A stretch of DNA of 64,000 nt from contig OY762721.1 in the NCBI GenBank assembly GCA_963666345.1, forward strand, positions 3,520,001-3,584,000, written 5' to 3'. This DNA is from Desulfatiglandales bacterium (GTDB lineage: Bacteria > Desulfobacterota > DSM-4660 > Desulfatiglandales > Desulfatiglandaceae). This document shows positions 1 through 64,000 of the stretch, in pieces. A model generated the notes under the pieces. That model made no database searches. It was given only the letters and a program-made list of their open reading frames with translations, and was not told the origin of the DNA. Each line of letters begins with the position of its first letter. Positions within the stretch are counted from its first letter, which is position 1. The position numbers were made by a program, and so were the translations under genes.

Positions 1-541
1 GGAATTTCTCTCCTGGGTGCCGGGGACCGTGGGCGGGGCCGTGAGGATGAACACGGGGGCCTTTGGAAAGGAGATGTCCGAATATGTCAGGGAGATTCAG
101 ATCATAGACCCGGCCGGACGTGGGAAGACAATGAACAGGGAGGATTTGTCTTTTTCATATCGGAACCTGGACATTGAGCAGGGCGCGATAATCACCCGTG
201 TCGTCCTCAGGCTCATGAGCGAGGACAGATCCGTTATCGAGTCAAGGGTAAAGGAGTTCATGAAAAGGCGCAAGCAGTCTCAGCCGTTCAATTATCCAAG
301 CGCCGGGTCGGTTTTCAAGAATCCTCCGGGTGAATACGCGGGAAGGCTTATTGAACGGGCGGGTCTTAAGGGAAGGCGGGTCGGGGAGGCCATGATTTCG
401 GGCAAGCACGCCAATTTCATAGTCAACATCGGCCGGGCAAAGGCGCGGGACATTATCGAACTGATGTCGATCGCCCGTGAAGAGGTGAAAAAGGGGACAG
501 GGATCGAGCTCGAACCTGAAATAAGGATACTGGGTGACTGA
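1..541 (+). CDS. murB: UDP-N-acetylmuramate dehydrogenase (5' partial)
   Basis: Motifs PGTVGGAVRMN, FSYR, PSAGSVFKNP, KHANFIVN, LEPE; the frame is open from the window edge. Confidence 0.95.
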   Translation, partial: EFLSWVPGTVGGAVRMNTGAFGKEMSEYVREIQIIDPAGRGKTMNREDLSFSYRNLDIEQGAIITRVVLRLMSEDRSVIESRVKEFMKRRKQSQPFNYPSAGSVFKNPPGEYAGRLIERAGLKGRRVGEAMISGKHANFIVNIGRAKARDIIELMSIAREEVKKGTGIELEPEIRILGD

Positions 542-583
542 GACGTAAGGCGTCAGGGCAGGAAAAACTTACAAAGGGATTCC

Positions 584-1408
584 ATGCAAATGAGAAGGTC
601 AGGGGCGGGGAAAAGGAAATCAAGGCGAAAATGGAGGTTTGATCCGGAAGGCATCAAAAGGCTTTTCAGGGATCTCGGCTCCTGCCTTTTAAAGGCATTC
701 GTTGTCGCCTCCGCAGTGGTAATCATAAGCCTTTCCTTTGTATTCCTTTACCACTACATGCTTGAGTCTCCATATATGAAGCTCAGGGTCGTCGAGGTAA
801 CCGGGGTCGATGATGAGATTCGCAGGGAACTCATATGTCTTGCCGGATTGAGTCCTGATCTGAGCCTCCTGGAGATGAACCTCAAGAGGTTGAAGGCGAA
901 AATGGAGAGACACCCCTGGGTGAGATCCGTGACCATCGAGAGAAGGTTCCCCCGCAGCCTGGTGGTAAAGGCGGAAAAGGAGGTCCCCTGCGCCATGGTG
1001 GTAATGGACGGTATATATTATGTCAACGTGATGGGGGAGGTGTTCAAGACCGTAGAGGAGGGAGATAATGTCGATTTTCCGGTTATTACGGGACTTTCCA
1101 ATAACAGCTCCGAGGCCAGGGAACAGCTGGCCGAGGCGGGGCATCTGGTAAGGATGCTGGAGGGGCGGAAGGATCCGGCCTGCCTTAAGGATCTCTCGGA
1201 GATCCATCTGAACAGGGACGGGGGCCTGTCCATCTATTTCAGCGATCTTTCAGCGGAGATAAAGCTTGTGCCCACCGATCTTGAAGAGAAGCTGGAAGGG
1301 CTCAAAAAGGTTACCGACCGGCTCGTGGGAACCGGAAAGATCGATCAGGTAAACGGGATCGATCTTGATTACCGGGACGGGGCCGTTATCTCCTTTAAGA
1401 ACGGGTAA
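584..1408 (+). CDS. ftsQ: Cell division protein FtsQ/DivIB
   Basis: Basic N-tail, one TM helix, POTRA-like HPWVRSVTIERRFP, C-terminal IDLDY; sits between murB and ftsA. Confidence 0.9.
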   Translation: MQMRRSGAGKRKSRRKWRFDPEGIKRLFRDLGSCLLKAFVVASAVVIISLSFVFLYHYMLESPYMKLRVVEVTGVDDEIRRELICLAGLSPDLSLLEMNLKRLKAKMERHPWVRSVTIERRFPRSLVVKAEKEVPCAMVVMDGIYYVNVMGEVFKTVEEGDNVDFPVITGLSNNSSEAREQLAEAGHLVRMLEGRKDPACLKDLSEIHLNRDGGLSIYFSDLSAEIKLVPTDLEEKLEGLKKVTDRLVGTGKIDQVNGIDLDYRDGAVISFKNG

Positions 1409-1491
1409 AGGAAGAGACAACGGGAGTCATATGAAAAAGAGCGGCGTTGAATCGATATCGACTGGTATCTGAAAGGGGAGGTTTCGAAGGT

Positions 1492-2718
1492 ATGGCTGAA
1501 AAAATCATTGTTGGCCTTGATATTGGAACTACGAAAATCTGCGCGGTTGTCGGAGAGGCTCATCCTGATGGAATGGTTGAGATAATCGGAATGGGAACCC
1601 ACCCCTCCGAGGGGCTCAGAAAAGGGGTGGTCATAAATATCGAAAAGACCGTCAACTCCATAAAAGAGGCGGTTGAAGAGGCCGAGACAATGGCAGGTTG
1701 CGAGATCAGTTCCGCCTATACCGGCATAGCCGGCGGTCATATAAAGGGTTTCAACTTCCCCGGAGTGATAGCCCTAAAGGAAAAAGAGGTAACAAAAAAG
1801 GATATCGAGCGGGTTATCGAGGCGGCAAGTGCGGTGGCCATCCCGATGGACAGGGAGGTTATCCACACCCTTGTCCAGGAATTCATAGTGGACGAGCAGG
1901 ACGGGATAATGGATCCCCTCGGCATGTCGGGCGTAAGGCTGGAGGCAAAGGTCCATATCGTGACCGGTGCCGTAACCTCGGCCCAGAACATAATCAAGTG
2001 CGCCAACAGGGCCGGGCTGGACGTGTGCGATATCGTGCTTCAGTCGCTTGCCTCAAGCGAGGCGGTGCTCTCGGATGAGGAACGCAACCTGGGCGCCGCG
2101 CTCATAGATTTCGGCGGGGGCACGACCGATATGGCGGTTTTTTCAAGGGGGTCCATAAAGCACACCTCGGTCCTGGCGCTCGGGGGTGACAACCTTACCT
2201 ATGATATCGCGGTCGGGCTCAGGACCCCGAAACTTGACGCTGAAAAGATAAAGATAAAGTACGGCTGCGCCCTTTCATCCCTGATCGGAAAAGAGGAGAC
2301 CATAGAGGTCCCGGGCGTGGGAGGGAGAAAAGCGAGGATGCTTTCAAGACAGATACTCGGGGAGATCCTGGAGCCGAGGGTCGAGGAGATCTTCTCGATC
2401 ATATATGGGGAGCTTGCCCAGTCGGGATATGAAAACAGCATAACCTCCGGAATCGTTGCAACGGGCGGCTCCTCCGAACTGCCCGGTATAACCGAAATGG
2501 CCGAGCAGATCTTCAACGCCCCTTCCAGGGTCGGATACCCCAGGGGCATTACCGGCCTTGTCGAGGTCGTAAACAAGCCGATGTACGCGACCGCGGTGGG
2601 CCTTGTGCTCTACGGGGCAAAGAACAGGAAAAAGGGCAGGAAATTCAGGATCAGGGACGCGAATATTTTTAACCGGGTAATAGATAGAATGAAGAAATGG
2701 TTTAAGGATGTAATATGA
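1492..2718 (+). CDS. ftsA: Cell division protein FtsA
   Basis: VGLDIGTTKI, DFGGGTTD, YATAVGL and C-terminal amphipathic helix; start moved to ATG 1492. Confidence 0.97.
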   Translation: MAEKIIVGLDIGTTKICAVVGEAHPDGMVEIIGMGTHPSEGLRKGVVINIEKTVNSIKEAVEEAETMAGCEISSAYTGIAGGHIKGFNFPGVIALKEKEVTKKDIERVIEAASAVAIPMDREVIHTLVQEFIVDEQDGIMDPLGMSGVRLEAKVHIVTGAVTSAQNIIKCANRAGLDVCDIVLQSLASSEAVLSDEERNLGAALIDFGGGTTDMAVFSRGSIKHTSVLALGGDNLTYDIAVGLRTPKLDAEKIKIKYGCALSSLIGKEETIEVPGVGGRKARMLSRQILGEILEPRVEEIFSIIYGELAQSGYENSITSGIVATGGSSELPGITEMAEQIFNAPSRVGYPRGITGLVEVVNKPMYATAVGLVLYGAKNRKKGRKFRIRDANIFNRVIDRMKKWFKDVI

Positions 2719-2812
2719 GTGTCTTCAAAAAAAAGACGACTCGTATAAAGATAAACGTCAATTGCGAGCTGAAGACCTTCAGAGCGCGTAAACAAAAAAA
2801 AGGAGGGACGCC

Positions 2813-4078
2813 ATGAAATTTGAATTTGTCGAGGAGACGGAAAATCAGAGGTACAACGCAAAGATCAAGGTCATAGGTGTGGGCGGAGGAGGGGGAAACG
2901 CCATCAACAACATGATCAATTCAAAGCTTCAGGGTGTTGATTTCACCGTGGCAAACACCGACCGCCAGGACCTTGACAGGTCGTTGTGCACCGACAGGGT
3001 GCAATTGGGCCCATCCATAACAATGGGCCTTGGCGCCGGAGCCGATCCCGAGATAGGCAGAAATTCGGCGGAAGAAAGCATGGACGAGATCAAGGAGAGC
3101 GTCAACGGCGCCGACATGATCTTTATAACGGCCGGGATGGGAGGCGGAACAGGTACCGGGGCCTCACCGGTGGTCGCAAGGGAATGCAAGGAAAGCGGCG
3201 CCCTGACCGTGGCGGTGGTCACAAAGCCCTTTAAATTCGAGGGTGAAAAGAGGATGAGAAGGGCCCTTGAGGGGATAGAAAATCTCAAGGCCGACGTGGA
3301 CAGTCTCATTGTCATCCCCAATGAGAGGCTGAAGGTGCTCGGGAGCAAGAGTACCTCTTTCAAGGATCTCATAGCAAGGGCGGACGAGGTGCTGCTTCAG
3401 GCGGTAAAAGGCATATCAGGGCTTATAATGAGCAACGGATTTATAAATCTTGATTTTGCCGATGTAAAAAGGGTAATGCTTGAGGCTGGAACCGCCATAA
3501 TGGGAGTGGGAAGGGCGAGCGGTGAAAACAGGGCTACCGAGGCGGCCCAGATGGCCATAAACAGTCCGCTGCTTGAAGACATCTCCATAAGCGGGGCAAA
3601 GGGCCTTCTCATGAACCTGACAGGTCCGAGCGACATGACTATGGACGAGATAGACGAGGCATCCACCTACATCAAGGGAGAGGTAAACGAGGATGCCGAG
3701 ATCTTCTGGGGCGTGGTCTTTGATGATTCCTGCGGAGACGAGGTCCAGGTCACGGTTATCGCCACCGGCACCGATAAAGGCGGTGATGTGGCGGGAAGGC
3801 GTTATTCCACCCCCCGCGCGGTCGTCAATTACGACAACGTGGTAAACCTGAGGGAGGCAACCCCCGAGGATGTCGCGGACAGCTGGACGGTCAGGCTCAA
3901 CGGAGAAAACCTGGATACCCCAACATTTCAGCGGAAATATGAAGGCATGACGAACCGGGAGGAAGACCTTGAGGCCCAGATGGGAAGGGCGCAGAGGAAA
4001 AAGAAGGGTTTTTTCAGCAAGTCCTTTTTTAAGGACAGCCTTGATTACCCCACGTTTCTCAGGGTAAAGGCCGATTAG
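2813..4078 (+). CDS. ftsZ: Cell division protein FtsZ
   Basis: GVGGGGGNA, GMGGGTGTG, NLDFADV and C-terminal DYPTFLR. Confidence 0.98.
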   Translation: MKFEFVEETENQRYNAKIKVIGVGGGGGNAINNMINSKLQGVDFTVANTDRQDLDRSLCTDRVQLGPSITMGLGAGADPEIGRNSAEESMDEIKESVNGADMIFITAGMGGGTGTGASPVVARECKESGALTVAVVTKPFKFEGEKRMRRALEGIENLKADVDSLIVIPNERLKVLGSKSTSFKDLIARADEVLLQAVKGISGLIMSNGFINLDFADVKRVMLEAGTAIMGVGRASGENRATEAAQMAINSPLLEDISISGAKGLLMNLTGPSDMTMDEIDEASTYIKGEVNEDAEIFWGVVFDDSCGDEVQVTVIATGTDKGGDVAGRRYSTPRAVVNYDNVVNLREATPEDVADSWTVRLNGENLDTPTFQRKYEGMTNREEDLEAQMGRAQRKKKGFFSKSFFKDSLDYPTFLRVKAD

Positions 4079-4100
4079 CAGCGGAAAGGTTGAAAAGGAA

Positions 4101-5858
4101 GTGCCCACGGATATAGTGTCCCTCTATCTTGCCAGAGTGGCCGGAGAAACAGGGACGGTCAGAAAGGACAGGGGAGGCAGGCTCTCGATAGCGCTTGTCT
4201 ATCCCAACAGTTACCGCCTGGGCATGTCAAACCTGGGATTCCAGGTCGTGTATCATCTCTTCAACAAAAGGCCCGAGGTCGTCGCGGAGAGGTTCTTCCT
4301 GCCTGAAGGAAAAGAAATGTCCCTCTACCTTCAGTCGGGAAAACCCCTGATGTCGCTGGAATCGCAGACGCCCCTATATCTGTTCGACCTCGTGGCCTTT
4401 TCCCTTTCCTTTGAAAATGATTATCCCAACATACTGAAAATCCTTGAACTGGGGAGTATCCCGCTTCTTTCAAAAGACAGGAGGGGCGGAGGCTTTCCCC
4501 CTGTCATGGCGGGGGGAATCACAACCTTTCTGAACCCGGAGCCGATCGCGGATTTCATGGATTTTTTCCTCATGGGAGAGGCCGAATCCTTTTTAGACCA
4601 TTTCCTGGACACCTTTATCGATCTTCATGACGGCCGGGCCGAAGGCGCTGAACTGCTCAAGGCGCTTGCGACATCGGTCCCCAACCTTTATGCCCCCGCG
4701 CTCTACGCGCAGGAATATGAAAAAGGGGGAGCAATCAGGGCCTTTTACCCAAAGGCGGGTGTGCCGGAGACGATCAGGACGGCCAGGCATGTCACAGACG
4801 CAGATGCCGTGCCTTTTTCAACGATCCGGACACAGGAGACGGAATTTTCAGGAAAGGTCCTGGCCGAAATCGGGCGGGGCTGCGGCAGGTCCTGCAGGTT
4901 CTGCGCGGCAGGCTACGTGTACCGTCCCCCGAGGATTCACGGCGTAAAGGCCATAAAATCGACCATGGACAAGGTGCTTATGAGCTGCGACAAGGTAGGG
5001 TTGATTGCCGCTGCCGTCTCGGACGTGCCCGGAATCGAGGAGGTAACCTCCCATATCCTTGAGAAGGGGGCGCATTTTTCAGTCTCCTCCCTTAGGGCCG
5101 ATTCGATCACCGTAAGACTCATCGAGGACCTGAGGGATTCGGGACAGAAGAGCCTCGCCATAGCGCCTGAGGCGGGCTCTGAAAGAATGAGGCGGGTAAT
5201 CAACAAGCATCTCAGCCGGCAGGAGATAATAGAGGCGGTAAGGCTCATATCGGGGACAGGTGATTTCTCTCTGAGGCTGTACGCCCTCATAGGGCTTCCC
5301 ACCGAGACCAATGATGACGTGGCCTCCCTGGTCGATCTTGTAAAGGTCATACGGCACCATATGATAAAGGCATCGGCTCAAAGGGGCAGCATGGGGCAGA
5401 TAAGGCTGAGCCTCAATTGCTTTATCCCCAAGCCCTTTACCCCGTTTCAGTGGTTTCCCATGGAGGAGCTCGGCAGCCTCAAGCAGAAGCAGAAACGGCT
5501 CAAAAAGGCTCTTATAAAAGAGGGGGGCATCAGTGTCGGTTTTGATGTGCCCAAATGGGCCTATCTGCAGACCCTTCTTTCCCAGGGAGACAGGAGGGTC
5601 GGATCGATCCTGCTTAAGGCCCATGAACTTAAAGACGACTGGAAAAAGGCGTTCCGCAGCTCGGAACTTAATCCCGATTTTTTCGTGTACCGGCAAAAGG
5701 ACCTTGATGAGATACTGCCGTGGGATTTTATCGATAACGGCGTAAGAAAGGCCCATCTCAAAAGGGAATACGATCTGGCATTAAAGGCTGAGGAATCAGA
5801 CGAGTGCCGGATGGGTGACTGCAGATTGTGCGGGGCGTGCTCCCTGTTTGACAAATAA
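4101..5858 (+). CDS. Radical SAM protein with B12-binding-like N-terminus
   Basis: YPNSYRLGMSNLG, CxxxCxxC (RGCGRSCRFC), APEAGSERMR, FIPKPFTPFQW, terminal Cys cluster. Confidence 0.88.
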   Translation: MPTDIVSLYLARVAGETGTVRKDRGGRLSIALVYPNSYRLGMSNLGFQVVYHLFNKRPEVVAERFFLPEGKEMSLYLQSGKPLMSLESQTPLYLFDLVAFSLSFENDYPNILKILELGSIPLLSKDRRGGGFPPVMAGGITTFLNPEPIADFMDFFLMGEAESFLDHFLDTFIDLHDGRAEGAELLKALATSVPNLYAPALYAQEYEKGGAIRAFYPKAGVPETIRTARHVTDADAVPFSTIRTQETEFSGKVLAEIGRGCGRSCRFCAAGYVYRPPRIHGVKAIKSTMDKVLMSCDKVGLIAAAVSDVPGIEEVTSHILEKGAHFSVSSLRADSITVRLIEDLRDSGQKSLAIAPEAGSERMRRVINKHLSRQEIIEAVRLISGTGDFSLRLYALIGLPTETNDDVASLVDLVKVIRHHMIKASAQRGSMGQIRLSLNCFIPKPFTPFQWFPMEELGSLKQKQKRLKKALIKEGGISVGFDVPKWAYLQTLLSQGDRRVGSILLKAHELKDDWKKAFRSSELNPDFFVYRQKDLDEILPWDFIDNGVRKAHLKREYDLALKAEESDECRMGDCRLCGACSLFDK

Positions 5859-6040
5859 AATTGCAGGCCTTGAACTCGCCTCCCGACCCGCTTATTCTCC
5901 GCAGCTTGCCACAGACAGCCTCAATCCATCCCGTGGCACGGTTTCACACTCCATGAATCAGCAATGTCGTTTTTATCAACAGACACCCCACTTTTAATTT
6001 GAAAAATCTTTCTTAGATTAAAAGAAAGGAGGTGTGAATT

Positions 6041-6964
6041 ATGAACAGGAGAGAATTTATTGTGAAAACGGCAGGGTGTGCCGCTCTTGCCGCCCTTGAT
6101 ATTGCACTTCCCGGGCTGACCGGCATAAAGGCCGATGCGGGAGATCTTCCTGATATTGTACTGGCAAAGGGCGGTCCTGAAAAGGCCACGAGGGCGGCAG
6201 TAAACGCCCTGGGAGGTATGAGGCGCTTCGTAAGTCAGGGTCAGAGGGTAGTGATAAAGCCCAACATGAGTTTCCCGAATCCCCCTGAGATGGCGACGAC
6301 CACCCACCCTGAGGTCATAAGAGAACTCGTCAGACAGTGCGTCGAGGCGGGGGCGTCATCGGTCCTGGTCCTGGATAACCCCTTAAGAGACATAGAGATA
6401 TGCCTTGAAAGATCGCGATTAAAGGATGTCTGCAGGGGGTTCAAGGGCTCCAGACTGGGAGGTCTCAAAGACAAGGGGTCTTTCAAAAAGGTCCAGGTCC
6501 CGGGCGGAAAGGACCTCAAGTCCACCATGGTCATGAAACAGGTGCTGAAGGCTGACGTGCTCATCGCTGCCCCTGTCGCCAAATCGCACAGTGCCACCGG
6601 TGTGAGTCTTTCAATGAAGGGGATGATGGGTCTTATCTACAACAGAAGCGTTTTCCATTATGCCATGGACCTAAACAGTGCGATAGTGGATCTCTGTACG
6701 ATCCTCAAGCCCTCTCTCACTGTAATAGATGCCACGAGAATCCTTAGCGAGGGAGGCCCCGGAGGCCCTGGAAAGGTAATTACAATGAACAGGGTGATAG
6801 CCTCAAACGATATGGTTGCGGCGGACTCAACAGCGGTTGAACTGGGTACCTGGTACGGAAAAAAGATAAAGGCGTCAGGCATAGAACATATAAGGCTGGC
6901 CCATAACAGGGGACTGGGCAGTATGAATATCTCGAATATGTCGGTAAAAGAGGTTACGGGCTGA
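6041..6964 (+). CDS. DUF362 domain protein with Tat signal
   Basis: MNRREF twin-arginine motif, VVIKPN, TTHPE, KSH..LSMKGMMG, D-MVAAD. Confidence 0.85.
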   Translation: MNRREFIVKTAGCAALAALDIALPGLTGIKADAGDLPDIVLAKGGPEKATRAAVNALGGMRRFVSQGQRVVIKPNMSFPNPPEMATTTHPEVIRELVRQCVEAGASSVLVLDNPLRDIEICLERSRLKDVCRGFKGSRLGGLKDKGSFKKVQVPGGKDLKSTMVMKQVLKADVLIAAPVAKSHSATGVSLSMKGMMGLIYNRSVFHYAMDLNSAIVDLCTILKPSLTVIDATRILSEGGPGGPGKVITMNRVIASNDMVAADSTAVELGTWYGKKIKASGIEHIRLAHNRGLGSMNISNMSVKEVTG

Positions 6965-8562
6965 TGAGATTTCAGCGAGTTATTCAGACCCTTACCCTTT
7001 TACTGTTCCTTTTGCTGCTGTGGCGTGTGGCCTATCCGCTTCCGGCGTGGGAGGGCCTGAACGTATTTTTGAAACTGGACCCGCTGATCGCCTTGGGCAC
7101 GGCCGCCTCATCTCGCGCCGTTATAGAGGGGATGGGCCTTGCAGTCCTGGTCCTGCTGATTACTCTGGTACTCGGAAGATTTTTCTGCGGGCATATCTGC
7201 CCCATGGGGACTACACTGGATGTTTGTCAAAGGTTCATAAAAGGCAAAAATAAGAGCGATTCCGCAAGGGGTGCCGCAACAGGGCGGCAATACAGGAAGT
7301 TCAAATATCTCATCCTTTTCTTTGTGGCGGGCACCTCGCTTCTTGGGATTTCGTCGGTATTTTTGTTCTCTCCCCTTTCGATAATCACCCGTTTTTACTC
7401 TCTTGTAATCTATCCCCTTTTTATGCTCATCCTTGGGCTTCTGCTTGAAACCTTCCGCCCTCTGTCTGAATATCTGGGCATGGATGCGCTGAGCCTTGTG
7501 AGCATAAAAACCCCCTATTTCAACACAAACGTTTTTGTCATGTTCCTTATGGCAACCATCATTTGCCTAGGGCTTCTGGCACCCAGATTCTGGTGCAGGA
7601 ACCTGTGCCCTGCAGGAGCAATATTCGCGATATTGTCCTTCAGACCCTTTTTTAGAAGAAGGGTATCAGAAGATTGCACCCTGTGCGGCAGATGTGCCAG
7701 GGCCTGCCCGGCAGCCGCCATTGATGATGATTTCTTTAATACCTCATATAGCGAATGTATAGTCTGTCTCAAATGTCAGGAGTTATGCCCGGAGGATGCG
7801 ATCTCTTTTTTCCCGGGCTGGAAAAGGCACGTGCCGGCCCAGGTGGATATGGGAAAGAGGAGGCTTCTAGGGGCCTTTGCAGCAGGTATGGGCACTGCGG
7901 CGGTTTCAATGACTAACCTGAGATATCTGCATGAACTGGAGCATCCTAAGGCGCTCAGATCGGCAAGACTCATAAGGCCCCCGGGCGCTCTTCCTGAAAG
8001 TGGTTTTCAGGCCAGATGCGTGCGTTGCGGGCTGTGCATGAAAGGATGCCTGACCAACACCCTTCAGCCTGTCTGGTGGGAGGCGGGGATGACGGGGGTT
8101 TGGACTCCCATGCTCTTTGCGAGATTTGCAGGATGCGAGCAAAACTGCAACATATGCGGGTGGATCTGCCCCACCGGGGCCATAAGGCCTCTTGATCTTG
8201 AGGAAAAGAAATTTGCGAAGGTAGGCACAGCACGCATAATAAAGTCTCGATGCATAGCATGGGAGCAGGACAAAAAATGCCTCATCTGTGACGAGATATG
8301 CCCCTATAACGCCATCTCCCACCAGCCGGCTGAAGGCAAAAAGGCTACGGTTCCGGTTGTTGAGGAATCCAGATGCAATGGTTGCGGCTACTGTGAGATG
8401 AAGTGCCCTGTCAAGGGGGAATCCGCCATCGTCATAGAGCCGACAGGAGAGCTCCGCCTCTCGTCTGGTTCCTATAAAAAAAGGGCTCTTGAGCTGGGCC
8501 TCAAGCTGAACAGGGCTCCCGGTACGCCTTATATGAAAAACCAAAGTCCATTGTCTGATTGA
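6964..8562 (+). CDS. Membrane polyferredoxin (NapH/MauN plus NapG/MauM-like 4Fe-4S protein)
   Basis: GRFFCGHICPMG, RFWCRNLCPAG, several CxxCxxCxxxCP motifs, IRPPGA; start overlaps the upstream stop. Confidence 0.88.
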   Translation: MRFQRVIQTLTLLLFLLLLWRVAYPLPAWEGLNVFLKLDPLIALGTAASSRAVIEGMGLAVLVLLITLVLGRFFCGHICPMGTTLDVCQRFIKGKNKSDSARGAATGRQYRKFKYLILFFVAGTSLLGISSVFLFSPLSIITRFYSLVIYPLFMLILGLLLETFRPLSEYLGMDALSLVSIKTPYFNTNVFVMFLMATIICLGLLAPRFWCRNLCPAGAIFAILSFRPFFRRRVSEDCTLCGRCARACPAAAIDDDFFNTSYSECIVCLKCQELCPEDAISFFPGWKRHVPAQVDMGKRRLLGAFAAGMGTAAVSMTNLRYLHELEHPKALRSARLIRPPGALPESGFQARCVRCGLCMKGCLTNTLQPVWWEAGMTGVWTPMLFARFAGCEQNCNICGWICPTGAIRPLDLEEKKFAKVGTARIIKSRCIAWEQDKKCLICDEICPYNAISHQPAEGKKATVPVVEESRCNGCGYCEMKCPVKGESAIVIEPTGELRLSSGSYKKRALELGLKLNRAPGTPYMKNQSPLSD

Positions 8563-8768
8563 GATGCGGCAAAACCCCGGGATCTTTGGATAGCACAAGG
8601 CATAAAAGTCGCTATTGCAAAAAATCGCCAAAAGACAATGAGCAGGGCTTCCAATGCTTGCGGTATTGCCGCTTGATGATGGATGGTTTAGATAGAGATT
8701 GATTGACCTTTTCCGCTCGCTGTTTTAAAAAAAACACTATAACAAACGGTTTCTCTCAGGGAGTGTAT

Positions 8769-9020
8769 ATGAATGCATACAAAAAGGCGGGTATGCTGGA
8801 ACATGAATTTGAGGCACAGCTGGTTGATTCGGTGCTCAATGAGCGGGGCATACCTCACCTCATAAGATCGTACCATGACACCGCCTTTGACGGACTCTAC
8901 CAGACCCAGAAAGGGTGGGGTTATGTGAGCGGCCCTGAGCAGTATGTCGATGAGATAAAGGAGATCCTCTCAAGTATCAGAAAATATCCCGCGCCGGCCG
9001 ATGAAGAGGGCCCCCTGTAA
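8769..9020 (+). CDS. Small hypothetical protein (DUF2007-like)
   Basis: EFEAQLVDSVLNERGIPH pattern; GGGAG RBS before ATG 8769. Confidence 0.6.
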   Translation: MNAYKKAGMLEHEFEAQLVDSVLNERGIPHLIRSYHDTAFDGLYQTQKGWGYVSGPEQYVDEIKEILSSIRKYPAPADEEGPL

Positions 9021-10072
9021 TGAATACGCTCAGGGCCTGCGTGGTTATTGCCGCCTTTTTCTTCTTCCTTTCTTCCCCCGCATTCGGAATGGAGACCTCA
9101 ACCCAGGAGAAGAGCTGGACCTTCAGCTTTTATTTTGAAAACGATCTGTTCACCGGATCGGATCAGAATTACACAAACGGCGTGAAACTGTCCTGGATGT
9201 CCCCTGATCTCAGGACATACGAGGAAAGCGGGAGCCTGCCCGAATTCACCCTTCCCGCGGTCAGATTTCTTCCGTTTGTAAATGAACCTGAATCGATACA
9301 GAGGAATATCTCCCTTGCCATAGGCCAGAGCATGTATACACCTGAGGAGATCTCAGGGAGCGACCTGATCATCGATGACCGCCCCTATGCGGGATGGACA
9401 TATCTTGCGATCGGGTTTCACAGCAGGAGCGTGTCGAAACAGGACTCCCTCGAATTTCAGATGGGTCTTGTGGGCCCCGAATCGTTCGCCGAGCAGGCCC
9501 AGACCATCGTGCATGAAATAGGCGGGTATCAGAAACCGAACGGCTGGGACAACCAGCTCAAGAACGAGCCGGGTCTTGAGGTGATATATGAAAGAAAGGT
9601 ACGGCTATGGCGACATGAATACTCAGGCGGATTCGGCTCAGACCTGATAGCTCACCTGGGCGGGGCCTTGGGAAATGTCTACACATACGGTAACGTCGGC
9701 ATGGTGGGGCGCATCGGGTGGAATATCCCCCTTGATTTCGGCACGGCCCTTATAAGGCCCGCGGGAGATACCAACGCCCCGCTCGGCGGCAGCGATCCCA
9801 GATTTTCTTCAATAAGGAAGCTGAGCCTTCACCTCTTTGCAGGAGTCGATGTCAAAGGAGTTTTAAGGGATATCTTTCTTGACGGAAATACCTTTACGGA
9901 CAGCCACAGCGTTGACAAGAAGAACCTGGTGGCCGATTTTGTGACCGGAATAAGCTTTATACTCTGGAAGATGAAGTTCTCCTTGTCCCATGTCTTGAGG
10001 ACAAAGGAGTTTTGCGGCCAGAAGCAGAATCACCAGCGATTCGGGTCGGTCAACCTGTCTTTTTCATATTAG
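9020..10072 (+). CDS. Lipid A deacylase LpxR-family (DUF2219) outer-membrane protein
   Basis: Signal peptide, FENDLF..DQNYTNG, GQSMYTP, DRPYAGW, GWDNQLKNE, terminal aromatic residue. Confidence 0.88.
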   Translation: MNTLRACVVIAAFFFFLSSPAFGMETSTQEKSWTFSFYFENDLFTGSDQNYTNGVKLSWMSPDLRTYEESGSLPEFTLPAVRFLPFVNEPESIQRNISLAIGQSMYTPEEISGSDLIIDDRPYAGWTYLAIGFHSRSVSKQDSLEFQMGLVGPESFAEQAQTIVHEIGGYQKPNGWDNQLKNEPGLEVIYERKVRLWRHEYSGGFGSDLIAHLGGALGNVYTYGNVGMVGRIGWNIPLDFGTALIRPAGDTNAPLGGSDPRFSSIRKLSLHLFAGVDVKGVLRDIFLDGNTFTDSHSVDKKNLVADFVTGISFILWKMKFSLSHVLRTKEFCGQKQNHQRFGSVNLSFSY

Positions 10073-10106
10073 ATATCTGCCGGATAAACATCTTGAGGAG
10101 GAAAAA

Positions 10107-10487
10107 ATGGATATCGCCCTATATATCGTATCCTTGGTATGGATAGCCATGGGGGCCTTTCTCGTCATATACACCGGGCAGGCAAGGTCATTTATAAAGG
10201 GGGTGTTTCCGCCTTCAAGGGCAAAGGTCTTTGCCGTAATTCCCTTTGCCTTCGGGGTGGTCCTTGTCATTGGGGCCTTTTACAGGACCCAGATGTTCTG
10301 GCTTGCCTTTGTCCTGGGGCTTCTCGGTATCCTGAAAGGGATCTTCCTTTTTCTGGGGCCGTCGGACAGGATAGCCGCCCTCATGCAGTGGTGGTACGGC
10401 AAGGCGAGTGACAGGGTGGTCAGGACGGGCGGGCTTATCGCCTTTTTCCTTGGAAGTGTGATATTTTCCTATATCAGACAGGGGTAA
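10107..10487 (+). CDS. Small membrane protein (about 4 TM)
   Basis: Hydrophobic helices; GAGGAGG RBS. Confidence 0.7.
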   Translation: MDIALYIVSLVWIAMGAFLVIYTGQARSFIKGVFPPSRAKVFAVIPFAFGVVLVIGAFYRTQMFWLAFVLGLLGILKGIFLFLGPSDRIAALMQWWYGKASDRVVRTGGLIAFFLGSVIFSYIRQG

Positions 10488-10572
10488 AGAAAGGATAAAC
10501 GCACGCCTTCAAAGACAAAGCCTTGCGCCATACCGGGGCTGTCCTGTGGAAATTTTCCCACCGCGGAGAATC

Positions 10573-11238
10573 TTATTTCCTGAAATCCCGGATGAATCTG
10601 TCCGATGATTCTATGGAATCGTTCATACGCCTTATAAGGCCGTCTATTTTGTCCTGTAGGACTGAAAACTCCGATTTTAGAGAACCGATGGCCTGGGCAT
10701 TCAGGTTGTGTTTTAAAAAAAGGACATTATCGCGAAAGGCGGCAAGTACGGGTGCCATGCTTTTTTCCGCCCTCTTCATTTTTACAAGCATCTTTCTGTA
10801 CTGCAATCTGGTGGCATCAAGCTTTTCCCCGCTTGATTTCTTCATCTCCCGGTTCTCATAAAGGTCAAGTTCCTTCCGCCACTCTTCAAACAGGGCATCG
10901 GCAACCGATTCCACCTTGTCTATCTTTGCCGAGACCCTCTGGGCAGCATTCCTGCAGTCTTCATGCTCGGCATTAAGGGTTTCATAGGCTTTTTTCAGGT
11001 CAGTATCCCTTATCTGCACGATAGACTCAAAGCGTTCAAGTGCAGATTTGAATTGCTCCTGGGCCTGTTTCTGTGAGTCTCTTGCGCCTTCAACCCGATC
11101 GACCAGGATATCCCGTTTGTGCACGCCCGCCTTTTCCATCGCGTCGTAGTAGACCTTTGTGCAGCCGTTCAAAGAGATAAGAGAAAGAGCGTATATAGCG
11201 ATAAGTGCGAACAGCTTTCTGCTGATCTTCATAATCAA
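10573..11238 (-). CDS. DUF2959 family lipoprotein
   Basis: Lipobox LNGC, YYDAMEK.GVHKRDILVDRV, LFLKHNLNAQAI. Confidence 0.88.
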   Translation of the reverse strand: MIMKISRKLFALIAIYALSLISLNGCTKVYYDAMEKAGVHKRDILVDRVEGARDSQKQAQEQFKSALERFESIVQIRDTDLKKAYETLNAEHEDCRNAAQRVSAKIDKVESVADALFEEWRKELDLYENREMKKSSGEKLDATRLQYRKMLVKMKRAEKSMAPVLAAFRDNVLFLKHNLNAQAIGSLKSEFSVLQDKIDGLIRRMNDSIESSDRFIRDFRK

Positions 11239-11494
11239 AAAATCTCCTCTGGAATCTTTTGTTACCCGGCTATTTGTTTTTGGCTATTACCCATACCGCA
11301 TGAATTATCCCCGGCAGATACCCAAGAATGGTAAGTATTATGTTTAACCAGAAATGTTTCCCAATACCCACCTGAAGAAAGACTCCAAGGGGAGGAATCA
11401 GAACCGCGATTATGATCTTTATTATTTCCATACAACCTCCTGTGATTTAAAAACCGATTTTTTCTGAAATTTTTTGATAAAAGGTCCGCGGGTC

Positions 11495-13639
11495 TCAGAG
11501 GTTACCGTACGCATCCACTATGGACGCAAGAAACCTGTTCTCCTGTTTTGACAGGTCGGGATCAAGCGCCAGGATCTCCCGGGCCTCGCTTTTTGCCGCC
11601 TCAAGGAGTACGTGTTCCCTGAGCATCTCCGAGAAATCAAGTTCTCCGGCCCCCGCCTGCCTTGTGCCCATGAACTGCCCCTGCCCCCTTGCCTCAAGAT
11701 CCTTTGAGGCTATCTCAAAGCCGTCGTTGCTTGCCACAATCACCTTGAGCCGGGCAAGCGCCTCCTCAGAAACCCTGTCCGATCCGATAAGAAGACATAC
11801 CCCCTGTCGCGAGCCGCGTCCCACCCTGCCTCTCAGCTGATGAAGCTGGGCAAGCCCGAACCGCTCCGGGTGCTCCACCACCAGCAGTGTGGCATTCGGG
11901 GCATGAACCCCCACCTCCACCACGGTGGTTCCTACCAGAAGATCGAGCTCCGCCTTTCTGAACGCCTCCATGATCCGGTCTTTTTCCCGGCCCGGGATCC
12001 TGCCGTGGATCAGCTCCACCCTGAAGCGGGCTGAAAAAAGCCTTTTCAGGCTCTCATACATCTCAGTTGCGTTTTTGAGATCCTCTTCCTCACTTTCCTC
12101 GATCACGGGGCATACCACAAGGACCTGCTCGTTTTTCTCCATCCTGTCTCTTACCGTGTTAAAGATCTTTCTTTTTTTACCCTCATCGACAAGATGTGTG
12201 ATAACAGTCCTTCTGCCTTCAGGCATCTGTCTTATTGTGGTGATGTCCAGGTCCCCGTATATGGTCATGGCAAGGGTGCGGGGGATAGGGGTGGCGGTCA
12301 TTACAAGGAGATGCGGGTTATGCCCCTTTTTGTTCAGAAGATTTCTCTGCCTTACCCCGAAGCGGTGCTGCTCGTCTATTATGACAAGGCCGAGCCTTGA
12401 AAAGGTGACCGCCTCCTGAATGAGGGCCTGGGTGCCGATCACCAGGTTGTAGGACCCCTTTTCAATGTCCCGGTAAAGCTCAAGCCGGCTCTTTTTGTCA
12501 AGTGCGCCTGTAAGGAGCACCGGCCTGAATCCCAGTTTGGGGGAAAGCTCCGAAAAATAGGCGAAGTGCTGTCCTGCCAGGACCTGCGTGGGTGACATAA
12601 GGGCTGTCTGAAGCCCGTTTTTTGCGGCAGCGCACGCGGCCGCAGCCGCCACAACGGTCTTTCCGCAGCCCACATCCCCCTGAAGGAGCCTGCTCATGGG
12701 CGAGCCGTTTTGAAGGTCATCCATGATCTCCCTGATCGCATTTACCTGGTCCCGGGTGAATTTGAAAGGAAACGCCTTTTGAAATTCCTTCAGCAGGTCT
12801 TCGGGTATCAAAAGGGTTATGCCCTTTTTCGCCCTGCGCCTTTTTGCCATGGCGCATATCCTCAGCATGACCCCCAGGAACCTTCCGAATACGATCCTTT
12901 TGTGATAGGGGGTATCTTCGCTGATGAGCCTCTCATACGGGATGTCATCCGGCGGAAAGTGGAGTTTTTCAAGTGTTTCAAGAAACCCGGGAAGGTTGTG
13001 TCTTTCAAGGATATCCGCGGGGATCGGATCTCTTACCGCCCCCTTGAAACGATTAAGCGCCTCCCGCACGACCGAGCGCACGACATGGGCGGATATTCCT
13101 TCGATTGCCGGGTAGACCGGATAATAACCGAGAAGGGAGCCGTCATCCTGCTGCTCCTTGATATCTGAGATGTCGGGATGGGCCATCTGCCGCCTTTTAC
13201 CTGTGATCCTTACCGTGCCGTACGCCCTTATCTCAAGACCCTGCTCCGCGTAGGCGGAAAGGTGGGATTTTCTGTAGTTAAACCAGATAAGCTCGATCCT
13301 TCCGGTATCATCCTCTATGATAATCTTGAAAAGCCCCTTACCTCTCCTGAGCGGTCTTTCCTCCCTTGAGTAGACCACTTTTCCCTTGACCAGTGCCTTT
13401 TGGGTATCAGAGGTGTCTTCCATGGGGGTGATACGGCTCCTGTCTTCATATCTTGAAGGCAGGAACTCAAGGAGATCCCCTATGGAGCTTATCCCGCGCC
13501 TGTAAAAGGCCGACTCCCTTGTAGGGCCTATGCCTTTGAGGGTGTTGAGCGGTCTTGAAAGATCAGGCATATCCGGAAAGCTTACGGTGCTGTTCATGGT
13601 TTTTACTCGACTTGAAAATTTTTCCTTTGAATCCCGCAT
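11495..13639 (-). CDS. recG: ATP-dependent DNA helicase RecG
   Basis: Wedge domain, RLLQGDVGCGKT, DEQHRFG, MTATPIPRTL, QLHQLRGRVGRG. Confidence 0.97.
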   Translation of the reverse strand: MRDSKEKFSSRVKTMNSTVSFPDMPDLSRPLNTLKGIGPTRESAFYRRGISSIGDLLEFLPSRYEDRSRITPMEDTSDTQKALVKGKVVYSREERPLRRGKGLFKIIIEDDTGRIELIWFNYRKSHLSAYAEQGLEIRAYGTVRITGKRRQMAHPDISDIKEQQDDGSLLGYYPVYPAIEGISAHVVRSVVREALNRFKGAVRDPIPADILERHNLPGFLETLEKLHFPPDDIPYERLISEDTPYHKRIVFGRFLGVMLRICAMAKRRRAKKGITLLIPEDLLKEFQKAFPFKFTRDQVNAIREIMDDLQNGSPMSRLLQGDVGCGKTVVAAAAACAAAKNGLQTALMSPTQVLAGQHFAYFSELSPKLGFRPVLLTGALDKKSRLELYRDIEKGSYNLVIGTQALIQEAVTFSRLGLVIIDEQHRFGVRQRNLLNKKGHNPHLLVMTATPIPRTLAMTIYGDLDITTIRQMPEGRRTVITHLVDEGKKRKIFNTVRDRMEKNEQVLVVCPVIEESEEEDLKNATEMYESLKRLFSARFRVELIHGRIPGREKDRIMEAFRKAELDLLVGTTVVEVGVHAPNATLLVVEHPERFGLAQLHQLRGRVGRGSRQGVCLLIGSDRVSEEALARLKVIVASNDGFEIASKDLEARGQGQFMGTRQAGAGELDFSEMLREHVLLEAAKSEAREILALDPDLSKQENRFLASIVDAYGNL

Positions 13640-13730
13640 AAATCCCTTGCCTGCGGGGGTACGTTTTTAACCGGTCTTGCCGGCCGCACGAATCGGAAAA
13701 CGGCGGTTTATGCATTTGCACTAAGTAGAA

Positions 13731-13892
13731 TATAGGAAAGGATTCAAGTATTCAAGAGGGCTTGCGCTTATGCGTGCCTGTCTCATCGAGGGAAAGGTGG
13801 AAGAGGACTTTGGCGTAGTTAACATGACGGTCAACTGGATAGGGCCTCTTGACAGGATCGTGAGGCACCGACCTGTCAGCCGTGCCGTATAA
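13731..13892 (+). pseudogene. Probable fragment of the C-terminal OB-fold of a DNA polymerase III alpha (DnaE/DnaE2-type) gene
   Basis: Manual translation ...CLIEGKVEEDFGVVNMTVNWIGPLD resembles DnaE-family C-termini; no upstream body is present. Confidence 0.5.
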
Positions 13893-14065
13893 GGGTCCCA
13901 AGACACCTTGCGATAAGACTGATACTTTTTGCCGCCCTTTGCTTTCACTTTTACTTATGTCATGAAATTCGATTCTTTAGCCCTTTTATATCAATTACTT
14001 CAAAAATATTTTTCAAAAATGTTTTATATTTATTTTTATGGTCTAAATACGTTTTATCAAAAGAT

Positions 14066-14632
14066 ACGCTGAAGACCACGGGCGTAAGCCCGTGGATGAA
14101 AGCGTTTTTTGAAAGTAGCTCAGAAATATAAATGATATTGGAATTATGATAAGCTAATGTAATGGAGATAAGATTAAGTGGTCACGGAGCATACCATCAC
14201 CAATATCATGTTGTATGGATCCCCAAGTATCGTAAAAAGGTACTGAAAGGTGAATTAAAAGAGTTTGTTGAAAAACATCTTTTTGATATCCAAGGCTATC
14301 ATCCTGATGTTGAGATAAAGAATTATAGTATTCAAAAAGATCATATTCACTTGGTAATAATCATTCCCCCCAGATATTCAGTTTCTGGTGTGGTTGGTAA
14401 GATAAAGGCCAATACAAGCAGACAGATTCGTAAAGAATTTGACTGGGTAAAAGATATATACTGGCGTAATGAGTTTTGGTCCCCTGGATTTTTCTCATTT
14501 ACAGTTGGAATCAATGAAGAGGTGATAAGAAAGTATATAGAATATCAAGAAAAGGCCAATAAGGGCCAAGTTCAACTAAGTTTAGATCTAAAGCCATAAA
14601 GTGCCACGGGCGTAAGCCCGTGGGTATCTACT
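14066..14632 (+). mobile_element. IS200/IS605-family element carrying tnpA only
   Basis: Identical hairpin CCACGGGC-GTAA-GCCCGTGG at 14076-14095 and 14604-14623 flanking tnpA; exact ends approximate. Confidence 0.88.
14162..14599 (+). CDS. tnpA: IS200/IS605 Y1 transposase
   Basis: YHVVWIPKYR, HUH motif DHIH, FWSPGFF, catalytic YIEYQ. Confidence 0.95.
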   Translation: MEIRLSGHGAYHHQYHVVWIPKYRKKVLKGELKEFVEKHLFDIQGYHPDVEIKNYSIQKDHIHLVIIIPPRYSVSGVVGKIKANTSRQIRKEFDWVKDIYWRNEFWSPGFFSFTVGINEEVIRKYIEYQEKANKGQVQLSLDLKP

Positions 14633-14635
14633 TCT

Positions 14636-14809
14636 ATGCTTAAAATTATTCCAAGACATGTTTTTTCAACCCTTGAAAGACAGCACGGCACAGGCGGAAA
14701 ACCCCGCTCCTTTAGCCGATGGAATCAATTCGCCCATCTGATGTTTATGCAGCTGACCTCCAGAGTGCGCCTCAGAGACGGTATCCAAAGCTTGGTGGGC
14801 AAAATCTAA
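14636..14809 (+). pseudogene. IS4-family transposase N-terminal (DUF4372-like) fragment
   Basis: Manual translation MLKIIPRHVFSTLERQHGTGGKPRSFSRWNQFAHLMFMQLTSRVRLRDGIQSL, then a stop; no DDE domain follows. Confidence 0.7.
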
Positions 14810-14882
14810 AAGTGCAGGCCTATGGAAAACCGAAAACCCTATACCGCCATGGAAGTGGCGCAAGAACGGGGAATAAGCACAT

Positions 14883-14947
14883 GCAACATAAGGTTTGCAC
14901 GGGATCGCGGCAGACCCACCGCTCCCCGTGAAACCTGCCGATAGGGC
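14883..14947 (+). repeat. Degenerate attC-like imperfect palindrome
   Basis: AGGTTT(G)CACGGG..GCGG / CCGC..CCCGTGAAACCT stem with an unpaired base, AAC upstream, GATAGGG in place of GTTRRRY. Confidence 0.45.
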
Positions 14948-15064
14948 CGACGCTGCGCGCGACCCTATCGGGGCGGGGCTATGAATAGTCCGCGCGTCCT
15001 ATCCAGCGGTCGGAGACGACAATCCCGTGGACAAGCAAGCTTGCCCGTTGGCCTTAAGATGATC

Positions 15065-15103
15065 TTGACAAAATGACCTCTTATATGTACATTATGGTGT
15101 ACA
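15065..15103 (+). promoter_or_regulatory. Sigma70 promoter with tandem TGTACA operator of the TA operon
   Basis: TTGACA (15065), 17-bp spacer, TACATT (15088); TGTACA at 15086 and 15098. Confidence 0.75.
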
Positions 15104-15128
15104 TTACGAATGATTCGGAGGTGTTCCT

Positions 15129-15362
15129 ATGAAAACAGTTACTTTTACAGATTTTCGTAAAAAGGCATCAGGCTTTATAGCTGAGGTAGAACATGGGGAA
15201 ACAATTATCCTTTTGCGCCGTGGAAAGCCCGTTGCGGAAGTAATCCCGTTTTCTGACAGGCTGCAAGAAATACCAGCCTGGAAAAAGCCTGGTATTCGCT
15301 TAAAGTTGCAGGGAAGCGATCTGTCGTCCGCCATTTTGGAAGAACGAGAAGCGGCGGCATGA
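15129..15362 (+). CDS. Phd/YefM family antitoxin
   Basis: TVTFTDFRKKASGFIAEVEHGETIILLRRGKPVA. Confidence 0.9.
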   Translation: MKTVTFTDFRKKASGFIAEVEHGETIILLRRGKPVAEVIPFSDRLQEIPAWKKPGIRLKLQGSDLSSAILEEREAAA

Positions 15363-15787
15363 AATTATTAGTTGATTCATCGGCATTTGCGAAAAGGTAT
15401 GTACAAGAACACGGCAGTGAAGATATGGAATCTCTTCTGCAACGTGCTTCAGAGTTAGCGGTTTGTATAATTTTGGTGCCCGAAATTATCTCCGGACTTA
15501 ACCGAAGACTGAGAGAGCAAATTTTATCGACTAATGACTACCGGAAGTTAAAAAATCAACTTTTAGAAGATGTCCATGATGCGACTGTGATTCAGATAAC
15601 GCCATCAGTAATTTCTCATTCAGTGAAGCTTTTAGAAAATAATGTCTTACGAGCGATGGATTCCTTCCATGTGGCTTGCGCATTAGAATGGCAGGCAGAT
15701 CTTTTTATAACATCAGACAAAAGACAATTAACAGCTGCAAAAAATGCCGGGCTTCTGACTGAATTCATAGGTCAACAAGACGCTTGA
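15359..15787 (+). CDS. vapC: PIN-domain VapC toxin
   Basis: LVDSSAFAKRY.E, LRAMDSFHVACA, FITSDKRQ; ATGA overlap with the antitoxin. Confidence 0.9.
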   Translation: MKLLVDSSAFAKRYVQEHGSEDMESLLQRASELAVCIILVPEIISGLNRRLREQILSTNDYRKLKNQLLEDVHDATVIQITPSVISHSVKLLENNVLRAMDSFHVACALEWQADLFITSDKRQLTAAKNAGLLTEFIGQQDA

Positions 15788-16069
15788 GCGGACTGGCTAT
15801 TGAGATGACGTGCCGAATCAGTGAATTTGGGGTCGGTCTGAGATAACTCCATGAAATGACTTATAAAGAAGTCTGAAAAGGGCCAAAAATAAGGTCTATA
15901 TCGCCATTTTTTGATGCCGAAAAAGGCATTATAGGTTTGTCGCGGGGAACCACCGCTGTTTGCCACAAAAAAAGGGTTTAAGTCTGCTCTCGACCGTTGA
16001 AATTAAAATGAGGTACCGCAAAATCCATTACAGTGCGGTAAGCGGTATCATTGAAAGGGTGAAACAAAC

Positions 16070-16624
16070 TTAGATCATTTCCAAAAGAGTTGGTCTAAAT
16101 GAAGGTTTCGAGTGGTCAAGGGGCCGCGGGTTCGAGTGAAAAGCTTAAAGATCATAGGCAGCTAAACGTTAGACAAAAATCGCATACACCTTGTTTGCAT
16201 ATGTATGAAGGAGTTAAACGTTTTTTTAAAGATGAGCAATACTATTTTACCTCCCTAATCAGAAGATCCGCTGTTTTCATATCAAGGGACACCGCCCAAG
16301 GGTATGGGAGAAAAACGGCTATAGAGTATGCGCGATTTCTCTATATTGCATATGGTTCAGTCTGTGAATTGGAAACCCGGGACATAACATCAGCTGAGCT
16401 GGGTTATTTAAAAGAAAAAAGGCTTTGAAAATTAAGAAGAAAAACAGGGTATGTCGGGGCAATGTTCAAAGAAATGATCAAATCCCTGGAAAGAAAACCC
16501 TTGAAACCGGGAACCCGCCCTGAGCTGGCCGAAGGGTGGGACTGCGCGAAGCGTAAGCGAAGCAAAGAATCCTTGAATCCTTGGGTCCTTGGCCACTCTT
16601 CGACAACTAAGTTGGAGAAAAACC
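16070..16624 (+). mobile_element. Inverted-repeat-bounded cassette carrying a four-helix-bundle pseudogene
   Basis: Imperfect terminal IRs at 16072-16093 and 16603-16624; the joined flanks match the uninterrupted copy at 18472-18590. Confidence 0.6.
16140..16510 (+). pseudogene. Four-helix-bundle protein (23S rRNA IVP/bAvd-like), degenerate
   Basis: TSLIRRSA....AQGYGRKT..Y.RFLYIAYGSVCELET; premature stop at 16428 with the frame continuing as MIKSLERKP. Confidence 0.8.
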
Positions 16625-16735
16625 AAAAATAATAATATGGGGCAAATAATTTGATATGTAAAAGGAAGAATTCGCCAAAAATATTGACAAAAATCAAAGG
16701 CAGACTTGACTTCCAAAAAGAATAGAGAGGAAAAA

Positions 16736-17023
16736 ATGAATGCTGGTGTAATCGGAGGAATTATTGGCGGCATTATTGGTGTTATCGGAGGGGTTATCGG
16801 AACCTATTTCAGTATCAAAAATACAAATGGGCCCAAAGAACGGGCCTTCATGATAAAAGCTTCGGGGATATTCTGGGTTCTCGGTATAATTTTCATAACT
16901 CTTCTTTTTCTTCTCCCATCTCCATATAAATGGTTTATATGGCTTCCGTATGGTATTTTATTTCCAATAAGTATTCGTTTTGTAAACAGGAAACTGGAGC
17001 AAATAAAGCGAGATGAGTCATGA
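16736..17023 (+). CDS. Small membrane protein
   Basis: Gly-rich GGIIG TM segment plus two more TM helices; GAGAGG RBS. Confidence 0.7.
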   Translation: MNAGVIGGIIGGIIGVIGGVIGTYFSIKNTNGPKERAFMIKASGIFWVLGIIFITLLFLLPSPYKWFIWLPYGILFPISIRFVNRKLEQIKRDES

Positions 17024-17432
17024 TGCAGCAGGTATTTCTGTGAAGGGAAAAATGATTGACCGGCAGGCATTTATTGAATTCTGGCAGAAACGATATAATC
17101 CCAGAATGACTTTTTTATTTTTGGTTGTATATGTTGCTGGGATCATATGCTGTTTTTTACCTGCAACGAAAAAGATGAATGAGCATCCTGTTTTCACGGT
17201 TGCATGGTTTGTCCTCTTCTTCGCGTACTTACTTGGGATGCCGTTCCTCTGGAACAGGATTTGGTACGGGAGGCCGAATCCACAATTTTTAAAGTGTCCG
17301 GTTTGCAAAAGACCCCTTGGGCGCATCAGGCAGCTTGTTATCGCCACCGGTAAGTGTGGTCATTGCGGAAATCAAATATTAACAGGCTGCGAAGACGCTT
17401 CACCGGACGACGATTCCGGCCTGCTCCATTGA
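17013..17432 (+). CDS. Hypothetical 2-TM protein with zinc ribbon
   Basis: Two TM helices followed by CPVC...CGHC. Confidence 0.6.
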   Translation: MSHDAAGISVKGKMIDRQAFIEFWQKRYNPRMTFLFLVVYVAGIICCFLPATKKMNEHPVFTVAWFVLFFAYLLGMPFLWNRIWYGRPNPQFLKCPVCKRPLGRIRQLVIATGKCGHCGNQILTGCEDASPDDDSGLLH

Positions 17433-17459
17433 CGACGTTGAGCTTAAGCTTTATGGCTC
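17385..17459 (+). repeat. Degenerate attC-like site
   Basis: ACGCTTCACCGGACGACGATT...ATTGACGACGTTGAGCT...CTTTATGGC imperfect palindrome overlapping the ORF end. Confidence 0.45.
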
Positions 17460-17485
17460 GAATATTGTTCCTTGGCAACTCAATG

Positions 17486-17517
17486 AAAAAGGGGCCACCC
17501 ATTGATGGGTGCCCCCC
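17486..17517 (-). terminator. Rho-independent terminator-like hairpin
   Basis: CACCCAT/ATGGGTG stem with GC extension; T-tract on the minus strand. Confidence 0.5.
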
Positions 17518-17625
17518 CAAGATCCTCCCAAATAAAGATTCGAGGTTGTTTCCAAACCCATAAGCAGTAAGCTTTGCAGCCTATTATGCCGAAAAAATCG
17601 GTGCTCAACTCCGCATTGAAAATCA

Positions 17626-18321
17626 ATGTCTTGGTCATCCGAGAACTTGAAACAGAGGAGGGCAACTGAATTGTATATCCTGATTCTAATTCTGTTGGTT
17701 AGCCCGTTTTATCTGAACGATTTTGCGAGTATCTTTATCAAAGACTGGCACCTGTGGTTGATTATCGACTATGTCGGGGTGAAGCTTTTTCCTTTTGTGG
17801 TCACGCTGTGGTTGGTCCGAACCAAGAAAATGCGACCGCCCGAGTTCGGGCTCACCACCCAAAGCATGCCGTCATTTTTTGTCGTTTTCCTGCTTGTGGC
17901 ACTTGTCGGCACGGTAATAGACCAAAATGGGTATCAGTTAATAAAAAAACTTCCGGGCTACTCGCCGCTTGGCGGCATGCCGGCGATTACGAGCCCTGCC
18001 TGGAACTGGATAGACCTTACGTTCGGACTATTGGTGGTGGGAATATTCGAAGAACTCATTTTTCGCGGCTTTATGCACACATTCATCAGCAGGTACACCG
18101 AGAATTCGTTTGCCATAGTCGCGATTTCTTCGGTTGCTTTCGGTCTTATCCACTGGAGCCTAGGCCTGCACGCCATACTGATCACATCGATTATCGGAGC
18201 AGTTTTCATGACTGTATACCTGGAAACTCGGTCTCTACCGGCCATTATGTTCGCGCATTTTGCAATCAACTTTATCAATTTTGCCGGTATTGTTCCCAAA
18301 TCGATATTTAAATTGGTTTGA
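17626..18321 (+). CDS. CPBP (CAAX/Abi) intramembrane metalloprotease
   Basis: EELIFRG, FGLIH, HFAIN motifs. Confidence 0.9.
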   Translation: MSWSSENLKQRRATELYILILILLVSPFYLNDFASIFIKDWHLWLIIDYVGVKLFPFVVTLWLVRTKKMRPPEFGLTTQSMPSFFVVFLLVALVGTVIDQNGYQLIKKLPGYSPLGGMPAITSPAWNWIDLTFGLLVVGIFEELIFRGFMHTFISRYTENSFAIVAISSVAFGLIHWSLGLHAILITSIIGAVFMTVYLETRSLPAIMFAHFAINFINFAGIVPKSIFKLV

Positions 18322-18630
18322 GACAGGCAAAAAAGATTGTGAAGGGCATCGGGGGGGGCTTGAAACTTGAATTATCTCGATAGAAGGGGGCAGGACTGCT
18401 GTTGATTCTTACCTGAAGGGGCTCAGCGTGATCTTTGTTTGAAGTTAATATAATTGACCGCAGCCTTAGACCCATTCCAGTGCGGTAAGCGGTATCATCG
18501 AAAGGGTAAAACAAAAAATAATAACGGACAAATATTTTGATATATAAGAAAGAATTAGCCAAAATATCGGCAAGAAGTCTAGGGCAGACCTGCCCCCAAA
18601 CAGTCACCTTTTTTATCAGCCCGCCCTTTT

Positions 18631-20031
18631 TCATTCATCAACCAAAGCAACGCCGGCCCTTTTGTGCTCGTCTGAACCCCGCAGTTTCCATCGGGCAAAC
18701 AGGCACAAAGTGATAAATGACAAAAGGAAATACCACGGAAAAAATGAAATTGATTTTATAAAGAGAAGATTTTCCAGGCTCTGTCCGTCAAGATTGAGCT
18801 GGTTTCCTGAAGCATGCGACCTCAAAGTCGCCAGCAGCAAAGAATATAACAACCCTATAAGCCCGTAAGCCAGGTTGAGTGAGAGCCCGTTGAAGCTCAA
18901 CACGGTGGCCCGCTGACTCGAATGCGTAACCCTGTTCAAATAGTAGCTTGAAAAAAAACGCAAGAGATACATGCCGCTAAAAAGCAGCAATATTGGAAAA
19001 AGTCCGATAACGGGCAGAAAAAAAGTCATCACAATAAGCCCGAGGAGAGTAAGGACGAACATGACGCCCAAATTGGATGCAGGAGAATGACGTTCTGCCA
19101 GTTTCCGGGCAATATGCGGGATGAAAATCCCAAAAACCGCCATCCCGGACCCTATTAACCCGAAGGTGGCCTCCGGCAGGTGGATGAGACGGTAATACTG
19201 ACTGTTCAGGGTTATAACCATCCTGATGCTGTTATCAAAGACGAGGGTTGAAAGAATGATAACCAGGACAAATGGTGTGGTCAATATCCATCGGCCTGCC
19301 TTAAATGTCAGTTTGAAGGATTGGATAATCGCATTCCCTCGCCCTTGTTCCATCTCAATTTCAGCATCATCTGCATCGCAAACATCCTTCATCCTGAGCG
19401 TGGTTATGAGCGTCATTACGGCCATCAGCAGGGTGAGGAAAAGTGGGAAGCGCAGCGTAAGGTCTTGTGTAAACCGGATATTCAATCCCAGCCAATGCCC
19501 GACCCGCCCCATCAAGGCCGGGTCGTATACGGCAGCCCCCAGGCTCAAGGCCCCGATATAGGCAATCGATTGCAGGCGCATTTGTTTTTCCAAGACCGCG
19601 CCCCAGTCACTGACATGCCCCTCTTTCTTGAGGGAATCATAGGCGATAGCTTCGTCGGCACCGCTTGCGGCAGCTTCCGCAGCCCCGCTCAGAACTCTGT
19701 TTACCAGAAATATCGCAAACAGCAGCTTGGGTTTACCCATGGGGGCGAAACAGAGAAGCGCAATTTCCACAACCATGAGCGCGGCCGCACACACCAGAAG
19801 ATTGCGCCGGCCGATCGTGTCTGCAAGAGCCCCTGAAGGAACCTCCAGCACTACTATGGCCGCGGCCCACGCCACATTCAACAAGGCAAATTGCTGCAGG
19901 GTCAACCCGAAGTCCAGAAACAGGATAGTGAATACGGGATAATAGAATCGGGCGTTAAAAAACACCCGAAAGGCAATGAAATAACGTACGTTGCATATTT
20001 TAAACGGAGATTTGGTATTCAGGTCGTTCAT
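18631..20031 (-). CDS. MFS transporter
   Basis: LEVPSGALADTIGRR, SGADEAIAYDSL, about 12 TM helices. Confidence 0.9.
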   Translation of the reverse strand: MNDLNTKSPFKICNVRYFIAFRVFFNARFYYPVFTILFLDFGLTLQQFALLNVAWAAAIVVLEVPSGALADTIGRRNLLVCAAALMVVEIALLCFAPMGKPKLLFAIFLVNRVLSGAAEAAASGADEAIAYDSLKKEGHVSDWGAVLEKQMRLQSIAYIGALSLGAAVYDPALMGRVGHWLGLNIRFTQDLTLRFPLFLTLLMAVMTLITTLRMKDVCDADDAEIEMEQGRGNAIIQSFKLTFKAGRWILTTPFVLVIILSTLVFDNSIRMVITLNSQYYRLIHLPEATFGLIGSGMAVFGIFIPHIARKLAERHSPASNLGVMFVLTLLGLIVMTFFLPVIGLFPILLLFSGMYLLRFFSSYYLNRVTHSSQRATVLSFNGLSLNLAYGLIGLLYSLLLATLRSHASGNQLNLDGQSLENLLFIKSISFFPWYFLLSFITLCLFARWKLRGSDEHKRAGVALVDE

Positions 20032-20061
20032 GGCAGCTTTTCGAGGATGGCCTGCGTCATA

Positions 20062-20786
20062 TTAAAGCAAATAGTCCATGCCCATCTCTTCAAATATCTT
20101 TGCCGACCCCTTCAGGTAGCCCGATGCCTTGTCCGGCCGGCCCGGATTCCAATAGGATCCTCCCATAAAGTAATCCATTCGAAGATCATCGCCGATGGTG
20201 CCCACCAAAACGGAGCCTGAGTTAAGCCCTATGCGCATTTGAAAATCGACGCCGTTTTGGAGCATGATTTTTTCGGCATATGTCCCCATGGCCCGCTGGA
20301 TGGCCAGCGAGGCATAACAGGCTCTCTGAGCATGGTCTTCGAGAGAGAGAAGGGCGCCCAAAAGGGCCGTCCATCGCCTGTAAACTGATTGATGGTGCCT
20401 TCATATTTGTGGATCTCATCCATCAGGATTTTGAAACACCCGTCCATGATCTGAATCACCTGTTCAGGGCCAAGTTTTTCAGAGATACCTGTAAAGTCGG
20501 CCACATCAGCAAAGAGGACCGTCACAAGTTTGTGCTCCCCTTCTATGGAGGCGCGGGTGGTCAGGATTTTGTCGGCCATGAATTTAAGTGTGTAGGATCT
20601 GGGTTGGTCGTAATCGAGAAAAGGGGGGGCAGCGGTTTGATCAATCTTGCGGCCGCATTCACCTAATTTATTTCCTAAGGGGATCTTTGCTCCGCAACCG
20701 GGGCATTCGATCTCCATTCTTGTCCCGCATTCTTCACAAAACTTGACGCCGTCACGATTTTCAGTCTGGCATTTCGGGCATTTCAT
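20062..20786 (-). pseudogene. Adenylate/guanylate cyclase with double zinc ribbon, frameshifted and internally deleted
   Basis: CPKC..FCEECG, VTVLFADVADFT and QFTGDG in one frame; EDHAQRACYA and MRIGLNSG in another; then a short tail. Confidence 0.85.
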
Positions 20787-21256
20787 TTTTCAAACCATCA
20801 ATATCCCGACTCATGGTTTTTCCGCTGAAACTGCGGCCCTGACAGGGGGCAAACCCTTGAAACGTCCTTTAAAAACTCTTGTTTTATACCATAAGGGAAT
20901 CTTTTTTAGAAGGGGGCCGGGTTGGTGGGAAGGGCTGGGGAGGTACGATGAAACCAAAGGGGGACATTGGATCCAAAACGATTTTAAAAAACTGCTTTGC
21001 ACTATTTATAGTCTCGGTATATTTTAACGGCAGTGATAATCTTATTAAGACCCCTCTCTTGTTTTTAAAATGGCATCGGGGTTAAGTCCTGAAACTTGGA
21101 TCAACCCATGGGTTCAGATAAATATCCCTTTTTACATGCATTCCGGCCGACGGGTAAAGAGCAAAATCGATTGGAACGGTACCCTGAACAAAAGGATTCG
21201 GCAGTGATGCCTGTGGTCGGGGGGCATATAGCGTGAGGAAAGATGAATAAGATTTT

Positions 21257-22605
21257 GGTTCATCCGGCAAATGCCGGGGTAATAATATTGGTTGGTGAAT
21301 TTACTGTAAAAAGCCATAGAAAAATCGTCGCCAATGGGTTATCTCGTTTCTGAGCTACGACACTACAGACACGAGAGGAGACCGACAATGGCGACGACAA
21401 GCTTTTTGTATCACACAATGGGCCTTAAAGGCTACCGACACATTCGTACCGAGTATCGTTATGGTGTTGTCTTTTACCATGTAAAACTGAGGAACACCAA
21501 ACGCAGGTGCAGAAGATGCGGTGCCAGGTGGCGTTATCTCAGAAAAGCAGGAAAATTTACCAGGGTTTTTCATGCCTTGCCCATTGGCAGAAAGCCACAG
21601 AAGATAGTGCTTCATGGGCATGAACAATACTGCCGGCATTGTGGACGTATATTGAGGGAACCCATTAAATTTGCCAGAGGGAAAAAGCGTTCTTTGAGAT
21701 GTTTTGATCGATTTATCGTTGATCTGTGCACTATTGCTACCATCAAGGCAGTGGCTGCGTTCCTTGGGGTTGGATGGGATCTGGTTAAAGGCATCTTCAA
21801 GGAAGATCTTAAAAAGCGCTTGAGCAGACGAAAGCTGAGAAGAGTCCGCTACATTGCGGTTGATGAGTTTGCTCTTCGAAAGGGGCATCATTACATGACT
21901 GTGGTCATGGATCTTGAAACCGGACAGATCCTTTATGCTGAGAAGGGCAAGGATGCACAGGCCTTGATCCCTTTTCTCAAAACGCTGCGCAGGAGAAGAA
22001 TAAAACTCATGGCAGTGGCAATGGACATGTCCCCGGCCTACATGAATGCTGTTAAGGAAGTATTCCCCAATGTTGATATCGTACACGATCCTTACCATGT
22101 GGTGGTTAATGTCAACAAGGCTATTGATGAAACCAGGAAAAATATTTACCGCACCATGACAGGCAAGCAGCGTGGCATCATTAAAGGATCGAGGTTTTTG
22201 CTGCTCAGACCGCTAGAGGCTTTAAGTGAGGCCTCACTTTCAAAGCTTTCTGCTATTATGGAAATCAATGAGCCGCTGTATAAAGCATATATACTGAAAG
22301 AAGAACTTCGCTGGTTCTGGAATCTACCGAATGCATGGTTAGGTGAGCAATTCTTGGATAACTGGATCAAGGAAGCATACGAAACAGGTATCAAAAGCTT
22401 CATAAAGCTGGCTGATTCACTGCTGCGACACAAACCAGGTTTGTTATCATATTTTGCTCACCGTATCTCCACTGGTCCACTTGAGGGCCTTAACAACAAA
22501 ATCAAAGTGCTCAAACGACAAGCATATGGTTTCAGAGACAACGAGTATTTTAAACTACGTCTCTACTTCTTACATAATGACACCCCGGCATTTGCCGGAT
22601 GAACC
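21257..22605 (+). mobile_element. ISL3-family insertion sequence
   Basis: Perfect 24-bp IR GGTTCATCCGGCAAATGCCGGGGT (21257-21280 / 22582-22605); 8-bp TSD AAGATTTT (21249-21256 / 22606-22613). Confidence 0.97.
21388..22602 (+). CDS. ISL3 transposase
   Basis: Zn-finger CxxC pairs, IAVDE, AMDMSPAY, HDPYHV, EGLNNKIKVLKRQAYGFR. Confidence 0.95.
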   Translation: MATTSFLYHTMGLKGYRHIRTEYRYGVVFYHVKLRNTKRRCRRCGARWRYLRKAGKFTRVFHALPIGRKPQKIVLHGHEQYCRHCGRILREPIKFARGKKRSLRCFDRFIVDLCTIATIKAVAAFLGVGWDLVKGIFKEDLKKRLSRRKLRRVRYIAVDEFALRKGHHYMTVVMDLETGQILYAEKGKDAQALIPFLKTLRRRRIKLMAVAMDMSPAYMNAVKEVFPNVDIVHDPYHVVVNVNKAIDETRKNIYRTMTGKQRGIIKGSRFLLLRPLEALSEASLSKLSAIMEINEPLYKAYILKEELRWFWNLPNAWLGEQFLDNWIKEAYETGIKSFIKLADSLLRHKPGLLSYFAHRISTGPLEGLNNKIKVLKRQAYGFRDNEYFKLRLYFLHNDTPAFAG

Positions 22606-23299
22606 AAGATTTTTATCCTTCTTATGGTTACTGTTATTCTTGGTCTGTCCGATGTCTCTTATGCTGAGAGTTATTTGCCGGATGAGCCCGGGGTTGAGCG
22701 CCATGAATCCATAGGTAAGCAAATGATCGATTCCTATGCTCAAGCTTTGGGAACCTGGAAGACAGCGGAAGATATTAATAAATGGGTCGGCGGTAGTTTT
22801 ACATACGATAGGAAAAGGGCGATTAAGTTTTCTTCTGCCCGGAAAAACAAGAAAAAGGGGGTCCCGGTTTACGAGCCGTCCGAATTTTTTGTTACAAAGG
22901 CCGGGGTTTGTGTCGATCTTGCTTGTTTTGGCGTTGAAACACTCAAAAAAATTGATCCTCATAGTGATCCGAATTATCTCATGATCAAATTCGTTCCGAT
23001 ACAAATAAATGGACATACGTTTCGATTGCACTGGTTGGTGAGTTTTAAAAAGGATGGCAAGAAATACTTTTTTTGTGACTCAAAACGTCCCGGTTTCCTT
23101 GCAGGTCCCTACGATAGCACTCAGGTCTTCATCAATGAATATGAACAATACAGGGGCCGAAACATTGTCGCGTACCGCGAGTTGAAATCCTACGAAAAGA
23201 AGAGGAAACCAAAATCAGTGAAAGGAAAAAGGCCGGAAGACCGCGCACCTGATTAGATCCGCCGGCTACAAAAAGATTATCCATGATGCAGGAGGTCCT

Positions 23300-23665
23300 A
23301 TGTTCAAAATAATGCAAAACGGCGTGAATCGATTAGATATTGAGCTGAGTGGGAAGTTGGACTCTGAGGAAATGAAAGTTGCACTGGATGAACTTGTCGG
23401 TAAGTCGAAGAATATCGAAAATGGCAGGATGCTGTATAAGATTATTGATTTTCATCTTCCGTCATTAGGTGCAATTGGAATTGAATTTTCCCGCCTTCCT
23501 TCGATGTTCGGACTTATGAGAAAATTCGATCGCGCTGCGGTATTGACTGACAAGACCTGGCTGAAAAAAGCAAGTGAACTTGAGGGGGCTTTATACCCGG
23601 GGCTGGAAATCAAGGCTTTTGGTATGGACCAAAAAGCGGAAGCAGAGGCCTGGTTGTCGAGTTAG
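23300..23665 (+). CDS. STAS/SEC14 (SpoIIAA-like) domain protein
   Basis: SGKLD...RAAVLTDK.W...IKAF....EAEAWL. Confidence 0.85.
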   Translation: MFKIMQNGVNRLDIELSGKLDSEEMKVALDELVGKSKNIENGRMLYKIIDFHLPSLGAIGIEFSRLPSMFGLMRKFDRAAVLTDKTWLKKASELEGALYPGLEIKAFGMDQKAEAEAWLSS

Positions 23666-23781
23666 GGCGATATGGGTCTCTGAAAACAGCTAGCTGAGGG
23701 AAACGGGGTGAGGTCTTGAAACTTGATTCGGCTCGATAGAAGGGGCCTGCCGCTTCATGGTCTTGCAGTCCCGTATTTTTT

Positions 23782-24200
23782 ATGGCTGCCAGGGAAATAC
23801 ATGAGATTGAAATCAAATTTTCACCGGATCAAAAGGTCATGTTGGATTTCGACCCGGCAGAACTATGTGGAGTGGAAACAAAACGGCTAAATGAACAGGC
23901 GCGGCGGAATATCCATGAGTTTTCTGATGATTCCGTATTCCAATTGGCAAAGGAGGAATTTGAAAAAACTTGAAACCGCGGATCGGGGCATCAAGTTCAG
24001 GATGAGGTGGCCGACGGAAGCCTCCGCCGGTTTTTACCGAACATGGCGCCCTGCAGGCTGCGAACCTGTCGAATTCGGAACAGGCCGATAAAATGAGAGT
24101 GTTTATCGTAAGGGCTTTTGTTAGGATGTGTGAAACGGCCTTCAAAAATGAGGTGTTGTCGCACAAGGTAGACCGGTTGGAAAAGCGATTGATTTATATG
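23782..24200 (+). pseudogene. ORF6N domain protein, frameshifted
   Basis: QKVMLD.D.AEL.GVETKRLNEQ.RRN..F..D.VFQL, then in a shifted frame GGRRK.P.VFTEHGALQAAN...IVRAFVRM. Confidence 0.8.
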
Positions 24201-24221
24201 GGGTTCCCCGGGGAGGAATGG

Positions 24222-24785
24222 ATGAAACGGATATCAGTGCTTCTTGTCTTCTTGCTTGCTGCCTGTTCAATGATCGGCTGCGCAGGGATGTCTGGAAATC
24301 AGTGTCTTGAGGCGGACTGGTATGAAATCGGGCGCCAGGACGGAAACCAGGGCAAAGCCCGTGAAGTGTTTCAGAAGCATTATAAGAGATGTCTTGAATA
24401 TGGTGTTCAGGCCCAGAGAGACGCCTATTTCTGCGGCCGGGCCGAGGGCCTGAAACATTATTGCACCTATGACAATGGGCTGAGTCAGGGCAGGAGGGGA
24501 CGGGCCTACCGGTTTGTCTGTCCCGCTTCCCTTGAACCTGATTTTCTGGCTGGTTATGAGAATGGTAAGTTGATCCGCAAATATGAAACTCGAATCCATT
24601 CATTGCAAAGAGATGTCAAGGCCATTGAAAAAAAGATCAAGGCAAAAGAAAAGGAACTGTATGCGTCCCGCACCGCCGGCGCCCGCAGGGCCGTGCTTCG
24701 GTCCGAACTCAAGACCCTGGACATGGAATACAGGGATGCCGTTCGCCGGATCCACCAGCTTGAGGAGGCACTCGCTGATATTTGA
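24222..24785 (+). CDS. DUF2799 family lipoprotein
   Basis: Lipobox IGC, C..ADW..IG..DG..G, G...YCT, VCP; GGAGG RBS. Confidence 0.85.
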   Translation: MKRISVLLVFLLAACSMIGCAGMSGNQCLEADWYEIGRQDGNQGKAREVFQKHYKRCLEYGVQAQRDAYFCGRAEGLKHYCTYDNGLSQGRRGRAYRFVCPASLEPDFLAGYENGKLIRKYETRIHSLQRDVKAIEKKIKAKEKELYASRTAGARRAVLRSELKTLDMEYRDAVRRIHQLEEALADI

Positions 24786-24985
24786 TGCGGCCGGCTGCGT
24801 AAGGTCCTGGAACGTGAACCGGCTTGATGAAGGGGGCGGGGTCAGGTCTGCACATTTGACAGAAGAACATTGATTCGGTTTTAAGATGTCTGAGGAAAAA
24901 CCGGCACGAAGGCTGTTTCAGCGGAATGAAACCAAGGGAAATTGAAAAATGATCTTTTATAATTATAGAATGAAGAGGAAATGAT

Positions 24986-25291
24986 ATGGTTTATGTGATT
25001 GCATCGATACGCGTGAAAAAGGGAAGGCTTCAAGATTTCATTGAGATATTTAAATCCAATGTACCTGACGTTAGAAAAGAGAAAGGATGTATCCGGTATC
25101 TCCCGACGGTAGATATCAACTGCGACTTGCCTCCACAGCTTTTGGACGAAAATGTTGTGACGGTTATTGAGCATTGGGACAGCCCGGACGCTCTGCGCGA
25201 TCATCTTGCTGCTCCTCATATGCTGGGCTACAAGGAAAAGGTCAAGGACATTGTAGCGGATGTCTCTATAAAGGTACTGCAGGAAGCATGA
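24986..25291 (+). CDS. Antibiotic biosynthesis monooxygenase (ABM/YgiN-like)
   Basis: EKGCIRY, IEHWDSPDALRDHLAAPHM. Confidence 0.88.
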   Translation: MVYVIASIRVKKGRLQDFIEIFKSNVPDVRKEKGCIRYLPTVDINCDLPPQLLDENVVTVIEHWDSPDALRDHLAAPHMLGYKEKVKDIVADVSIKVLQEA

Positions 25292-25423
25292 AACATCTGG
25301 CTGAAGCACATAGGGGGGCCGGGTCTTTAACCTTGAACCGGCTCATGATAGCGTGGTATTAGACTTTCTGTAAGCGCCGCCATATCCATTCAGGTATCGA
25401 ATGAACAGACAAAGGAGAAGATC

Positions 25424-25768
25424 GTGATTATTAAAAAACTGAGTGATGTGCCCTTTGCAAAACTTGAGGGGTATGAGAAGGTGAAAAAGCAGATCGTAAT
25501 AGGGCCGGAAGACGGATCCGAGGAAATAGTAATGCGTTATTTCAGCCTCGAGCCGGGGGGGTCGAGCCCGCATCATACCCATGATTTCCCTCATCTGGTA
25601 AAAGTCGAGGCGGGAAACGGGGTTGTTTCCGATGAGGCGGGAAATGAACATGAGCTTAAAGCTGGCGATTTCGTCTATGTAAACGGCAGTGAGCTTCACC
25701 AGTTCAGAAACGCCGGGTCGGCTTCGTTTGAATTTGTCTGCATTGTTCCGAAAAGAGGGGAGGGTTGA
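25424..25768 (+). CDS. Cupin domain protein
   Basis: PGGSSPHHTH, GDFVYV, HQFRN. Confidence 0.88.
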   Translation: MIIKKLSDVPFAKLEGYEKVKKQIVIGPEDGSEEIVMRYFSLEPGGSSPHHTHDFPHLVKVEAGNGVVSDEAGNEHELKAGDFVYVNGSELHQFRNAGSASFEFVCIVPKRGEG

Positions 25769-25891
25769 TATCATCGCCTGAACCTTGTCGGACACTGAAA
25801 CATTAAGGTGGAATGTTCATTCAGAGCATGCCGGGCCCAGTCATTTAAGGATTATCTCAGATGAATCTTTGAGACATTACACCCATATCTT

Positions 25892-26947
25892 TTGATCGGG
25901 CGTGAACCAATGGGCAATAGGGCCTCAATCAATAACAACAAAGGCTTGTTAGGCGGGGGTCCTTTTTATCTCCGGTCCATCCTGAACGGCATCGCCATGG
26001 TTTTTTCATGCATCCTGCTCAGTGTCGGTTGCGGCACACAAACGGCAAAAGACACGATCCTTATGCAAAGTCAGTCAAAAGAGCTCACAGAGACGTTTTT
26101 TCATGAAGGTATAAGGCGGAGCTATCATATTCATCTGCCGCCCGGTTTCAGAAGCGACAGGCCGTCTCCTCTGGTGCTTGCCCTGCACGGAGGGGGCGGT
26201 CAGGGGAGAAGGTTCGACAGGTCCATCACAAGGGGCACCCTCGTGGCAGCAGCGGACAGCCGGGGTGTCGTCCTTGTATTTCCCGAGGCTGTAAAGAGCC
26301 ATTGGTTCGACGGCCGGGCCGAGATTCTCGAGACGGAAAGGGGATACGATGACGCAGGTTTTATCTCCGTCGTCATAGATCGTATGGTGAAAAACTACGG
26401 CATCGATTCCGGGCGTCTATATGCCACAGGCATTTCAAACGGCGGCTTTATGTCGATACGCCTGGCCATGGATTTTTCCGAAAAGATCGCGGCGGTCGCC
26501 CCTGTTGCCGCGCAACTTTCAATGGTCCTTAAGGACAAGACACCCAGGTTTCCGATTTCGATCATGATTATAAACGGGACTATGGACCCGCTCGTTCCTT
26601 TTGACGGTGGTCACATCGGGCTGGCCGGGTTCGGCCGCAGCCGCGGAGAGATTATGTCGACTGCCGAAACGGTTGAACATTTCCGCCTTCACAACGGATG
26701 TGACCGGACGCCTGAGATGCGCAGGATTCCGAACAGGGCCCCGGACGACGGGACGGACGCCTGGGTTGAAAAGTATGCAAACGGCAGGGACGGAACCGAG
26801 GCGATTCTGGTCAGGGTCAAAGGCGGAGGCCACAGCTGGCCCGGCGGAGGGCAATATTTCAGGCCGAAGATCATTGGCGCCGTGTGCCGGGATTTCAACG
26901 CAAGTGAAATGATCCTTGAGTTTTTTCTCAGGCATAAGAGGCCTTAG
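25892..26947 (+). CDS. PHB-depolymerase/LpqC-like esterase (probable lipoprotein; true start probably downstream)
   Basis: LALHGGGG, GISNGG nucleophile elbow, GTMDPLVP, GGGHSWPG. Confidence 0.85.
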   Translation: MIGREPMGNRASINNNKGLLGGGPFYLRSILNGIAMVFSCILLSVGCGTQTAKDTILMQSQSKELTETFFHEGIRRSYHIHLPPGFRSDRPSPLVLALHGGGGQGRRFDRSITRGTLVAAADSRGVVLVFPEAVKSHWFDGRAEILETERGYDDAGFISVVIDRMVKNYGIDSGRLYATGISNGGFMSIRLAMDFSEKIAAVAPVAAQLSMVLKDKTPRFPISIMIINGTMDPLVPFDGGHIGLAGFGRSRGEIMSTAETVEHFRLHNGCDRTPEMRRIPNRAPDDGTDAWVEKYANGRDGTEAILVRVKGGGHSWPGGGQYFRPKIIGAVCRDFNASEMILEFFLRHKRP

Positions 26948-27121
26948 AAATACCTTTCCGTCTGTTTGTCTTTTCTTCCCTTTCCTTGCGTTAAGCTCCC
27001 CATGCCGCAGGCATCATCGAGGGACCGGGGGGGAGAAAAGAGATTGACAACAAAGGCCTGAGATAATAGAAATCTGGTGATAACAGGGTATTGGGATAAC
27101 CAAAAAAAGGGTGCTAAACAT

Positions 27122-28186
27122 ATGGTCAATCAGAATGAAATGGGCAAGTACGCAGAGGCCGGAGTTGACATAGACGCCGGTAATCGTTTTGTAAAGATGA
27201 TAAAGCCTATCGTGAGCAAGACCTTCAAGACCGGCGTGATTACCGAACTCGGCGGTTTTGCCGGCCTTTTTTCGCTCAACGTGCAGCATATGAAAAATCC
27301 GGTGCTTGTAAGCTCAACCGACGGGGTGGGTACAAAGCTTAAGGTCGCGTTCATGATGGACAAGCATGACACCATAGGCATCGATCTTGTTGCCATGTGC
27401 GTGAACGACATAATGGTCCAGGGATCGACCCCGCTTTTCTTTCTGGATTATCTTTCCATGGGTAAGCTCGACGTGGATAAGGCACAGGAGATCGTAACCG
27501 GGATAGCGGTAGGTTGTCTTGAGGCACAGTGTTCTCTTATAGGAGGAGAGACAGCCGAGATGGCGGGCTTCTATGCGGAAGGCGAGTATGATCTGGCCGG
27601 ATTTGTGGTAGGGATAGTAGACAATGAAGCCCTGCTGGACGGCTCCGAGATCGCGGTGGGGCATAAACTGATAGGCATAGGATCGAGCGGCCTTCACAGC
27701 AACGGTTATTCCTTGGTTCGAAAGATCTTTTTCGAAGGCCTAAAGATGTCCGTGAGCGATTATGTCGAGGATTTCGGAAGGAGCCTGGGGGAGGAAATCC
27801 TGGAGCCCACCCGCATATATACCCAGACGGTAAACAACCTGAGAAGGGATTTTCAGATATACGGGATTACGCATATAACAGGGGGGGGATTGATCGATAA
27901 CCCGCCCCGTATGCTGCCGAAAAGATGCAAGGCGGTTATAGATACCTCAAGCTGGACCCCGCACCCGGTATTCTCCTACATTCAGAAGGCGGGAAAGATA
28001 TCCGACCGGGAGATGATGAAAACCTTTAACAACGGACTGGGGCTCCTTATCGTGGTAAGCGAGGATGACGCAGGCGAGGTACTCTTAAGACTCAAGGCTA
28101 TGGGGGAGACCGCCTATCTGGTCGGAACGGTCGAGGCCAGGGAAGAAGGCGAGGATGCCGTTGAGTTCACTGAGGCACCTTGTTAG
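27122..28186 (+). CDS. purM: Phosphoribosylformylglycinamidine cyclo-ligase
   Basis: YAEAGVDI, TDGVGTK, GGETAEM, SSGLHSNGYSL, HITGGG. Confidence 0.97.
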   Translation: MVNQNEMGKYAEAGVDIDAGNRFVKMIKPIVSKTFKTGVITELGGFAGLFSLNVQHMKNPVLVSSTDGVGTKLKVAFMMDKHDTIGIDLVAMCVNDIMVQGSTPLFFLDYLSMGKLDVDKAQEIVTGIAVGCLEAQCSLIGGETAEMAGFYAEGEYDLAGFVVGIVDNEALLDGSEIAVGHKLIGIGSSGLHSNGYSLVRKIFFEGLKMSVSDYVEDFGRSLGEEILEPTRIYTQTVNNLRRDFQIYGITHITGGGLIDNPPRMLPKRCKAVIDTSSWTPHPVFSYIQKAGKISDREMMKTFNNGLGLLIVVSEDDAGEVLLRLKAMGETAYLVGTVEAREEGEDAVEFTEAPC

Positions 28187-28743
28187 GAAACAGGCCCCTG
28201 ATAATGGTAAGCGCATGCCTGATGGGAGTAAACTGCAGGTATGACGGAAGGCATTCGGCATGCAGGGAGTTGCTTGATCTGGCCGGCAGCCTCTTTCTGG
28301 TACCTTTCTGCCCCGAGCAGCTTGGAGGGCTTCCCACACCGAGACCTGCGGCAAACATAACCGGTGGCGACGGCTCCGATATAGCAGCCGGAAGGGGCAG
28401 GATAGTTAATCTGGAAGGACTTGATGTGACAGGGGCCTTTTTGAGGGGGGCTCAAGAGTCGGTGCGTCTTGCCGAGCTTTACGGGGTCAGGGTTTGCATA
28501 ATGAAAGACAAAAGCCCTTCCTGTGGTTTCAGAACCCCCTACTGCGAAACTGTTTCAGGATTTGGAATAGGGGTCACCGCGTCGGTTTTCCGTTCCCGGC
28601 GTATCAGGATGGTCGAGGTTGGAAGAAAGGACCCCTTTCCCGGCGGGCGTATCCTGAGGGCGCTTAAAGAGTCGGGCTACGGGGTAGAGGCGCTTGCAGG
28701 ACTCATGAAAGATGCCGGGTACCATGGAGGTGCCCTTTCATAA
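28180..28743 (+). CDS. DUF523 family (2-thiouracil desulfurase-like) protein
   Basis: VSACLMGVNCRYDG, CPEQLGGL.TPR, KSPSCG. Confidence 0.9.
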   Translation: MLGNRPLIMVSACLMGVNCRYDGRHSACRELLDLAGSLFLVPFCPEQLGGLPTPRPAANITGGDGSDIAAGRGRIVNLEGLDVTGAFLRGAQESVRLAELYGVRVCIMKDKSPSCGFRTPYCETVSGFGIGVTASVFRSRRIRMVEVGRKDPFPGGRILRALKESGYGVEALAGLMKDAGYHGGALS

Positions 28744-28782
28744 TCACGCGGTATATTCTCAATCAGGTTTAAGGAGGACGCG

Positions 28783-29094
28783 ATGTTCGGTTTGGGTCAC
28801 ACGGAGCTTCTGGTAATAGGACTTATCGTATTTCTCATTTTCGGTGCAAAGAGGCTCCCCGAGATCGGAAAGGGCCTCGGCGGGGCAATAAGGGAGTTTA
28901 AGTCGATCAAAAAGGCGGCCCCTTCAAAAGAGGTGCCTGACGGCGGGTACGAGGGAAAAAAGGTTGAAGACAAGAAGGAATCCTTTGATCTGGAATCCAA
29001 GGTCGTGAACAGTGTGGTCAACCAGATGCCCGGCGTAAAAAAGGTGATGTCTGTAAAGGATAAGGCTGAAAAGATATCCCGGATAATAAAATAG
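28783..29094 (+). CDS. tatA: Twin-arginine translocase TatA/E
   Basis: MFGLG..EL...[22 protein letters not shown]. Confidence 0.92.
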
Positions 29095-29198
29095 ACCGAT
29101 AAATTATTGAAACTGAAATACTCAGCTATTTCGGCCCTGGTTGTCCTCGGGATAACAGGGCCTTTTTGAATTTTGACTTTTTTACGGATACATTCAAT

Positions 29199-29648
29199 AT
29201 GGCTGTAACGCAATGCGAACTGCCCGACTGTAATCCTCCCTCCCTGGAGGTGGTCGATCTTCTTGCCGGATGCAGGAAGATCGCCGTTGTAGGGATTTCT
29301 CCGAAAGAGACCAGGGACAGTAACCGGGTCGCCAGGTATCTGATTGAAAAGGGCTACGATATTACCCCCGTTAACCCGGGACAGAAGGAGATCCTCGGAA
29401 GACCCTGCTTCAGGACCCTTTCCGATATACCCTTTAAGGTGGACATGGCAGACCTGTTTTTGAAACCTTCCAGGGTGCCGGCCGTGGTGGAGCAGGCCAT
29501 AGAGATGGGTGTGCGTTGTATCTGGATGCAGCTGGGAGTGGTAAACAACGAAGCCGCCGTCAAGGCGAGGGCCGCCGGCATCACGGTTGTGATGAATATG
29601 TGCATCATGAGAGAGCATATGAAACTGCCGCAGACGGTTTCCGGCTGA
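29199..29648 (+). CDS. CoA-binding protein (YccU-like)
   Basis: IAVVGIS, PVNP, WMQLG. Confidence 0.88.
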   Translation: MAVTQCELPDCNPPSLEVVDLLAGCRKIAVVGISPKETRDSNRVARYLIEKGYDITPVNPGQKEILGRPCFRTLSDIPFKVDMADLFLKPSRVPAVVEQAIEMGVRCIWMQLGVVNNEAAVKARAAGITVVMNMCIMREHMKLPQTVSG

Positions 29649-29665
29649 AATCCAGGGAGATTGAT

Positions 29666-30358
29666 TTGATAGGTACCATAGTAAATTCCGCCGCCATAGT
29701 GGCGGGAAGTATAGCGGGGTTTCTCATAAAGGGAGGTCTTCCAAAGAGATACAATGACACCGTGGCGAACGCCATAGGCCTTGTTGTCATAGTTGTAGGG
29801 CTTATGGGGGCGATAAAGACCAATGATATCCTGCTTGTCGCAATCAGCCTGGCGGTGGGAAGTTTTATAGGCGAATTCTTCAGGATCGAAGATCGGCTGA
29901 AGGGTATCGGCAATTTTCTTGAAAAGAGATTCTCAAAGGGAGGAGATGGCGGTTTTTCAAAGGGCTTTTTTACCGCAAGCCTATTATTCTGTGTGGGGGC
30001 CATGGCTGTGGTGGGTTCGCTTGAAAGCGGATTGACCGGAAATCATCATACCCTGTTCACAAAATCCGTGCTTGACGGGACCTTTTCCATCCTGCTCACC
30101 TCTGCATTCGGCATCGGGGTTATATTTTCTTCTGTCTCAGTGTTTCTTTACCAGGGCCTCATCACGCTCGGGGCATCCATGATCAAGGATTTTCTTACTC
30201 CTCAGGTGATAAACGAGATGTCGGCTGTAGGGGGCATCCTGATAATGGCAATAGGGTTTAACACCCTGGAGATAAAAAAAATAATGGTAGGCAATATGCT
30301 GCCCGCCATCTTTCTTCCTCTCATCTATTTTATTATAAGGCAATTTCTGGGCATCTGA
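29666..30358 (+). CDS. DUF554 membrane protein
   Basis: GTIVN, LLFCVGAM, KSVLDG, YQG, NMLPA; TTG start inferred. Confidence 0.88.
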   Translation: MIGTIVNSAAIVAGSIAGFLIKGGLPKRYNDTVANAIGLVVIVVGLMGAIKTNDILLVAISLAVGSFIGEFFRIEDRLKGIGNFLEKRFSKGGDGGFSKGFFTASLLFCVGAMAVVGSLESGLTGNHHTLFTKSVLDGTFSILLTSAFGIGVIFSSVSVFLYQGLITLGASMIKDFLTPQVINEMSAVGGILIMAIGFNTLEIKKIMVGNMLPAIFLPLIYFIIRQFLGI

Positions 30359-30407
30359 TCCCCGGTCGGGATAACCGTCTCTTAAAAATTATAGGGAGGT
30401 ATCAGAC

Positions 30408-32003
30408 ATGTTTGATCCTGTTCGAGATACCATCGGCGAGATGATCCGAAAAAGGGTCGAAGAACATAGTGAAGATCATGCCGTCATCCACACCGAAAGA
30501 GGCGAGCGGTTCACCTACCGGCTTTTGTCTCTGGAAATGGACCGGGCCGCCTCGGGCTTTATCAGTTCCGGCATTGTAAAAGGCGACAGGGTGGCAATCA
30601 TAGGCAAAAATCTGTCCGAATGGGTCATATGCTTTCTGGCGCTTGCGAAGATCGGCGCGGTGGCCGTGCCGATAGATCCCGCGGTGGAAGGAGATGAGCT
30701 TCGCTACTTCCTCGGCAACTCCGGGTGCAGGGGGGTGGTCGCGCTTAAAGAGACAATCGACAGGGAGTTTTTCAGGACCCTGCTGGATCTGAAAAAGGAG
30801 CCCGGCCTTGTTGACACGTTGGTCTCTCTGGAGCAGACGGATCTACAGAGTATGATTCCCTGGGCACAGCTTGTCTCAATGGGGGAAGGTGTGAAAAAGG
30901 AGACGCTTTCAAGGTTCGCCCGTGAGGTAAGGCCTGAAGACCCTGCCGCGATAATGTACACCTCAGGCACTACAGGCAGGCCGAAGGGCGTGGTGATCGA
31001 TCACTCGGGGCTTGTCAACAAGTCCCTTTCTTCTATAAAAAGGCAGGGCCTTGGTCCTGATGACAGGCTGTGCCTGTTTTTCCCTCTGTTTCACATGTTC
31101 GGAAATACCTGCGTCGCGCTTTCCGGCCTGATCGCGGGCGCGACCATTGTCATGCCCTGCAGCCTTTTTGATAAGGGCTTGATACTTTCGGCCGTGGAAA
31201 AGGAGGCGTGCACCGCCATCTACGGCACACCCGGCATGATAATCGATCTCATGGAGCAGCCGGGATTCAGGCGGGAGCACTGGGTAAGCCTTAAAAAAGG
31301 CACCCTGGGAGGTGCTCCCTGCCCGGTGGAGCTTATGAAGAAAATAGTGGCGGATATGGGAATAAGCGATATCACGGTAGGCTACGGAATTACCGAGGCC
31401 TGTTCATGGATCACGATGACCATGCCGCATGATCCTGTGGAGATAAGGTGCTCCACCATAGGAAAGAGCCTGCCATGCTGTGAAGTAAAGATAGCGGATC
31501 CTGTGACAGGCAAGGACCTGCCGGCAGACAGCAGGGGGGAACTGTGCACAAGGGGCTTTCTCATGAAAGGTTACTTCGGGATGCCTTCCGCGACCGAGGC
31601 GGTGATGGATGCCGAAGGATGGTTCCATACGGGCGATCTGGGTGAAATGGATGAAAAGGGCTATGTAAAGATAGCCGGCAGGATAAAGGATGTAATCGAA
31701 AGGGACGGGATCAGGATATATCCGGCCCGGGTGGAGGATGTCATATACCGCCTGGAAGGGATATCCCAGGTGCAGGTGTTCGGTTTCCCCCATCCTGAAA
31801 AGGGGCAGGAGATGGCCGCCTGGATGACCGTGAAGGATGGGTCAAAACTGTGCGCGGATGAAGTAAAATCCCATGTGCGCAGGCACCTTCCGGCAGCCCT
31901 GATTCCGGGCTATTTCAAGATCGTGGAAGAACTCCCCATGACAAGGACCGGAAAGGCCCTTAAATTCAAGATGGCGGAGATGGCGGAAAAGGAATATCTG
32001 TGA
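30408..32003 (+). CDS. AMP-dependent acyl-CoA synthetase
   Basis: YTSGTTGRPKG, YGITE, GWFHTGDLG, T.TGK. Confidence 0.92.
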   Translation: MFDPVRDTIGEMIRKRVEEHSEDHAVIHTERGERFTYRLLSLEMDRAASGFISSGIVKGDRVAIIGKNLSEWVICFLALAKIGAVAVPIDPAVEGDELRYFLGNSGCRGVVALKETIDREFFRTLLDLKKEPGLVDTLVSLEQTDLQSMIPWAQLVSMGEGVKKETLSRFAREVRPEDPAAIMYTSGTTGRPKGVVIDHSGLVNKSLSSIKRQGLGPDDRLCLFFPLFHMFGNTCVALSGLIAGATIVMPCSLFDKGLILSAVEKEACTAIYGTPGMIIDLMEQPGFRREHWVSLKKGTLGGAPCPVELMKKIVADMGISDITVGYGITEACSWITMTMPHDPVEIRCSTIGKSLPCCEVKIADPVTGKDLPADSRGELCTRGFLMKGYFGMPSATEAVMDAEGWFHTGDLGEMDEKGYVKIAGRIKDVIERDGIRIYPARVEDVIYRLEGISQVQVFGFPHPEKGQEMAAWMTVKDGSKLCADEVKSHVRRHLPAALIPGYFKIVEELPMTRTGKALKFKMAEMAEKEYL

Positions 32004-32193
32004 TAGACAGGCACGAATTGAAATTAAGAGTGCCTTAAATTATGAAGCAGCTCTGCTTTGCTTTTTTTTCGATGCGGCGGAATGTTTTAACTTTGATGTA
32101 TTTGAAAAACGAAATCAGGACGGTAAGCCGAAAAGCCCTCCCTTCGGGCCGGGGCATGAGGGCCGTCGGAATTTTGGAATGGTGTTTTAAACC

Positions 32194-34188
32194 ATGAGTC
32201 TTATCAACGTGATCAAGGTGTCTCTCTGCTTTGCAGACAGGGAGATATTCAGGGATATCGGGTTTCAGGTCGAACCGGGTGAAAAAATAGGTCTCATCGG
32301 GCCGAACGGGGCCGGTAAGACTACCCTTTTGAGGCTTCTCAATGAAGAGGTAGTCCCGGACAGCGGTGAGGTGCGGGCGGCAAAAGGGGTGTCCATGGGT
32401 TATCTTTCGCAGGACGTGCAGGAGATATTGTCAGGCCCCCTTCTTGAATCCGTGCTCAATTCCGTGCCGGGCAGGACCGGCCTTGGCAGGAGACTTGAAA
32501 AGACTGAAAAGGAGCTGGCGGCGGCGCAGACCCCCGAAGACCAGTCGTTTCTGGGCGAGCGGCTTGCCGAGCTTCACCAGGACAAAAGCACCCTGGACTT
32601 CCGGTTCCCGCGCCATGAGGCGGAAAAGATCCTCGCGGGTCTCGGGTTTCATGAAAAGGATTTTTCTTCACCCGTTTCCTCGCTCAGCGGAGGCTGGAAG
32701 ACAAGGGCCGCTCTTGCGAGCATCCTGTACCGGGCACCTGATCTGCTCCTTCTTGATGAGCCCACCAACCACCTGGACATCCCCTCTGTTCACTGGCTCG
32801 AGCAGTTCCTGCAGGGGTTCAGGGGTGCGGTGATGCTCGTGTCGCATGACAGGGAATTCCTGAACCGGCAGGTGGGCCGCATCTTCAGCTTTGAGCCGGA
32901 GGGGATGAGAATCTATACAGGCAATTATGACTTTTATCTCAAGACAAGGCAGGAGGAAAAGAGGCTCCTTGAGGCAAAGGCCAGGAAGCAGGATCAGAAG
33001 GTAAAAGACGCGCAGAAGTTTATCGACAGATTCCGCTCCAAGGCGAGCAAGGCCAGACAGGCCCAGAGCAAGATAAAGCTTGTCCGGAAGATGGAGATAA
33101 TAGACACCCACAAAAGGGAGAAGTCGATACATTTCTCATTCCCGGCCGTTAAAAGGAGCGGAAGGGATGTGGTCAGGATCAGCGGGGTGACCAAGAGTTT
33201 CGGTGACAACTGCCTCTACCGGGGGCTTGATATGCGGGTTTCGAGGGGGGAGAGGATCGCCCTGATCGGCCCCAATGGATGCGGAAAGACGACCCTTCTG
33301 CGCATCATCGCAGGTGAGATAAAAAGTGACGAAGGAGAGATCTCTCTCGGGCAGGGCGTGGAAATGGGTTATTTCGCCCAGCACCACTCCGACATGCTCA
33401 ATCCCGGCAACACCGTGCTTGAAGAGGTCTACCAGGTTGTTCCCGGGGAGAGCCTCAGCTTTGTGAGAGGGGTGTGCGGTGCCTTTCTGTTTTCCGGAAA
33501 TGACGTGGATAAGCCGGTGCATGTGCTTTCAGGGGGGGAAAGGGCGCGCGTATCACTTGCCAAACTCCTCTTGAAACCGGGTAATCTGATGGTAATGGAT
33601 GAGCCCACGAACCACCTCGATTTAAGCTCCTCCGAGATCCTCATAAAGGCGCTCGGCGAATATGACGGTACCCTGCTTTTTGTTTCCCATAACCAGTTTT
33701 TCATAAACAGTCTCGCCACAAGGATATGGGACATGACCGGAGGGGATCTTGTGGAGTATCCGGGAAACCTGAGTGAATACTACCGTCACCTTGATGAGCG
33801 GGAGAAGATCGATGATGACCACAATAGCGGCGCTGGACCTGACGTGAATGGTGCCAGCCAGGATTCCGATCTCAAAAAGGGGATGAGTAAAAAGGATCAG
33901 AAACGGGAACGGGCCGAAAGACGGAAATTTATAAGTGAAAGACTCGGACCTGTACAGGCGGAACTGGACAGTATCGAGGAGAGTATCGAGGGGCTTGAGA
34001 CAAGGCAGAAAGAGGTCGAAAAACAGCTTGCGGATCCCGATCTTTTCAGCGATAAAAACAGGAGTGTTCCGCTCATGAAGGAGTACGGCATGATACGCGA
34101 AAAACAGGAGAGCCTCCTTGTCAGGTGGGAGGAATACCAGGAAAAACTGGAGGCGGTCAAAGAGGAACTTGAAATAGGGGAGGGATAG
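32194..34188 (+). CDS. ABC-F family ATPase
   Basis: Two ABC domains (GAGKTT/LSGG/DEPTNHLD), no TM, C-terminal coiled coil. Confidence 0.93.
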   Translation: MSLINVIKVSLCFADREIFRDIGFQVEPGEKIGLIGPNGAGKTTLLRLLNEEVVPDSGEVRAAKGVSMGYLSQDVQEILSGPLLESVLNSVPGRTGLGRRLEKTEKELAAAQTPEDQSFLGERLAELHQDKSTLDFRFPRHEAEKILAGLGFHEKDFSSPVSSLSGGWKTRAALASILYRAPDLLLLDEPTNHLDIPSVHWLEQFLQGFRGAVMLVSHDREFLNRQVGRIFSFEPEGMRIYTGNYDFYLKTRQEEKRLLEAKARKQDQKVKDAQKFIDRFRSKASKARQAQSKIKLVRKMEIIDTHKREKSIHFSFPAVKRSGRDVVRISGVTKSFGDNCLYRGLDMRVSRGERIALIGPNGCGKTTLLRIIAGEIKSDEGEISLGQGVEMGYFAQHHSDMLNPGNTVLEEVYQVVPGESLSFVRGVCGAFLFSGNDVDKPVHVLSGGERARVSLAKLLLKPGNLMVMDEPTNHLDLSSSEILIKALGEYDGTLLFVSHNQFFINSLATRIWDMTGGDLVEYPGNLSEYYRHLDEREKIDDDHNSGAGPDVNGASQDSDLKKGMSKKDQKRERAERRKFISERLGPVQAELDSIEESIEGLETRQKEVEKQLADPDLFSDKNRSVPLMKEYGMIREKQESLLVRWEEYQEKLEAVKEELEIGEG

Positions 34189-34191
34189 CCT

Positions 34192-34524
34192 TTGAAGATA
34201 AAAGAGGAACATATGAGGCTGTTGAACGGTATCGGTTTAAAGGCCGAAGACATGGAGCTTTTTGACGGGAAACTGGTCGGTTACGAATATGACGACAAAA
34301 AAGGCGTGCGGCTGTATGATCCCCTCTATCAGACCTCGTATGATGAATACATAGGAATCGACGGCTGGAGCGCCTGGAGCAGTGAAGATGACTCCTTCAT
34401 GAGCGATCTGATGAGGGCTAGCGAAAAAGGCCTCCGGGATATTGAAAAAAAAGAGGTCCCTGAAGGTGAAATAGAAGGGGCGCTTAAGAAGAAATTCTCT
34501 CCTTCATCTGAAGATCCCGAATAG
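34192..34524 (+). CDS. Hypothetical protein
   Basis: Co-oriented ORF with an RBS; no recognised motif. Confidence 0.6.
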   Translation: MKIKEEHMRLLNGIGLKAEDMELFDGKLVGYEYDDKKGVRLYDPLYQTSYDEYIGIDGWSAWSSEDDSFMSDLMRASEKGLRDIEKKEVPEGEIEGALKKKFSPSSEDPE

Positions 34525-34601
34525 CCGGGGGCCTTGCAGGTCAGCCTTATAAAGGCCTTCCAGTCAATCCATAGCCCGGTGCGGTTTCAAGGATAACCGA
34601 C

Positions 34602-37499
34602 ATGAATCTTTCCTCATTCAGCGACCATATTAAAAGACACCATGAATTCGGCGACGCGTTCGCCTTTTACAAGCATATAGCCCCTAAAAAGGCCCTGTTC
34701 GGCGACAGTATAATTCTTTCTCCTCAGATTTCCTCCGCCATGAAGGAGGCGGGCATAAACGGGCTTTACAGCCATCAGACAGAGGCGATAGGGCATATAA
34801 GAAACCGGGAAAACGTCCTTGTGTCCACCCCGACCGCAAGCGGAAAGAGCCTTATCTACAATACGGTTGTGACGGAAGATATCTGTGAAAAGGGCGATTC
34901 AAAGGCACTCTATATCTTTCCATTAAAGGCGCTTGAACAGGATCAGATGAAAAATCTTGCGACCTGGCTTGCCGCATCGGGCGCGGACCGGATCAGGGCC
35001 GAGATATATGACGGGGATACAAGCGCCTACAAGAGAAAGAAGATAAGGACCAGCCCCCCCGATATACTCTTTACCAATCCTGATATGCTTCACAGGGCCA
35101 TCCTTTCTCATCATCAGGCCTGGGAGGCGTTTTTGAGCCGTCTCAACTTTGTGGTGCTTGACGAGGTGCATACCTACAGGGGTATCTTCGGCTCCCATGT
35201 AAATCAGGTGATAGGCAGACTCAAGAGGCTCTGCCGTCATTACGGCTCGGATCCTCGATTCATATTGCTTTCAGCCACGGTGGCCAATCCGGAGCAGTTC
35301 GGCCGAAGCCTGATAGGTGAGGATGTGAGGGTGGTCGAATCAGACGGAGCCCCAAGGGCGGCCCGGCATTTTTTATTCCTGAACCCGATGAGCAGCGCCA
35401 ATTTTTCAGCTGCGAGGCTCTTTGCGGAATGCCTTAAAAACGGGTTTCGCACCATCGCCTTTACCCAGTCAAGGAAGGTAACCGAGCTGATCCATTTGTG
35501 GGCGTCCCAGCTTCTGCCCCGGCTTAAGGACAAGATCTGCTCATACAGGGCAGGGTTCATGCCGGAGGAAAGAAGGGTAATCGAAAAGAGGCTGGCCTCA
35601 GGGAAGCTTCTGGGGGTGGTTTCCACAAGTGCACTTGAGATGGGAATCGACATAGGTTCTCTCGATGTATGCCTGCTTGTGGGATATCCGGGTACGGTCA
35701 TAAACACCTGGCAGAGGGGGGGCAGGGTAGGCCGCTCAGGCAGGGAATCGATGGTCATACTTGTGGCAAAGCCTGATGCCCTGGATCAATATTTCATGAA
35801 ATATCCGGAGGAATTCTTTGGAAGATCCTACGAGTCGGCGGTCCTGGACCCGAATAACCCCCATGTGGTGGGGGCGCATCTTGTATGCGCGGCGGACGAG
35901 ATGCCCATCACGTTGAGTGACGCCAGATACTGGCCCAGCGGCCTTGAGGCGATGCTTGAAAGGCTTGACCTTGAGGGGAGACTTCAAAGGACGGCGGAAG
36001 GCGAGCCCATGTGGTTTTCCTCAAGAAGAAATCCCCACAGAAATGTGGATCTCAGATCAAGCGGCGATACCTACACCATCTTTAATGCGGCCACCGGAAG
36101 TGCGGTGGGCACCGTGGACGGTATGCGGGCGTTCAAGGAGTGCCACCCGGGCGCGGTCTATCTTCACATGGCCCGTCAGTACTGTGTTGAAAGGCTTATC
36201 CTGGATAAAAGGGATATAATCGTCCGGCCGGTAAAGGAAAGATATTTTACCCGCGCCAGGAGTGAAAAGGATACCGAGATAATAAGGACTGTCAGGAGCA
36301 GACCCTGCGGGCAATTTCTGATCCGCGAGGGTGAGCTGAAAGTGACCGAAAAGGTTACAGGTTATGAAAAAAGGGCCCTGCCGGGACAGGAACTGCTCGG
36401 GGTGTTTGATCTCGACCTGCCGTCCCAGACATTTGACGGGAGGGGTTTCTGGATAGAAATAGAGGATTTCATTAAGGCGTACGTGGAGGCTGCCGGATAT
36501 AATTTCATGGGCGGAATCCATGCCATAGAGCATGCCGCCATAGGGATCTTTCCCTTATTCGCCCTTTGTGACAGAAATGACATAGGAGGAATCTGCTATC
36601 CATATCACCCGCAGGTAGGAAAAAGCGCCATCTTTATCTATGATTCCTATCCGGGCGGGGTGGGGCTTGCTTCAAGAGGGTATGATATAATATCGGAACT
36701 GCTGGCCAGGACCCTGAAACTCATAAGGGAGTGCGAGTGCGAGGATGGGTGTCCGTCATGCATTCATTCTCCGAAATGCGGTTCAGGCAATAAACCGCTC
36801 GACAAAGCTGCGGCCGTCGTCATAATCGATTGTCTTCTTGGTAACATTGCCATGGAGGAGATATGCGAGTGCGAGGTGGAAGAAATGCCTCCCCTGTCCA
36901 CCCCTGTTGCAGAAAAAGGGCGGGAGGTCAAACCAAGGGTCCTTTATCTTGATATCGAGACGCAAAGGAGCGCAAAAGAGGTGGGCGGGTGGAACATGTG
37001 CCATCTCATGGGTGTGTCTGTCGCGGTTTTGTATGACGGGCTGGAAGGGCGCTATCATGCCTTTTACGAGCAGGATATGGATGCGCTGTTCGAATATCTT
37101 GAGAAAGGGGACCTTGTGGTAGGATTCAACATAAAGGCCTTTGACTACAAGGTGCTGGAGGCCTATTCAAACGGGGGGCTCGGTCGTTTGCCGACCTTTG
37201 ATATACTGGAGGATGTCTACGCAAGACTCGGTTATCGGCTGGGGCTCGACCATCTGGCGAGCGAGACACTGGGAAAGGGCAAAAGTGCCGACGGGCTTCA
37301 GGCCCTTGAGTGGTTCAAGAAAGGTGAGATGGAAAAGCTCACCAAATACTGCAGGCAGGATGTCAGGGCCACAAGGGACCTTTTCCTGTACGGCCTTGAA
37401 AAGGGGCATCTTGTTTACAGGAAAAAGGGGGAGGACAAAAAGATGAGACTCCTTGTCGACTGGAGCCTTGAGGAGCTTTTGAAGTCCTCGATTCCTTGA
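34602..37499 (+). CDS. DEAD/DEAH helicase (MrfA/YprA/SftH-like, DUF1998) fused to an RNase H-like exonuclease (MrfB/YprB-like)
   Basis: TPTASGKS, DEVH, QRGGRVGR, CECEDGCPSC; C-terminal LDIET, GFN..FD, YC..DV. Confidence 0.9.
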   Translation: MNLSSFSDHIKRHHEFGDAFAFYKHIAPKKALFGDSIILSPQISSAMKEAGINGLYSHQTEAIGHIRNRENVLVSTPTASGKSLIYNTVVTEDICEKGDSKALYIFPLKALEQDQMKNLATWLAASGADRIRAEIYDGDTSAYKRKKIRTSPPDILFTNPDMLHRAILSHHQAWEAFLSRLNFVVLDEVHTYRGIFGSHVNQVIGRLKRLCRHYGSDPRFILLSATVANPEQFGRSLIGEDVRVVESDGAPRAARHFLFLNPMSSANFSAARLFAECLKNGFRTIAFTQSRKVTELIHLWASQLLPRLKDKICSYRAGFMPEERRVIEKRLASGKLLGVVSTSALEMGIDIGSLDVCLLVGYPGTVINTWQRGGRVGRSGRESMVILVAKPDALDQYFMKYPEEFFGRSYESAVLDPNNPHVVGAHLVCAADEMPITLSDARYWPSGLEAMLERLDLEGRLQRTAEGEPMWFSSRRNPHRNVDLRSSGDTYTIFNAATGSAVGTVDGMRAFKECHPGAVYLHMARQYCVERLILDKRDIIVRPVKERYFTRARSEKDTEIIRTVRSRPCGQFLIREGELKVTEKVTGYEKRALPGQELLGVFDLDLPSQTFDGRGFWIEIEDFIKAYVEAAGYNFMGGIHAIEHAAIGIFPLFALCDRNDIGGICYPYHPQVGKSAIFIYDSYPGGVGLASRGYDIISELLARTLKLIRECECEDGCPSCIHSPKCGSGNKPLDKAAAVVIIDCLLGNIAMEEICECEVEEMPPLSTPVAEKGREVKPRVLYLDIETQRSAKEVGGWNMCHLMGVSVAVLYDGLEGRYHAFYEQDMDALFEYLEKGDLVVGFNIKAFDYKVLEAYSNGGLGRLPTFDILEDVYARLGYRLGLDHLASETLGKGKSADGLQALEWFKKGEMEKLTKYCRQDVRATRDLFLYGLEKGHLVYRKKGEDKKMRLLVDWSLEELLKSSIP

Positions 37500-37573
37500 C
37501 CCCATGGACGCCGTTGCAAAACTTAGTCGGAGAAAAAACAGATTTTATGTCTAAAAGAGAAAAGGGCGGGCTT

Positions 37574-37942
37574 ATGAAGGCCTTTGAATGCAGGAGGTGC
37601 GGGCGGTGTTGCTATGGGGAGGGCGGAATATCTCTGAAAAAAGACGAGATAGGACGGATCTCACGTTTTCTGGAAATATCCGAGGAAGATTTTCTTGAGC
37701 GCTTTTGTGAGAAAAGAAACGGGAAAGACTATATCAGGACCGGGGATGACAGATACTGCATCTTCTATGACAGGGAAAAACTCTGTCTTATACACACGGT
37801 AAAGCCTGAGTCATGTTCTCTGTGGCCCTTTTATCCGGGCAATCTGAAAGACGAGGAGAGCTGGAGACTCACTCGGAACGCCTGCCCCGGTATTAATAAA
37901 GAGTGCTCATTTGAGGATTTCAAGAAGGAGGCAGGAAAATGA
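37574..37942 (+). CDS. YkgJ family cysteine-cluster protein
   Basis: FECRRCGRCC, C.FY, C.IH..KP..C..WPF, CPG. Confidence 0.88.
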   Translation: MKAFECRRCGRCCYGEGGISLKKDEIGRISRFLEISEEDFLERFCEKRNGKDYIRTGDDRYCIFYDREKLCLIHTVKPESCSLWPFYPGNLKDEESWRLTRNACPGINKECSFEDFKKEAGK

Positions 37943-38670
37943 ACCTTTTGGCGGGGTTCATGGATCTTATCTATCCCCCTCGCTGCCCCATATGCCTTTC
38001 ATTCCTTTCAAAGGACGGGACACATGGCAAAGAACCTTTCTGCGAACAATGTCTGAAGGGTTTTGATCGGATACATCCCCCCCTGTGCCCGGTGTGCGGT
38101 ACTCCGCACGGCTCCGACAGGCAGACCGATCATCTGTGCGGGGAATGTCACATAAAAAGGCCCTTTTATGAAATCTGCCGCGCCCCTTATCTCTACAGGG
38201 GGGCCGCGATGACGGCCGTGCATGTCTTCAAGTACGGACAGAAGCTTATCCTGGGAGATCAGCTGGGCGTGCTGCTTGCCGATTTCGCGCAGGAGTGGAT
38301 AGGGGGCATTGAGAACCTTCTGGTCATGCCTGTCCCGCTCCATCCGGCAAGGCTTAGACAGAGGGGATTCAACCAGAGCCTTGTTCTGGCAAGGCATGTA
38401 GCCGGGCGGCTGGGGGCGGAACTGGATTTTCTCTCTCTCAGAAGGATCAAAAAGACGCTTCCTCAGACCGGACTGGGTAAAAAGGAGAGAAAAAGAAACG
38501 TCAATGGTGCCTTCGCACTTGAGAACATTTCAAGGGTCAGGGGAAGGAGCGTGCTGCTTATCGATGATGTTTCAACAACCGGAAACACCCTGAGCCAGTG
38601 CGCGCTGGCCCTAAAAAAGGGAAAGGCGAAAGAGGTCTTCTGCTTGGTGTTTGCAAGGGCTGTGAATTAG
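37939..38670 (+). CDS. comF: ComF family protein
   Basis: Double zinc ribbon, PVPLH, RGFNQ, LLIDDVSTTGNT. Confidence 0.9.
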   Translation: MNLLAGFMDLIYPPRCPICLSFLSKDGTHGKEPFCEQCLKGFDRIHPPLCPVCGTPHGSDRQTDHLCGECHIKRPFYEICRAPYLYRGAAMTAVHVFKYGQKLILGDQLGVLLADFAQEWIGGIENLLVMPVPLHPARLRQRGFNQSLVLARHVAGRLGAELDFLSLRRIKKTLPQTGLGKKERKRNVNGAFALENISRVRGRSVLLIDDVSTTGNTLSQCALALKKGKAKEVFCLVFARAVN

Positions 38671-38754
38671 GTTGTGTTCATCCATAAATCAAGATTTATG
38701 GACTCATGCTGTCAGCAATCAGCTCTCAGCTGTCAGTAAAAATAAGGAGAAGTT

Positions 38755-39243
38755 ATGGAGAAATACAGGCTCAAGATAATGGAACTTGATGCGCTCAAGG
38801 CTGAGCGTGATCTCTTAAGGGATTCGGGCAAAAGGGTCGTATTTACAAACGGCTGCTTTGATATCCTGCACCCGGGCCACAGCAGGTACCTGAGCGCCGC
38901 AAGGGGGCTTGGGGATCATCTCATAGTTGCGGTAAACAGCGACCGTTCGGTAAAAAGGATAAAGGGCCCCAAAAGGCCCGTGTTTTCCGAGGACGCAAGG
39001 GCGGAGATGTTGGCGGCTCTGAGCTTTGTTGACAGGGTCACCATATTCGATGAGGAAACGCCCCTTGAACTCATTACCCTTCTTCTGCCCGACATCCTTG
39101 TCAAAGGCGGAGACTGGGGAGAGGATGAGATAGTAGGAGCCGATGTGGTAAAGGCTGCGGGAGGTGAGGTAAGACGAATACCCTTTGTGGATGGTTATTC
39201 AACCACGGGGATAATCGAAAGGATCATCTCAGAAGAGGATTAA
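38755..39243 (+). CDS. rfaE2: D-glycero-beta-D-manno-heptose 1-phosphate adenylyltransferase
   Basis: [33 protein letters not shown]. Confidence 0.92.
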
Positions 39244-39379
39244 AGGCCCGGCCTGTCTGGATGCGGGGATTGGAGTGGGATGCCATGGGGAAAAATGGTA
39301 TGGCAGCGGGAAGATATTTTATGTCATGATCTATTGCCAAAGATATTTTTCTGTGATATTGAATATTGTTTAATTTCAT

Positions 39380-39456
<77 letters not shown>

Positions 39457-39464
39457 GTAATATC

Positions 39465-39499
39465 AATGACTTATCACTTTTGCGACAAGTCATTTTTTT
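39465..39499 (+). terminator. Terminator-like hairpin after the tRNA
   Basis: AATGACTT...AAGTCATT stem followed by a T-tract. Confidence 0.6.
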
Positions 39500-39560
39500 A
39501 TTTTTGATGTGGTTTTGCCATAATTTTGCCAAAATTCAACCTAACTAATTTTACCCATCG

Positions 39561-40868
39561 TTAATCTTGGCCCTCTGAAAGAGCCTTATTAAATGCATGA
39601 CCGTGGTTATTTTGGCTATTAGATCCGTTGTACTTGGCATAGACCTTGATAATCATTTCAGTGTTTCGATGTCCCATGACATCTGCTAGCCACAATGGAT
39701 CTTCCCCTTGACTTAAACACAAAGTTGCAAAACTATGTCTTGTCTGTCTCATTTCCCTAGGTTTGATCCCAGCTTTTTCCAAGGCCGGCTTCCAGACCCG
39801 TTCCCGAAGATTGTTGCTATCAATCCGTTTCCCGGTAGTGGCGCAGAAAAAGTATTCGCCTTTGAATTTACTGTATATCTTATGCTGTTCGTCAATTGCC
39901 TGACGCATTACAGGGATCATTTTAATAGTTCGCCTGCTACGGCGATTTTTTGTCCTTCCTTCTACCTTTTGCCCATTCTCATCAAGGGTCATTGCGCTTT
40001 TTATCCGGAAAGAATTTTCTGACCAGTTAATGTCTTCAGGCTTGAGAGCGATCTGTTCTCCCTGCCTTACTCCGGTAGAAAAGGCAAATTTAAAAAAAGG
40101 TCTCCAGTGGGAAGGACAGCTAGAAATTATTTTTCGTTGCTCTTCAATTGAGAAGGGGAATATCTTTTCACTAGGATCGTCCTCCTCCAGACTTTTAAAT
40201 TTGTCGAATGGATTGTAGTTATCTCCCCATCCATACTTAATAGATGCACTGTTGCAAACAGACCTCAGAGGTATGAAGATTTTATTGATGGTGGCATTTG
40301 CGATTTCCTTTTTGCGGAGACACAGTTTGCGCACCCAGACGATAAATTCATCAAAAAGGACAGGATTGAGTTCCGCAAAGGTCATATCACCGAAGAAAGG
40401 TTTGAGGTAAAGATCGATATGACTCTTATATCCTAGAAGTGTCCTTCCTGTAACCTTGCCGGAACCTTTTCGCAATCCATACCATATATCAAAATAGTCT
40501 TTTAAAAATACCTCCTCTGGACACTTCTTGTCTCCCGATAGAGCCCTTTCCTTCTCGGTAAAATAATTTGCCTTTTTGCTATGATGGAAGACATCAGCAA
40601 ACCTAAAGGTACCTGAGTCGATTTCCACAGTGATTTTATCGAGCTGACTCCTGACAACCCTGGCATTTTTAGCATTCCAGGGAAGGCCTGCTGGTTCTCG
40701 AACCCTTTCTCCCAAATAGATAAAATCTACATAGACCTTATTGTTGACTTTTCTCACAGAGCCTTGCTTATTTTGATTCAGGCCTGATTTCCTGCCAGGT
40801 CTTTCTGGTTTAAGGGTTTTAGGTAAGGATAAAATTTCTTTTGCCTGTGTATCCTTATTATTTTGCAT
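39561..40868 (-). CDS. Tyrosine recombinase/integrase with Arm DNA-binding (DUF3596-like) domain
   Basis: TGVRQGE, K, QTRHSFAT, MGH, catalytic VY; N-terminal YVDFIYLGERVRE. Confidence 0.93.
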   Translation of the reverse strand: MQNNKDTQAKEILSLPKTLKPERPGRKSGLNQNKQGSVRKVNNKVYVDFIYLGERVREPAGLPWNAKNARVVRSQLDKITVEIDSGTFRFADVFHHSKKANYFTEKERALSGDKKCPEEVFLKDYFDIWYGLRKGSGKVTGRTLLGYKSHIDLYLKPFFGDMTFAELNPVLFDEFIVWVRKLCLRKKEIANATINKIFIPLRSVCNSASIKYGWGDNYNPFDKFKSLEEDDPSEKIFPFSIEEQRKIISSCPSHWRPFFKFAFSTGVRQGEQIALKPEDINWSENSFRIKSAMTLDENGQKVEGRTKNRRSRRTIKMIPVMRQAIDEQHKIYSKFKGEYFFCATTGKRIDSNNLRERVWKPALEKAGIKPREMRQTRHSFATLCLSQGEDPLWLADVMGHRNTEMIIKVYAKYNGSNSQNNHGHAFNKALSEGQD

Positions 40869-40964
40869 CTCAAGCTCCCTTCATATACCCCACCTCCTTC
40901 CTTTGATTTTCGCCATCATTATTCTACTAGATAGTGAACCATAATAAAAGGCGGCGGGTCAAAT

Positions 40965-41206
40965 TTATATGTTTATCAGATTGTCAGATCCCTTCCTTGA
41001 ATTAGCATTCAAAATGGTTTCATCTCTGGAAGGGATGTCGTCAAGAATGCTAGTTTCAACTTTTTCGCCAAGCATCCACCTTTTAATTGCCTCCATGTTA
41101 AACAGTAAGAGCTTTCTCGTGGGCTTGCAGTAGTGATAATTTTTAATAAAAATGCCTCGATATATCATATTGTAAATACTTCTTTTTTTTAATTTTGTTA
41201 ATTCGC
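40965..41206 (-). pseudogene. Excisionase/AlpA-like HTH, 5' end replaced by IS21
   Basis: ELTKLKKRSIYNMIY...KLLLF....I..W upstream of the integrase; the first 17 aa of the ORF come from the IS end. Confidence 0.75.
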
Positions 41207-41309
41207 TGTCAATAGGCGTTGAAAATTGACCCATCATCGGCGTCCAAAATTGACCCACCCCTGAGAAAAAAATATGGTTAAATAGTTGAGTAGTTGATCC
41301 CTTCTTTAT

Positions 41310-42041
41310 CTATGAAGCTGCGTGTTTCATTCTCCAGCTTTCGTTACCTGTTTCTATAATTTCACAATGATGAGTCAACCGATCAAGCATGGCCGTAGTC
41401 ATTTTTTTATCTCCAAAGACTTGGGGCCATTCACCGAAGGTCAAGTTGGTGGTGATTACTATGGATGTCTGTTCGTAGAGTTTTGATATAAGATGAAAGA
41501 GCAGTTGACTGCCGTTTTTGGAAAAAGGCAGATAACCCAGTTCATCGAGGACCACAAGATCAAATCGAAGTAGTCTTGCTGTGATTTTGCCGGCCAATCC
41601 AATCATTTTCTCCTGCTCAAGCTCATTTGCCAGATCCACCAGGTTATAAAACTTGCACTTCCTGCCATTCCTTATGGCCTGGGCCGCTATAGTTATGGCT
41701 AAATGGGTTTTGCCCGTACCGGTGCCACCTACAAAAATCAGGTTGATATGTTCGGCTATAAAATCACCCTGATAAATAGACCTAATCTGGGCTTCATCAA
41801 CACAGGCCCCGTTAAAATCAAAGCCATCGATATCTTTAAGGACAGGAAACCTGGCCTGTCCCATACGATATCGGATACTCCTTATATATCTTTCGGCAGC
41901 TTCAGCCTTGAGCAGTTCCAGGATTACCTTTTCAGGCGTTGAATGGCTCTTGCGTCCATTGGAGACAACTTCATCATAAATGGACTGCATACCCCGCAAC
42001 TTTAGTTTTTCCATCTGGTCCATGATATCATTGCGCAGCAT
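41310..42041 (-). CDS. istB: IS21 helper ATPase
   Basis: [30 protein letters not shown]. Confidence 0.96.
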
Positions 42042-43545
42042 GGTATCCCTCCCTTACCAAACGTTCATAGCGGCGGCAGTCTGCTATGGGCTCTTGCTTG
42101 AGAATCAGATGGGAGGGGATACCCAAATCAGGCGTGCAATCCTGATCCTGATCCCTGTTTAAAAGATTGAGAACCACCTCTTTACTTACGGCCCTTATCT
42201 TTAGGGCCTCCTTACAGGCTTTACTTACAGCCTCAAGTCCGTAGAAAGGAACAGCATTTAGAATGGCCACAAACTGACGGTCCCAGTCGGAAAAACGGTT
42301 TTGAAGCCCATTTAGGACGCCTTCGACAGGATCGGGAAGTTGCCAGTCTTTAAAGGGGGCTCCATTACGGAGAGCCCCGGGCTTACGTTCAAGGACCGGG
42401 ACATAATGCCAGGGATTAAAAATAGTCTTGTTCTTTCCAAAATGCCTATCATGCTCTCCTACGATACAACCGTTATTTACTATCACTATCCGATCGGCAT
42501 ATACTCTCATATAGACCGCTTTACCCACCTGGCTGCAATTAACGCTGTATCGGTTCCGGTCATAGGTTACAAGTGAGCTGGGGGTAACCCTGGCTGGACG
42601 TTGTGCATATCCATCAAAGAGAGGTGGTAGATTTATCAGATAGGGTCTCTCTTCACTGTAGACCTGCCAAACCGTCTTATCAGATATTGTTGGATGCTTA
42701 CGGGTCTTTGCCCAGGTGATGCATTGTTCTCTAAGCAGCTCGTTTAGGTGTGTGAAATCCCTGGCCTTGATTCGGGGAGTGAAAAATCTCCTTCTGACCA
42801 CACCTACCTGGTTTTCCACCTGACCCTTTTCCCAACCTGCAGCAGGGGTGCAGCTTACCGGTTCAAATAAATAATGGGAACACAGTTGGCTGAAGCGGCT
42901 GTTGAACTGTCTTTCCCTTCCTCCCAGGATCTTGTTAACCACTGTTTTGAGATTGTCATAGATGCCTTTACGGCAAACTCCCCCAAAAAACTCAAAGGCC
43001 CTGATATGGGCATCAAACACCATCTCCTGGGTTTCTCTGGGGTAGGCAATACAAAGGAAGTAGCGGCTGTGACATAACCTTATATGTGCAACCTTTGCCT
43101 TTACTCTGCTTCCGTCCAGATCTACCCACTCATGACTCCAGTCAAACTGAAAGGCTTCTGCAGGATCAAATACCAAAGGTATAAATACCTCCTTTGGCAA
43201 GCTCCTTTGATCCTGGCGCCATCTTTGAACATATCTCCGTACGCTGTCATAGCCACCTTCGTAGCCGTTGAGTTGCAGCTCTTCAAAAAGTATCTGGGCT
43301 GTCCTGCGCAGTTTTTTGGGCAGTTTCTCGTCTTCTTCCAGAAAGCCTTTCAGCATGTCTATAAACGGCCCCAGCTTGGGTCTTGGCTGGTTGCTTCGTT
43401 CGTACTGAAAAGATGTTTCTCCGCTCCTTATCGCCTTTTTTACTGTATTTTTGCTAAGGCGCAGATCCTTCGCTGTCTGACGTATGGATTTGCCATCTCT
43501 GAGAACAGCTAATCGTATCTTACGGATTGTTTCCACTGTGAGCAT
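42028..43545 (-). CDS. istA: IS21 transposase
   Basis: N-terminal HTH, QFDW, YDN, EKGQVE. Confidence 0.96.
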
Positions 43546-43659
43546 CCCTTTCCGCCTCCTTCTACCATAGTCACAGCAGAATAGAAGGCTTTCAGGGGTG
43601 GGTCAATTTTGGACGCCGATTCGCCCTATAGGTGGGTCATTTTTGCATGCCGATTCACA

Positions 43660-45020
43660 CCCCAGGAACGGGAAAGACATCCTTTGCTGAGGGTCTGGCA
43701 AAAGAATTGAAAATACCAGCATATACCATCACAAAAGATGCTGACAACAAGACTAAGCGTGCGAGACTTGCAATTATGGCCTGCTTAAACATTACAAACA
43801 GTGGAGATGGGTCCCTGGTAGTCGTAGATGAGGCTGACAACCTCCTTAACACAAGGTTCTCATGGTTTTCAAGGGGTGAGACTCAAGATAAGGGCTGGCT
43901 AAATAAACTGATGGAAGAGCCAGGGGTAAGGATGATCTGGATAACCAATGAGATAGATGACATTGCCCCATCGGTTTTAAGGAGATTTTCCTATAGCCTA
44001 CACTTTAAACCCTTTAACAAGCGTCAGAGAGTGCTTCTATGGGAGAACATCTTAAGATATAACAGGGTCAAGAGGTTTTTCACCAGTGATGAGGTAAATA
44101 GCCTTGCCGTCAGGTATAGGGTAAATGCCGGGGTCATAGATCTAGCGGTCAAGAAGGCTAAAGAGACGGGTATTACATCAAAGCCTGATTATCAAAATGC
44201 CTTAAGACTTGCCTTGGATGCCTACCTGGCTTTGGAAAATGGCGGGGAGAAGGAAATAGACAGGGAAAGAATCGAGAAAAACTACTCCTTGGAAGGTCTT
44301 AATATAAGGGGTGATCTTAAAGGAGCCTTAGGTCAGCTGGAAGCCTTTGATCAGTTTTTAAGGAAGGCTGATGATGACAGGGTATTAACCATTAATCTCT
44401 TGCTTTATGGACCACCTGGTACTGGAAAGAGCGAGTTTGCCAGATACCTTGGAAGGCACCTTGATAGGGAAATTATTGTCAAACGGATAAGTGACCTACA
44501 GAGCAAATGGGTAGGTGATTCAGAGAAGAATATCAGGGATGCCTTTTATGAAGCAGAAAGAGAAGAGGCAATCCTTATCATGGATGAGGCAGATAGCTTG
44601 GTTTTTAGCAGGGATTATGCCCTTCACTCATGGGAGATATCATTTACCAATGAATTTTTGGCCAGGTTGGAAAGGTTCAAAGGGATTCTTATTTGCACTA
44701 CCAATAGGCTGAAAGACCTTGATCAGGCGAGTATCAGGCGGTTTCAGCATAAGCTTGGGTTTGATTATCTGGATGCTGAAGGTAATCTGATTTTCTATCA
44801 AAAGCTTTTAGAAGGGCTGGTTGATGAACCATTGGATGATGAGAATATCGCTAAGCTAAAAGATATCCGTAACCTTGCTCCAGGAGATTTTAAGACGGTA
44901 AGGGATAGGTTTATCTTTATTTCCGATGATGGCCTGAACCATCAGACCCTTGTTGAGGCTTTAAGAAATGAGTCTGAAATCAAGAAGGTCTTCCTTAAAA
45001 CCGGCTCGATTGGCTTTTAA
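43660..45020 (+). pseudogene. Tandem AAA+ ATPase, N-terminus truncated by IS21 at the first Walker A
   Basis: PGTGKT/VVDEAD/LRRF and GPPGTGKS/IMDEAD/IRRF; ends in SIGF; ORF start lies inside the IS. Confidence 0.85.
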
Positions 45021-45145
45021 TGTTTTTTCTTTTGGAGATGTGAGTTTACGGGAAAGGGATTAAATATCCTAGGCATACATGCAACATTTTGCTTTAGCTA
45101 AATACTGGCATAACTTAGAGATATCAATGGTTTTGCTGCTTTTCG

Positions 45146-45163
45146 GGTACATGGCAAATATCA
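45146..45163 (+). repeat. 18-bp direct repeat, copy 1 (GGTACATGGCAAATATCA)
   Basis: Identical to 53356-53373. Confidence 0.8.
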
Positions 45164-45437
45164 GAAATTTGACTGGCCAGGACTCATCATTCAAAATATC
45201 TTCCTTGCCCCGGCTAAAAAGGCGGCGACTAGTCAGATTTATCAAATATATTTAAATAGGAAGATATAATTTTGATTTGAAATGAAATAACAGGTGCGCC
45301 AACAACAGTAGCTACGCTTTGTAATCTCAATGCCCCTAAAGATAAATGCGAGGTCTTTAGCCTTTAGATTTAACGACTAATTCCTAAAGGTTTGTTTATT
45401 ACCCATTTTTATTCATTAGCTTATTTATAAAATAATC

Positions 45438-45484
45438 TTGACAAAGTTTTTTGCAAAATTTATAAATTGTCTATCTGTCAGACA
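45438..45484 (+). promoter_or_regulatory. Sigma70 promoter and candidate FadR-type operator
   Basis: TTGACA, 17-bp spacer, TATAAA; palindrome TGTCAGACA at 45476-45484. Confidence 0.6.
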
Positions 45485-45516
45485 TACGCACATTCCAATC
45501 TGGAGCCTTATCTATC

Positions 45517-46266
45517 ATGGACAAATCTTTATTCAAGCCCATTCAAAACAAACGGACCTTTGAGAAGATTTCCACTAAAATTAAGAAATTGATTTTTCAA
45601 GGGAGCCTAAAACCAGGAGACAAATTGCCTTCAGAGGTTGAATTGGCTCGGAGATATGGGGTCGGCCGTCAAACCGTCCGTGAGGCTCTGAGGGTGCTTG
45701 AGATCTCAGGTTTTATAAGCGTCCAGCAAGGTGGGGCTGGCGGCCCTATCGTAAAAGATACCGTTCTAAATACGATCAGTAATTCGTTTGTGGACGCAAT
45801 ACGAATGAAAAAAATCACGATGGAAGAAGTTACCGCAGTGCGCATTGAATTGGAAAAATTTGTCGTTAGATGTGCCGTGGAATCTGCCGATGAGAATGAT
45901 CTTGAAGCTATGCAGGCGAACATTGTTGCAGCAAGAAAAAAGATCAACACTCAAAGTCATGCACGCATGGAAAATTTCGATTTTCACATTCTGCTAGCAC
46001 AATCCACCAAAAATGAAGTGCTTGTAATAATTATGAAATCAATTATGGCTCTTCTAGCTGTGTTCCTCAGCAGGTATCAGCTAAATTTTGAAATGCAAAA
46101 ATATATCATAGAACAGCATCAGGCTGTGTTGGATTTCATAGTGAAAAGAAGGGCATATGAAGCCTGCATGTGTCTTGAAAAATACCTTCTGGAGATACAA
46201 AGTTGGTACAAAGATGAGCCTGATTTATCGTATGAATTTAACGGGCTGCCTTCTGCTGAATTTTGA
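45517..46266 (+). CDS. GntR/FadR family regulator
   Basis: LKPGDKLPSEVEL..VGRQTVREAL; FCD domain with FH and N. Confidence 0.93.
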   Translation: MDKSLFKPIQNKRTFEKISTKIKKLIFQGSLKPGDKLPSEVELARRYGVGRQTVREALRVLEISGFISVQQGGAGGPIVKDTVLNTISNSFVDAIRMKKITMEEVTAVRIELEKFVVRCAVESADENDLEAMQANIVAARKKINTQSHARMENFDFHILLAQSTKNEVLVIIMKSIMALLAVFLSRYQLNFEMQKYIIEQHQAVLDFIVKRRAYEACMCLEKYLLEIQSWYKDEPDLSYEFNGLPSAEF

Positions 46267-46483
46267 ATGTATTCCTGTGATTTTATTTAGGTTTGGCTGA
46301 CCGCGCTCTTTGGATGGAGTCAGCCCGATTCAAGCGATTTCTTTGTTATATTTTGCATATCTATTCGCTTTCGTCTTGGGAGTTGCGGGTATCTTTGTCA
46401 GCTATTGTCGGGTTTAAATTTACTTTTGTGTTTGGCCATGGATCAACGGGTTTCAAATGTTACTTCAAATAAAGGAGAGGCAT

Positions 46484-47689
46484 ATGGATTTAGCAAAACT
46501 AAGAATTAGTAAACAAATTTCCACTCAGGAACTCGAGCGAAGATGGAATGCCACACGTTCTGCCATGAAAGATCAAGGGATAGATGTGCTGCTTATGCAG
46601 AATACCAATCAGTTTCTAGGGGGTTATGTGAAATGGTTCACTGATGTGCCGGCATTCAATGCTTATCCAACGCATGTCATTTTTCCCCGGGAAGATGATA
46701 TGTCAATTATCAACATTGGACCCCGGATGGATTCCAAAAGCAGTTTAACCGACTTGAGCACACAAGCATGGGCGTACCGTGGAGTCAAGAATCGCTTAAC
46801 GGCACCCTATTTTCCTTCTCTTCACTACAGCAAAACCTATGATGCGGAATTGGTTGTTGAACTCTTGGTCCCTATGAAGAACTGCACCGTCGGATTGGTA
46901 AATATGGGACTTATACCAGCAGCGTTCAATGATTATCTGAGAACGCACCTTCCCTCGGCTACGTTTGTGGATGCTACAGACTTGGTAGATGACATTAAGG
47001 CAATAAAAAGTGACGAAGAGCTTTCTTTGATAAGGCTGGCTGCTGATGTACAGGACAAAGCTATGGAGGAGGCGTTTAGGGCAATAAAGCCCGGCATGCG
47101 GGATCACGAAATCATGGCTTTAGCCCAGTACACTGTTCAAAAACTTGGAAGCGAACAACAATTGATTATGGCGGGCTCCAGCCCAATGGGTACTCCTTGC
47201 CCAATGCTAAAGCGCCACTTCATGTACCGGGAGTTGAAAGAAGGAGATCAGTTCACTCTGATGCTTGAGGCGAACGGGCCTGGAGGTTTTTATACCGAGC
47301 TAGGTAGGACATGTGTGCTGGGTAAAGCATCGCAAGAACTGCTCGACTCATGTGAAATAGCAAAAGAAGCTCAACGGATTACACTTGATCTTCTAAAGCC
47401 GGGGGCAGATCCGAAGGATTTGGTTGCTGCCAATAATGATTTTCTTAGACGAAATGGGTATCCGGAGGAGAAACGTCTATATGCCCATGGCCAAGGCTAT
47501 GATCTTGTTGAAAGACCAGCCATAAGACAAGATGAGCCCATGAAGATTGCATCGAGCATGAATATCACGGTGCATCCCATAGTTGCGTCCAAAACCGCGT
47601 TTGCATGGATTTGTGACAACTACATTGTTACGGAACAAGGTGCAAGTGAATGCATTCACAAAACACCGAAAAAAATCTTCGAGCTATGA
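46484..47689 (+). CDS. M24 (Xaa-Pro peptidase/creatinase-like) family protein
   Basis: Creatinase-like N-domain, KAIKSDEE, ELGRT, AHGQG. Confidence 0.85.
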   Translation: MDLAKLRISKQISTQELERRWNATRSAMKDQGIDVLLMQNTNQFLGGYVKWFTDVPAFNAYPTHVIFPREDDMSIINIGPRMDSKSSLTDLSTQAWAYRGVKNRLTAPYFPSLHYSKTYDAELVVELLVPMKNCTVGLVNMGLIPAAFNDYLRTHLPSATFVDATDLVDDIKAIKSDEELSLIRLAADVQDKAMEEAFRAIKPGMRDHEIMALAQYTVQKLGSEQQLIMAGSSPMGTPCPMLKRHFMYRELKEGDQFTLMLEANGPGGFYTELGRTCVLGKASQELLDSCEIAKEAQRITLDLLKPGADPKDLVAANNDFLRRNGYPEEKRLYAHGQGYDLVERPAIRQDEPMKIASSMNITVHPIVASKTAFAWICDNYIVTEQGASECIHKTPKKIFEL

Positions 47690-47911
47690 TCTTTTCTGAT
47701 CTAAATAACAGCAATGCTTCATGCGGATTACGTAATCCCCTTGAATTAGCAAACGGTTAATGAACTGCCCTGAAAGATCATAATGTGCGCTACGTCTGAG
47801 GGGTACAAAAGAAAGGAGGTGGCCAATCGACGGAAGCTCGCTAGGCGCGAGCAAGCGTTCAAGCGAAGTTCAATAAATAAACATACCATTATTTTAGGAG
47901 GTTGATCTACC

Positions 47912-49018
47912 ATGAAAAAAATCGCAGCATGCCTTTTTGTTATCGTATTAGGGTTGATGACTGTAAACATTGCCTTCGCAACAAGCAATCCTCCTTACTC
48001 TGGACCTGAAAAAAAAATACGCCTTTCACTTCATGTCCCGGCTACGCACTTGATCTGGAAAAAAATGGTGTTGCCGTGGACTCAAATCGTTGAAAAAGAG
48101 AGTAACGGCAACCTCGTCATCAAACCCCATCTCGGGGGCGTTCTTCACTCTGCCAAAGACGGATTCAAGGCTGTCAGAGGGGGCATAACTGATTTGACCA
48201 TGTGTTATCCGGTATGGTCGCCTGCAGGTTTTCACCTCAACCATGTTTTCGGTCTTCCCTTTGCCTTCCCCAATGCCTCAGTAGCTGCCAGAGTCGCAGA
48301 GGAGCTCTATCCCAAATATCTGAAAAAAGAATATGAAAAAAAGGGCATTTATTTAGCTTTCTACTCAGCGATGGCAACCTACGATCTGATCTCGAAAAAA
48401 CCTGTCAGAACACTAGAAGACCTAAAGGGGATGAAAATTAGAACTCCTGCTGGGCCAATGGCCGAAATGGCCAAAAGGCTTGGAGCGGTTCCCGTCTTTC
48501 TATCCATTGCTGAAGTTTACACAGGGCTCCAGCGCGGAATTATCGACGGTGTGCTTACCCCCACTTTCGCTGGATACGCATACCGTTTTTTTGAAATGGC
48601 AAAATATGTTACGAGATTAGATCTCGGCCTTAGTGCGAGTGCATGGGGTTTTAACAAAAAAACATTTGATTCCTTACCACCACAGCTACAGAATGAAATG
48701 TATGGGTATTTGAGACTTGAAAGCCAAATGTGGGCAAATGCCATGGACGAACAGAACCGTTTAGCTCGGGAGAGAAACCTTAAAGAGTCTATAGAGGTTA
48801 TCACTCTTTCTCCCGAAGAATATAAGAGATGGAAAGACGTTTTAGAGCCTATCTGGCTTGAATTCATAGAGAAAAACGAGGCCAAGGGACTCCCTGCGAA
48901 AGAACTGGTTAAGGAAATGAAAGCCCTCACCGAAAAGTACTCGGATTATACTCCTGAACAACTAAGAAAACTGACGAAAGAAGAACCGGTCAAAGGGATA
49001 ATAACCTTCGGTAAGTAA
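47912..49018 (+). CDS. dctP: TRAP transporter substrate-binding protein
   Basis: Signal peptide, DLKGMKIR, EVYTGLQRGIIDG. Confidence 0.92.
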   Translation: MKKIAACLFVIVLGLMTVNIAFATSNPPYSGPEKKIRLSLHVPATHLIWKKMVLPWTQIVEKESNGNLVIKPHLGGVLHSAKDGFKAVRGGITDLTMCYPVWSPAGFHLNHVFGLPFAFPNASVAARVAEELYPKYLKKEYEKKGIYLAFYSAMATYDLISKKPVRTLEDLKGMKIRTPAGPMAEMAKRLGAVPVFLSIAEVYTGLQRGIIDGVLTPTFAGYAYRFFEMAKYVTRLDLGLSASAWGFNKKTFDSLPPQLQNEMYGYLRLESQMWANAMDEQNRLARERNLKESIEVITLSPEEYKRWKDVLEPIWLEFIEKNEAKGLPAKELVKEMKALTEKYSDYTPEQLRKLTKEEPVKGIITFGK

Positions 49019-49181
49019 CGTGAAGACAGCTAGAAGTGAACTGCACGGGTTACGCCAGTGATTTTTACGTTGACCCGTGCAGATCGTTTCATCTCTATGT
49101 CTTCTTAAAAACTTGGACTGAAGATCTTAAAACACGTTGCGGATTTTTCATGGAAGTCTGGCCACTTGCGGGAGGTAGAAC

Positions 49182-49682
49182 ATGTTGAATCGATTGAATT
49201 CCATCCTTAATTCCATTTCGAGCATATTTCACCAAACGGGTACTGTTCTCGTCCTTCCCTGTATAACTGGGTTAGTCACCCTTGATGTGTTCATGCGTTA
49301 TGTTATGAATTCGCCCATTCATGGAAGCAAAGAGATAAATGGTTTAATGCTGGTGATAGTCTTTTTTTTCTCATTTACTCGCTGTTGGGATAAGGGCCGT
49401 CATGTAAGAGTCGATCTTTTATATTCACGTATGAAAGAAAAAGCTAGATTATGTACCGATTGCATCACCGGAATCGCTGGTATGATGTTTTCTGGACTTC
49501 TGAGTTTTCAACTAATTCGCGACCTTCCTTACGTGATCACTACTAGAGAAAGCGGGGAAGAGTTGGGTATCCTATTTTGGCCGTTCAAAATCCTTATTGC
49601 ACTTTGTTGCATTCTGTTATTTTTGAGCATGTTGATTTACTTCATCGATTCGCTAAAAACTTTTTTGAGGTCTGGAAAATAA
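49182..49682 (+). CDS. dctQ: TRAP transporter small permease
   Basis: DVFMRY, HVRVD, 4 TM. Confidence 0.9.
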   Translation: MLNRLNSILNSISSIFHQTGTVLVLPCITGLVTLDVFMRYVMNSPIHGSKEINGLMLVIVFFFSFTRCWDKGRHVRVDLLYSRMKEKARLCTDCITGIAGMMFSGLLSFQLIRDLPYVITTRESGEELGILFWPFKILIALCCILLFLSMLIYFIDSLKTFLRSGK

Positions 49683-50983
49683 TGGAAGCTATGACAATAG
49701 GTGTTATCGGCCTTGTGGCAATGCTGCTTCTCATCGCAATTGGAGTTCCGATCGCTTTTTCGCTAATTGCCGTAGGAGCTATAGGTATGTTTCTAGTGGC
49801 GGGAATGCTTCCCACTCTTACCCAAATTGCCATGATTTCCTGGGACAAAGGGACCAGCTTCGTCATCCTTTGCGTCCCTCTCTATATTCTTATGGGACAG
49901 CTTATTTATCATACCGGGATTGCAACGGACCTTTATGACTGTGTACAGAAGTGGTTTGGACGCCTCCCGGGAGGGCTCGCCATCGCATCTGTGTTTGCAT
50001 GCGGTGGCTTTGGCGCTGTAACCGGATCAAGCTTGGCTGCGGTTTCTACGATGGGGGCCATCGTCATGCCGGAGATGAAGAAATATCACTATGACGACAA
50101 ACTTGCTACCGGAGTACTTTCAGCTTCGGGCACACTGGGCATCCTCATTCCTCCCAGTATCATTTTTGTATTTTACGGTATCATGACTGATACATCCATT
50201 GCTCAACTTTTCATCGCTGGAATCGTTCCCGGTATCATTACAGTTGTCTTATTTTCTTTAACAATCTACGTGCGTTGTCTCTGCAACCCTAGCCTCGGAC
50301 CTGTAGGCCCTCGATATTCTTGGAAGGAAAAAATTAGCTCTTTAAAAAAAATCACACCCGTGGCCTTTATCTTTTTCGTTGTAATAGGGGGTATCTATGG
50401 GGGTATTTTCACTCCCACTGAAGCCTCAGGAATTGGTGTTAGCGGAGTAATTGCTAGCAGCTTGATCATGAAGAGAATGACGTGGCTTAAGTTCAAGGCA
50501 TCCGTGGATGACACGGGGATCATAAGTGCTATGATATTTGCCATCCTAATAGGCGGATATCTTATAGGACGATTTCTGGCGCTTACTGAAATTACGTCAA
50601 GCTTGGTGGATTATATAGTGAGTCTGAATCTTAACAAGTTCGTATTTATGATCTGTCTCATGTTTCTGTTCGCCATACTAGGTTGTGTTTTAGATGTGTT
50701 CGGGATGTTGATTTTGACATTACCCTTTGTTTTTCCAATCATTATACAATTGGGTTTCGATCCTGTGTGGCTTGGTGTGTTTGTTGTAATTATGGCTGAA
50801 GTGGCACTCATAACCCCCCCCATAGGAGTGAATGTGTTTATAATGCAGAGCATAGTCCCGGATATTCCAATTAGCACAATATTCAAGGGAATCGCTCCTT
50901 TCTTGTTATGTGAACTAATTTTAATCGCGATAATTATAATATTTCCAGGTGTGACCTTATGGCTACCAGGAACACTTGGTTAA
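49682..50983 (+). CDS. dctM: TRAP transporter large permease
   Basis: GTLGILIPPS, FTPTEA, LITPPIG. Confidence 0.93.
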   Translation: MEAMTIGVIGLVAMLLLIAIGVPIAFSLIAVGAIGMFLVAGMLPTLTQIAMISWDKGTSFVILCVPLYILMGQLIYHTGIATDLYDCVQKWFGRLPGGLAIASVFACGGFGAVTGSSLAAVSTMGAIVMPEMKKYHYDDKLATGVLSASGTLGILIPPSIIFVFYGIMTDTSIAQLFIAGIVPGIITVVLFSLTIYVRCLCNPSLGPVGPRYSWKEKISSLKKITPVAFIFFVVIGGIYGGIFTPTEASGIGVSGVIASSLIMKRMTWLKFKASVDDTGIISAMIFAILIGGYLIGRFLALTEITSSLVDYIVSLNLNKFVFMICLMFLFAILGCVLDVFGMLILTLPFVFPIIIQLGFDPVWLGVFVVIMAEVALITPPIGVNVFIMQSIVPDIPISTIFKGIAPFLLCELILIAIIIIFPGVTLWLPGTLG

Positions 50984-51259
50984 GGTCTTGGAAACCTGAC
51001 TGGCTATGCATGATGACTCATGAAAATACTATGCCCAGAATACGTAGAGAAAGCCAGGTACGATATTTGGACAGTGATTGCTACAGCATTTAGCATGAAT
51101 GCGATATGATGGGCAAATGGAATGGCTTTTGTTTCGTGATATAGGTACTTATATAATATGTGACTCCTTAGCTTTGTCTCCATTATGGAAGCATATCCTA
51201 ACTGATCGCGACAAAACACCCTCGCCTGTGCCCAGAAGACTCCTGAAGTTTAACAATTT

Positions 51260-51670
51260 TGGAAACATATAGAAATCTGCCGTATGTGAACTGCTCAAAG
51301 TTCAATATACAAATGAGGATTTAACAATGATCAACTGATGCGAAATCATGTTCAAATGATGATTCCAATACTTCGCAAATATTCAGTTTCCCAAGTAGCG
51401 GGCTGTATAAAAGGAATAAATACCATGAAGATAGTTCCATAGATATGTGGGTTATTAGAGCGATTTCACTGGTCAGCATTTTTTGGCCAGAGGTTTTTAT
51501 GTAACAACAGCAGGTCGAGATAAAGAGGTAGAGTGGCAATATATCAAAAGGCAGCAGGAGTTTGATGAAAAACTCGACCAATCAAATATATTTTAGGGTA
51601 GGTCCTATTCAGAAGGCTTACAGTTTTAATTGTGCAGTTCACAACAAAACTCAGGCTTTGCCGGAGTTCG
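51260..51670 (+). pseudogene. Degraded IS200-type tnpA with terminal hairpin
   Basis: Manual translation NHVQMMI...KYSVSQVAGCIKG, then after a frameshift DFTGQHFLARGFYVTTAGRD..YIKRQ..LDQ; hairpin remnant CTCAGGCTTTGCCGGAG. Confidence 0.75.
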
Positions 51671-51790
51671 CAGACTATCTTTTATGTTTTTCATCCACCT
51701 TGATACAATGCTTTCAATCACGGGCTTAGGCCTGTGGTCTTCGTGTATTTTTTTCAATCGTGACAGGCCTGATGATTTTTTAACCAAGAG

Positions 51791-53086
51791 TTGAACAAAA
51801 TGGTTATTATAAAAGAAAAACCGGTTCTGCGGGCCTGGTCGGTGATGGGCGCTAGTGTGGGTATCAACCTTGCCCTCGGCATACTCTATGCGTGGAGCAT
51901 ATTCAAGGAACCGATAGTCCGCTCCATAGAGTCGGGAGACGGAGTATTTAACTGGAGCCCCTCTGCGGTGAATGATCCATATGCGGTAAGCCTCATGGTA
52001 TTTTCTTTTTCCATGGTGCCAGCCGGCTGGATCCAGGACAGGCTGGGGCCCAGGATTACCGCCCTTATGGGAGGCGTTCTGGTGGGAGGCGGGATGCTTG
52101 TCGCCTCTTTGAGTTCATCGTACATTGTCTGGATAATCGGTTTCGGGGTCATGGTGGGGGGTGGTATAGGCTGCGGTTACGCCTGTACCACCCCTGTTAC
52201 CCTGAAGTGGTTTCCCCCTTCCATGACCGGAATGGCCGCAGGGATCGTGGTTGCAGGAGCGGGACTTGCCCCTGTCTATATCGCGCCTCTTGCGCAGTAT
52301 CTGATAAATGAACATGATTTAGGCAAAACAGTTCTTATCTTTGGAGTAATGATAGCTGGCGCAGTCGGCATCCTTTCCTTTTTTCTGCATGACAGAAAAA
52401 TCGAACCCGGGAAAAGCGGGGCCTGCGGCATCCAGGACCATGTTACCGGTGACACGGAGGTTCTTCCTGGCCGGATATTACGGAGCGCAACCTTCCGGCA
52501 GGTCTGGCTTCTGTATTTTGCTGCATCAGGTGCCGGGCTCATGGTCATAGGGTCTCTTGCGGGGATGGCAAAGGCCTCCATGGGTGAAACGGCCTTTGTT
52601 GCTGTTGCCGTGGTTGCAATAGGAAATGCTCTGGGCAGGATTGTGGCTGGATCGGTATCAGACAGATTAGGTCGGGAAAACACCATCCTGGCGGTACTTG
52701 TAGTTCAGGCCTGCCTCATGTTCCTGGCCATCAGGATAGTTGGAGGTGCGGGTACAGGGGCATTTACACTTGTTTTCCTGGCATCCTTTATAGGATTCAA
52801 TTACGGGACCAATTCCGCCCTGTTTCCAGCCCTTGCCAGGGACCTCTGGGGCCTGAAAAACTTTGGCGCAAATTACGGTATGCTTTTCACCGCCTGGGGC
52901 ACCGGTGGGTTCGTAATGTCCAGGATCTCTCAGACGCTTACCGCCGCCACAGGGGGATATGATGCATCCTTCATACTCGCAGGAGTGGTCCTTCTCGCAG
53001 CTGCAGTTCTGGCGGTCGCGTTCAAAAAACGCAGATACCGAATAATGGCTGGTAAATATAAAGGTGCAGAGGAAGGTTATTGCTAA
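51791..53086 (+). CDS. OFA (oxalate/formate antiporter-like) MFS transporter
   Basis: LGILYAWSIF, QDRLGPR, KWFP, NALGR, GANYG. Confidence 0.9.
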   Translation: MNKMVIIKEKPVLRAWSVMGASVGINLALGILYAWSIFKEPIVRSIESGDGVFNWSPSAVNDPYAVSLMVFSFSMVPAGWIQDRLGPRITALMGGVLVGGGMLVASLSSSYIVWIIGFGVMVGGGIGCGYACTTPVTLKWFPPSMTGMAAGIVVAGAGLAPVYIAPLAQYLINEHDLGKTVLIFGVMIAGAVGILSFFLHDRKIEPGKSGACGIQDHVTGDTEVLPGRILRSATFRQVWLLYFAASGAGLMVIGSLAGMAKASMGETAFVAVAVVAIGNALGRIVAGSVSDRLGRENTILAVLVVQACLMFLAIRIVGGAGTGAFTLVFLASFIGFNYGTNSALFPALARDLWGLKNFGANYGMLFTAWGTGGFVMSRISQTLTAATGGYDASFILAGVVLLAAAVLAVAFKKRRYRIMAGKYKGAEEGYC

Positions 53087-53355
53087 AGAATATTATAGAA
53101 AAAAGGGGCAATATGAGGTTTTCTCCAGCTATCAAAAGCTGCGATATCCAAATCTAATTATGAGCGTAGCGACTTCATCTTGTGGTCATTTGATAATGCA
53201 AAACCAAAAGTTGTTGGTGGATATAACAGCTATAGCATATCTTGTCATATGAAAATGATGTCATAAAAAATAAGAAACCCCCATTAAATGAGGGAGTCCC
53301 AGATCCGTGAATATCTGTGATATGATCAGATGACCATAGAAATTGATGTTTTTGC

Positions 53356-53373
53356 GGTACATGGCAAATATCA
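53356..53373 (+). repeat. 18-bp direct repeat, copy 2
   Basis: Identical to 45146-45163. Confidence 0.8.
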
Positions 53374-53611
53374 CAAAATTAGCCTTTCTGGCAGATTTTT
53401 GTTTTTAAAAGACGCATATCTCTAGATCAGCTCATTGCTCACACATATACACTTAAAAATACGGAAAAAGTATTATTGGCATCTCTCAGTTGCTTATGTT
53501 ATTGTTTTTTAAGTATAGATAGTTTTAATGTCAATAAGTTGACTTTAAAGATATCGTGAAAAGCTGGAACCCTATTTCTATATCTGTTCAAAGGCATTCA
53601 AGGAGATTTTA

Positions 53612-54217
53612 ATGTTCAACTATAAGAATCTTATGAATAAATTTGATCCACCTATTTGGATTGGAAACCAATATGAAAATGGGGGAATTTTTGAAAAGCG
53701 CATCATTATAATTGGTGAATCAACATATTGGTCAGGTCAACAACCGAATATTTCAATGGCTACTGATCATTTCGCTGATAAGCCACACTCAGATAAATAC
53801 AGGACGAAATTAGTCAGAATGTTTTTAAATAAAGATAATGAAACGAGAGAGGAAATTGCTGAATTTTGGCATTCAGTATCTTTTTTCAATTATTTTAAAA
53901 CTGTTTTAAGCGGTCCTTATAGATCACCTACTCAAGAAATGTTGAAGCAGCATCAGCCGCTACCTGATATTCTAGATGCTCTTAAACCAAATTTGATTTT
54001 AATAGTAATGCTCCGAATGTGGGATTATTTTGTCTCTAACCCGCCCTGTAAAATAAAAATGGGTCCAATAATAAAAGGAGCAAGGCGTAGTCAAACTTAT
54101 CATTTTGAAAGTAAAAGTGGACTCCATTCAGCATTGGGGTATGCTGTGAAGCATCCAACTTATGCTAGCTGGTCTTTAGAGCATGTCTACACTAAGGAAG
54201 CAATAAAACTTGCGTGA
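53612..54217 (+). CDS. Hypothetical protein, possible uracil-DNA-glycosylase-like fold
   Basis: IIIIGESTY, SFFNY, LKPNLIL and KHPT occur in UDG-like order; AAGGAG RBS. Confidence 0.6.
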   Translation: MFNYKNLMNKFDPPIWIGNQYENGGIFEKRIIIIGESTYWSGQQPNISMATDHFADKPHSDKYRTKLVRMFLNKDNETREEIAEFWHSVSFFNYFKTVLSGPYRSPTQEMLKQHQPLPDILDALKPNLILIVMLRMWDYFVSNPPCKIKMGPIIKGARRSQTYHFESKSGLHSALGYAVKHPTYASWSLEHVYTKEAIKLA

Positions 54218-54259
54218 CAGGAAAAAATGGTCTTAAATCTCGATCAATATTTGCCTTTT

Positions 54260-54706
54260 CTATAGTTTTATTTTGTTAGTGAAATTGAATGCAGCTTGTA
54301 TATCCTGTAATTTCTTATCCCTGATCTTTTGATCCCATATTTCAAACTTTTTAAGCGCACCCATAAGTATAACCTTGTCTTTGTTAATCCCAGTAATCTT
54401 CCTGATTTGATCTGAAATAAATATTTCCCCTGCATCCGAAATGGATTTTTTATCCAAACAAAAGAAAGGCCTTTCGCCAGGAGATAAAGAAACCTTTTGT
54501 GAGAATAATTCTTCGGTTAATTCCCAAAAATAATCTTCAGGCAAAATTGTTAGTGAACCTTTTTCTCCATTCCATAATATACGCACCCCTTCATTTTTTA
54601 ATAAACCGATCCATATATCAGGGAGTAAAATTCTCGAATTCTCTATACTTCTATGGTATAACCCTCTAAAGAAGAGACCGTCTTTATATTTCTTTGAGGT
54701 GGCCAT
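54260..54706 (-). CDS. MraZ-like protein (divergent)
   Basis: FRGLYHRSI..RILLP, second repeat D.GEIFI....R...GI, VILMG...KFEIWD. Confidence 0.7.
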   Translation of the reverse strand: MATSKKYKDGLFFRGLYHRSIENSRILLPDIWIGLLKNEGVRILWNGEKGSLTILPEDYFWELTEELFSQKVSLSPGERPFFCLDKKSISDAGEIFISDQIRKITGINKDKVILMGALKKFEIWDQKIRDKKLQDIQAAFNFTNKIKL

Positions 54707-54743
54707 ACCGCCTTCCTTTCTATTTCCCTCAGTCTTTAAGCTA

Positions 54744-55388
54744 TTAATCAAATTTGGGTTTACTGTCTATGGAATGCTTCTCAGATTCAAAAACTACCAG
54801 CTCTTTTTCTGAGGTGATTATAAGGGTAAAGCCATGAGGGCTTTTATAGAACCAAGCCCAGCTATCCCAATCCCAATCAAGCGTTGGAATTTTATAAGCA
54901 TCTATAAAGGCTTCAGCAAAATCTTTAGGGGTTAGCTCATATACGTTAAACATCTTATCCACGCACATACTGCTAAACTGGAATTTATAGACCTTGCCGC
55001 TTTCTCTGTGAGCATATATCCCGAATGCGTCCCTATATTCCTCTGGCCTGAAACAATAATGCTGGCCAGTAGGAAGCTGCATCAACTCCCAATGGTATCC
55101 TGTGATTCTTTTAATTGTAGCCTTGGCGTCATTTATCGGCATCCCAAGGTAAAGACCTTTGAATTTGAGCGTTCGGGATTCAGTTTTTAGATTTTCAAAG
55201 GATTCCTTTTCAATTCCTACTATGTATCGAAACTGATCTGAGCCTTCGACAATATACGATCCGATTTTTCGCTGTTCATTTTCCGCACTGACAAAACCCG
55301 GGAGACAGGCGGTGAGCCCGAATATTGATGATATACCGAGGAATTGACGGCGTGTTATATTTAATTTTTTTGGCATTTTCAGTTTCAA
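54744..55388 (-). CDS. Hypothetical Tat-signal protein
   Basis: TRRQFL twin-arginine motif, hydrophobic h-region, VSA cleavage site; probable start ATG 55376. Confidence 0.65.
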   Translation of the reverse strand: MKLKMPKKLNITRRQFLGISSIFGLTACLPGFVSAENEQRKIGSYIVEGSDQFRYIVGIEKESFENLKTESRTLKFKGLYLGMPINDAKATIKRITGYHWELMQLPTGQHYCFRPEEYRDAFGIYAHRESGKVYKFQFSSMCVDKMFNVYELTPKDFAEAFIDAYKIPTLDWDWDSWAWFYKSPHGFTLIITSEKELVVFESEKHSIDSKPKFD

Positions 55389-55445
55389 GATTGTGAGAAG
55401 GGATATTATCCTTCAGATTATGATAAGCTGTTAACCTCTGACGGA

Positions 55446-57731
55446 TTATCTATAAGAGTTTCCATTTGCTCCAAACAATACAGGGATATGTTTTTTGTTT
55501 TTATATCTTCCTATAACTTTAAATAAATGATCATTGATAATGGACTTCCCATCACCGTTCAAAGAGGACTCTCTTTTGAACTGATTTGCTATAAGATCTA
55601 TTTCATTTAGATGCAGTGGATGATGCTCCACAACCTGAATAAATTTATCTTCAATATCTTTTCGGGCGTTAAAGTGTTTTGCCCATTGTCTTATTTGAAA
55701 TTCTTCGGGAGGGAGATGAATATTTAGAAAATAGTTGAACTCAATGGGTATTTCTTCCTCTCTGACAGGATTTGTAATTAAAAAAAGGATACCTTTAAAC
55801 CTCTCTAAATAATTATAAAAATCAAAAGATTCTTTTTCCTTATCATTATCTTCTTTATACTTGAGGTATCGTTCAAAAATTGACTTATCATCTACAAGGA
55901 GGGTCACTGAGCTGTGACCTATAAAGGTCCTGAATATGTATTCCAATGGATCAATCTCATCCTGTGTTAAGTTATCTTTTACTATCCTCGAAGAGCTTTT
56001 ACCAATAAGCATATCGGGCAGGTTGAACATTCTTACCTTTAAATTACATTCTTTAGCTACTGCCGCGGCACAATCAGTTCCTGTCTGAATATCGGAACAA
56101 CCCATTATGAGTTTTATATCCGTGTTGTTACTAGAATCTTTCATTATAGCTTTTATCAAATTGCTTATAACTTCTTTATCTCTGTGCCTTAAAAAGAGAT
56201 CTTTCATATTAATCTGAGGCGTGAAAATTTTCTCCGATAAATTGAACTCAAGCATCCTGCACGTTTGATGTTCTGCGGCTCTTTCGAGTTCTTCAGACGT
56301 CAATATCAGATTTGAATTTTTGTTTTTTACCAGCGTATTAGTTGTTGCCATGAAAAGAGTATTTTTGATCAGACCTCCTGTGAAAACATAATTTCTTGCA
56401 AATTTGCTAAGGTCTACATCTTTGCCAAATAAAGCATTGGGAGGAAGCAATGCTTCCCATATTTTCAGCCTTTCACGTTCGTCCGGCAGTTGGAAAGGGA
56501 TTTTTAAATTTATACGCCGGTCAAGAGCAGGATCAAGTTTAATAACTTTATTGGTTGCAAATATGGTAATGCACCCTGCCTTCTCAATTTCGATAAGCAG
56601 GTTTCGACTCTCTTCTGTGTTTTTACTGAAAACATCATCGCACTCATCAAAAAAGACAATTCCATTACATAACTTTGCCTCTTTGAAAATAGTATTTATC
56701 AACTCATTATTTGAAATTCTGAATTGAAAATCCTTGGAAAAATTTACAGATAGGAGCTCCATGTCCAGCTCGTTTGATAAGGCGTGTGCCAGCATGGTTT
56801 TACCCGTACCTGATGGACCATAAAACAATAATGTCAATCCAGTACCATATCCGTAGAATTTTTCGACAATAGTTCTTTCCTCTATTACCTGACTATGTAG
56901 ATAGTTCCTGGTCAGTTCTACAATTTCTCTTTTTACTCCCCCGGAAATAATTACCTGATCCAGTCCGATGCTTCCCTTTTTCCTGGAAATACATTGAAGG
57001 TCTGTATCATAAATATTGTTATCCTCAAGAATGAACCTGATAGCGCGCTCATGTAAATGAACCGGCATATCTAGAATATTTGTTGTATTAACGTAAAAAG
57101 AACCGGGAATAACAATCTCGTTTTTTATCAGAGGAGCTTTAATGTTAAAATATTTTCTGCTGGATATTTGATCCCGATATTCTGAATGAACAATTGATAA
57201 GATTGATCCAATAGTCATAGCGCTATCGGTTCGATCTTCAGGATCAAGTTCACAGCACCTGAAAAGGTTACGAAAGCTCTTTGATGTCTCATATGAAATC
57301 AATAGTATTAAAATAATACGTTCCGTATCATCAAGCTCATTAAGCTTACAGAAATGTTCAAAATTAAGATGTATTCCTGCCTCAAGAGAATTCCGTACCC
57401 GTTGATTTATATCCATCTCAATTTTTCTGAGCAACATCTCCAACTTTTCAGGAGTTATCTCATCAGGCGACAAACCTGAAGAATTAAAATTCAATTCCTG
57501 AGTAAAACCGCTAATTTTTTTATGTTTAAGAATTAATACGTCGTTATTTTCCTGATTGGAGGAAGCATCACGAAGGAATGCTTTAACAACTCTAACCCTT
57601 GCGGAATACTCCAGCGCTTCAAGGTGTTCAATACTATCTTTAAAGATACTTTCCTTCTTGGGATTATTGATTGCCATATAAACTGAGAAATCATTTCCTG
57701 ATAATGTCCTTTCAATTGTATTAAGGCCCAT
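55446..57731 (-). CDS. Large AAA+ ATPase (helical N-domain, active AAA, degenerate second AAA)
   Basis: GPSGTGKT, VFFDECD, ATN, DPALDRR, FTGGLIKN; the second module lacks the Walker A lysine. Confidence 0.9.
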   Translation of the reverse strand: MGLNTIERTLSGNDFSVYMAINNPKKESIFKDSIEHLEALEYSARVRVVKAFLRDASSNQENNDVLILKHKKISGFTQELNFNSSGLSPDEITPEKLEMLLRKIEMDINQRVRNSLEAGIHLNFEHFCKLNELDDTERIILILLISYETSKSFRNLFRCCELDPEDRTDSAMTIGSILSIVHSEYRDQISSRKYFNIKAPLIKNEIVIPGSFYVNTTNILDMPVHLHERAIRFILEDNNIYDTDLQCISRKKGSIGLDQVIISGGVKREIVELTRNYLHSQVIEERTIVEKFYGYGTGLTLLFYGPSGTGKTMLAHALSNELDMELLSVNFSKDFQFRISNNELINTIFKEAKLCNGIVFFDECDDVFSKNTEESRNLLIEIEKAGCITIFATNKVIKLDPALDRRINLKIPFQLPDERERLKIWEALLPPNALFGKDVDLSKFARNYVFTGGLIKNTLFMATTNTLVKNKNSNLILTSEELERAAEHQTCRMLEFNLSEKIFTPQINMKDLFLRHRDKEVISNLIKAIMKDSSNNTDIKLIMGCSDIQTGTDCAAAVAKECNLKVRMFNLPDMLIGKSSSRIVKDNLTQDEIDPLEYIFRTFIGHSSVTLLVDDKSIFERYLKYKEDNDKEKESFDFYNYLERFKGILFLITNPVREEEIPIEFNYFLNIHLPPEEFQIRQWAKHFNARKDIEDKFIQVVEHHPLHLNEIDLIANQFKRESSLNGDGKSIINDHLFKVIGRYKNKKHIPVLFGANGNSYR

Positions 57732-57743
57732 TTTATTAACTCC

Positions 57744-58313
57744 TTATTTTTTCAAATCAGGTTTTAAGGGTTCAACGATATCAACAATACCAAATTCTAA
57801 CGCTTCTTCCGGAGTAAGCCATGTGTCAACATCCCGCAGAAGATACTGCTCAAGCTTCTCCTGGGACTCTAGATTGCTGTACTTCAAGTAATGGCTAACA
57901 ATTCTTGAATGCTCGAGATCCTGTTCTTTGCGTTCAGCAATTAATTGACTGTGATTTCCCCAGGTGATTGCTGAATATCTGTGTGAAAGCATAGAAGTCC
58001 TGGGAGTAATTACCCTTCGACCCTTTGCTCCTGTCATAAATATAAGGAGGCTCATCGACGCTATCAGTCCAACTCCGGTTGTGTAGATTGGCAGGCGTGA
58101 CCACTCCATTATGTCTATTATCGCAAAGCCATCAGGGCACAAGCCCCCGGGTGAGTTGATAATCATCTGTATGTGATCAGTGCTGCCAGATAGATTATAT
58201 TCGATTATGTCTTTACACACATTTTCCGAAACCCCATTACTGATAGTGCCGGATAAAAAAATAATTCCGTATTCTTTTAAACCCTTGCCTTCAGGTTGGC
58301 CATTTTTATCCAT
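57744..58313 (-). CDS. ClpP-like (S14) serine protease
   Basis: INSPGG, IASMS (Ser), MLSH (His), DTWLTPEEALEFGIVD (Asp). Confidence 0.92.
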   Translation of the reverse strand: MDKNGQPEGKGLKEYGIIFLSGTISNGVSENVCKDIIEYNLSGSTDHIQMIINSPGGLCPDGFAIIDIMEWSRLPIYTTGVGLIASMSLLIFMTGAKGRRVITPRTSMLSHRYSAITWGNHSQLIAERKEQDLEHSRIVSHYLKYSNLESQEKLEQYLLRDVDTWLTPEEALEFGIVDIVEPLKPDLKK

Positions 58314-58387
58314 ATCTTTTTCTCCTTAAGTTCCTTTAATTGTAACTAGCTATAATTATTTGACCCTTTTTTTTATTATTGTTAACA

Positions 58388-58424
58388 TCACATTACTCCA
58401 CGAATGTGACATTTTTGGCCATAT
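58388..58424. promoter_or_regulatory. Candidate WYL-regulator operator(s) in the divergent intergenic region
   Basis: TCACATT-N8-AATGTGA inverted repeat (58388-58409) overlapping an imperfect TGTGACA-N5-GGCCATA. Confidence 0.45.
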
Positions 58425-58448
58425 GAACTAAAAATTTTCTGGAAAAAA

Positions 58449-59447
58449 ATGAGAGGGAAAAATTTAATAAAACTCCTGAGGGCTCTCGAGCTTTTTTCAA
58501 AACCTGAGGGAACTACTATTGAAGAGATATCCGAGCACCTAGGAATAGATCGGAGGTCTGTCTACAGGGTGATAAATTTGGTTGAGGAGCTCGGATTCCC
58601 TATATATGACGAGGAAATACCATTAGAGAAGAGTAAAAGATGGAAGCTTGAGGAAAGCTATCTAAAAAAATTGCCCAATATGAAACTTCCGGATGTCAAA
58701 CTATCGATATCCGAGATAATGTCGCTATATTTATTGAAGAGTGAATCCGTTCTTTATAAAGGTACTGAAATATATAAACATATCAACTCAGCCTTTGAGA
58801 AAATCAGTCTTTTTGCCCCCAAGGACCTGTTTACACAACTAAAAAAAATCAGCGCCTTATTTGTCCCGTCATCAAAGTTTAGAAAAGACTATGCAGGAAA
58901 AGAAAAAATCATAGAGCAGCTTATGGACGCGATGCTCCAGAAAAAGACCTGCTATGTGAAATACCATTCCTTTTATGAGGACAGGATAAAGAATTTTAAA
59001 ATTGATCCATTGCATTTCTTCGAGAATGACGGTGGATTATATATTTTTGTTAATGCTACAAGTTTTGGCGATATTCTCACGCTCGCTGTTGAGAGGATCC
59101 AAGAGATAAGGGACGCTGGATCATGCTTTGAATACCCTAAAAACTTTAATCCGGAAGAGTTGCTGGAATCTGCCTTTGATTTAGTTTACGGAGATCCGGT
59201 CGAGGTCAAAATCTGGTTCTCCGCCCACCAGGCACGTTATATAAAAGAACGTATGTGGTCAAAGACCCAACAAATAGAAAACCAGGAAGACGGTTCAATT
59301 ATCTTATCGATGAAAACTTCAGGTCAATGGGATATTATCAGGTGGGTCCTTTCCTATGGTAGTGATGCTAAAGTGATGGAGCCTGAAGGGTTGAAAAAAA
59401 AGATTATGGTGGAATTAACAGCAGTTGTTAATAAGTATAATGAATAA
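58449..59447 (+). CDS. wHTH-WYL-WCX transcriptional regulator
   Basis: HTH (LGIDRRSVYR), WYL-like core IDPLHF..GGLYI..LAVERI, WCX IRWVLSYGSDAKVMEP. Confidence 0.93.
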   Translation: MRGKNLIKLLRALELFSKPEGTTIEEISEHLGIDRRSVYRVINLVEELGFPIYDEEIPLEKSKRWKLEESYLKKLPNMKLPDVKLSISEIMSLYLLKSESVLYKGTEIYKHINSAFEKISLFAPKDLFTQLKKISALFVPSSKFRKDYAGKEKIIEQLMDAMLQKKTCYVKYHSFYEDRIKNFKIDPLHFFENDGGLYIFVNATSFGDILTLAVERIQEIRDAGSCFEYPKNFNPEELLESAFDLVYGDPVEVKIWFSAHQARYIKERMWSKTQQIENQEDGSIILSMKTSGQWDIIRWVLSYGSDAKVMEPEGLKKKIMVELTAVVNKYNE

Positions 59448-59663
59448 AAGAATTAAAGTTGTGATATGATCAGAATATCTGTGATCTTTGATGATGAAAA
59501 TATTCTGGTGTTTTTTGGTGAGATCACAGCAATTGCGATCCGTGTGATATGAAAGTGGTATCTTTCCTAGCTGGAGATTGAACCAAAACAAATAAATACA
59601 GTCCTTGCCTAAACCGCCTACCATTTTATATCATCCCTAGAAACAAAGCATGACAGGAGTCTT

Positions 59664-59954
59664 ATGCCAATGAGTCTAACCAAAGCTCAAATCGTTGAAG
59701 GGATACACCAAGGGACGGGTTTAACAAGAAAACAAGCGGGTGATGCCTTAGAAGACATCCTTGATATCATTAAGAACAGGCTTGAAACCGGGGAAAGTGT
59801 CTTGATTTCAGGTTTTGGTAGGTTTGCAGTCAAGGAAAAGCGCCCTAGGCGAGGTAGAAACCCTGCCACAGGCAAGTCCATAATGCTTGATGGTAGAAAA
59901 GTCGTCAGTTTTAAGTGCTCTGGTGTCCTAAAAGACAGGCTAAATAAGTCATAA
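59664..59954 (+). CDS. ihfA: Integration host factor alpha-like protein
   Basis: LTKA.IV, ISGFG.F.V..K..R.GRNPATG, VVSFK.S. Confidence 0.88.
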   Translation: MPMSLTKAQIVEGIHQGTGLTRKQAGDALEDILDIIKNRLETGESVLISGFGRFAVKEKRPRRGRNPATGKSIMLDGRKVVSFKCSGVLKDRLNKS

Positions 59955-60561
59955 GTCACTCAATTACGAGGTATTGGACTTCTATACCGTATAAATCACT
60001 CGATTTTCACTTCCCTCAAGTCCTTTAAACATAGTTGTAAGATCAAAAATATGCGATTGAGGTCTTAAAATACCAGTTTGCGTTTAAAATATTGATGTTT
60101 CACGCTCCTTTTTAACCGTTTCTCACTCAAAACCACCTTTTTCAACAACAAAACACCCTTCTGTAAGAAAACTTCAAACCATTAACATAAGAGGCCTGGA
60201 CCTGCTTCATAAATTACTGTTTTTTGTACTTGATAAGTCATCTTGTAATGTCAACTGATCAATTTTTGCCAACAACTCATGGATAAACCGATTGAAGCAG
60301 GTAGTTCAAGAAATATCAATACAGTTTATTATTGATTATGTCAGTTTAAATTGTTTTATTTTGAAGTGATCAATGGATGATTTGAGGGCATGAACCTGGC
60401 TTCTCAATGCTTTTAATTAAGTCAGATAAATATCATCAAAGACTGCAGGAAACTCTCAGAGAGGATAATATCGTAGAGCCAACAGTCATCAAATATCAAA
60501 GCTTATGGAATTCGGAAAAACCGCTCCCTCAAAACCAAATTAAAAAAAGAAAAAAACTTGA

Positions 60562-60661
60562 GTGACAGTATGACAGCAAATTTCAAACATTATTTTTTAT
60601 AGTTAATATAATTACTTAATTAAATTAACAAATATAAAAATTTTTACCGTCATACCGTCAC
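60562..60661. repeat. Inverted repeat pair around an AT-rich core (ori-like)
   Basis: GTGACAGTATGACAGCAA versus reverse complement GTGACGGTATGACGGTAA, about 62 bp AT-rich spacer. Confidence 0.6.
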
Positions 60662-60881
60662 AAGAAATTAGTCTGAAACAACCTTACTTTTGAGTTTTAT
60701 CAGACGCTTTTTTGAAGTCCTGTTATAGACTACTTCTACACTGTTTTTTTCTAAGACATGGACTGCTTGTGAATCGGCATGCAAAAATGACCCACCTATA
60801 GGGCGAATCGGCGTCCAAAATTGACCCACCCCTGAAAGCCTTCTATTCTGCTGTGACTATGGTAGAAGGAGGCGGAAAGGG

Positions 60882-62399
60882 ATGCTCACAGTGGAAACAA
60901 TCCGTAAGATACGATTAGCTGTTCTCAGAGATGGCAAATCCATACGTCAGACAGCGAAGGATCTGCGCCTTAGCAAAAATACAGTAAAAAAGGCGATAAG
61001 GAGCGGAGAAACATCTTTTCAGTACGAACGAAGCAACCAGCCAAGACCCAAGCTGGGGCCGTTTATAGACATGCTGAAAGGCTTTCTGGAAGAAGACGAG
61101 AAACTGCCCAAAAAACTGCGCAGGACAGCCCAGATACTTTTTGAAGAGCTGCAACTCAACGGCTACGAAGGTGGCTATGACAGCGTACGGAGATATGTTC
61201 AAAGATGGCGCCAGGATCAAAGGAGCTTGCCAAAGGAGGTATTTATACCTTTGGTATTTGATCCTGCAGAAGCCTTTCAGTTTGACTGGAGTCATGAGTG
61301 GGTAGATCTGGACGGAAGCAGAGTAAAGGCAAAGGTTGCACATATAAGGTTATGTCACAGCCGCTACTTCCTTTGTATTGCCTACCCCAGAGAAACCCAG
61401 GAGATGGTGTTTGATGCCCATATCAGGGCCTTTGAGTTTTTTGGGGGAGTTTGCCGTAAAGGCATCTATGACAATCTCAAAACAGTGGTTAACAAGATCC
61501 TGGGAGGAAGGGAAAGACAGTTCAACAGCCGCTTCAGCCAACTGTGTTCCCATTATTTATTTGAACCGGTAAGCTGCACCCCTGCTGCAGGTTGGGAAAA
61601 GGGTCAGGTGGAAAACCAGGTAGGTGTGGTCAGAAGGAGATTTTTCACTCCCCGAATCAAGGCCAGGGATTTCACACACCTAAACGAGCTGCTTAGAGAA
61701 CAATGCATCACCTGGGCAAAGACCCGTAAGCATCCAACAATATCTGATAAGACGGTTTGGCAGGTCTACAGTGAAGAGAGACCCTATCTGATAAATCTAC
61801 CACCTCTCTTTGATGGATATGCACAACGTCCAGCCAGGGTTACCCCCAGCTCACTTGTAACCTATGACCGGAACCGATACAGCGTTAATTGCAGCCAGGT
61901 GGGTAAAGCGGTCTATATGAGAGTATATGCCGATCGGATAGTGATAGTAAATAACGGTTGTATCGTAGGAGAGCATGATAGGCATTTTGGAAAGAACAAG
62001 ACTATTTTTAATCCCTGGCATTATGTCCCGGTCCTTGAACGTAAGCCCGGGGCTCTCCGTAATGGAGCCCCCTTTAAAGACTGGCAACTTCCCGATCCTG
62101 TCGAAGGCGTCCTAAATGGGCTTCAAAACCGTTTTTCCGACTGGGACCGTCAGTTTGTGGCCATTCTAAATGCTGTTCCTTTCTACGGACTTGAGGCTGT
62201 AAGTAAAGCCTGTAAGGAGGCCCTAAAGATAAGGGCCGTAAGTAAAGAGGTGGTTCTCAATCTTTTAAACAGGGATCAGGATCAGGATTGCACGCCTGAT
62301 TTGGGTATCCCCTCCCATCTGATTCTCAAGCAAGAGCCCATAGCAGACTGCCGCCGCTATGAACGTTTGGTAAGGGAGGGATACCATGCTGCGCAATGA
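60882..62399 (+). CDS. istA: IS21 transposase
   Basis: Protein identical to 42028-43545. Confidence 0.96.
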
Positions 62400-63117
62400 T
62401 ATCATGGACCAGATGGAAAAACTAAAGTTGCGGGGTATGCAGTCCATTTATGATGAAGTTGTCTCCAATGGACGCAAGAGCCATTCAACGCCTGAAAAGG
62501 TAATCCTGGAACTGCTCAAGGCTGAAGCTGCCGAAAGATATATAAGGAGTATCCGATATCGTATGGGACAGGCCAGGTTTCCTGTCCTTAAAGATATCGA
62601 TGGCTTTGATTTTAACGGGGCCTGTGTTGATGAAGCCCAGATTAGGTCTATTTATCAGGGTGATTTTATAGCCGAACATATCAACCTGATTTTTGTAGGT
62701 GGCACCGGTACGGGCAAAACCCATTTAGCCATAACTATAGCGGCCCAGGCCATAAGGAATGGCAGGAAGTGCAAGTTTTATAACCTGGTGGATCTGGCAA
62801 ATGAGCTTGAGCAGGAAAAAATGATTGGATTGGCCGGCAAAATCACAGCAAGACTACTTCGATTTGATCTTGTGGTCCTCGATGAACTGGGTTATCTGCC
62901 TTTTTCCAAAAACGGCAGTCAACTGCTCTTTCATCTTATATCAAAACTCTACGAACAGACATCCATAGTGATTACCACCAACTTGACCTTCGGTGAATGG
63001 CCCCAAGTCTTTGGAGATAAAAAGATGACTACGGCCATGCTTGATCGGTTGACTCATCATTGTGAAATTATAGAAACAGGTAACGAAAGCTGGAGAATGA
63101 AACACGCAGCTTCATAG
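62386..63117 (+). CDS. istB: IS21 helper ATPase
   Basis: Protein identical to 41310-42041. Confidence 0.96.
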
Positions 63118-63687
63118 ATAAAGAAGGGATCAACTACTCAACTATTTAACCATATTTTTTTCTCAGGGGTGGGTCAATTTTGGACGCCGATGATGGGTCA
63201 ATTTTCAACGCCTATTGACAATCCTATGGATGAAATAAAAGCAGCTGTATGAGCTTGTTTTCTAAAGAGATATAAGTAGCTGAAGATATTGGGATAAGAT
63301 TAGATATTGGCTTTGATGGTCTTTAGCTGGAGATGTTTGTAAAGGCTTACCTGGAAGACAGGGAGAAGGTAAAGCAGCTGCCCGGCATATAAGCCTATCT
63401 TATTAACCGGGCAAGCTGTAGCTACCCTTTATCTGGCTATGATAAAGCAACCGTCCAAGATTCTTGGTCTTTCCATCCACAAATCAAAAATATTCAGGAT
63501 TTCAACAAGCATATAACCTCTTCACATCTATACAAAAAGCAACTTTGCTACTTAATGTAATTAGGTATTTATTAGGTATATTACTGGTATATATTTATCA
63601 TGCTTTATATTGACTTTTACTTTATTTATATGCCAATAAATATTTGATTATCAATTTTATTAGTTTCTAGTATTTGGTTTTTTATCA

Positions 63688-63768
63688 GTTTTTGAAAAAG
63701 CCAAACCCCGAGCAATCGAGGGACGGAAAGCCACGGGTCTTAAATAGACAGCCGGGTTGCCGAAAGGT
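63688..63768 (+). ncRNA. c-di-GMP-I (GEMM-I) riboswitch
   Basis: GCCAAACCCC..GCAA..GGGACGGAAAGCCACGGGTCT..AGACAGCCGGGTTGCCG matches the GEMM-I layout; lies in a 5' UTR. Confidence 0.85.
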
Positions 63769-63832
63769 GCCCGGCTGTAGCTGTTTAAGGCCACCAAAAT
63801 GAATAGATAAAATTTGGGGTAGGGAGGACAAT

Positions 63833-64000
63833 ATGGTTTTCAAAATCACGAGATTTACATTCTTGACAGCCTTTCTGATCTTTATAATTCTAGCCAATTG
63901 GGCTTTCTGTGAACAGTGGCCTCCTAACTCATGGTATCGATGTCCATATTGCTACCATGTTCAGGACAATTACAATTCAGGGGTATGTGAAAGCTGTGGC
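63833..64000 (+). CDS. Secreted hypothetical protein with CxxC motifs (3' partial)
   Basis: GGAGG RBS; MVFKITRFTFLTAFLIFIILANWAFC...CPYC...CESC, open to the window end. Confidence 0.7.
   Translation, partial: MVFKITRFTFLTAFLIFIILANWAFCEQWPPNSWYRCPYCYHVQDNYNSGVCESCG

Follow-up and report, generated by a model that had tools for sequence, protein, structure and literature searches.

A recurrent module of a WYL regulator, a ClpP-like peptidase and a winged-helix AAA ATPase looks like an undescribed inducible protein-degrading machine

The motors of bacterial chambered proteases form a small, well-mapped set, namely, ClpX, ClpA, ClpC and ClpE with ClpP, HslU with HslV, Mpa with the 20S proteasome, and the fused Lon and FtsH. 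Docking on ClpP is mediated by IGF loops, and docking on the proteasome by HbYX tails. Archaeal Cdc48/VAT and PAN and bacterial Mpa are AAA rings of the classic clade, with a flexible, hydrophobic C-terminal tail that docks on the 20S proteasome, a seven-fold peptidase ring; Cdc48 is a two-ring AAA protein. In actinobacteria, the locus of the proteasome genes also contains pafBC, which encode WYL regulators, and shut-off of the PafBC response is aided by the Pup-proteasome system. The WYL proteins BrxR and CapW act as repressors, and protease-controlled regulators are known beside defence operons. According to the accessible parts of the respective reports, the DriD site is ATACGAC(X)7GTCGTAT (PMC13004042), DriD also binds its own promoter and those of nuclease genes such as bapE and recJ (PMC9186387), and PafBC and DriD promoters have no -35 element (PMC8635444, PMC13004042). 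Likewise, the available text on Pvc15, an AAA protein, describes the loading of proteins into a tube lumen (PMC11495950; bioRxiv 10.1101/2023.08.15.553202).

The window analysed here, a stretch of 64,000 nucleotides from a Desulfatiglandales genome, contains a wHTH-WYL-WCX regulator gene (332 aa, DriD/PafBC-like; 58449..59447, plus strand) that was recognized from its ORF and from Pfam matches to HTH_11, WYL and WCX. Across an intergenic gap of 135 bp (58314-58448) lies the divergent gene of a ClpP-like S14 serine peptidase, denoted ClpPl (189 aa; 57744..58313, minus strand), followed after 12 bp by the gene of a 761-aa AAA ATPase (55446-57731, minus strand) with a PF22977 winged-helix domain (WHD) and one PF00004 AAA match. 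Two further minus-strand ORFs encode a 214-aa protein with a Tat signal (TRRQFLG near the N-terminus; 54744..55388) and a weakly MraZ-like protein of 163 aa (54260..54751). The five genes and both gaps, as listed in the initial annotation, are borne out by the ORF coordinates, and its description of the region as AT rich holds, with a GC content of 0.34-0.38 across 53-59 kb compared to 0.48 for the genome. The predicted tRNA/integrase island could be located as well: the module sits in a 65.6-kb tRNA island, with a tRNA-Arg gene at 39380-39456 and an integrase gene at 39561-40868, and at least 45 nt from the 3' part of the tRNA-Arg recur as a direct repeat about 65.5 kb downstream, beyond the window.

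The conserved unit consists of three genes, the WYL regulator, ClpPl and the WHD-AAA ATPase of about 750 aa, rather than five. ClpPl is immediately 5' of the AAA gene in 28 public loci, often with a spacing of a few bases or with overlapping genes; this adjacency is not judgeable in L023 and L030, which begin within the AAA gene, and L038 has an AAA fragment without ClpPl. Of the 24 loci whose DNA extends 0.7 kb or more upstream of ClpPl, 19 have a divergent orthologous WYL gene, 41-69% identical. Three ClpPl-AAA loci (L025, L031 and L033) have no WYL gene, L021 has a WYL gene that is distant and co-directional, and L006 has a fragment. Across phyla, ClpPl is 53-75% identical and the AAA protein 24-47%, and in 14 loci the identity matrices of the three genes correlate (Mantel r of 0.73-0.85, reached in 0 of 2000 permutations). 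Eight distant tandem-AAA relatives (22-29% identity) come without ClpPl. The module recurs in many unrelated anaerobic bacteria and is sporadic, being carried by 1 of 40 related genomes; full-length relatives of the linked ATPase were found in neither IMG/VR nor PLSDB. One carrier is the isolate Geomobilimonas luticola JCM 17780 (locus L010). A ClpPl-AAA fusion protein was also looked for, and the failure to find one is weak evidence against a joint protease of the two. Linkage of the three genes in other genomes, which the initial annotation had proposed as a check, is thus seen across phyla. Conversely, its assignment of the Tat-signal and MraZ-like genes to the operon did not hold: tblastn found these genes in no other locus, and therefore they would be local cargo of doubtful module membership. 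PADLOC 2.0 contains no model for a WYL-ClpPl-AAA system and a literature search returned no such named system, in line with the initial annotation, which named none that combines S14 and AAA proteins. Because the three genes recur together and match no named system, the module looks like an undescribed inducible protein-degrading machine.

A probability of roughly 0.55 is assigned to the reading that this is a horizontally moving three-gene module combining a DriD/PafBC-type activator with an ATP-dependent protease made of ClpPl and the ATPase. The WYL protein would be a sensor-activator that binds a pseudo-palindromic box at the -35 position of a -10-only promoter; by analogy, ssDNA from DNA damage or infection would switch on the divergent operon, and the WYL protein probably also damps its own promoter. 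ClpPl and the p97/Cdc48-like two-ring ATPase would assemble into one ATP-dependent protease, the ATPase ring docking on the ClpPl ring via flexible C-terminal LFG tails and the winged-helix N-domain selecting the targets. The variable downstream genes, mostly nucleases, would often be co-regulated; in the window, these would be the Tat-signal, MraZ-like and UDG-like proteins. Such a machine could serve defence or abortive infection, or the clearance of proteins upon DNA damage.

The regulator is similar to DriD and PafBC, two activators triggered by ssDNA, with respect to its sequence, the core of its operator and the geometry of the promoter. A profile built from 15 orthologues matches the DriD structures 8tp8 and 9pfq at an E value of 1e-13, mainly over the WYL-WCX half, and the PafBC structures 6sj9 and 7p5x at E values of 1e-6 to 1e-5, and there are no BrxR or CapW chains among its 18 PDB matches at E≤1. 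Pfam confirms the wHTH-WYL-WCX architecture assigned in the initial annotation; of the WYL regulators cited there, DriD is matched, together with PafBC, and BrxR and CapW are not. The intergenic region contains a conserved operator, ATGGCCAAAAATGTCACAT (58404..58422, minus strand), which is also found in related loci and belongs to a family with the consensus GTGnCC-N5-TGnCAC and the core GAC-N7-GTC. It is the top match in the 4.16-Mb genome, scoring 23.5 bits even with a leave-one-out matrix, and no site elsewhere in this genome is credible; the one other strong site looks like chance.

The geometry of the operator points in the same direction. A -10-like hexamer, TAATGT (58390..58395, minus strand), lies 10 nt downstream of the operator half-site, with no -35 element. 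The loci contain 23 co-oriented sites that score 15 bits or more, 11 of which were not used for the matrix. TA occurs at offset +10 in 15 of the 23, compared to 0-8 at the other offsets examined (0-21), and TAnnnT in nine; eight boxes have no TA at +10. The promoter-proximal half-site occupies -28 to -23, where PafBC has its "-26 element" according to the accessible text (PMC8635444), and the core is that of the DriD site as given in the corresponding excerpt (PMC13004042). By analogy with the DriD/PafBC promoter layout, from operator to -10 without a -35, activation of the ClpPl-AAA operon would be more likely than repression. Just upstream of the operator is a sigma-70-like promoter candidate for the WYL gene (TTGACC-17-TAACAT; 58360..58388, plus strand), which is a consensus match from a scan that as a whole does not exceed chance; the same scan found no minus-strand site in this intergenic region. 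Extra operator boxes precede cargo genes in four loci (L010, L014, L015 and L016).

A box over the -35 position could serve a repressor equally well by blocking RNA polymerase, and the operon might accordingly be a stand-alone anti-phage or abortive-infection unit that a BrxR/CapW-type repressor holds silent until infection relieves it. The sporadic occurrence of the module, its residence on a tRNA island here and its presence in variable islands beside defence-candidate genes would all suit this explanation. Nevertheless, it appears rather unlikely, given the regulator profile, the fixed distance between box and -10 without a -35, as in activator-dependent DriD/PafBC promoters, and the absence of ClpPl from the PADLOC models. 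A role in DNA damage fits the regulator as well as defence does.

The neighbourhoods are rich in nucleases and defence candidates, an enrichment that the initial annotation had proposed as a check. DNA-centred cargo includes genes for DUF2779, PDDEXK_4, REase-ARP, ERCC4, HD, DprA, SSB and DnaA-like ATPase proteins, and PDC-S26 nucleases lie beside the module in L009, L016 and L018. Other neighbours are a ShosA-like DprA (L014), ZacA/ZacB (L021), PDC-S11 (L024), PDC-M57B with an MkoA-like helicase (L041) and GmrSD/HEC-05 (L034); in L011, L017, L019 and the window, there is no obvious nuclease. The downstream cargo differs between loci, and therefore the output of the module is not readable from its neighbours. 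In the window, the Tat-signal protein has no Pfam, PADLOC or PHROG match. The likeness of its neighbour to MraZ is weak, at 25 bits against a cut-off of 98 for TIGR00242 and with no Pfam match. On the other side of these genes, a 201-aa protein with a uracil-DNA-glycosylase (UDG)-like fold (53612..54217, plus strand) is a recurrent module neighbour, with a homologue directly after the AAA gene in L015; its naming follows structural neighbours in the ESM Atlas at a TM score of about 0.8, which is a lead only. A promoter-like site was noted at 55405-55434, just upstream of the Tat-signal gene.

ClpPl scores 107.4 bits against Pfam CLP_protease (PF00574; cut-off, 20.2). The intact Ser-His-Asp triad reported initially is confirmed, in that all 20 aligned sequences (alignment A2) share S86, H111 and D161, which line up with the triad residues in the canonical ClpP of the same genome. 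That enzyme (C1:78767-79306; Pfam score, 297 bits) is encoded in a tig-clpP-clpX locus, and therefore ClpPl is a private copy. ClpPl stays under every NCBIfam ClpP cut-off (best score, 95 bits; cut-offs, 228-361), and its structural model matches ClpP chains at a TM score of about 0.63. In canonical ClpP, the axial-loop sequence takes part in gating and in contact with the ATPase. The N-terminus of ClpPl is hydrophilic, has a six-residue deletion and does not contain the hydrophobic axial-loop sequence (A2), with residues 1-10 modelled at low confidence; the handle region aligns without large gaps and is likewise of low confidence in the model.

The initial annotation is upheld in setting the ATPase apart from ClpX, ClpA and ClpC: the protein has neither the ClpX zinc domain nor Clp-N, and its best sequence and fold matches are Cdc48, p97, Rix7 and NVL, to which Foldseek aligns 550-600 columns. 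Residues 27-242 (57006..57653, minus strand) comprise a helical region and the winged-helix N-domain PF22977, as indicated by Pfam and the model, instead of the Cdc48-type double-psi barrel. Residues 290-495 (56247..56864, minus strand), delimited by invariant columns of alignment A1, alignment blocks and the model, form the predicted active D1, with Walker A GPSGTGKT, Walker B DECDD and the arginine fingers R405/R406, all invariant in A1. Residues 500-750 (55482..56234, minus strand) align and are modelled as a D2 without the Walker A lysine, with GCSDIQTG where Walker A is expected, in agreement with the degenerate second module described at the outset. The predicted fold is p97/Cdc48-like, with D1 live and D2 dead. 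The pore-loop-1 position of D1 varies in A1 and is mostly without an aromatic residue (QFRI here; NLGA, QLGS and RTAA elsewhere); because this loop is not conserved and such a D2 cannot bind ATP in the canonical manner, substrate threading is treated as hypothetical. The likeness to Afp15/Pvc15 that had been read from the N-domain stands at the Pfam level, since the ATPase at the Afp15 position in Serratia entomophila carries PF22977 (72 bits); a tblastn search with the N-domain alone against plasmids found no match. The PADLOC IetA models match weakly (63 bits), over the AAA core alone (residues 254-486). The winged-helix/tandem-AAA superfamily as a whole counts 4343 representatives at E≤1e-30.

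The C-terminal tail carries the motif L752 F753 G754 (55470..55478, minus strand), a candidate peptidase-docking element that is invariant in A1 and lies in a low-confidence region of the model (pLDDT<50). LFG occurs within the last 25 residues in all 21 readable ClpPl-linked ATPases and in none of seven unlinked relatives, four of which, as well as the truncated paralogue in the window, end in (I/V)GF(F). The tails of 101 full-length family representatives comprise 33 with LFG, 42 with xGF near the end, 8 that are HbYX-like and 18 others, where the chance rates would be 1.0%, 0.8% and 0.5% for LFG, xGF and HbYX-like motifs, respectively. The presence of LFG in every readable ClpPl-linked ATPase, with IGF-like or HbYX-like tails in unlinked relatives, suggests peptidase docking.

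These tails also bear on a further alternative, that no protease complex exists. The AAA protein would then remodel or extract DNA-bound proteins via its winged helix, and ClpPl would work on its own as a gate-less peptidase, either disposing of what has been released or unfolded or processing one specific partner. The unconserved pore loop, the dead D2, the divergent gating region of ClpPl and the DNA-centred cargo are what such a division of labour would predict; nevertheless, the strict adjacency of ClpPl and AAA genes across the 28 loci, together with the perfect co-occurrence of LFG and ClpPl and the docking-type tails of the relatives, makes it improbable. Still less probable is a regulatory protease, in which the target of ClpPl-AAA would be the WYL activator, or a protein that inhibits the cargo nucleases, and its degradation would reset or license the response, with ClpPl-AAA not being the effector. 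A constant core with variable cargo under the same box would be compatible with this arrangement, as would the precedents of protease-controlled regulators and of PafBC shut-off; against it, a reset switch of about 950 codons would be costly, some ClpPl-AAA pairs have no WYL gene, and others have no obvious nuclease nearby. Finally, it is highly improbable that ClpPl is the leftover head-maturation protease of a prophage or an extra housekeeping ClpP that works with ClpX, despite the integrase island and the ClpPl matches to the PHROG head-maturation family phrog_94 (91 bits) and to NF045542 (64.7 bits), because the latter does not reach its cut-off of 120, the neighbouring proteins scanned (89 with Pfam and 81 with PADLOC) yielded no capsid, portal, scaffold or terminase families, full-length relatives of the linked ATPase are absent from IMG/VR, and ClpPl, under all NCBIfam ClpP cut-offs, is always accompanied by its own ATPase; the head-maturation module that the initial annotation had named as a possible refutation is hence rejected.

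If the activator-protease reading is true, the known motor-chamber pairings would be joined by a new one, in which a p97-like motor docks by a tail motif on a ClpP-like chamber of its own, and the tail motifs would provide a simple sequence rule for the peptidase partners of thousands of uncharacterised AAA proteins. The promoter logic of DriD and PafBC would extend to Thermodesulfobacteriota, Acidobacteriota and Synergistota, and by analogy the regulator side would couple ssDNA sensing to induced proteolysis. Should the module defend against phages, it would represent a new defence family; should it serve recovery from DNA damage, it would point to clearance by proteolysis, a step about which little is known in bacteria. 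A broader and more tentative proposal, which we consider possible but somewhat doubtful, is that the winged-helix/tandem-AAA superfamily is an unrecognised lineage of bacterial tail-docking unfoldases, with the LFG clade as a third kind of bacterial chambered protease that depends on ATP. Each type of tail may have its own partner, with a dedicated ClpP-like ring without a gate for LFG, the housekeeping ClpP for IGF-like tails and a peptidase of the proteasome type for HbYX-like tails; the LFG-clade protease may be switched on by ssDNA via a DriD-like activator and may target DNA-bound or invader proteins, similar to p97-proteasome action in chromatin and DNA-damage clearance, or may be an abortive-infection executioner.

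Compared to known systems, the module shares with ClpXP, ClpAP and ClpCP the S14 fold and the catalytic triad, the adjacency of ClpPl to an AAA+ gene and, as proposed, a ring ATPase on a ring peptidase. It differs in that the ATPase belongs to the classic, p97/Cdc48-like clade and has a winged-helix N-domain, without a zinc domain or Clp-N, that the candidate docking element is a C-terminal LFG tail instead of an internal IGF loop, and that ClpPl departs from canonical ClpP in its N-terminal loops and profile scores. Cdc48/VAT, PAN and Mpa work with the 20S proteasome, an Ntn-hydrolase, instead of a ClpP-type peptidase; in the module, D2 is dead, and the tail is LFG instead of HbYX or GQYL. 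Afp15/Pvc15 have in common with the ATPase the PF22977 N-domain and tandem AAA modules; however, the AAA module recognised by Pfam is the second in Afp15 (residues 491-615) but the first in the ATPase of the window, Afp15 has no LFG or IGF tail, and its gene follows a tape-measure gene, whereas the neighbouring proteins scanned here include no contractile-injection families (tail, sheath, tube or baseplate). IetAS (Gao_Iet) is also an ATPase-plus-protease pair of defence islands, but IetA, with about 370 aa, has a single AAA module as opposed to a tandem, IetS is an S8 protease, of which there is none here, as opposed to S14, and the WYL regulator and operator box belong to the unit here. With BrxR and CapW, the module shares the regulator architecture and the position of the regulator gene beside an accessory operon on islands, whereas the profile does not detect them at E≤1 and the promoter layout is activator-like. 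DriD and PafBC share the wHTH-WYL-WCX domain order and are the best solved-structure matches, though the similarity is modest. The predicted regulon is local in this genome, unlike theirs, and whereas the accessible part of the DriD regulon report makes no mention of a protease-ATPase pair (PMC9186387), such a pair is the controlled core here.

Five genes make up the locus, and a six-frame ORF list places all of them where the initial annotation had put them, with gaps of 135 bp between the WYL and ClpP-like genes and 12 bp between the ClpP-like and ATPase genes. The WYL regulator gene (58449-59447, + strand; Pfam HTH_11, WYL, and WCX) diverges from the gene of a ClpP-like S14 peptidase, here denoted ClpPl (57744-58313, - strand; Pfam CLP_protease, 107 bits), which is followed by that of a 761-aa AAA ATPase (55446-57731, - strand; PF22977 and one AAA domain). 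Two more genes lie on the same strand. The product of one (54744-55388, - strand; 214 aa) starts with TRRQFLG and a hydrophobic stretch, presumably a Tat signal by the general consensus; the product of the other (54260-54751, - strand; 163 aa) had been called MraZ-like, a likeness that stands in weak form, with an NCBIfam TIGR00242 score of 25 bits where the cut-off is 98. Neither has a tblastn match in any other locus, and both are local additions of this window, possibly under a promoter of their own. The 57 bp that separate the ATPase and Tat-signal genes include a promoter-like site, TTAACA-18-GATAAT (55405-55434, - strand), which is a match to the consensus only. The Tat-signal protein has no structural neighbor above 0.78 in the ESM Atlas.

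The reported AT-richness is borne out by a GC content of 0.34 to 0.38 across 53 to 59 kb, compared with 0.48 for the genome. An IHF/HU-family gene (59664-59954) beside the WYL gene was considered as a module component and rejected; it is carried by a repeated 1.3-kb segment (59460-60767) that has a 100% identical copy on this genome's contig (C1:2982119-2983426) and an 87% identical copy at window coordinate ∼75366. Because this stretch is a repeated element, the AT-rich cassette spans ∼53.25 to 59.46 kb. The segment abuts an IS21-family element with IstA and IstB ORFs, of which the window has two copies in inverted orientation (41207-43659 and 60768-63220). The two copies are no evidence for a composite transposon, given that 15 copies with identical ends are present in this genome. 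The terminal repeats of this family yield a 16.4-bit chance match to the operator matrix described below. The first copy cuts off the 5' end of another tandem-AAA gene (43632-45020, + strand), which clusters with the module ATPase and matches the IetA model at 109 bits, more strongly than the module ATPase does. The proposed tRNA island is confirmed, with tRNA-Arg(ACG) (39380-39456), a tyrosine-integrase-like ORF (39561-40868), and a directly repeated copy of the 3' part of the tRNA (at least 45 nt, from about tRNA position 33) that lies ∼65.5 kb downstream at coordinate ∼104976, beyond the window. The repeat and the integrase thus delimit an island of ∼65.6 kb with the module inside. A phage or plasmid origin of the module is not supported within IMG/VR and PLSDB, where the ATPase found no full-length relative, only matches to its AAA core.

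Full-length relatives of the ATPase, 740 to 780 aa long, are numerous, and 116 of the 120 best related protein clusters, almost none of them named, combine PF22977 with PF00004. Eighty loci from a pattern scan of a single genome per species were compared with the window proteins by tblastn. In 28 of these, the ClpPl gene immediately precedes that of the ATPase; eight distant relatives (22 to 29% identity, both AAA modules intact) are without ClpPl, and apart from the loci named next the rest are generic AAA matches from archaea. Loci L023 and L030 start within the ATPase gene and permit no judgement on ClpPl, and L038 is an ATPase fragment only. The linkage to the regulator is conserved as proposed, with a divergent orthologous WYL gene (41 to 69% identity) in 19 of 24 loci whose sequence reaches 0.7 kb or more beyond ClpPl on the upstream side. 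The exceptions within these 24 are a WYL fragment (L006), a distant, co-directional WYL gene (L021), and three loci with no WYL gene (L025, L031, and L033). Going by record titles, the hosts are mostly Thermodesulfobacteriota ("Deltaproteobacteria," Geobacteraceae, Desulfobacteraceae, and Syntrophales), along with Terriglobia, Synergistaceae, Dependentiae, and one Bacteroidia bin; isolates are represented twice, by Geomobilimonas luticola and Geobacter sp. OR-1. Across loci, ClpPl is unusually conserved (53 to 75% identity) compared to the ATPase (24 to 47%). Over 14 loci, the three genes have correlated identity matrices, with Mantel r values of 0.73 to 0.85 that none of 2,000 permutations reached. 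Of 40 related genomes, a single one has the ATPase at an E value of ≤1e-30, which marks the module as accessory. In that sole orthologue (L091, G020:C2:86771-88978), the ATPase reading frame contains a single TGA, and the gene may be a pseudogene or the TGA a sequencing error. The module is real, conserved, and mobile.

The peptidase shows an S86/H111/D161 triad in all 20 aligned ClpPl sequences, and the best Foldseek matches of its predicted structure (pLDDT 72.5) are all true ClpPs, with TM scores of about 0.63. It falls below every NCBIfam ClpP cut-off. An identity as a phage head-maturation module is rejected, since ClpPl also falls below the head-maturation cut-off, and one as a spare housekeeping ClpP is rejected as well; the canonical tig-clpP-clpX locus is present elsewhere in this genome, and ClpPl is therefore an extra, private copy. 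At the sequence position of the axial loop of canonical ClpP, its N terminus is hydrophilic and has a 6-residue deletion. A search for fusions, at an E value of ≤1e-20, yielded no longer protein with ClpPl in it, a negative of little weight. Prediction of a complex between two ClpPl copies and AAA residues 500 to 761 scored 0.43, with 0.35 for a control, which counts neither for nor against an association.

In the ATPase, Pfam recognizes PF22977 ("winged helix domain, variant") at residues 27 to 242 and a single AAA domain at 301 to 414. The structural model (pLDDT 78) predicts a helical and winged-helix N-terminal region at 33 to 250. The first AAA module is complete, with Walker A GPSGTGKT, Walker B DECDD, and R405/R406 as invariant alignment columns; the second was indeed degenerate, an AAA fold at 500 to 750 that does not have the Walker A lysine. 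In Foldseek searches, 550 to 600 columns of the model align to p97, Cdc48, Rix7, and NVL, and the sequence profile ranks Cdc48/p97 first. The pore-loop-1 position of the first module is variable and mostly non-aromatic, which counts against a simple threading model. The suggested likeness to Afp15, the ATPase of extracellular contractile injection systems, was recovered at the profile level: on a plasmid of Serratia entomophila, the ATPase encoded next after the tape-measure protein matches PF22977 at 72 bits, and Pfam matches the second AAA module of that ATPase. The N-domain alone has no tblastn match among plasmids; this kinship is visible at the profile level only.

A candidate docking element is the C-terminal tail of the ATPase. 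Residues L752, F753, and G754 (the LFG motif) are invariant in an alignment of 28 sequences and lie in a tail modeled with pLDDT below 50. LFG occurs within the last 25 residues in 21 of 22 ClpPl-linked ATPases from the loci, the 22nd (L017) being masked there, and the most divergent linked ATPases, those of L031 and L033, end exactly in QLFG. Conversely, LFG is found in none of seven ClpPl-unlinked relatives, four of which end in IGF, VGFF, or similar; the IS-truncated tandem-AAA gene ends in SIGF, a tail of this IGF-like kind. Among 101 full-length representatives from an exhaustive search, 33 tails carry LFG, 42 carry [ILVMA]GF in the last 10 residues, 8 end in hydrophobic-Tyr-X, and 18 have none of these, compared with frequencies of 1.0% for LFG, 0.8% for xGF, and 0.5% for hydrophobic-Tyr-X in internal windows of the same proteins. 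Established docking elements are the IGF loops of ClpX for ClpP and the HbYX tails of proteasomal ATPases for the 20S particle. One of the Foldseek matches of ClpPl, PDB 6wr2, is by its title the ClpX IGF loop in a ClpX-ClpP complex. On a purely comparative basis, the distribution of these sequence motifs suggests that the whole winged-helix/tandem-AAA superfamily docks on peptidases by the tail, with LFG as the version matched to ClpPl. The wider relatives of 700 to 1,100 aa without an adjacent ClpP-like gene (representatives P0164 to P0247; loci L028, L035, L036, and L039) mostly have an IGF-like end and in some cases an HbYX-like one, and may be undescribed partners of housekeeping ClpP or proteasome-type peptidases.

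The intergenic regions between the WYL and ClpPl genes share a pseudo-palindrome of 17 to 19 nt, GTGnCC-N5-TGnCAC, which is perfect in L008 (GTGAC-N7-GTCAC). A matrix built from 12 sites and scanned over the loci identified, at 15 bits or more, 23 co-oriented sites within the module loci, 11 of them outside the training set. Three further sites have the opposite orientation, and one of the co-oriented sites, inside an ATPase gene, is probably due to chance. In the window, this putative operator lies at 58404-58422 (- strand). With a leave-one-out matrix it is still the top match in the 4.16-Mb genome (23.5 bits). The runner-up (C1:3656346, 22.5 to 23.0 bits) is dismissed as a chance match, being inside an ORF and having neither a TA at +10 nor a downstream ORF on its strand; one match of its strength is expected by chance in 8.3 million positions. 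The window site is thus set apart by its position, not by its score. Downstream of the proximal half-site, a TA is found at +10 in 15 of the 23 sites (TAnnnT in 9), compared with 0 to 8 sites for the other offsets examined (0 to 21), which puts the half-site at about -28 to -23 as counted from the -10 hexamer. These promoters possess a -10 hexamer (TAATGT at 58390-58395, - strand, in the window) and no -35; a consensus promoter scan detected no sigma-70-type site on the - strand of the intergenic region. The same scan proposes TTGACC-17-TAACAT (58360-58388), directly upstream of the box, as a candidate promoter for the WYL gene.

For the regulator itself, a profile of 15 orthologues matches, among solved structures, DriD (8tp8 and 9pfq; E value of 1e-13) and PafBC (6sj9 and 7p5x; 1e-6 to 1e-5), both ssDNA-activated. 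The kinship to BrxR and CapW that had been entertained is not upheld, neither appearing at an E value of ≤1. As described in passages of PMC13004042, the DriD site is ATACGAC(X)7GTCGTAT, which has the core GAC-N7-GTC in common with the module box, overlaps the would-be -35 place at a constant distance from the -10, and belongs to promoters with no recognizable -35. The relevant part of PMC8635444 similarly describes PafBC promoters with a -10 and no -35, in which a GTC triplet contacted by PafB lies between -23 and -28, a region termed the "-26 element." To the extent that these passages describe it, the module promoters have the DriD/PafBC layout, and the WYL protein is therefore read as an activator by analogy. 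A box at the -35 position could equally serve a repressor, and the TA at +10 is missing in 8 of the 23 sites. As an activator, the WYL protein would be triggered by ssDNA and would also sit on the start of its own transcript. An excerpt of PMC9186387 reports that DriD is enriched after DNA damage at its own promoter, recA, recJ, bapE, and dnaG. The regulation is well supported up to, not including, the signal.

In L010 and L014, extra boxes precede the genes for the 219/264-aa and 91-aa proteins; they also occur before a small zinc-ribbon gene (L015) and before DnaA-like, FtsA-like, and SIR2 genes (L016). Part of the cargo is therefore co-regulated. In L016, a Geobacteraceae MAG, the boxes at 11840-11858 and 13171-13189 lie before FtsA/actin-like and SIR2 genes downstream of the module, which suggests that several conflict-type genes are driven by one regulator. 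Neighboring ORFs were clustered, and 89 proteins were annotated with Pfam and 81 with PADLOC. The region downstream of the module is variable and rich in DNA-directed enzymes. DUF2779 nucleases are found in L010, L013, L014, and L034, with a member of the same cluster in L022; PDDEXK_4/PDC-S26 in L009, L016, and L018; REase-ARP in L021, L026, and L034; HD proteins in L008, L026, and L034; ERCC4 in L021; DprA/ShosA-like and SSB proteins in L014; FtsA-like and SIR2 proteins in L016; an MkoA-like helicase with PDC-M57B in L041; and GmrSD in L034. A DnaA-like ATPase occupies the WYL/ClpPl interval in L016 and L018 and the ClpPl/ATPase interval in L031. In L024, the closest large locus, a VapBC-like pair on the opposite strand, made up of a PIN-domain gene preceded by a small gene (L024:6373-7043), is inserted between WYL and ClpPl, and the box follows the insert, directly before ClpPl. 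The window also has a 201-aa gene (53612-54217, + strand) whose homologue in the Geobacteraceae locus L015 immediately follows the ATPase gene (L015:5670-6371). The product of the window gene has no Pfam, PADLOC, or PHROG match; the nearest ESM Atlas structure clusters are named uracil-DNA-glycosylase-like, which is a lead only.

PADLOC 2.0.0 returns no match for ClpPl, weak IetA matches on the AAA core of the ATPase (63 bits), and generic WYL matches, and no description of the WYL/ClpP-like/AAA module was found in full-text searches of mainly non-subscription literature. We infer that ClpPl and the ATPase form a complex, that it works by threading, and what its biological role may be; defence and the clearance of DNA damage both fit that role because ssDNA arises in both. 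Compared with known systems, the module is familiar in kind, being a chambered protease driven by an AAA+ ATPase and controlled by a WYL protein. What is new is the pairing, which joins an S14 peptidase to a p97-like, Afp15-related motor with an LFG tail and places both behind a DriD-type promoter.
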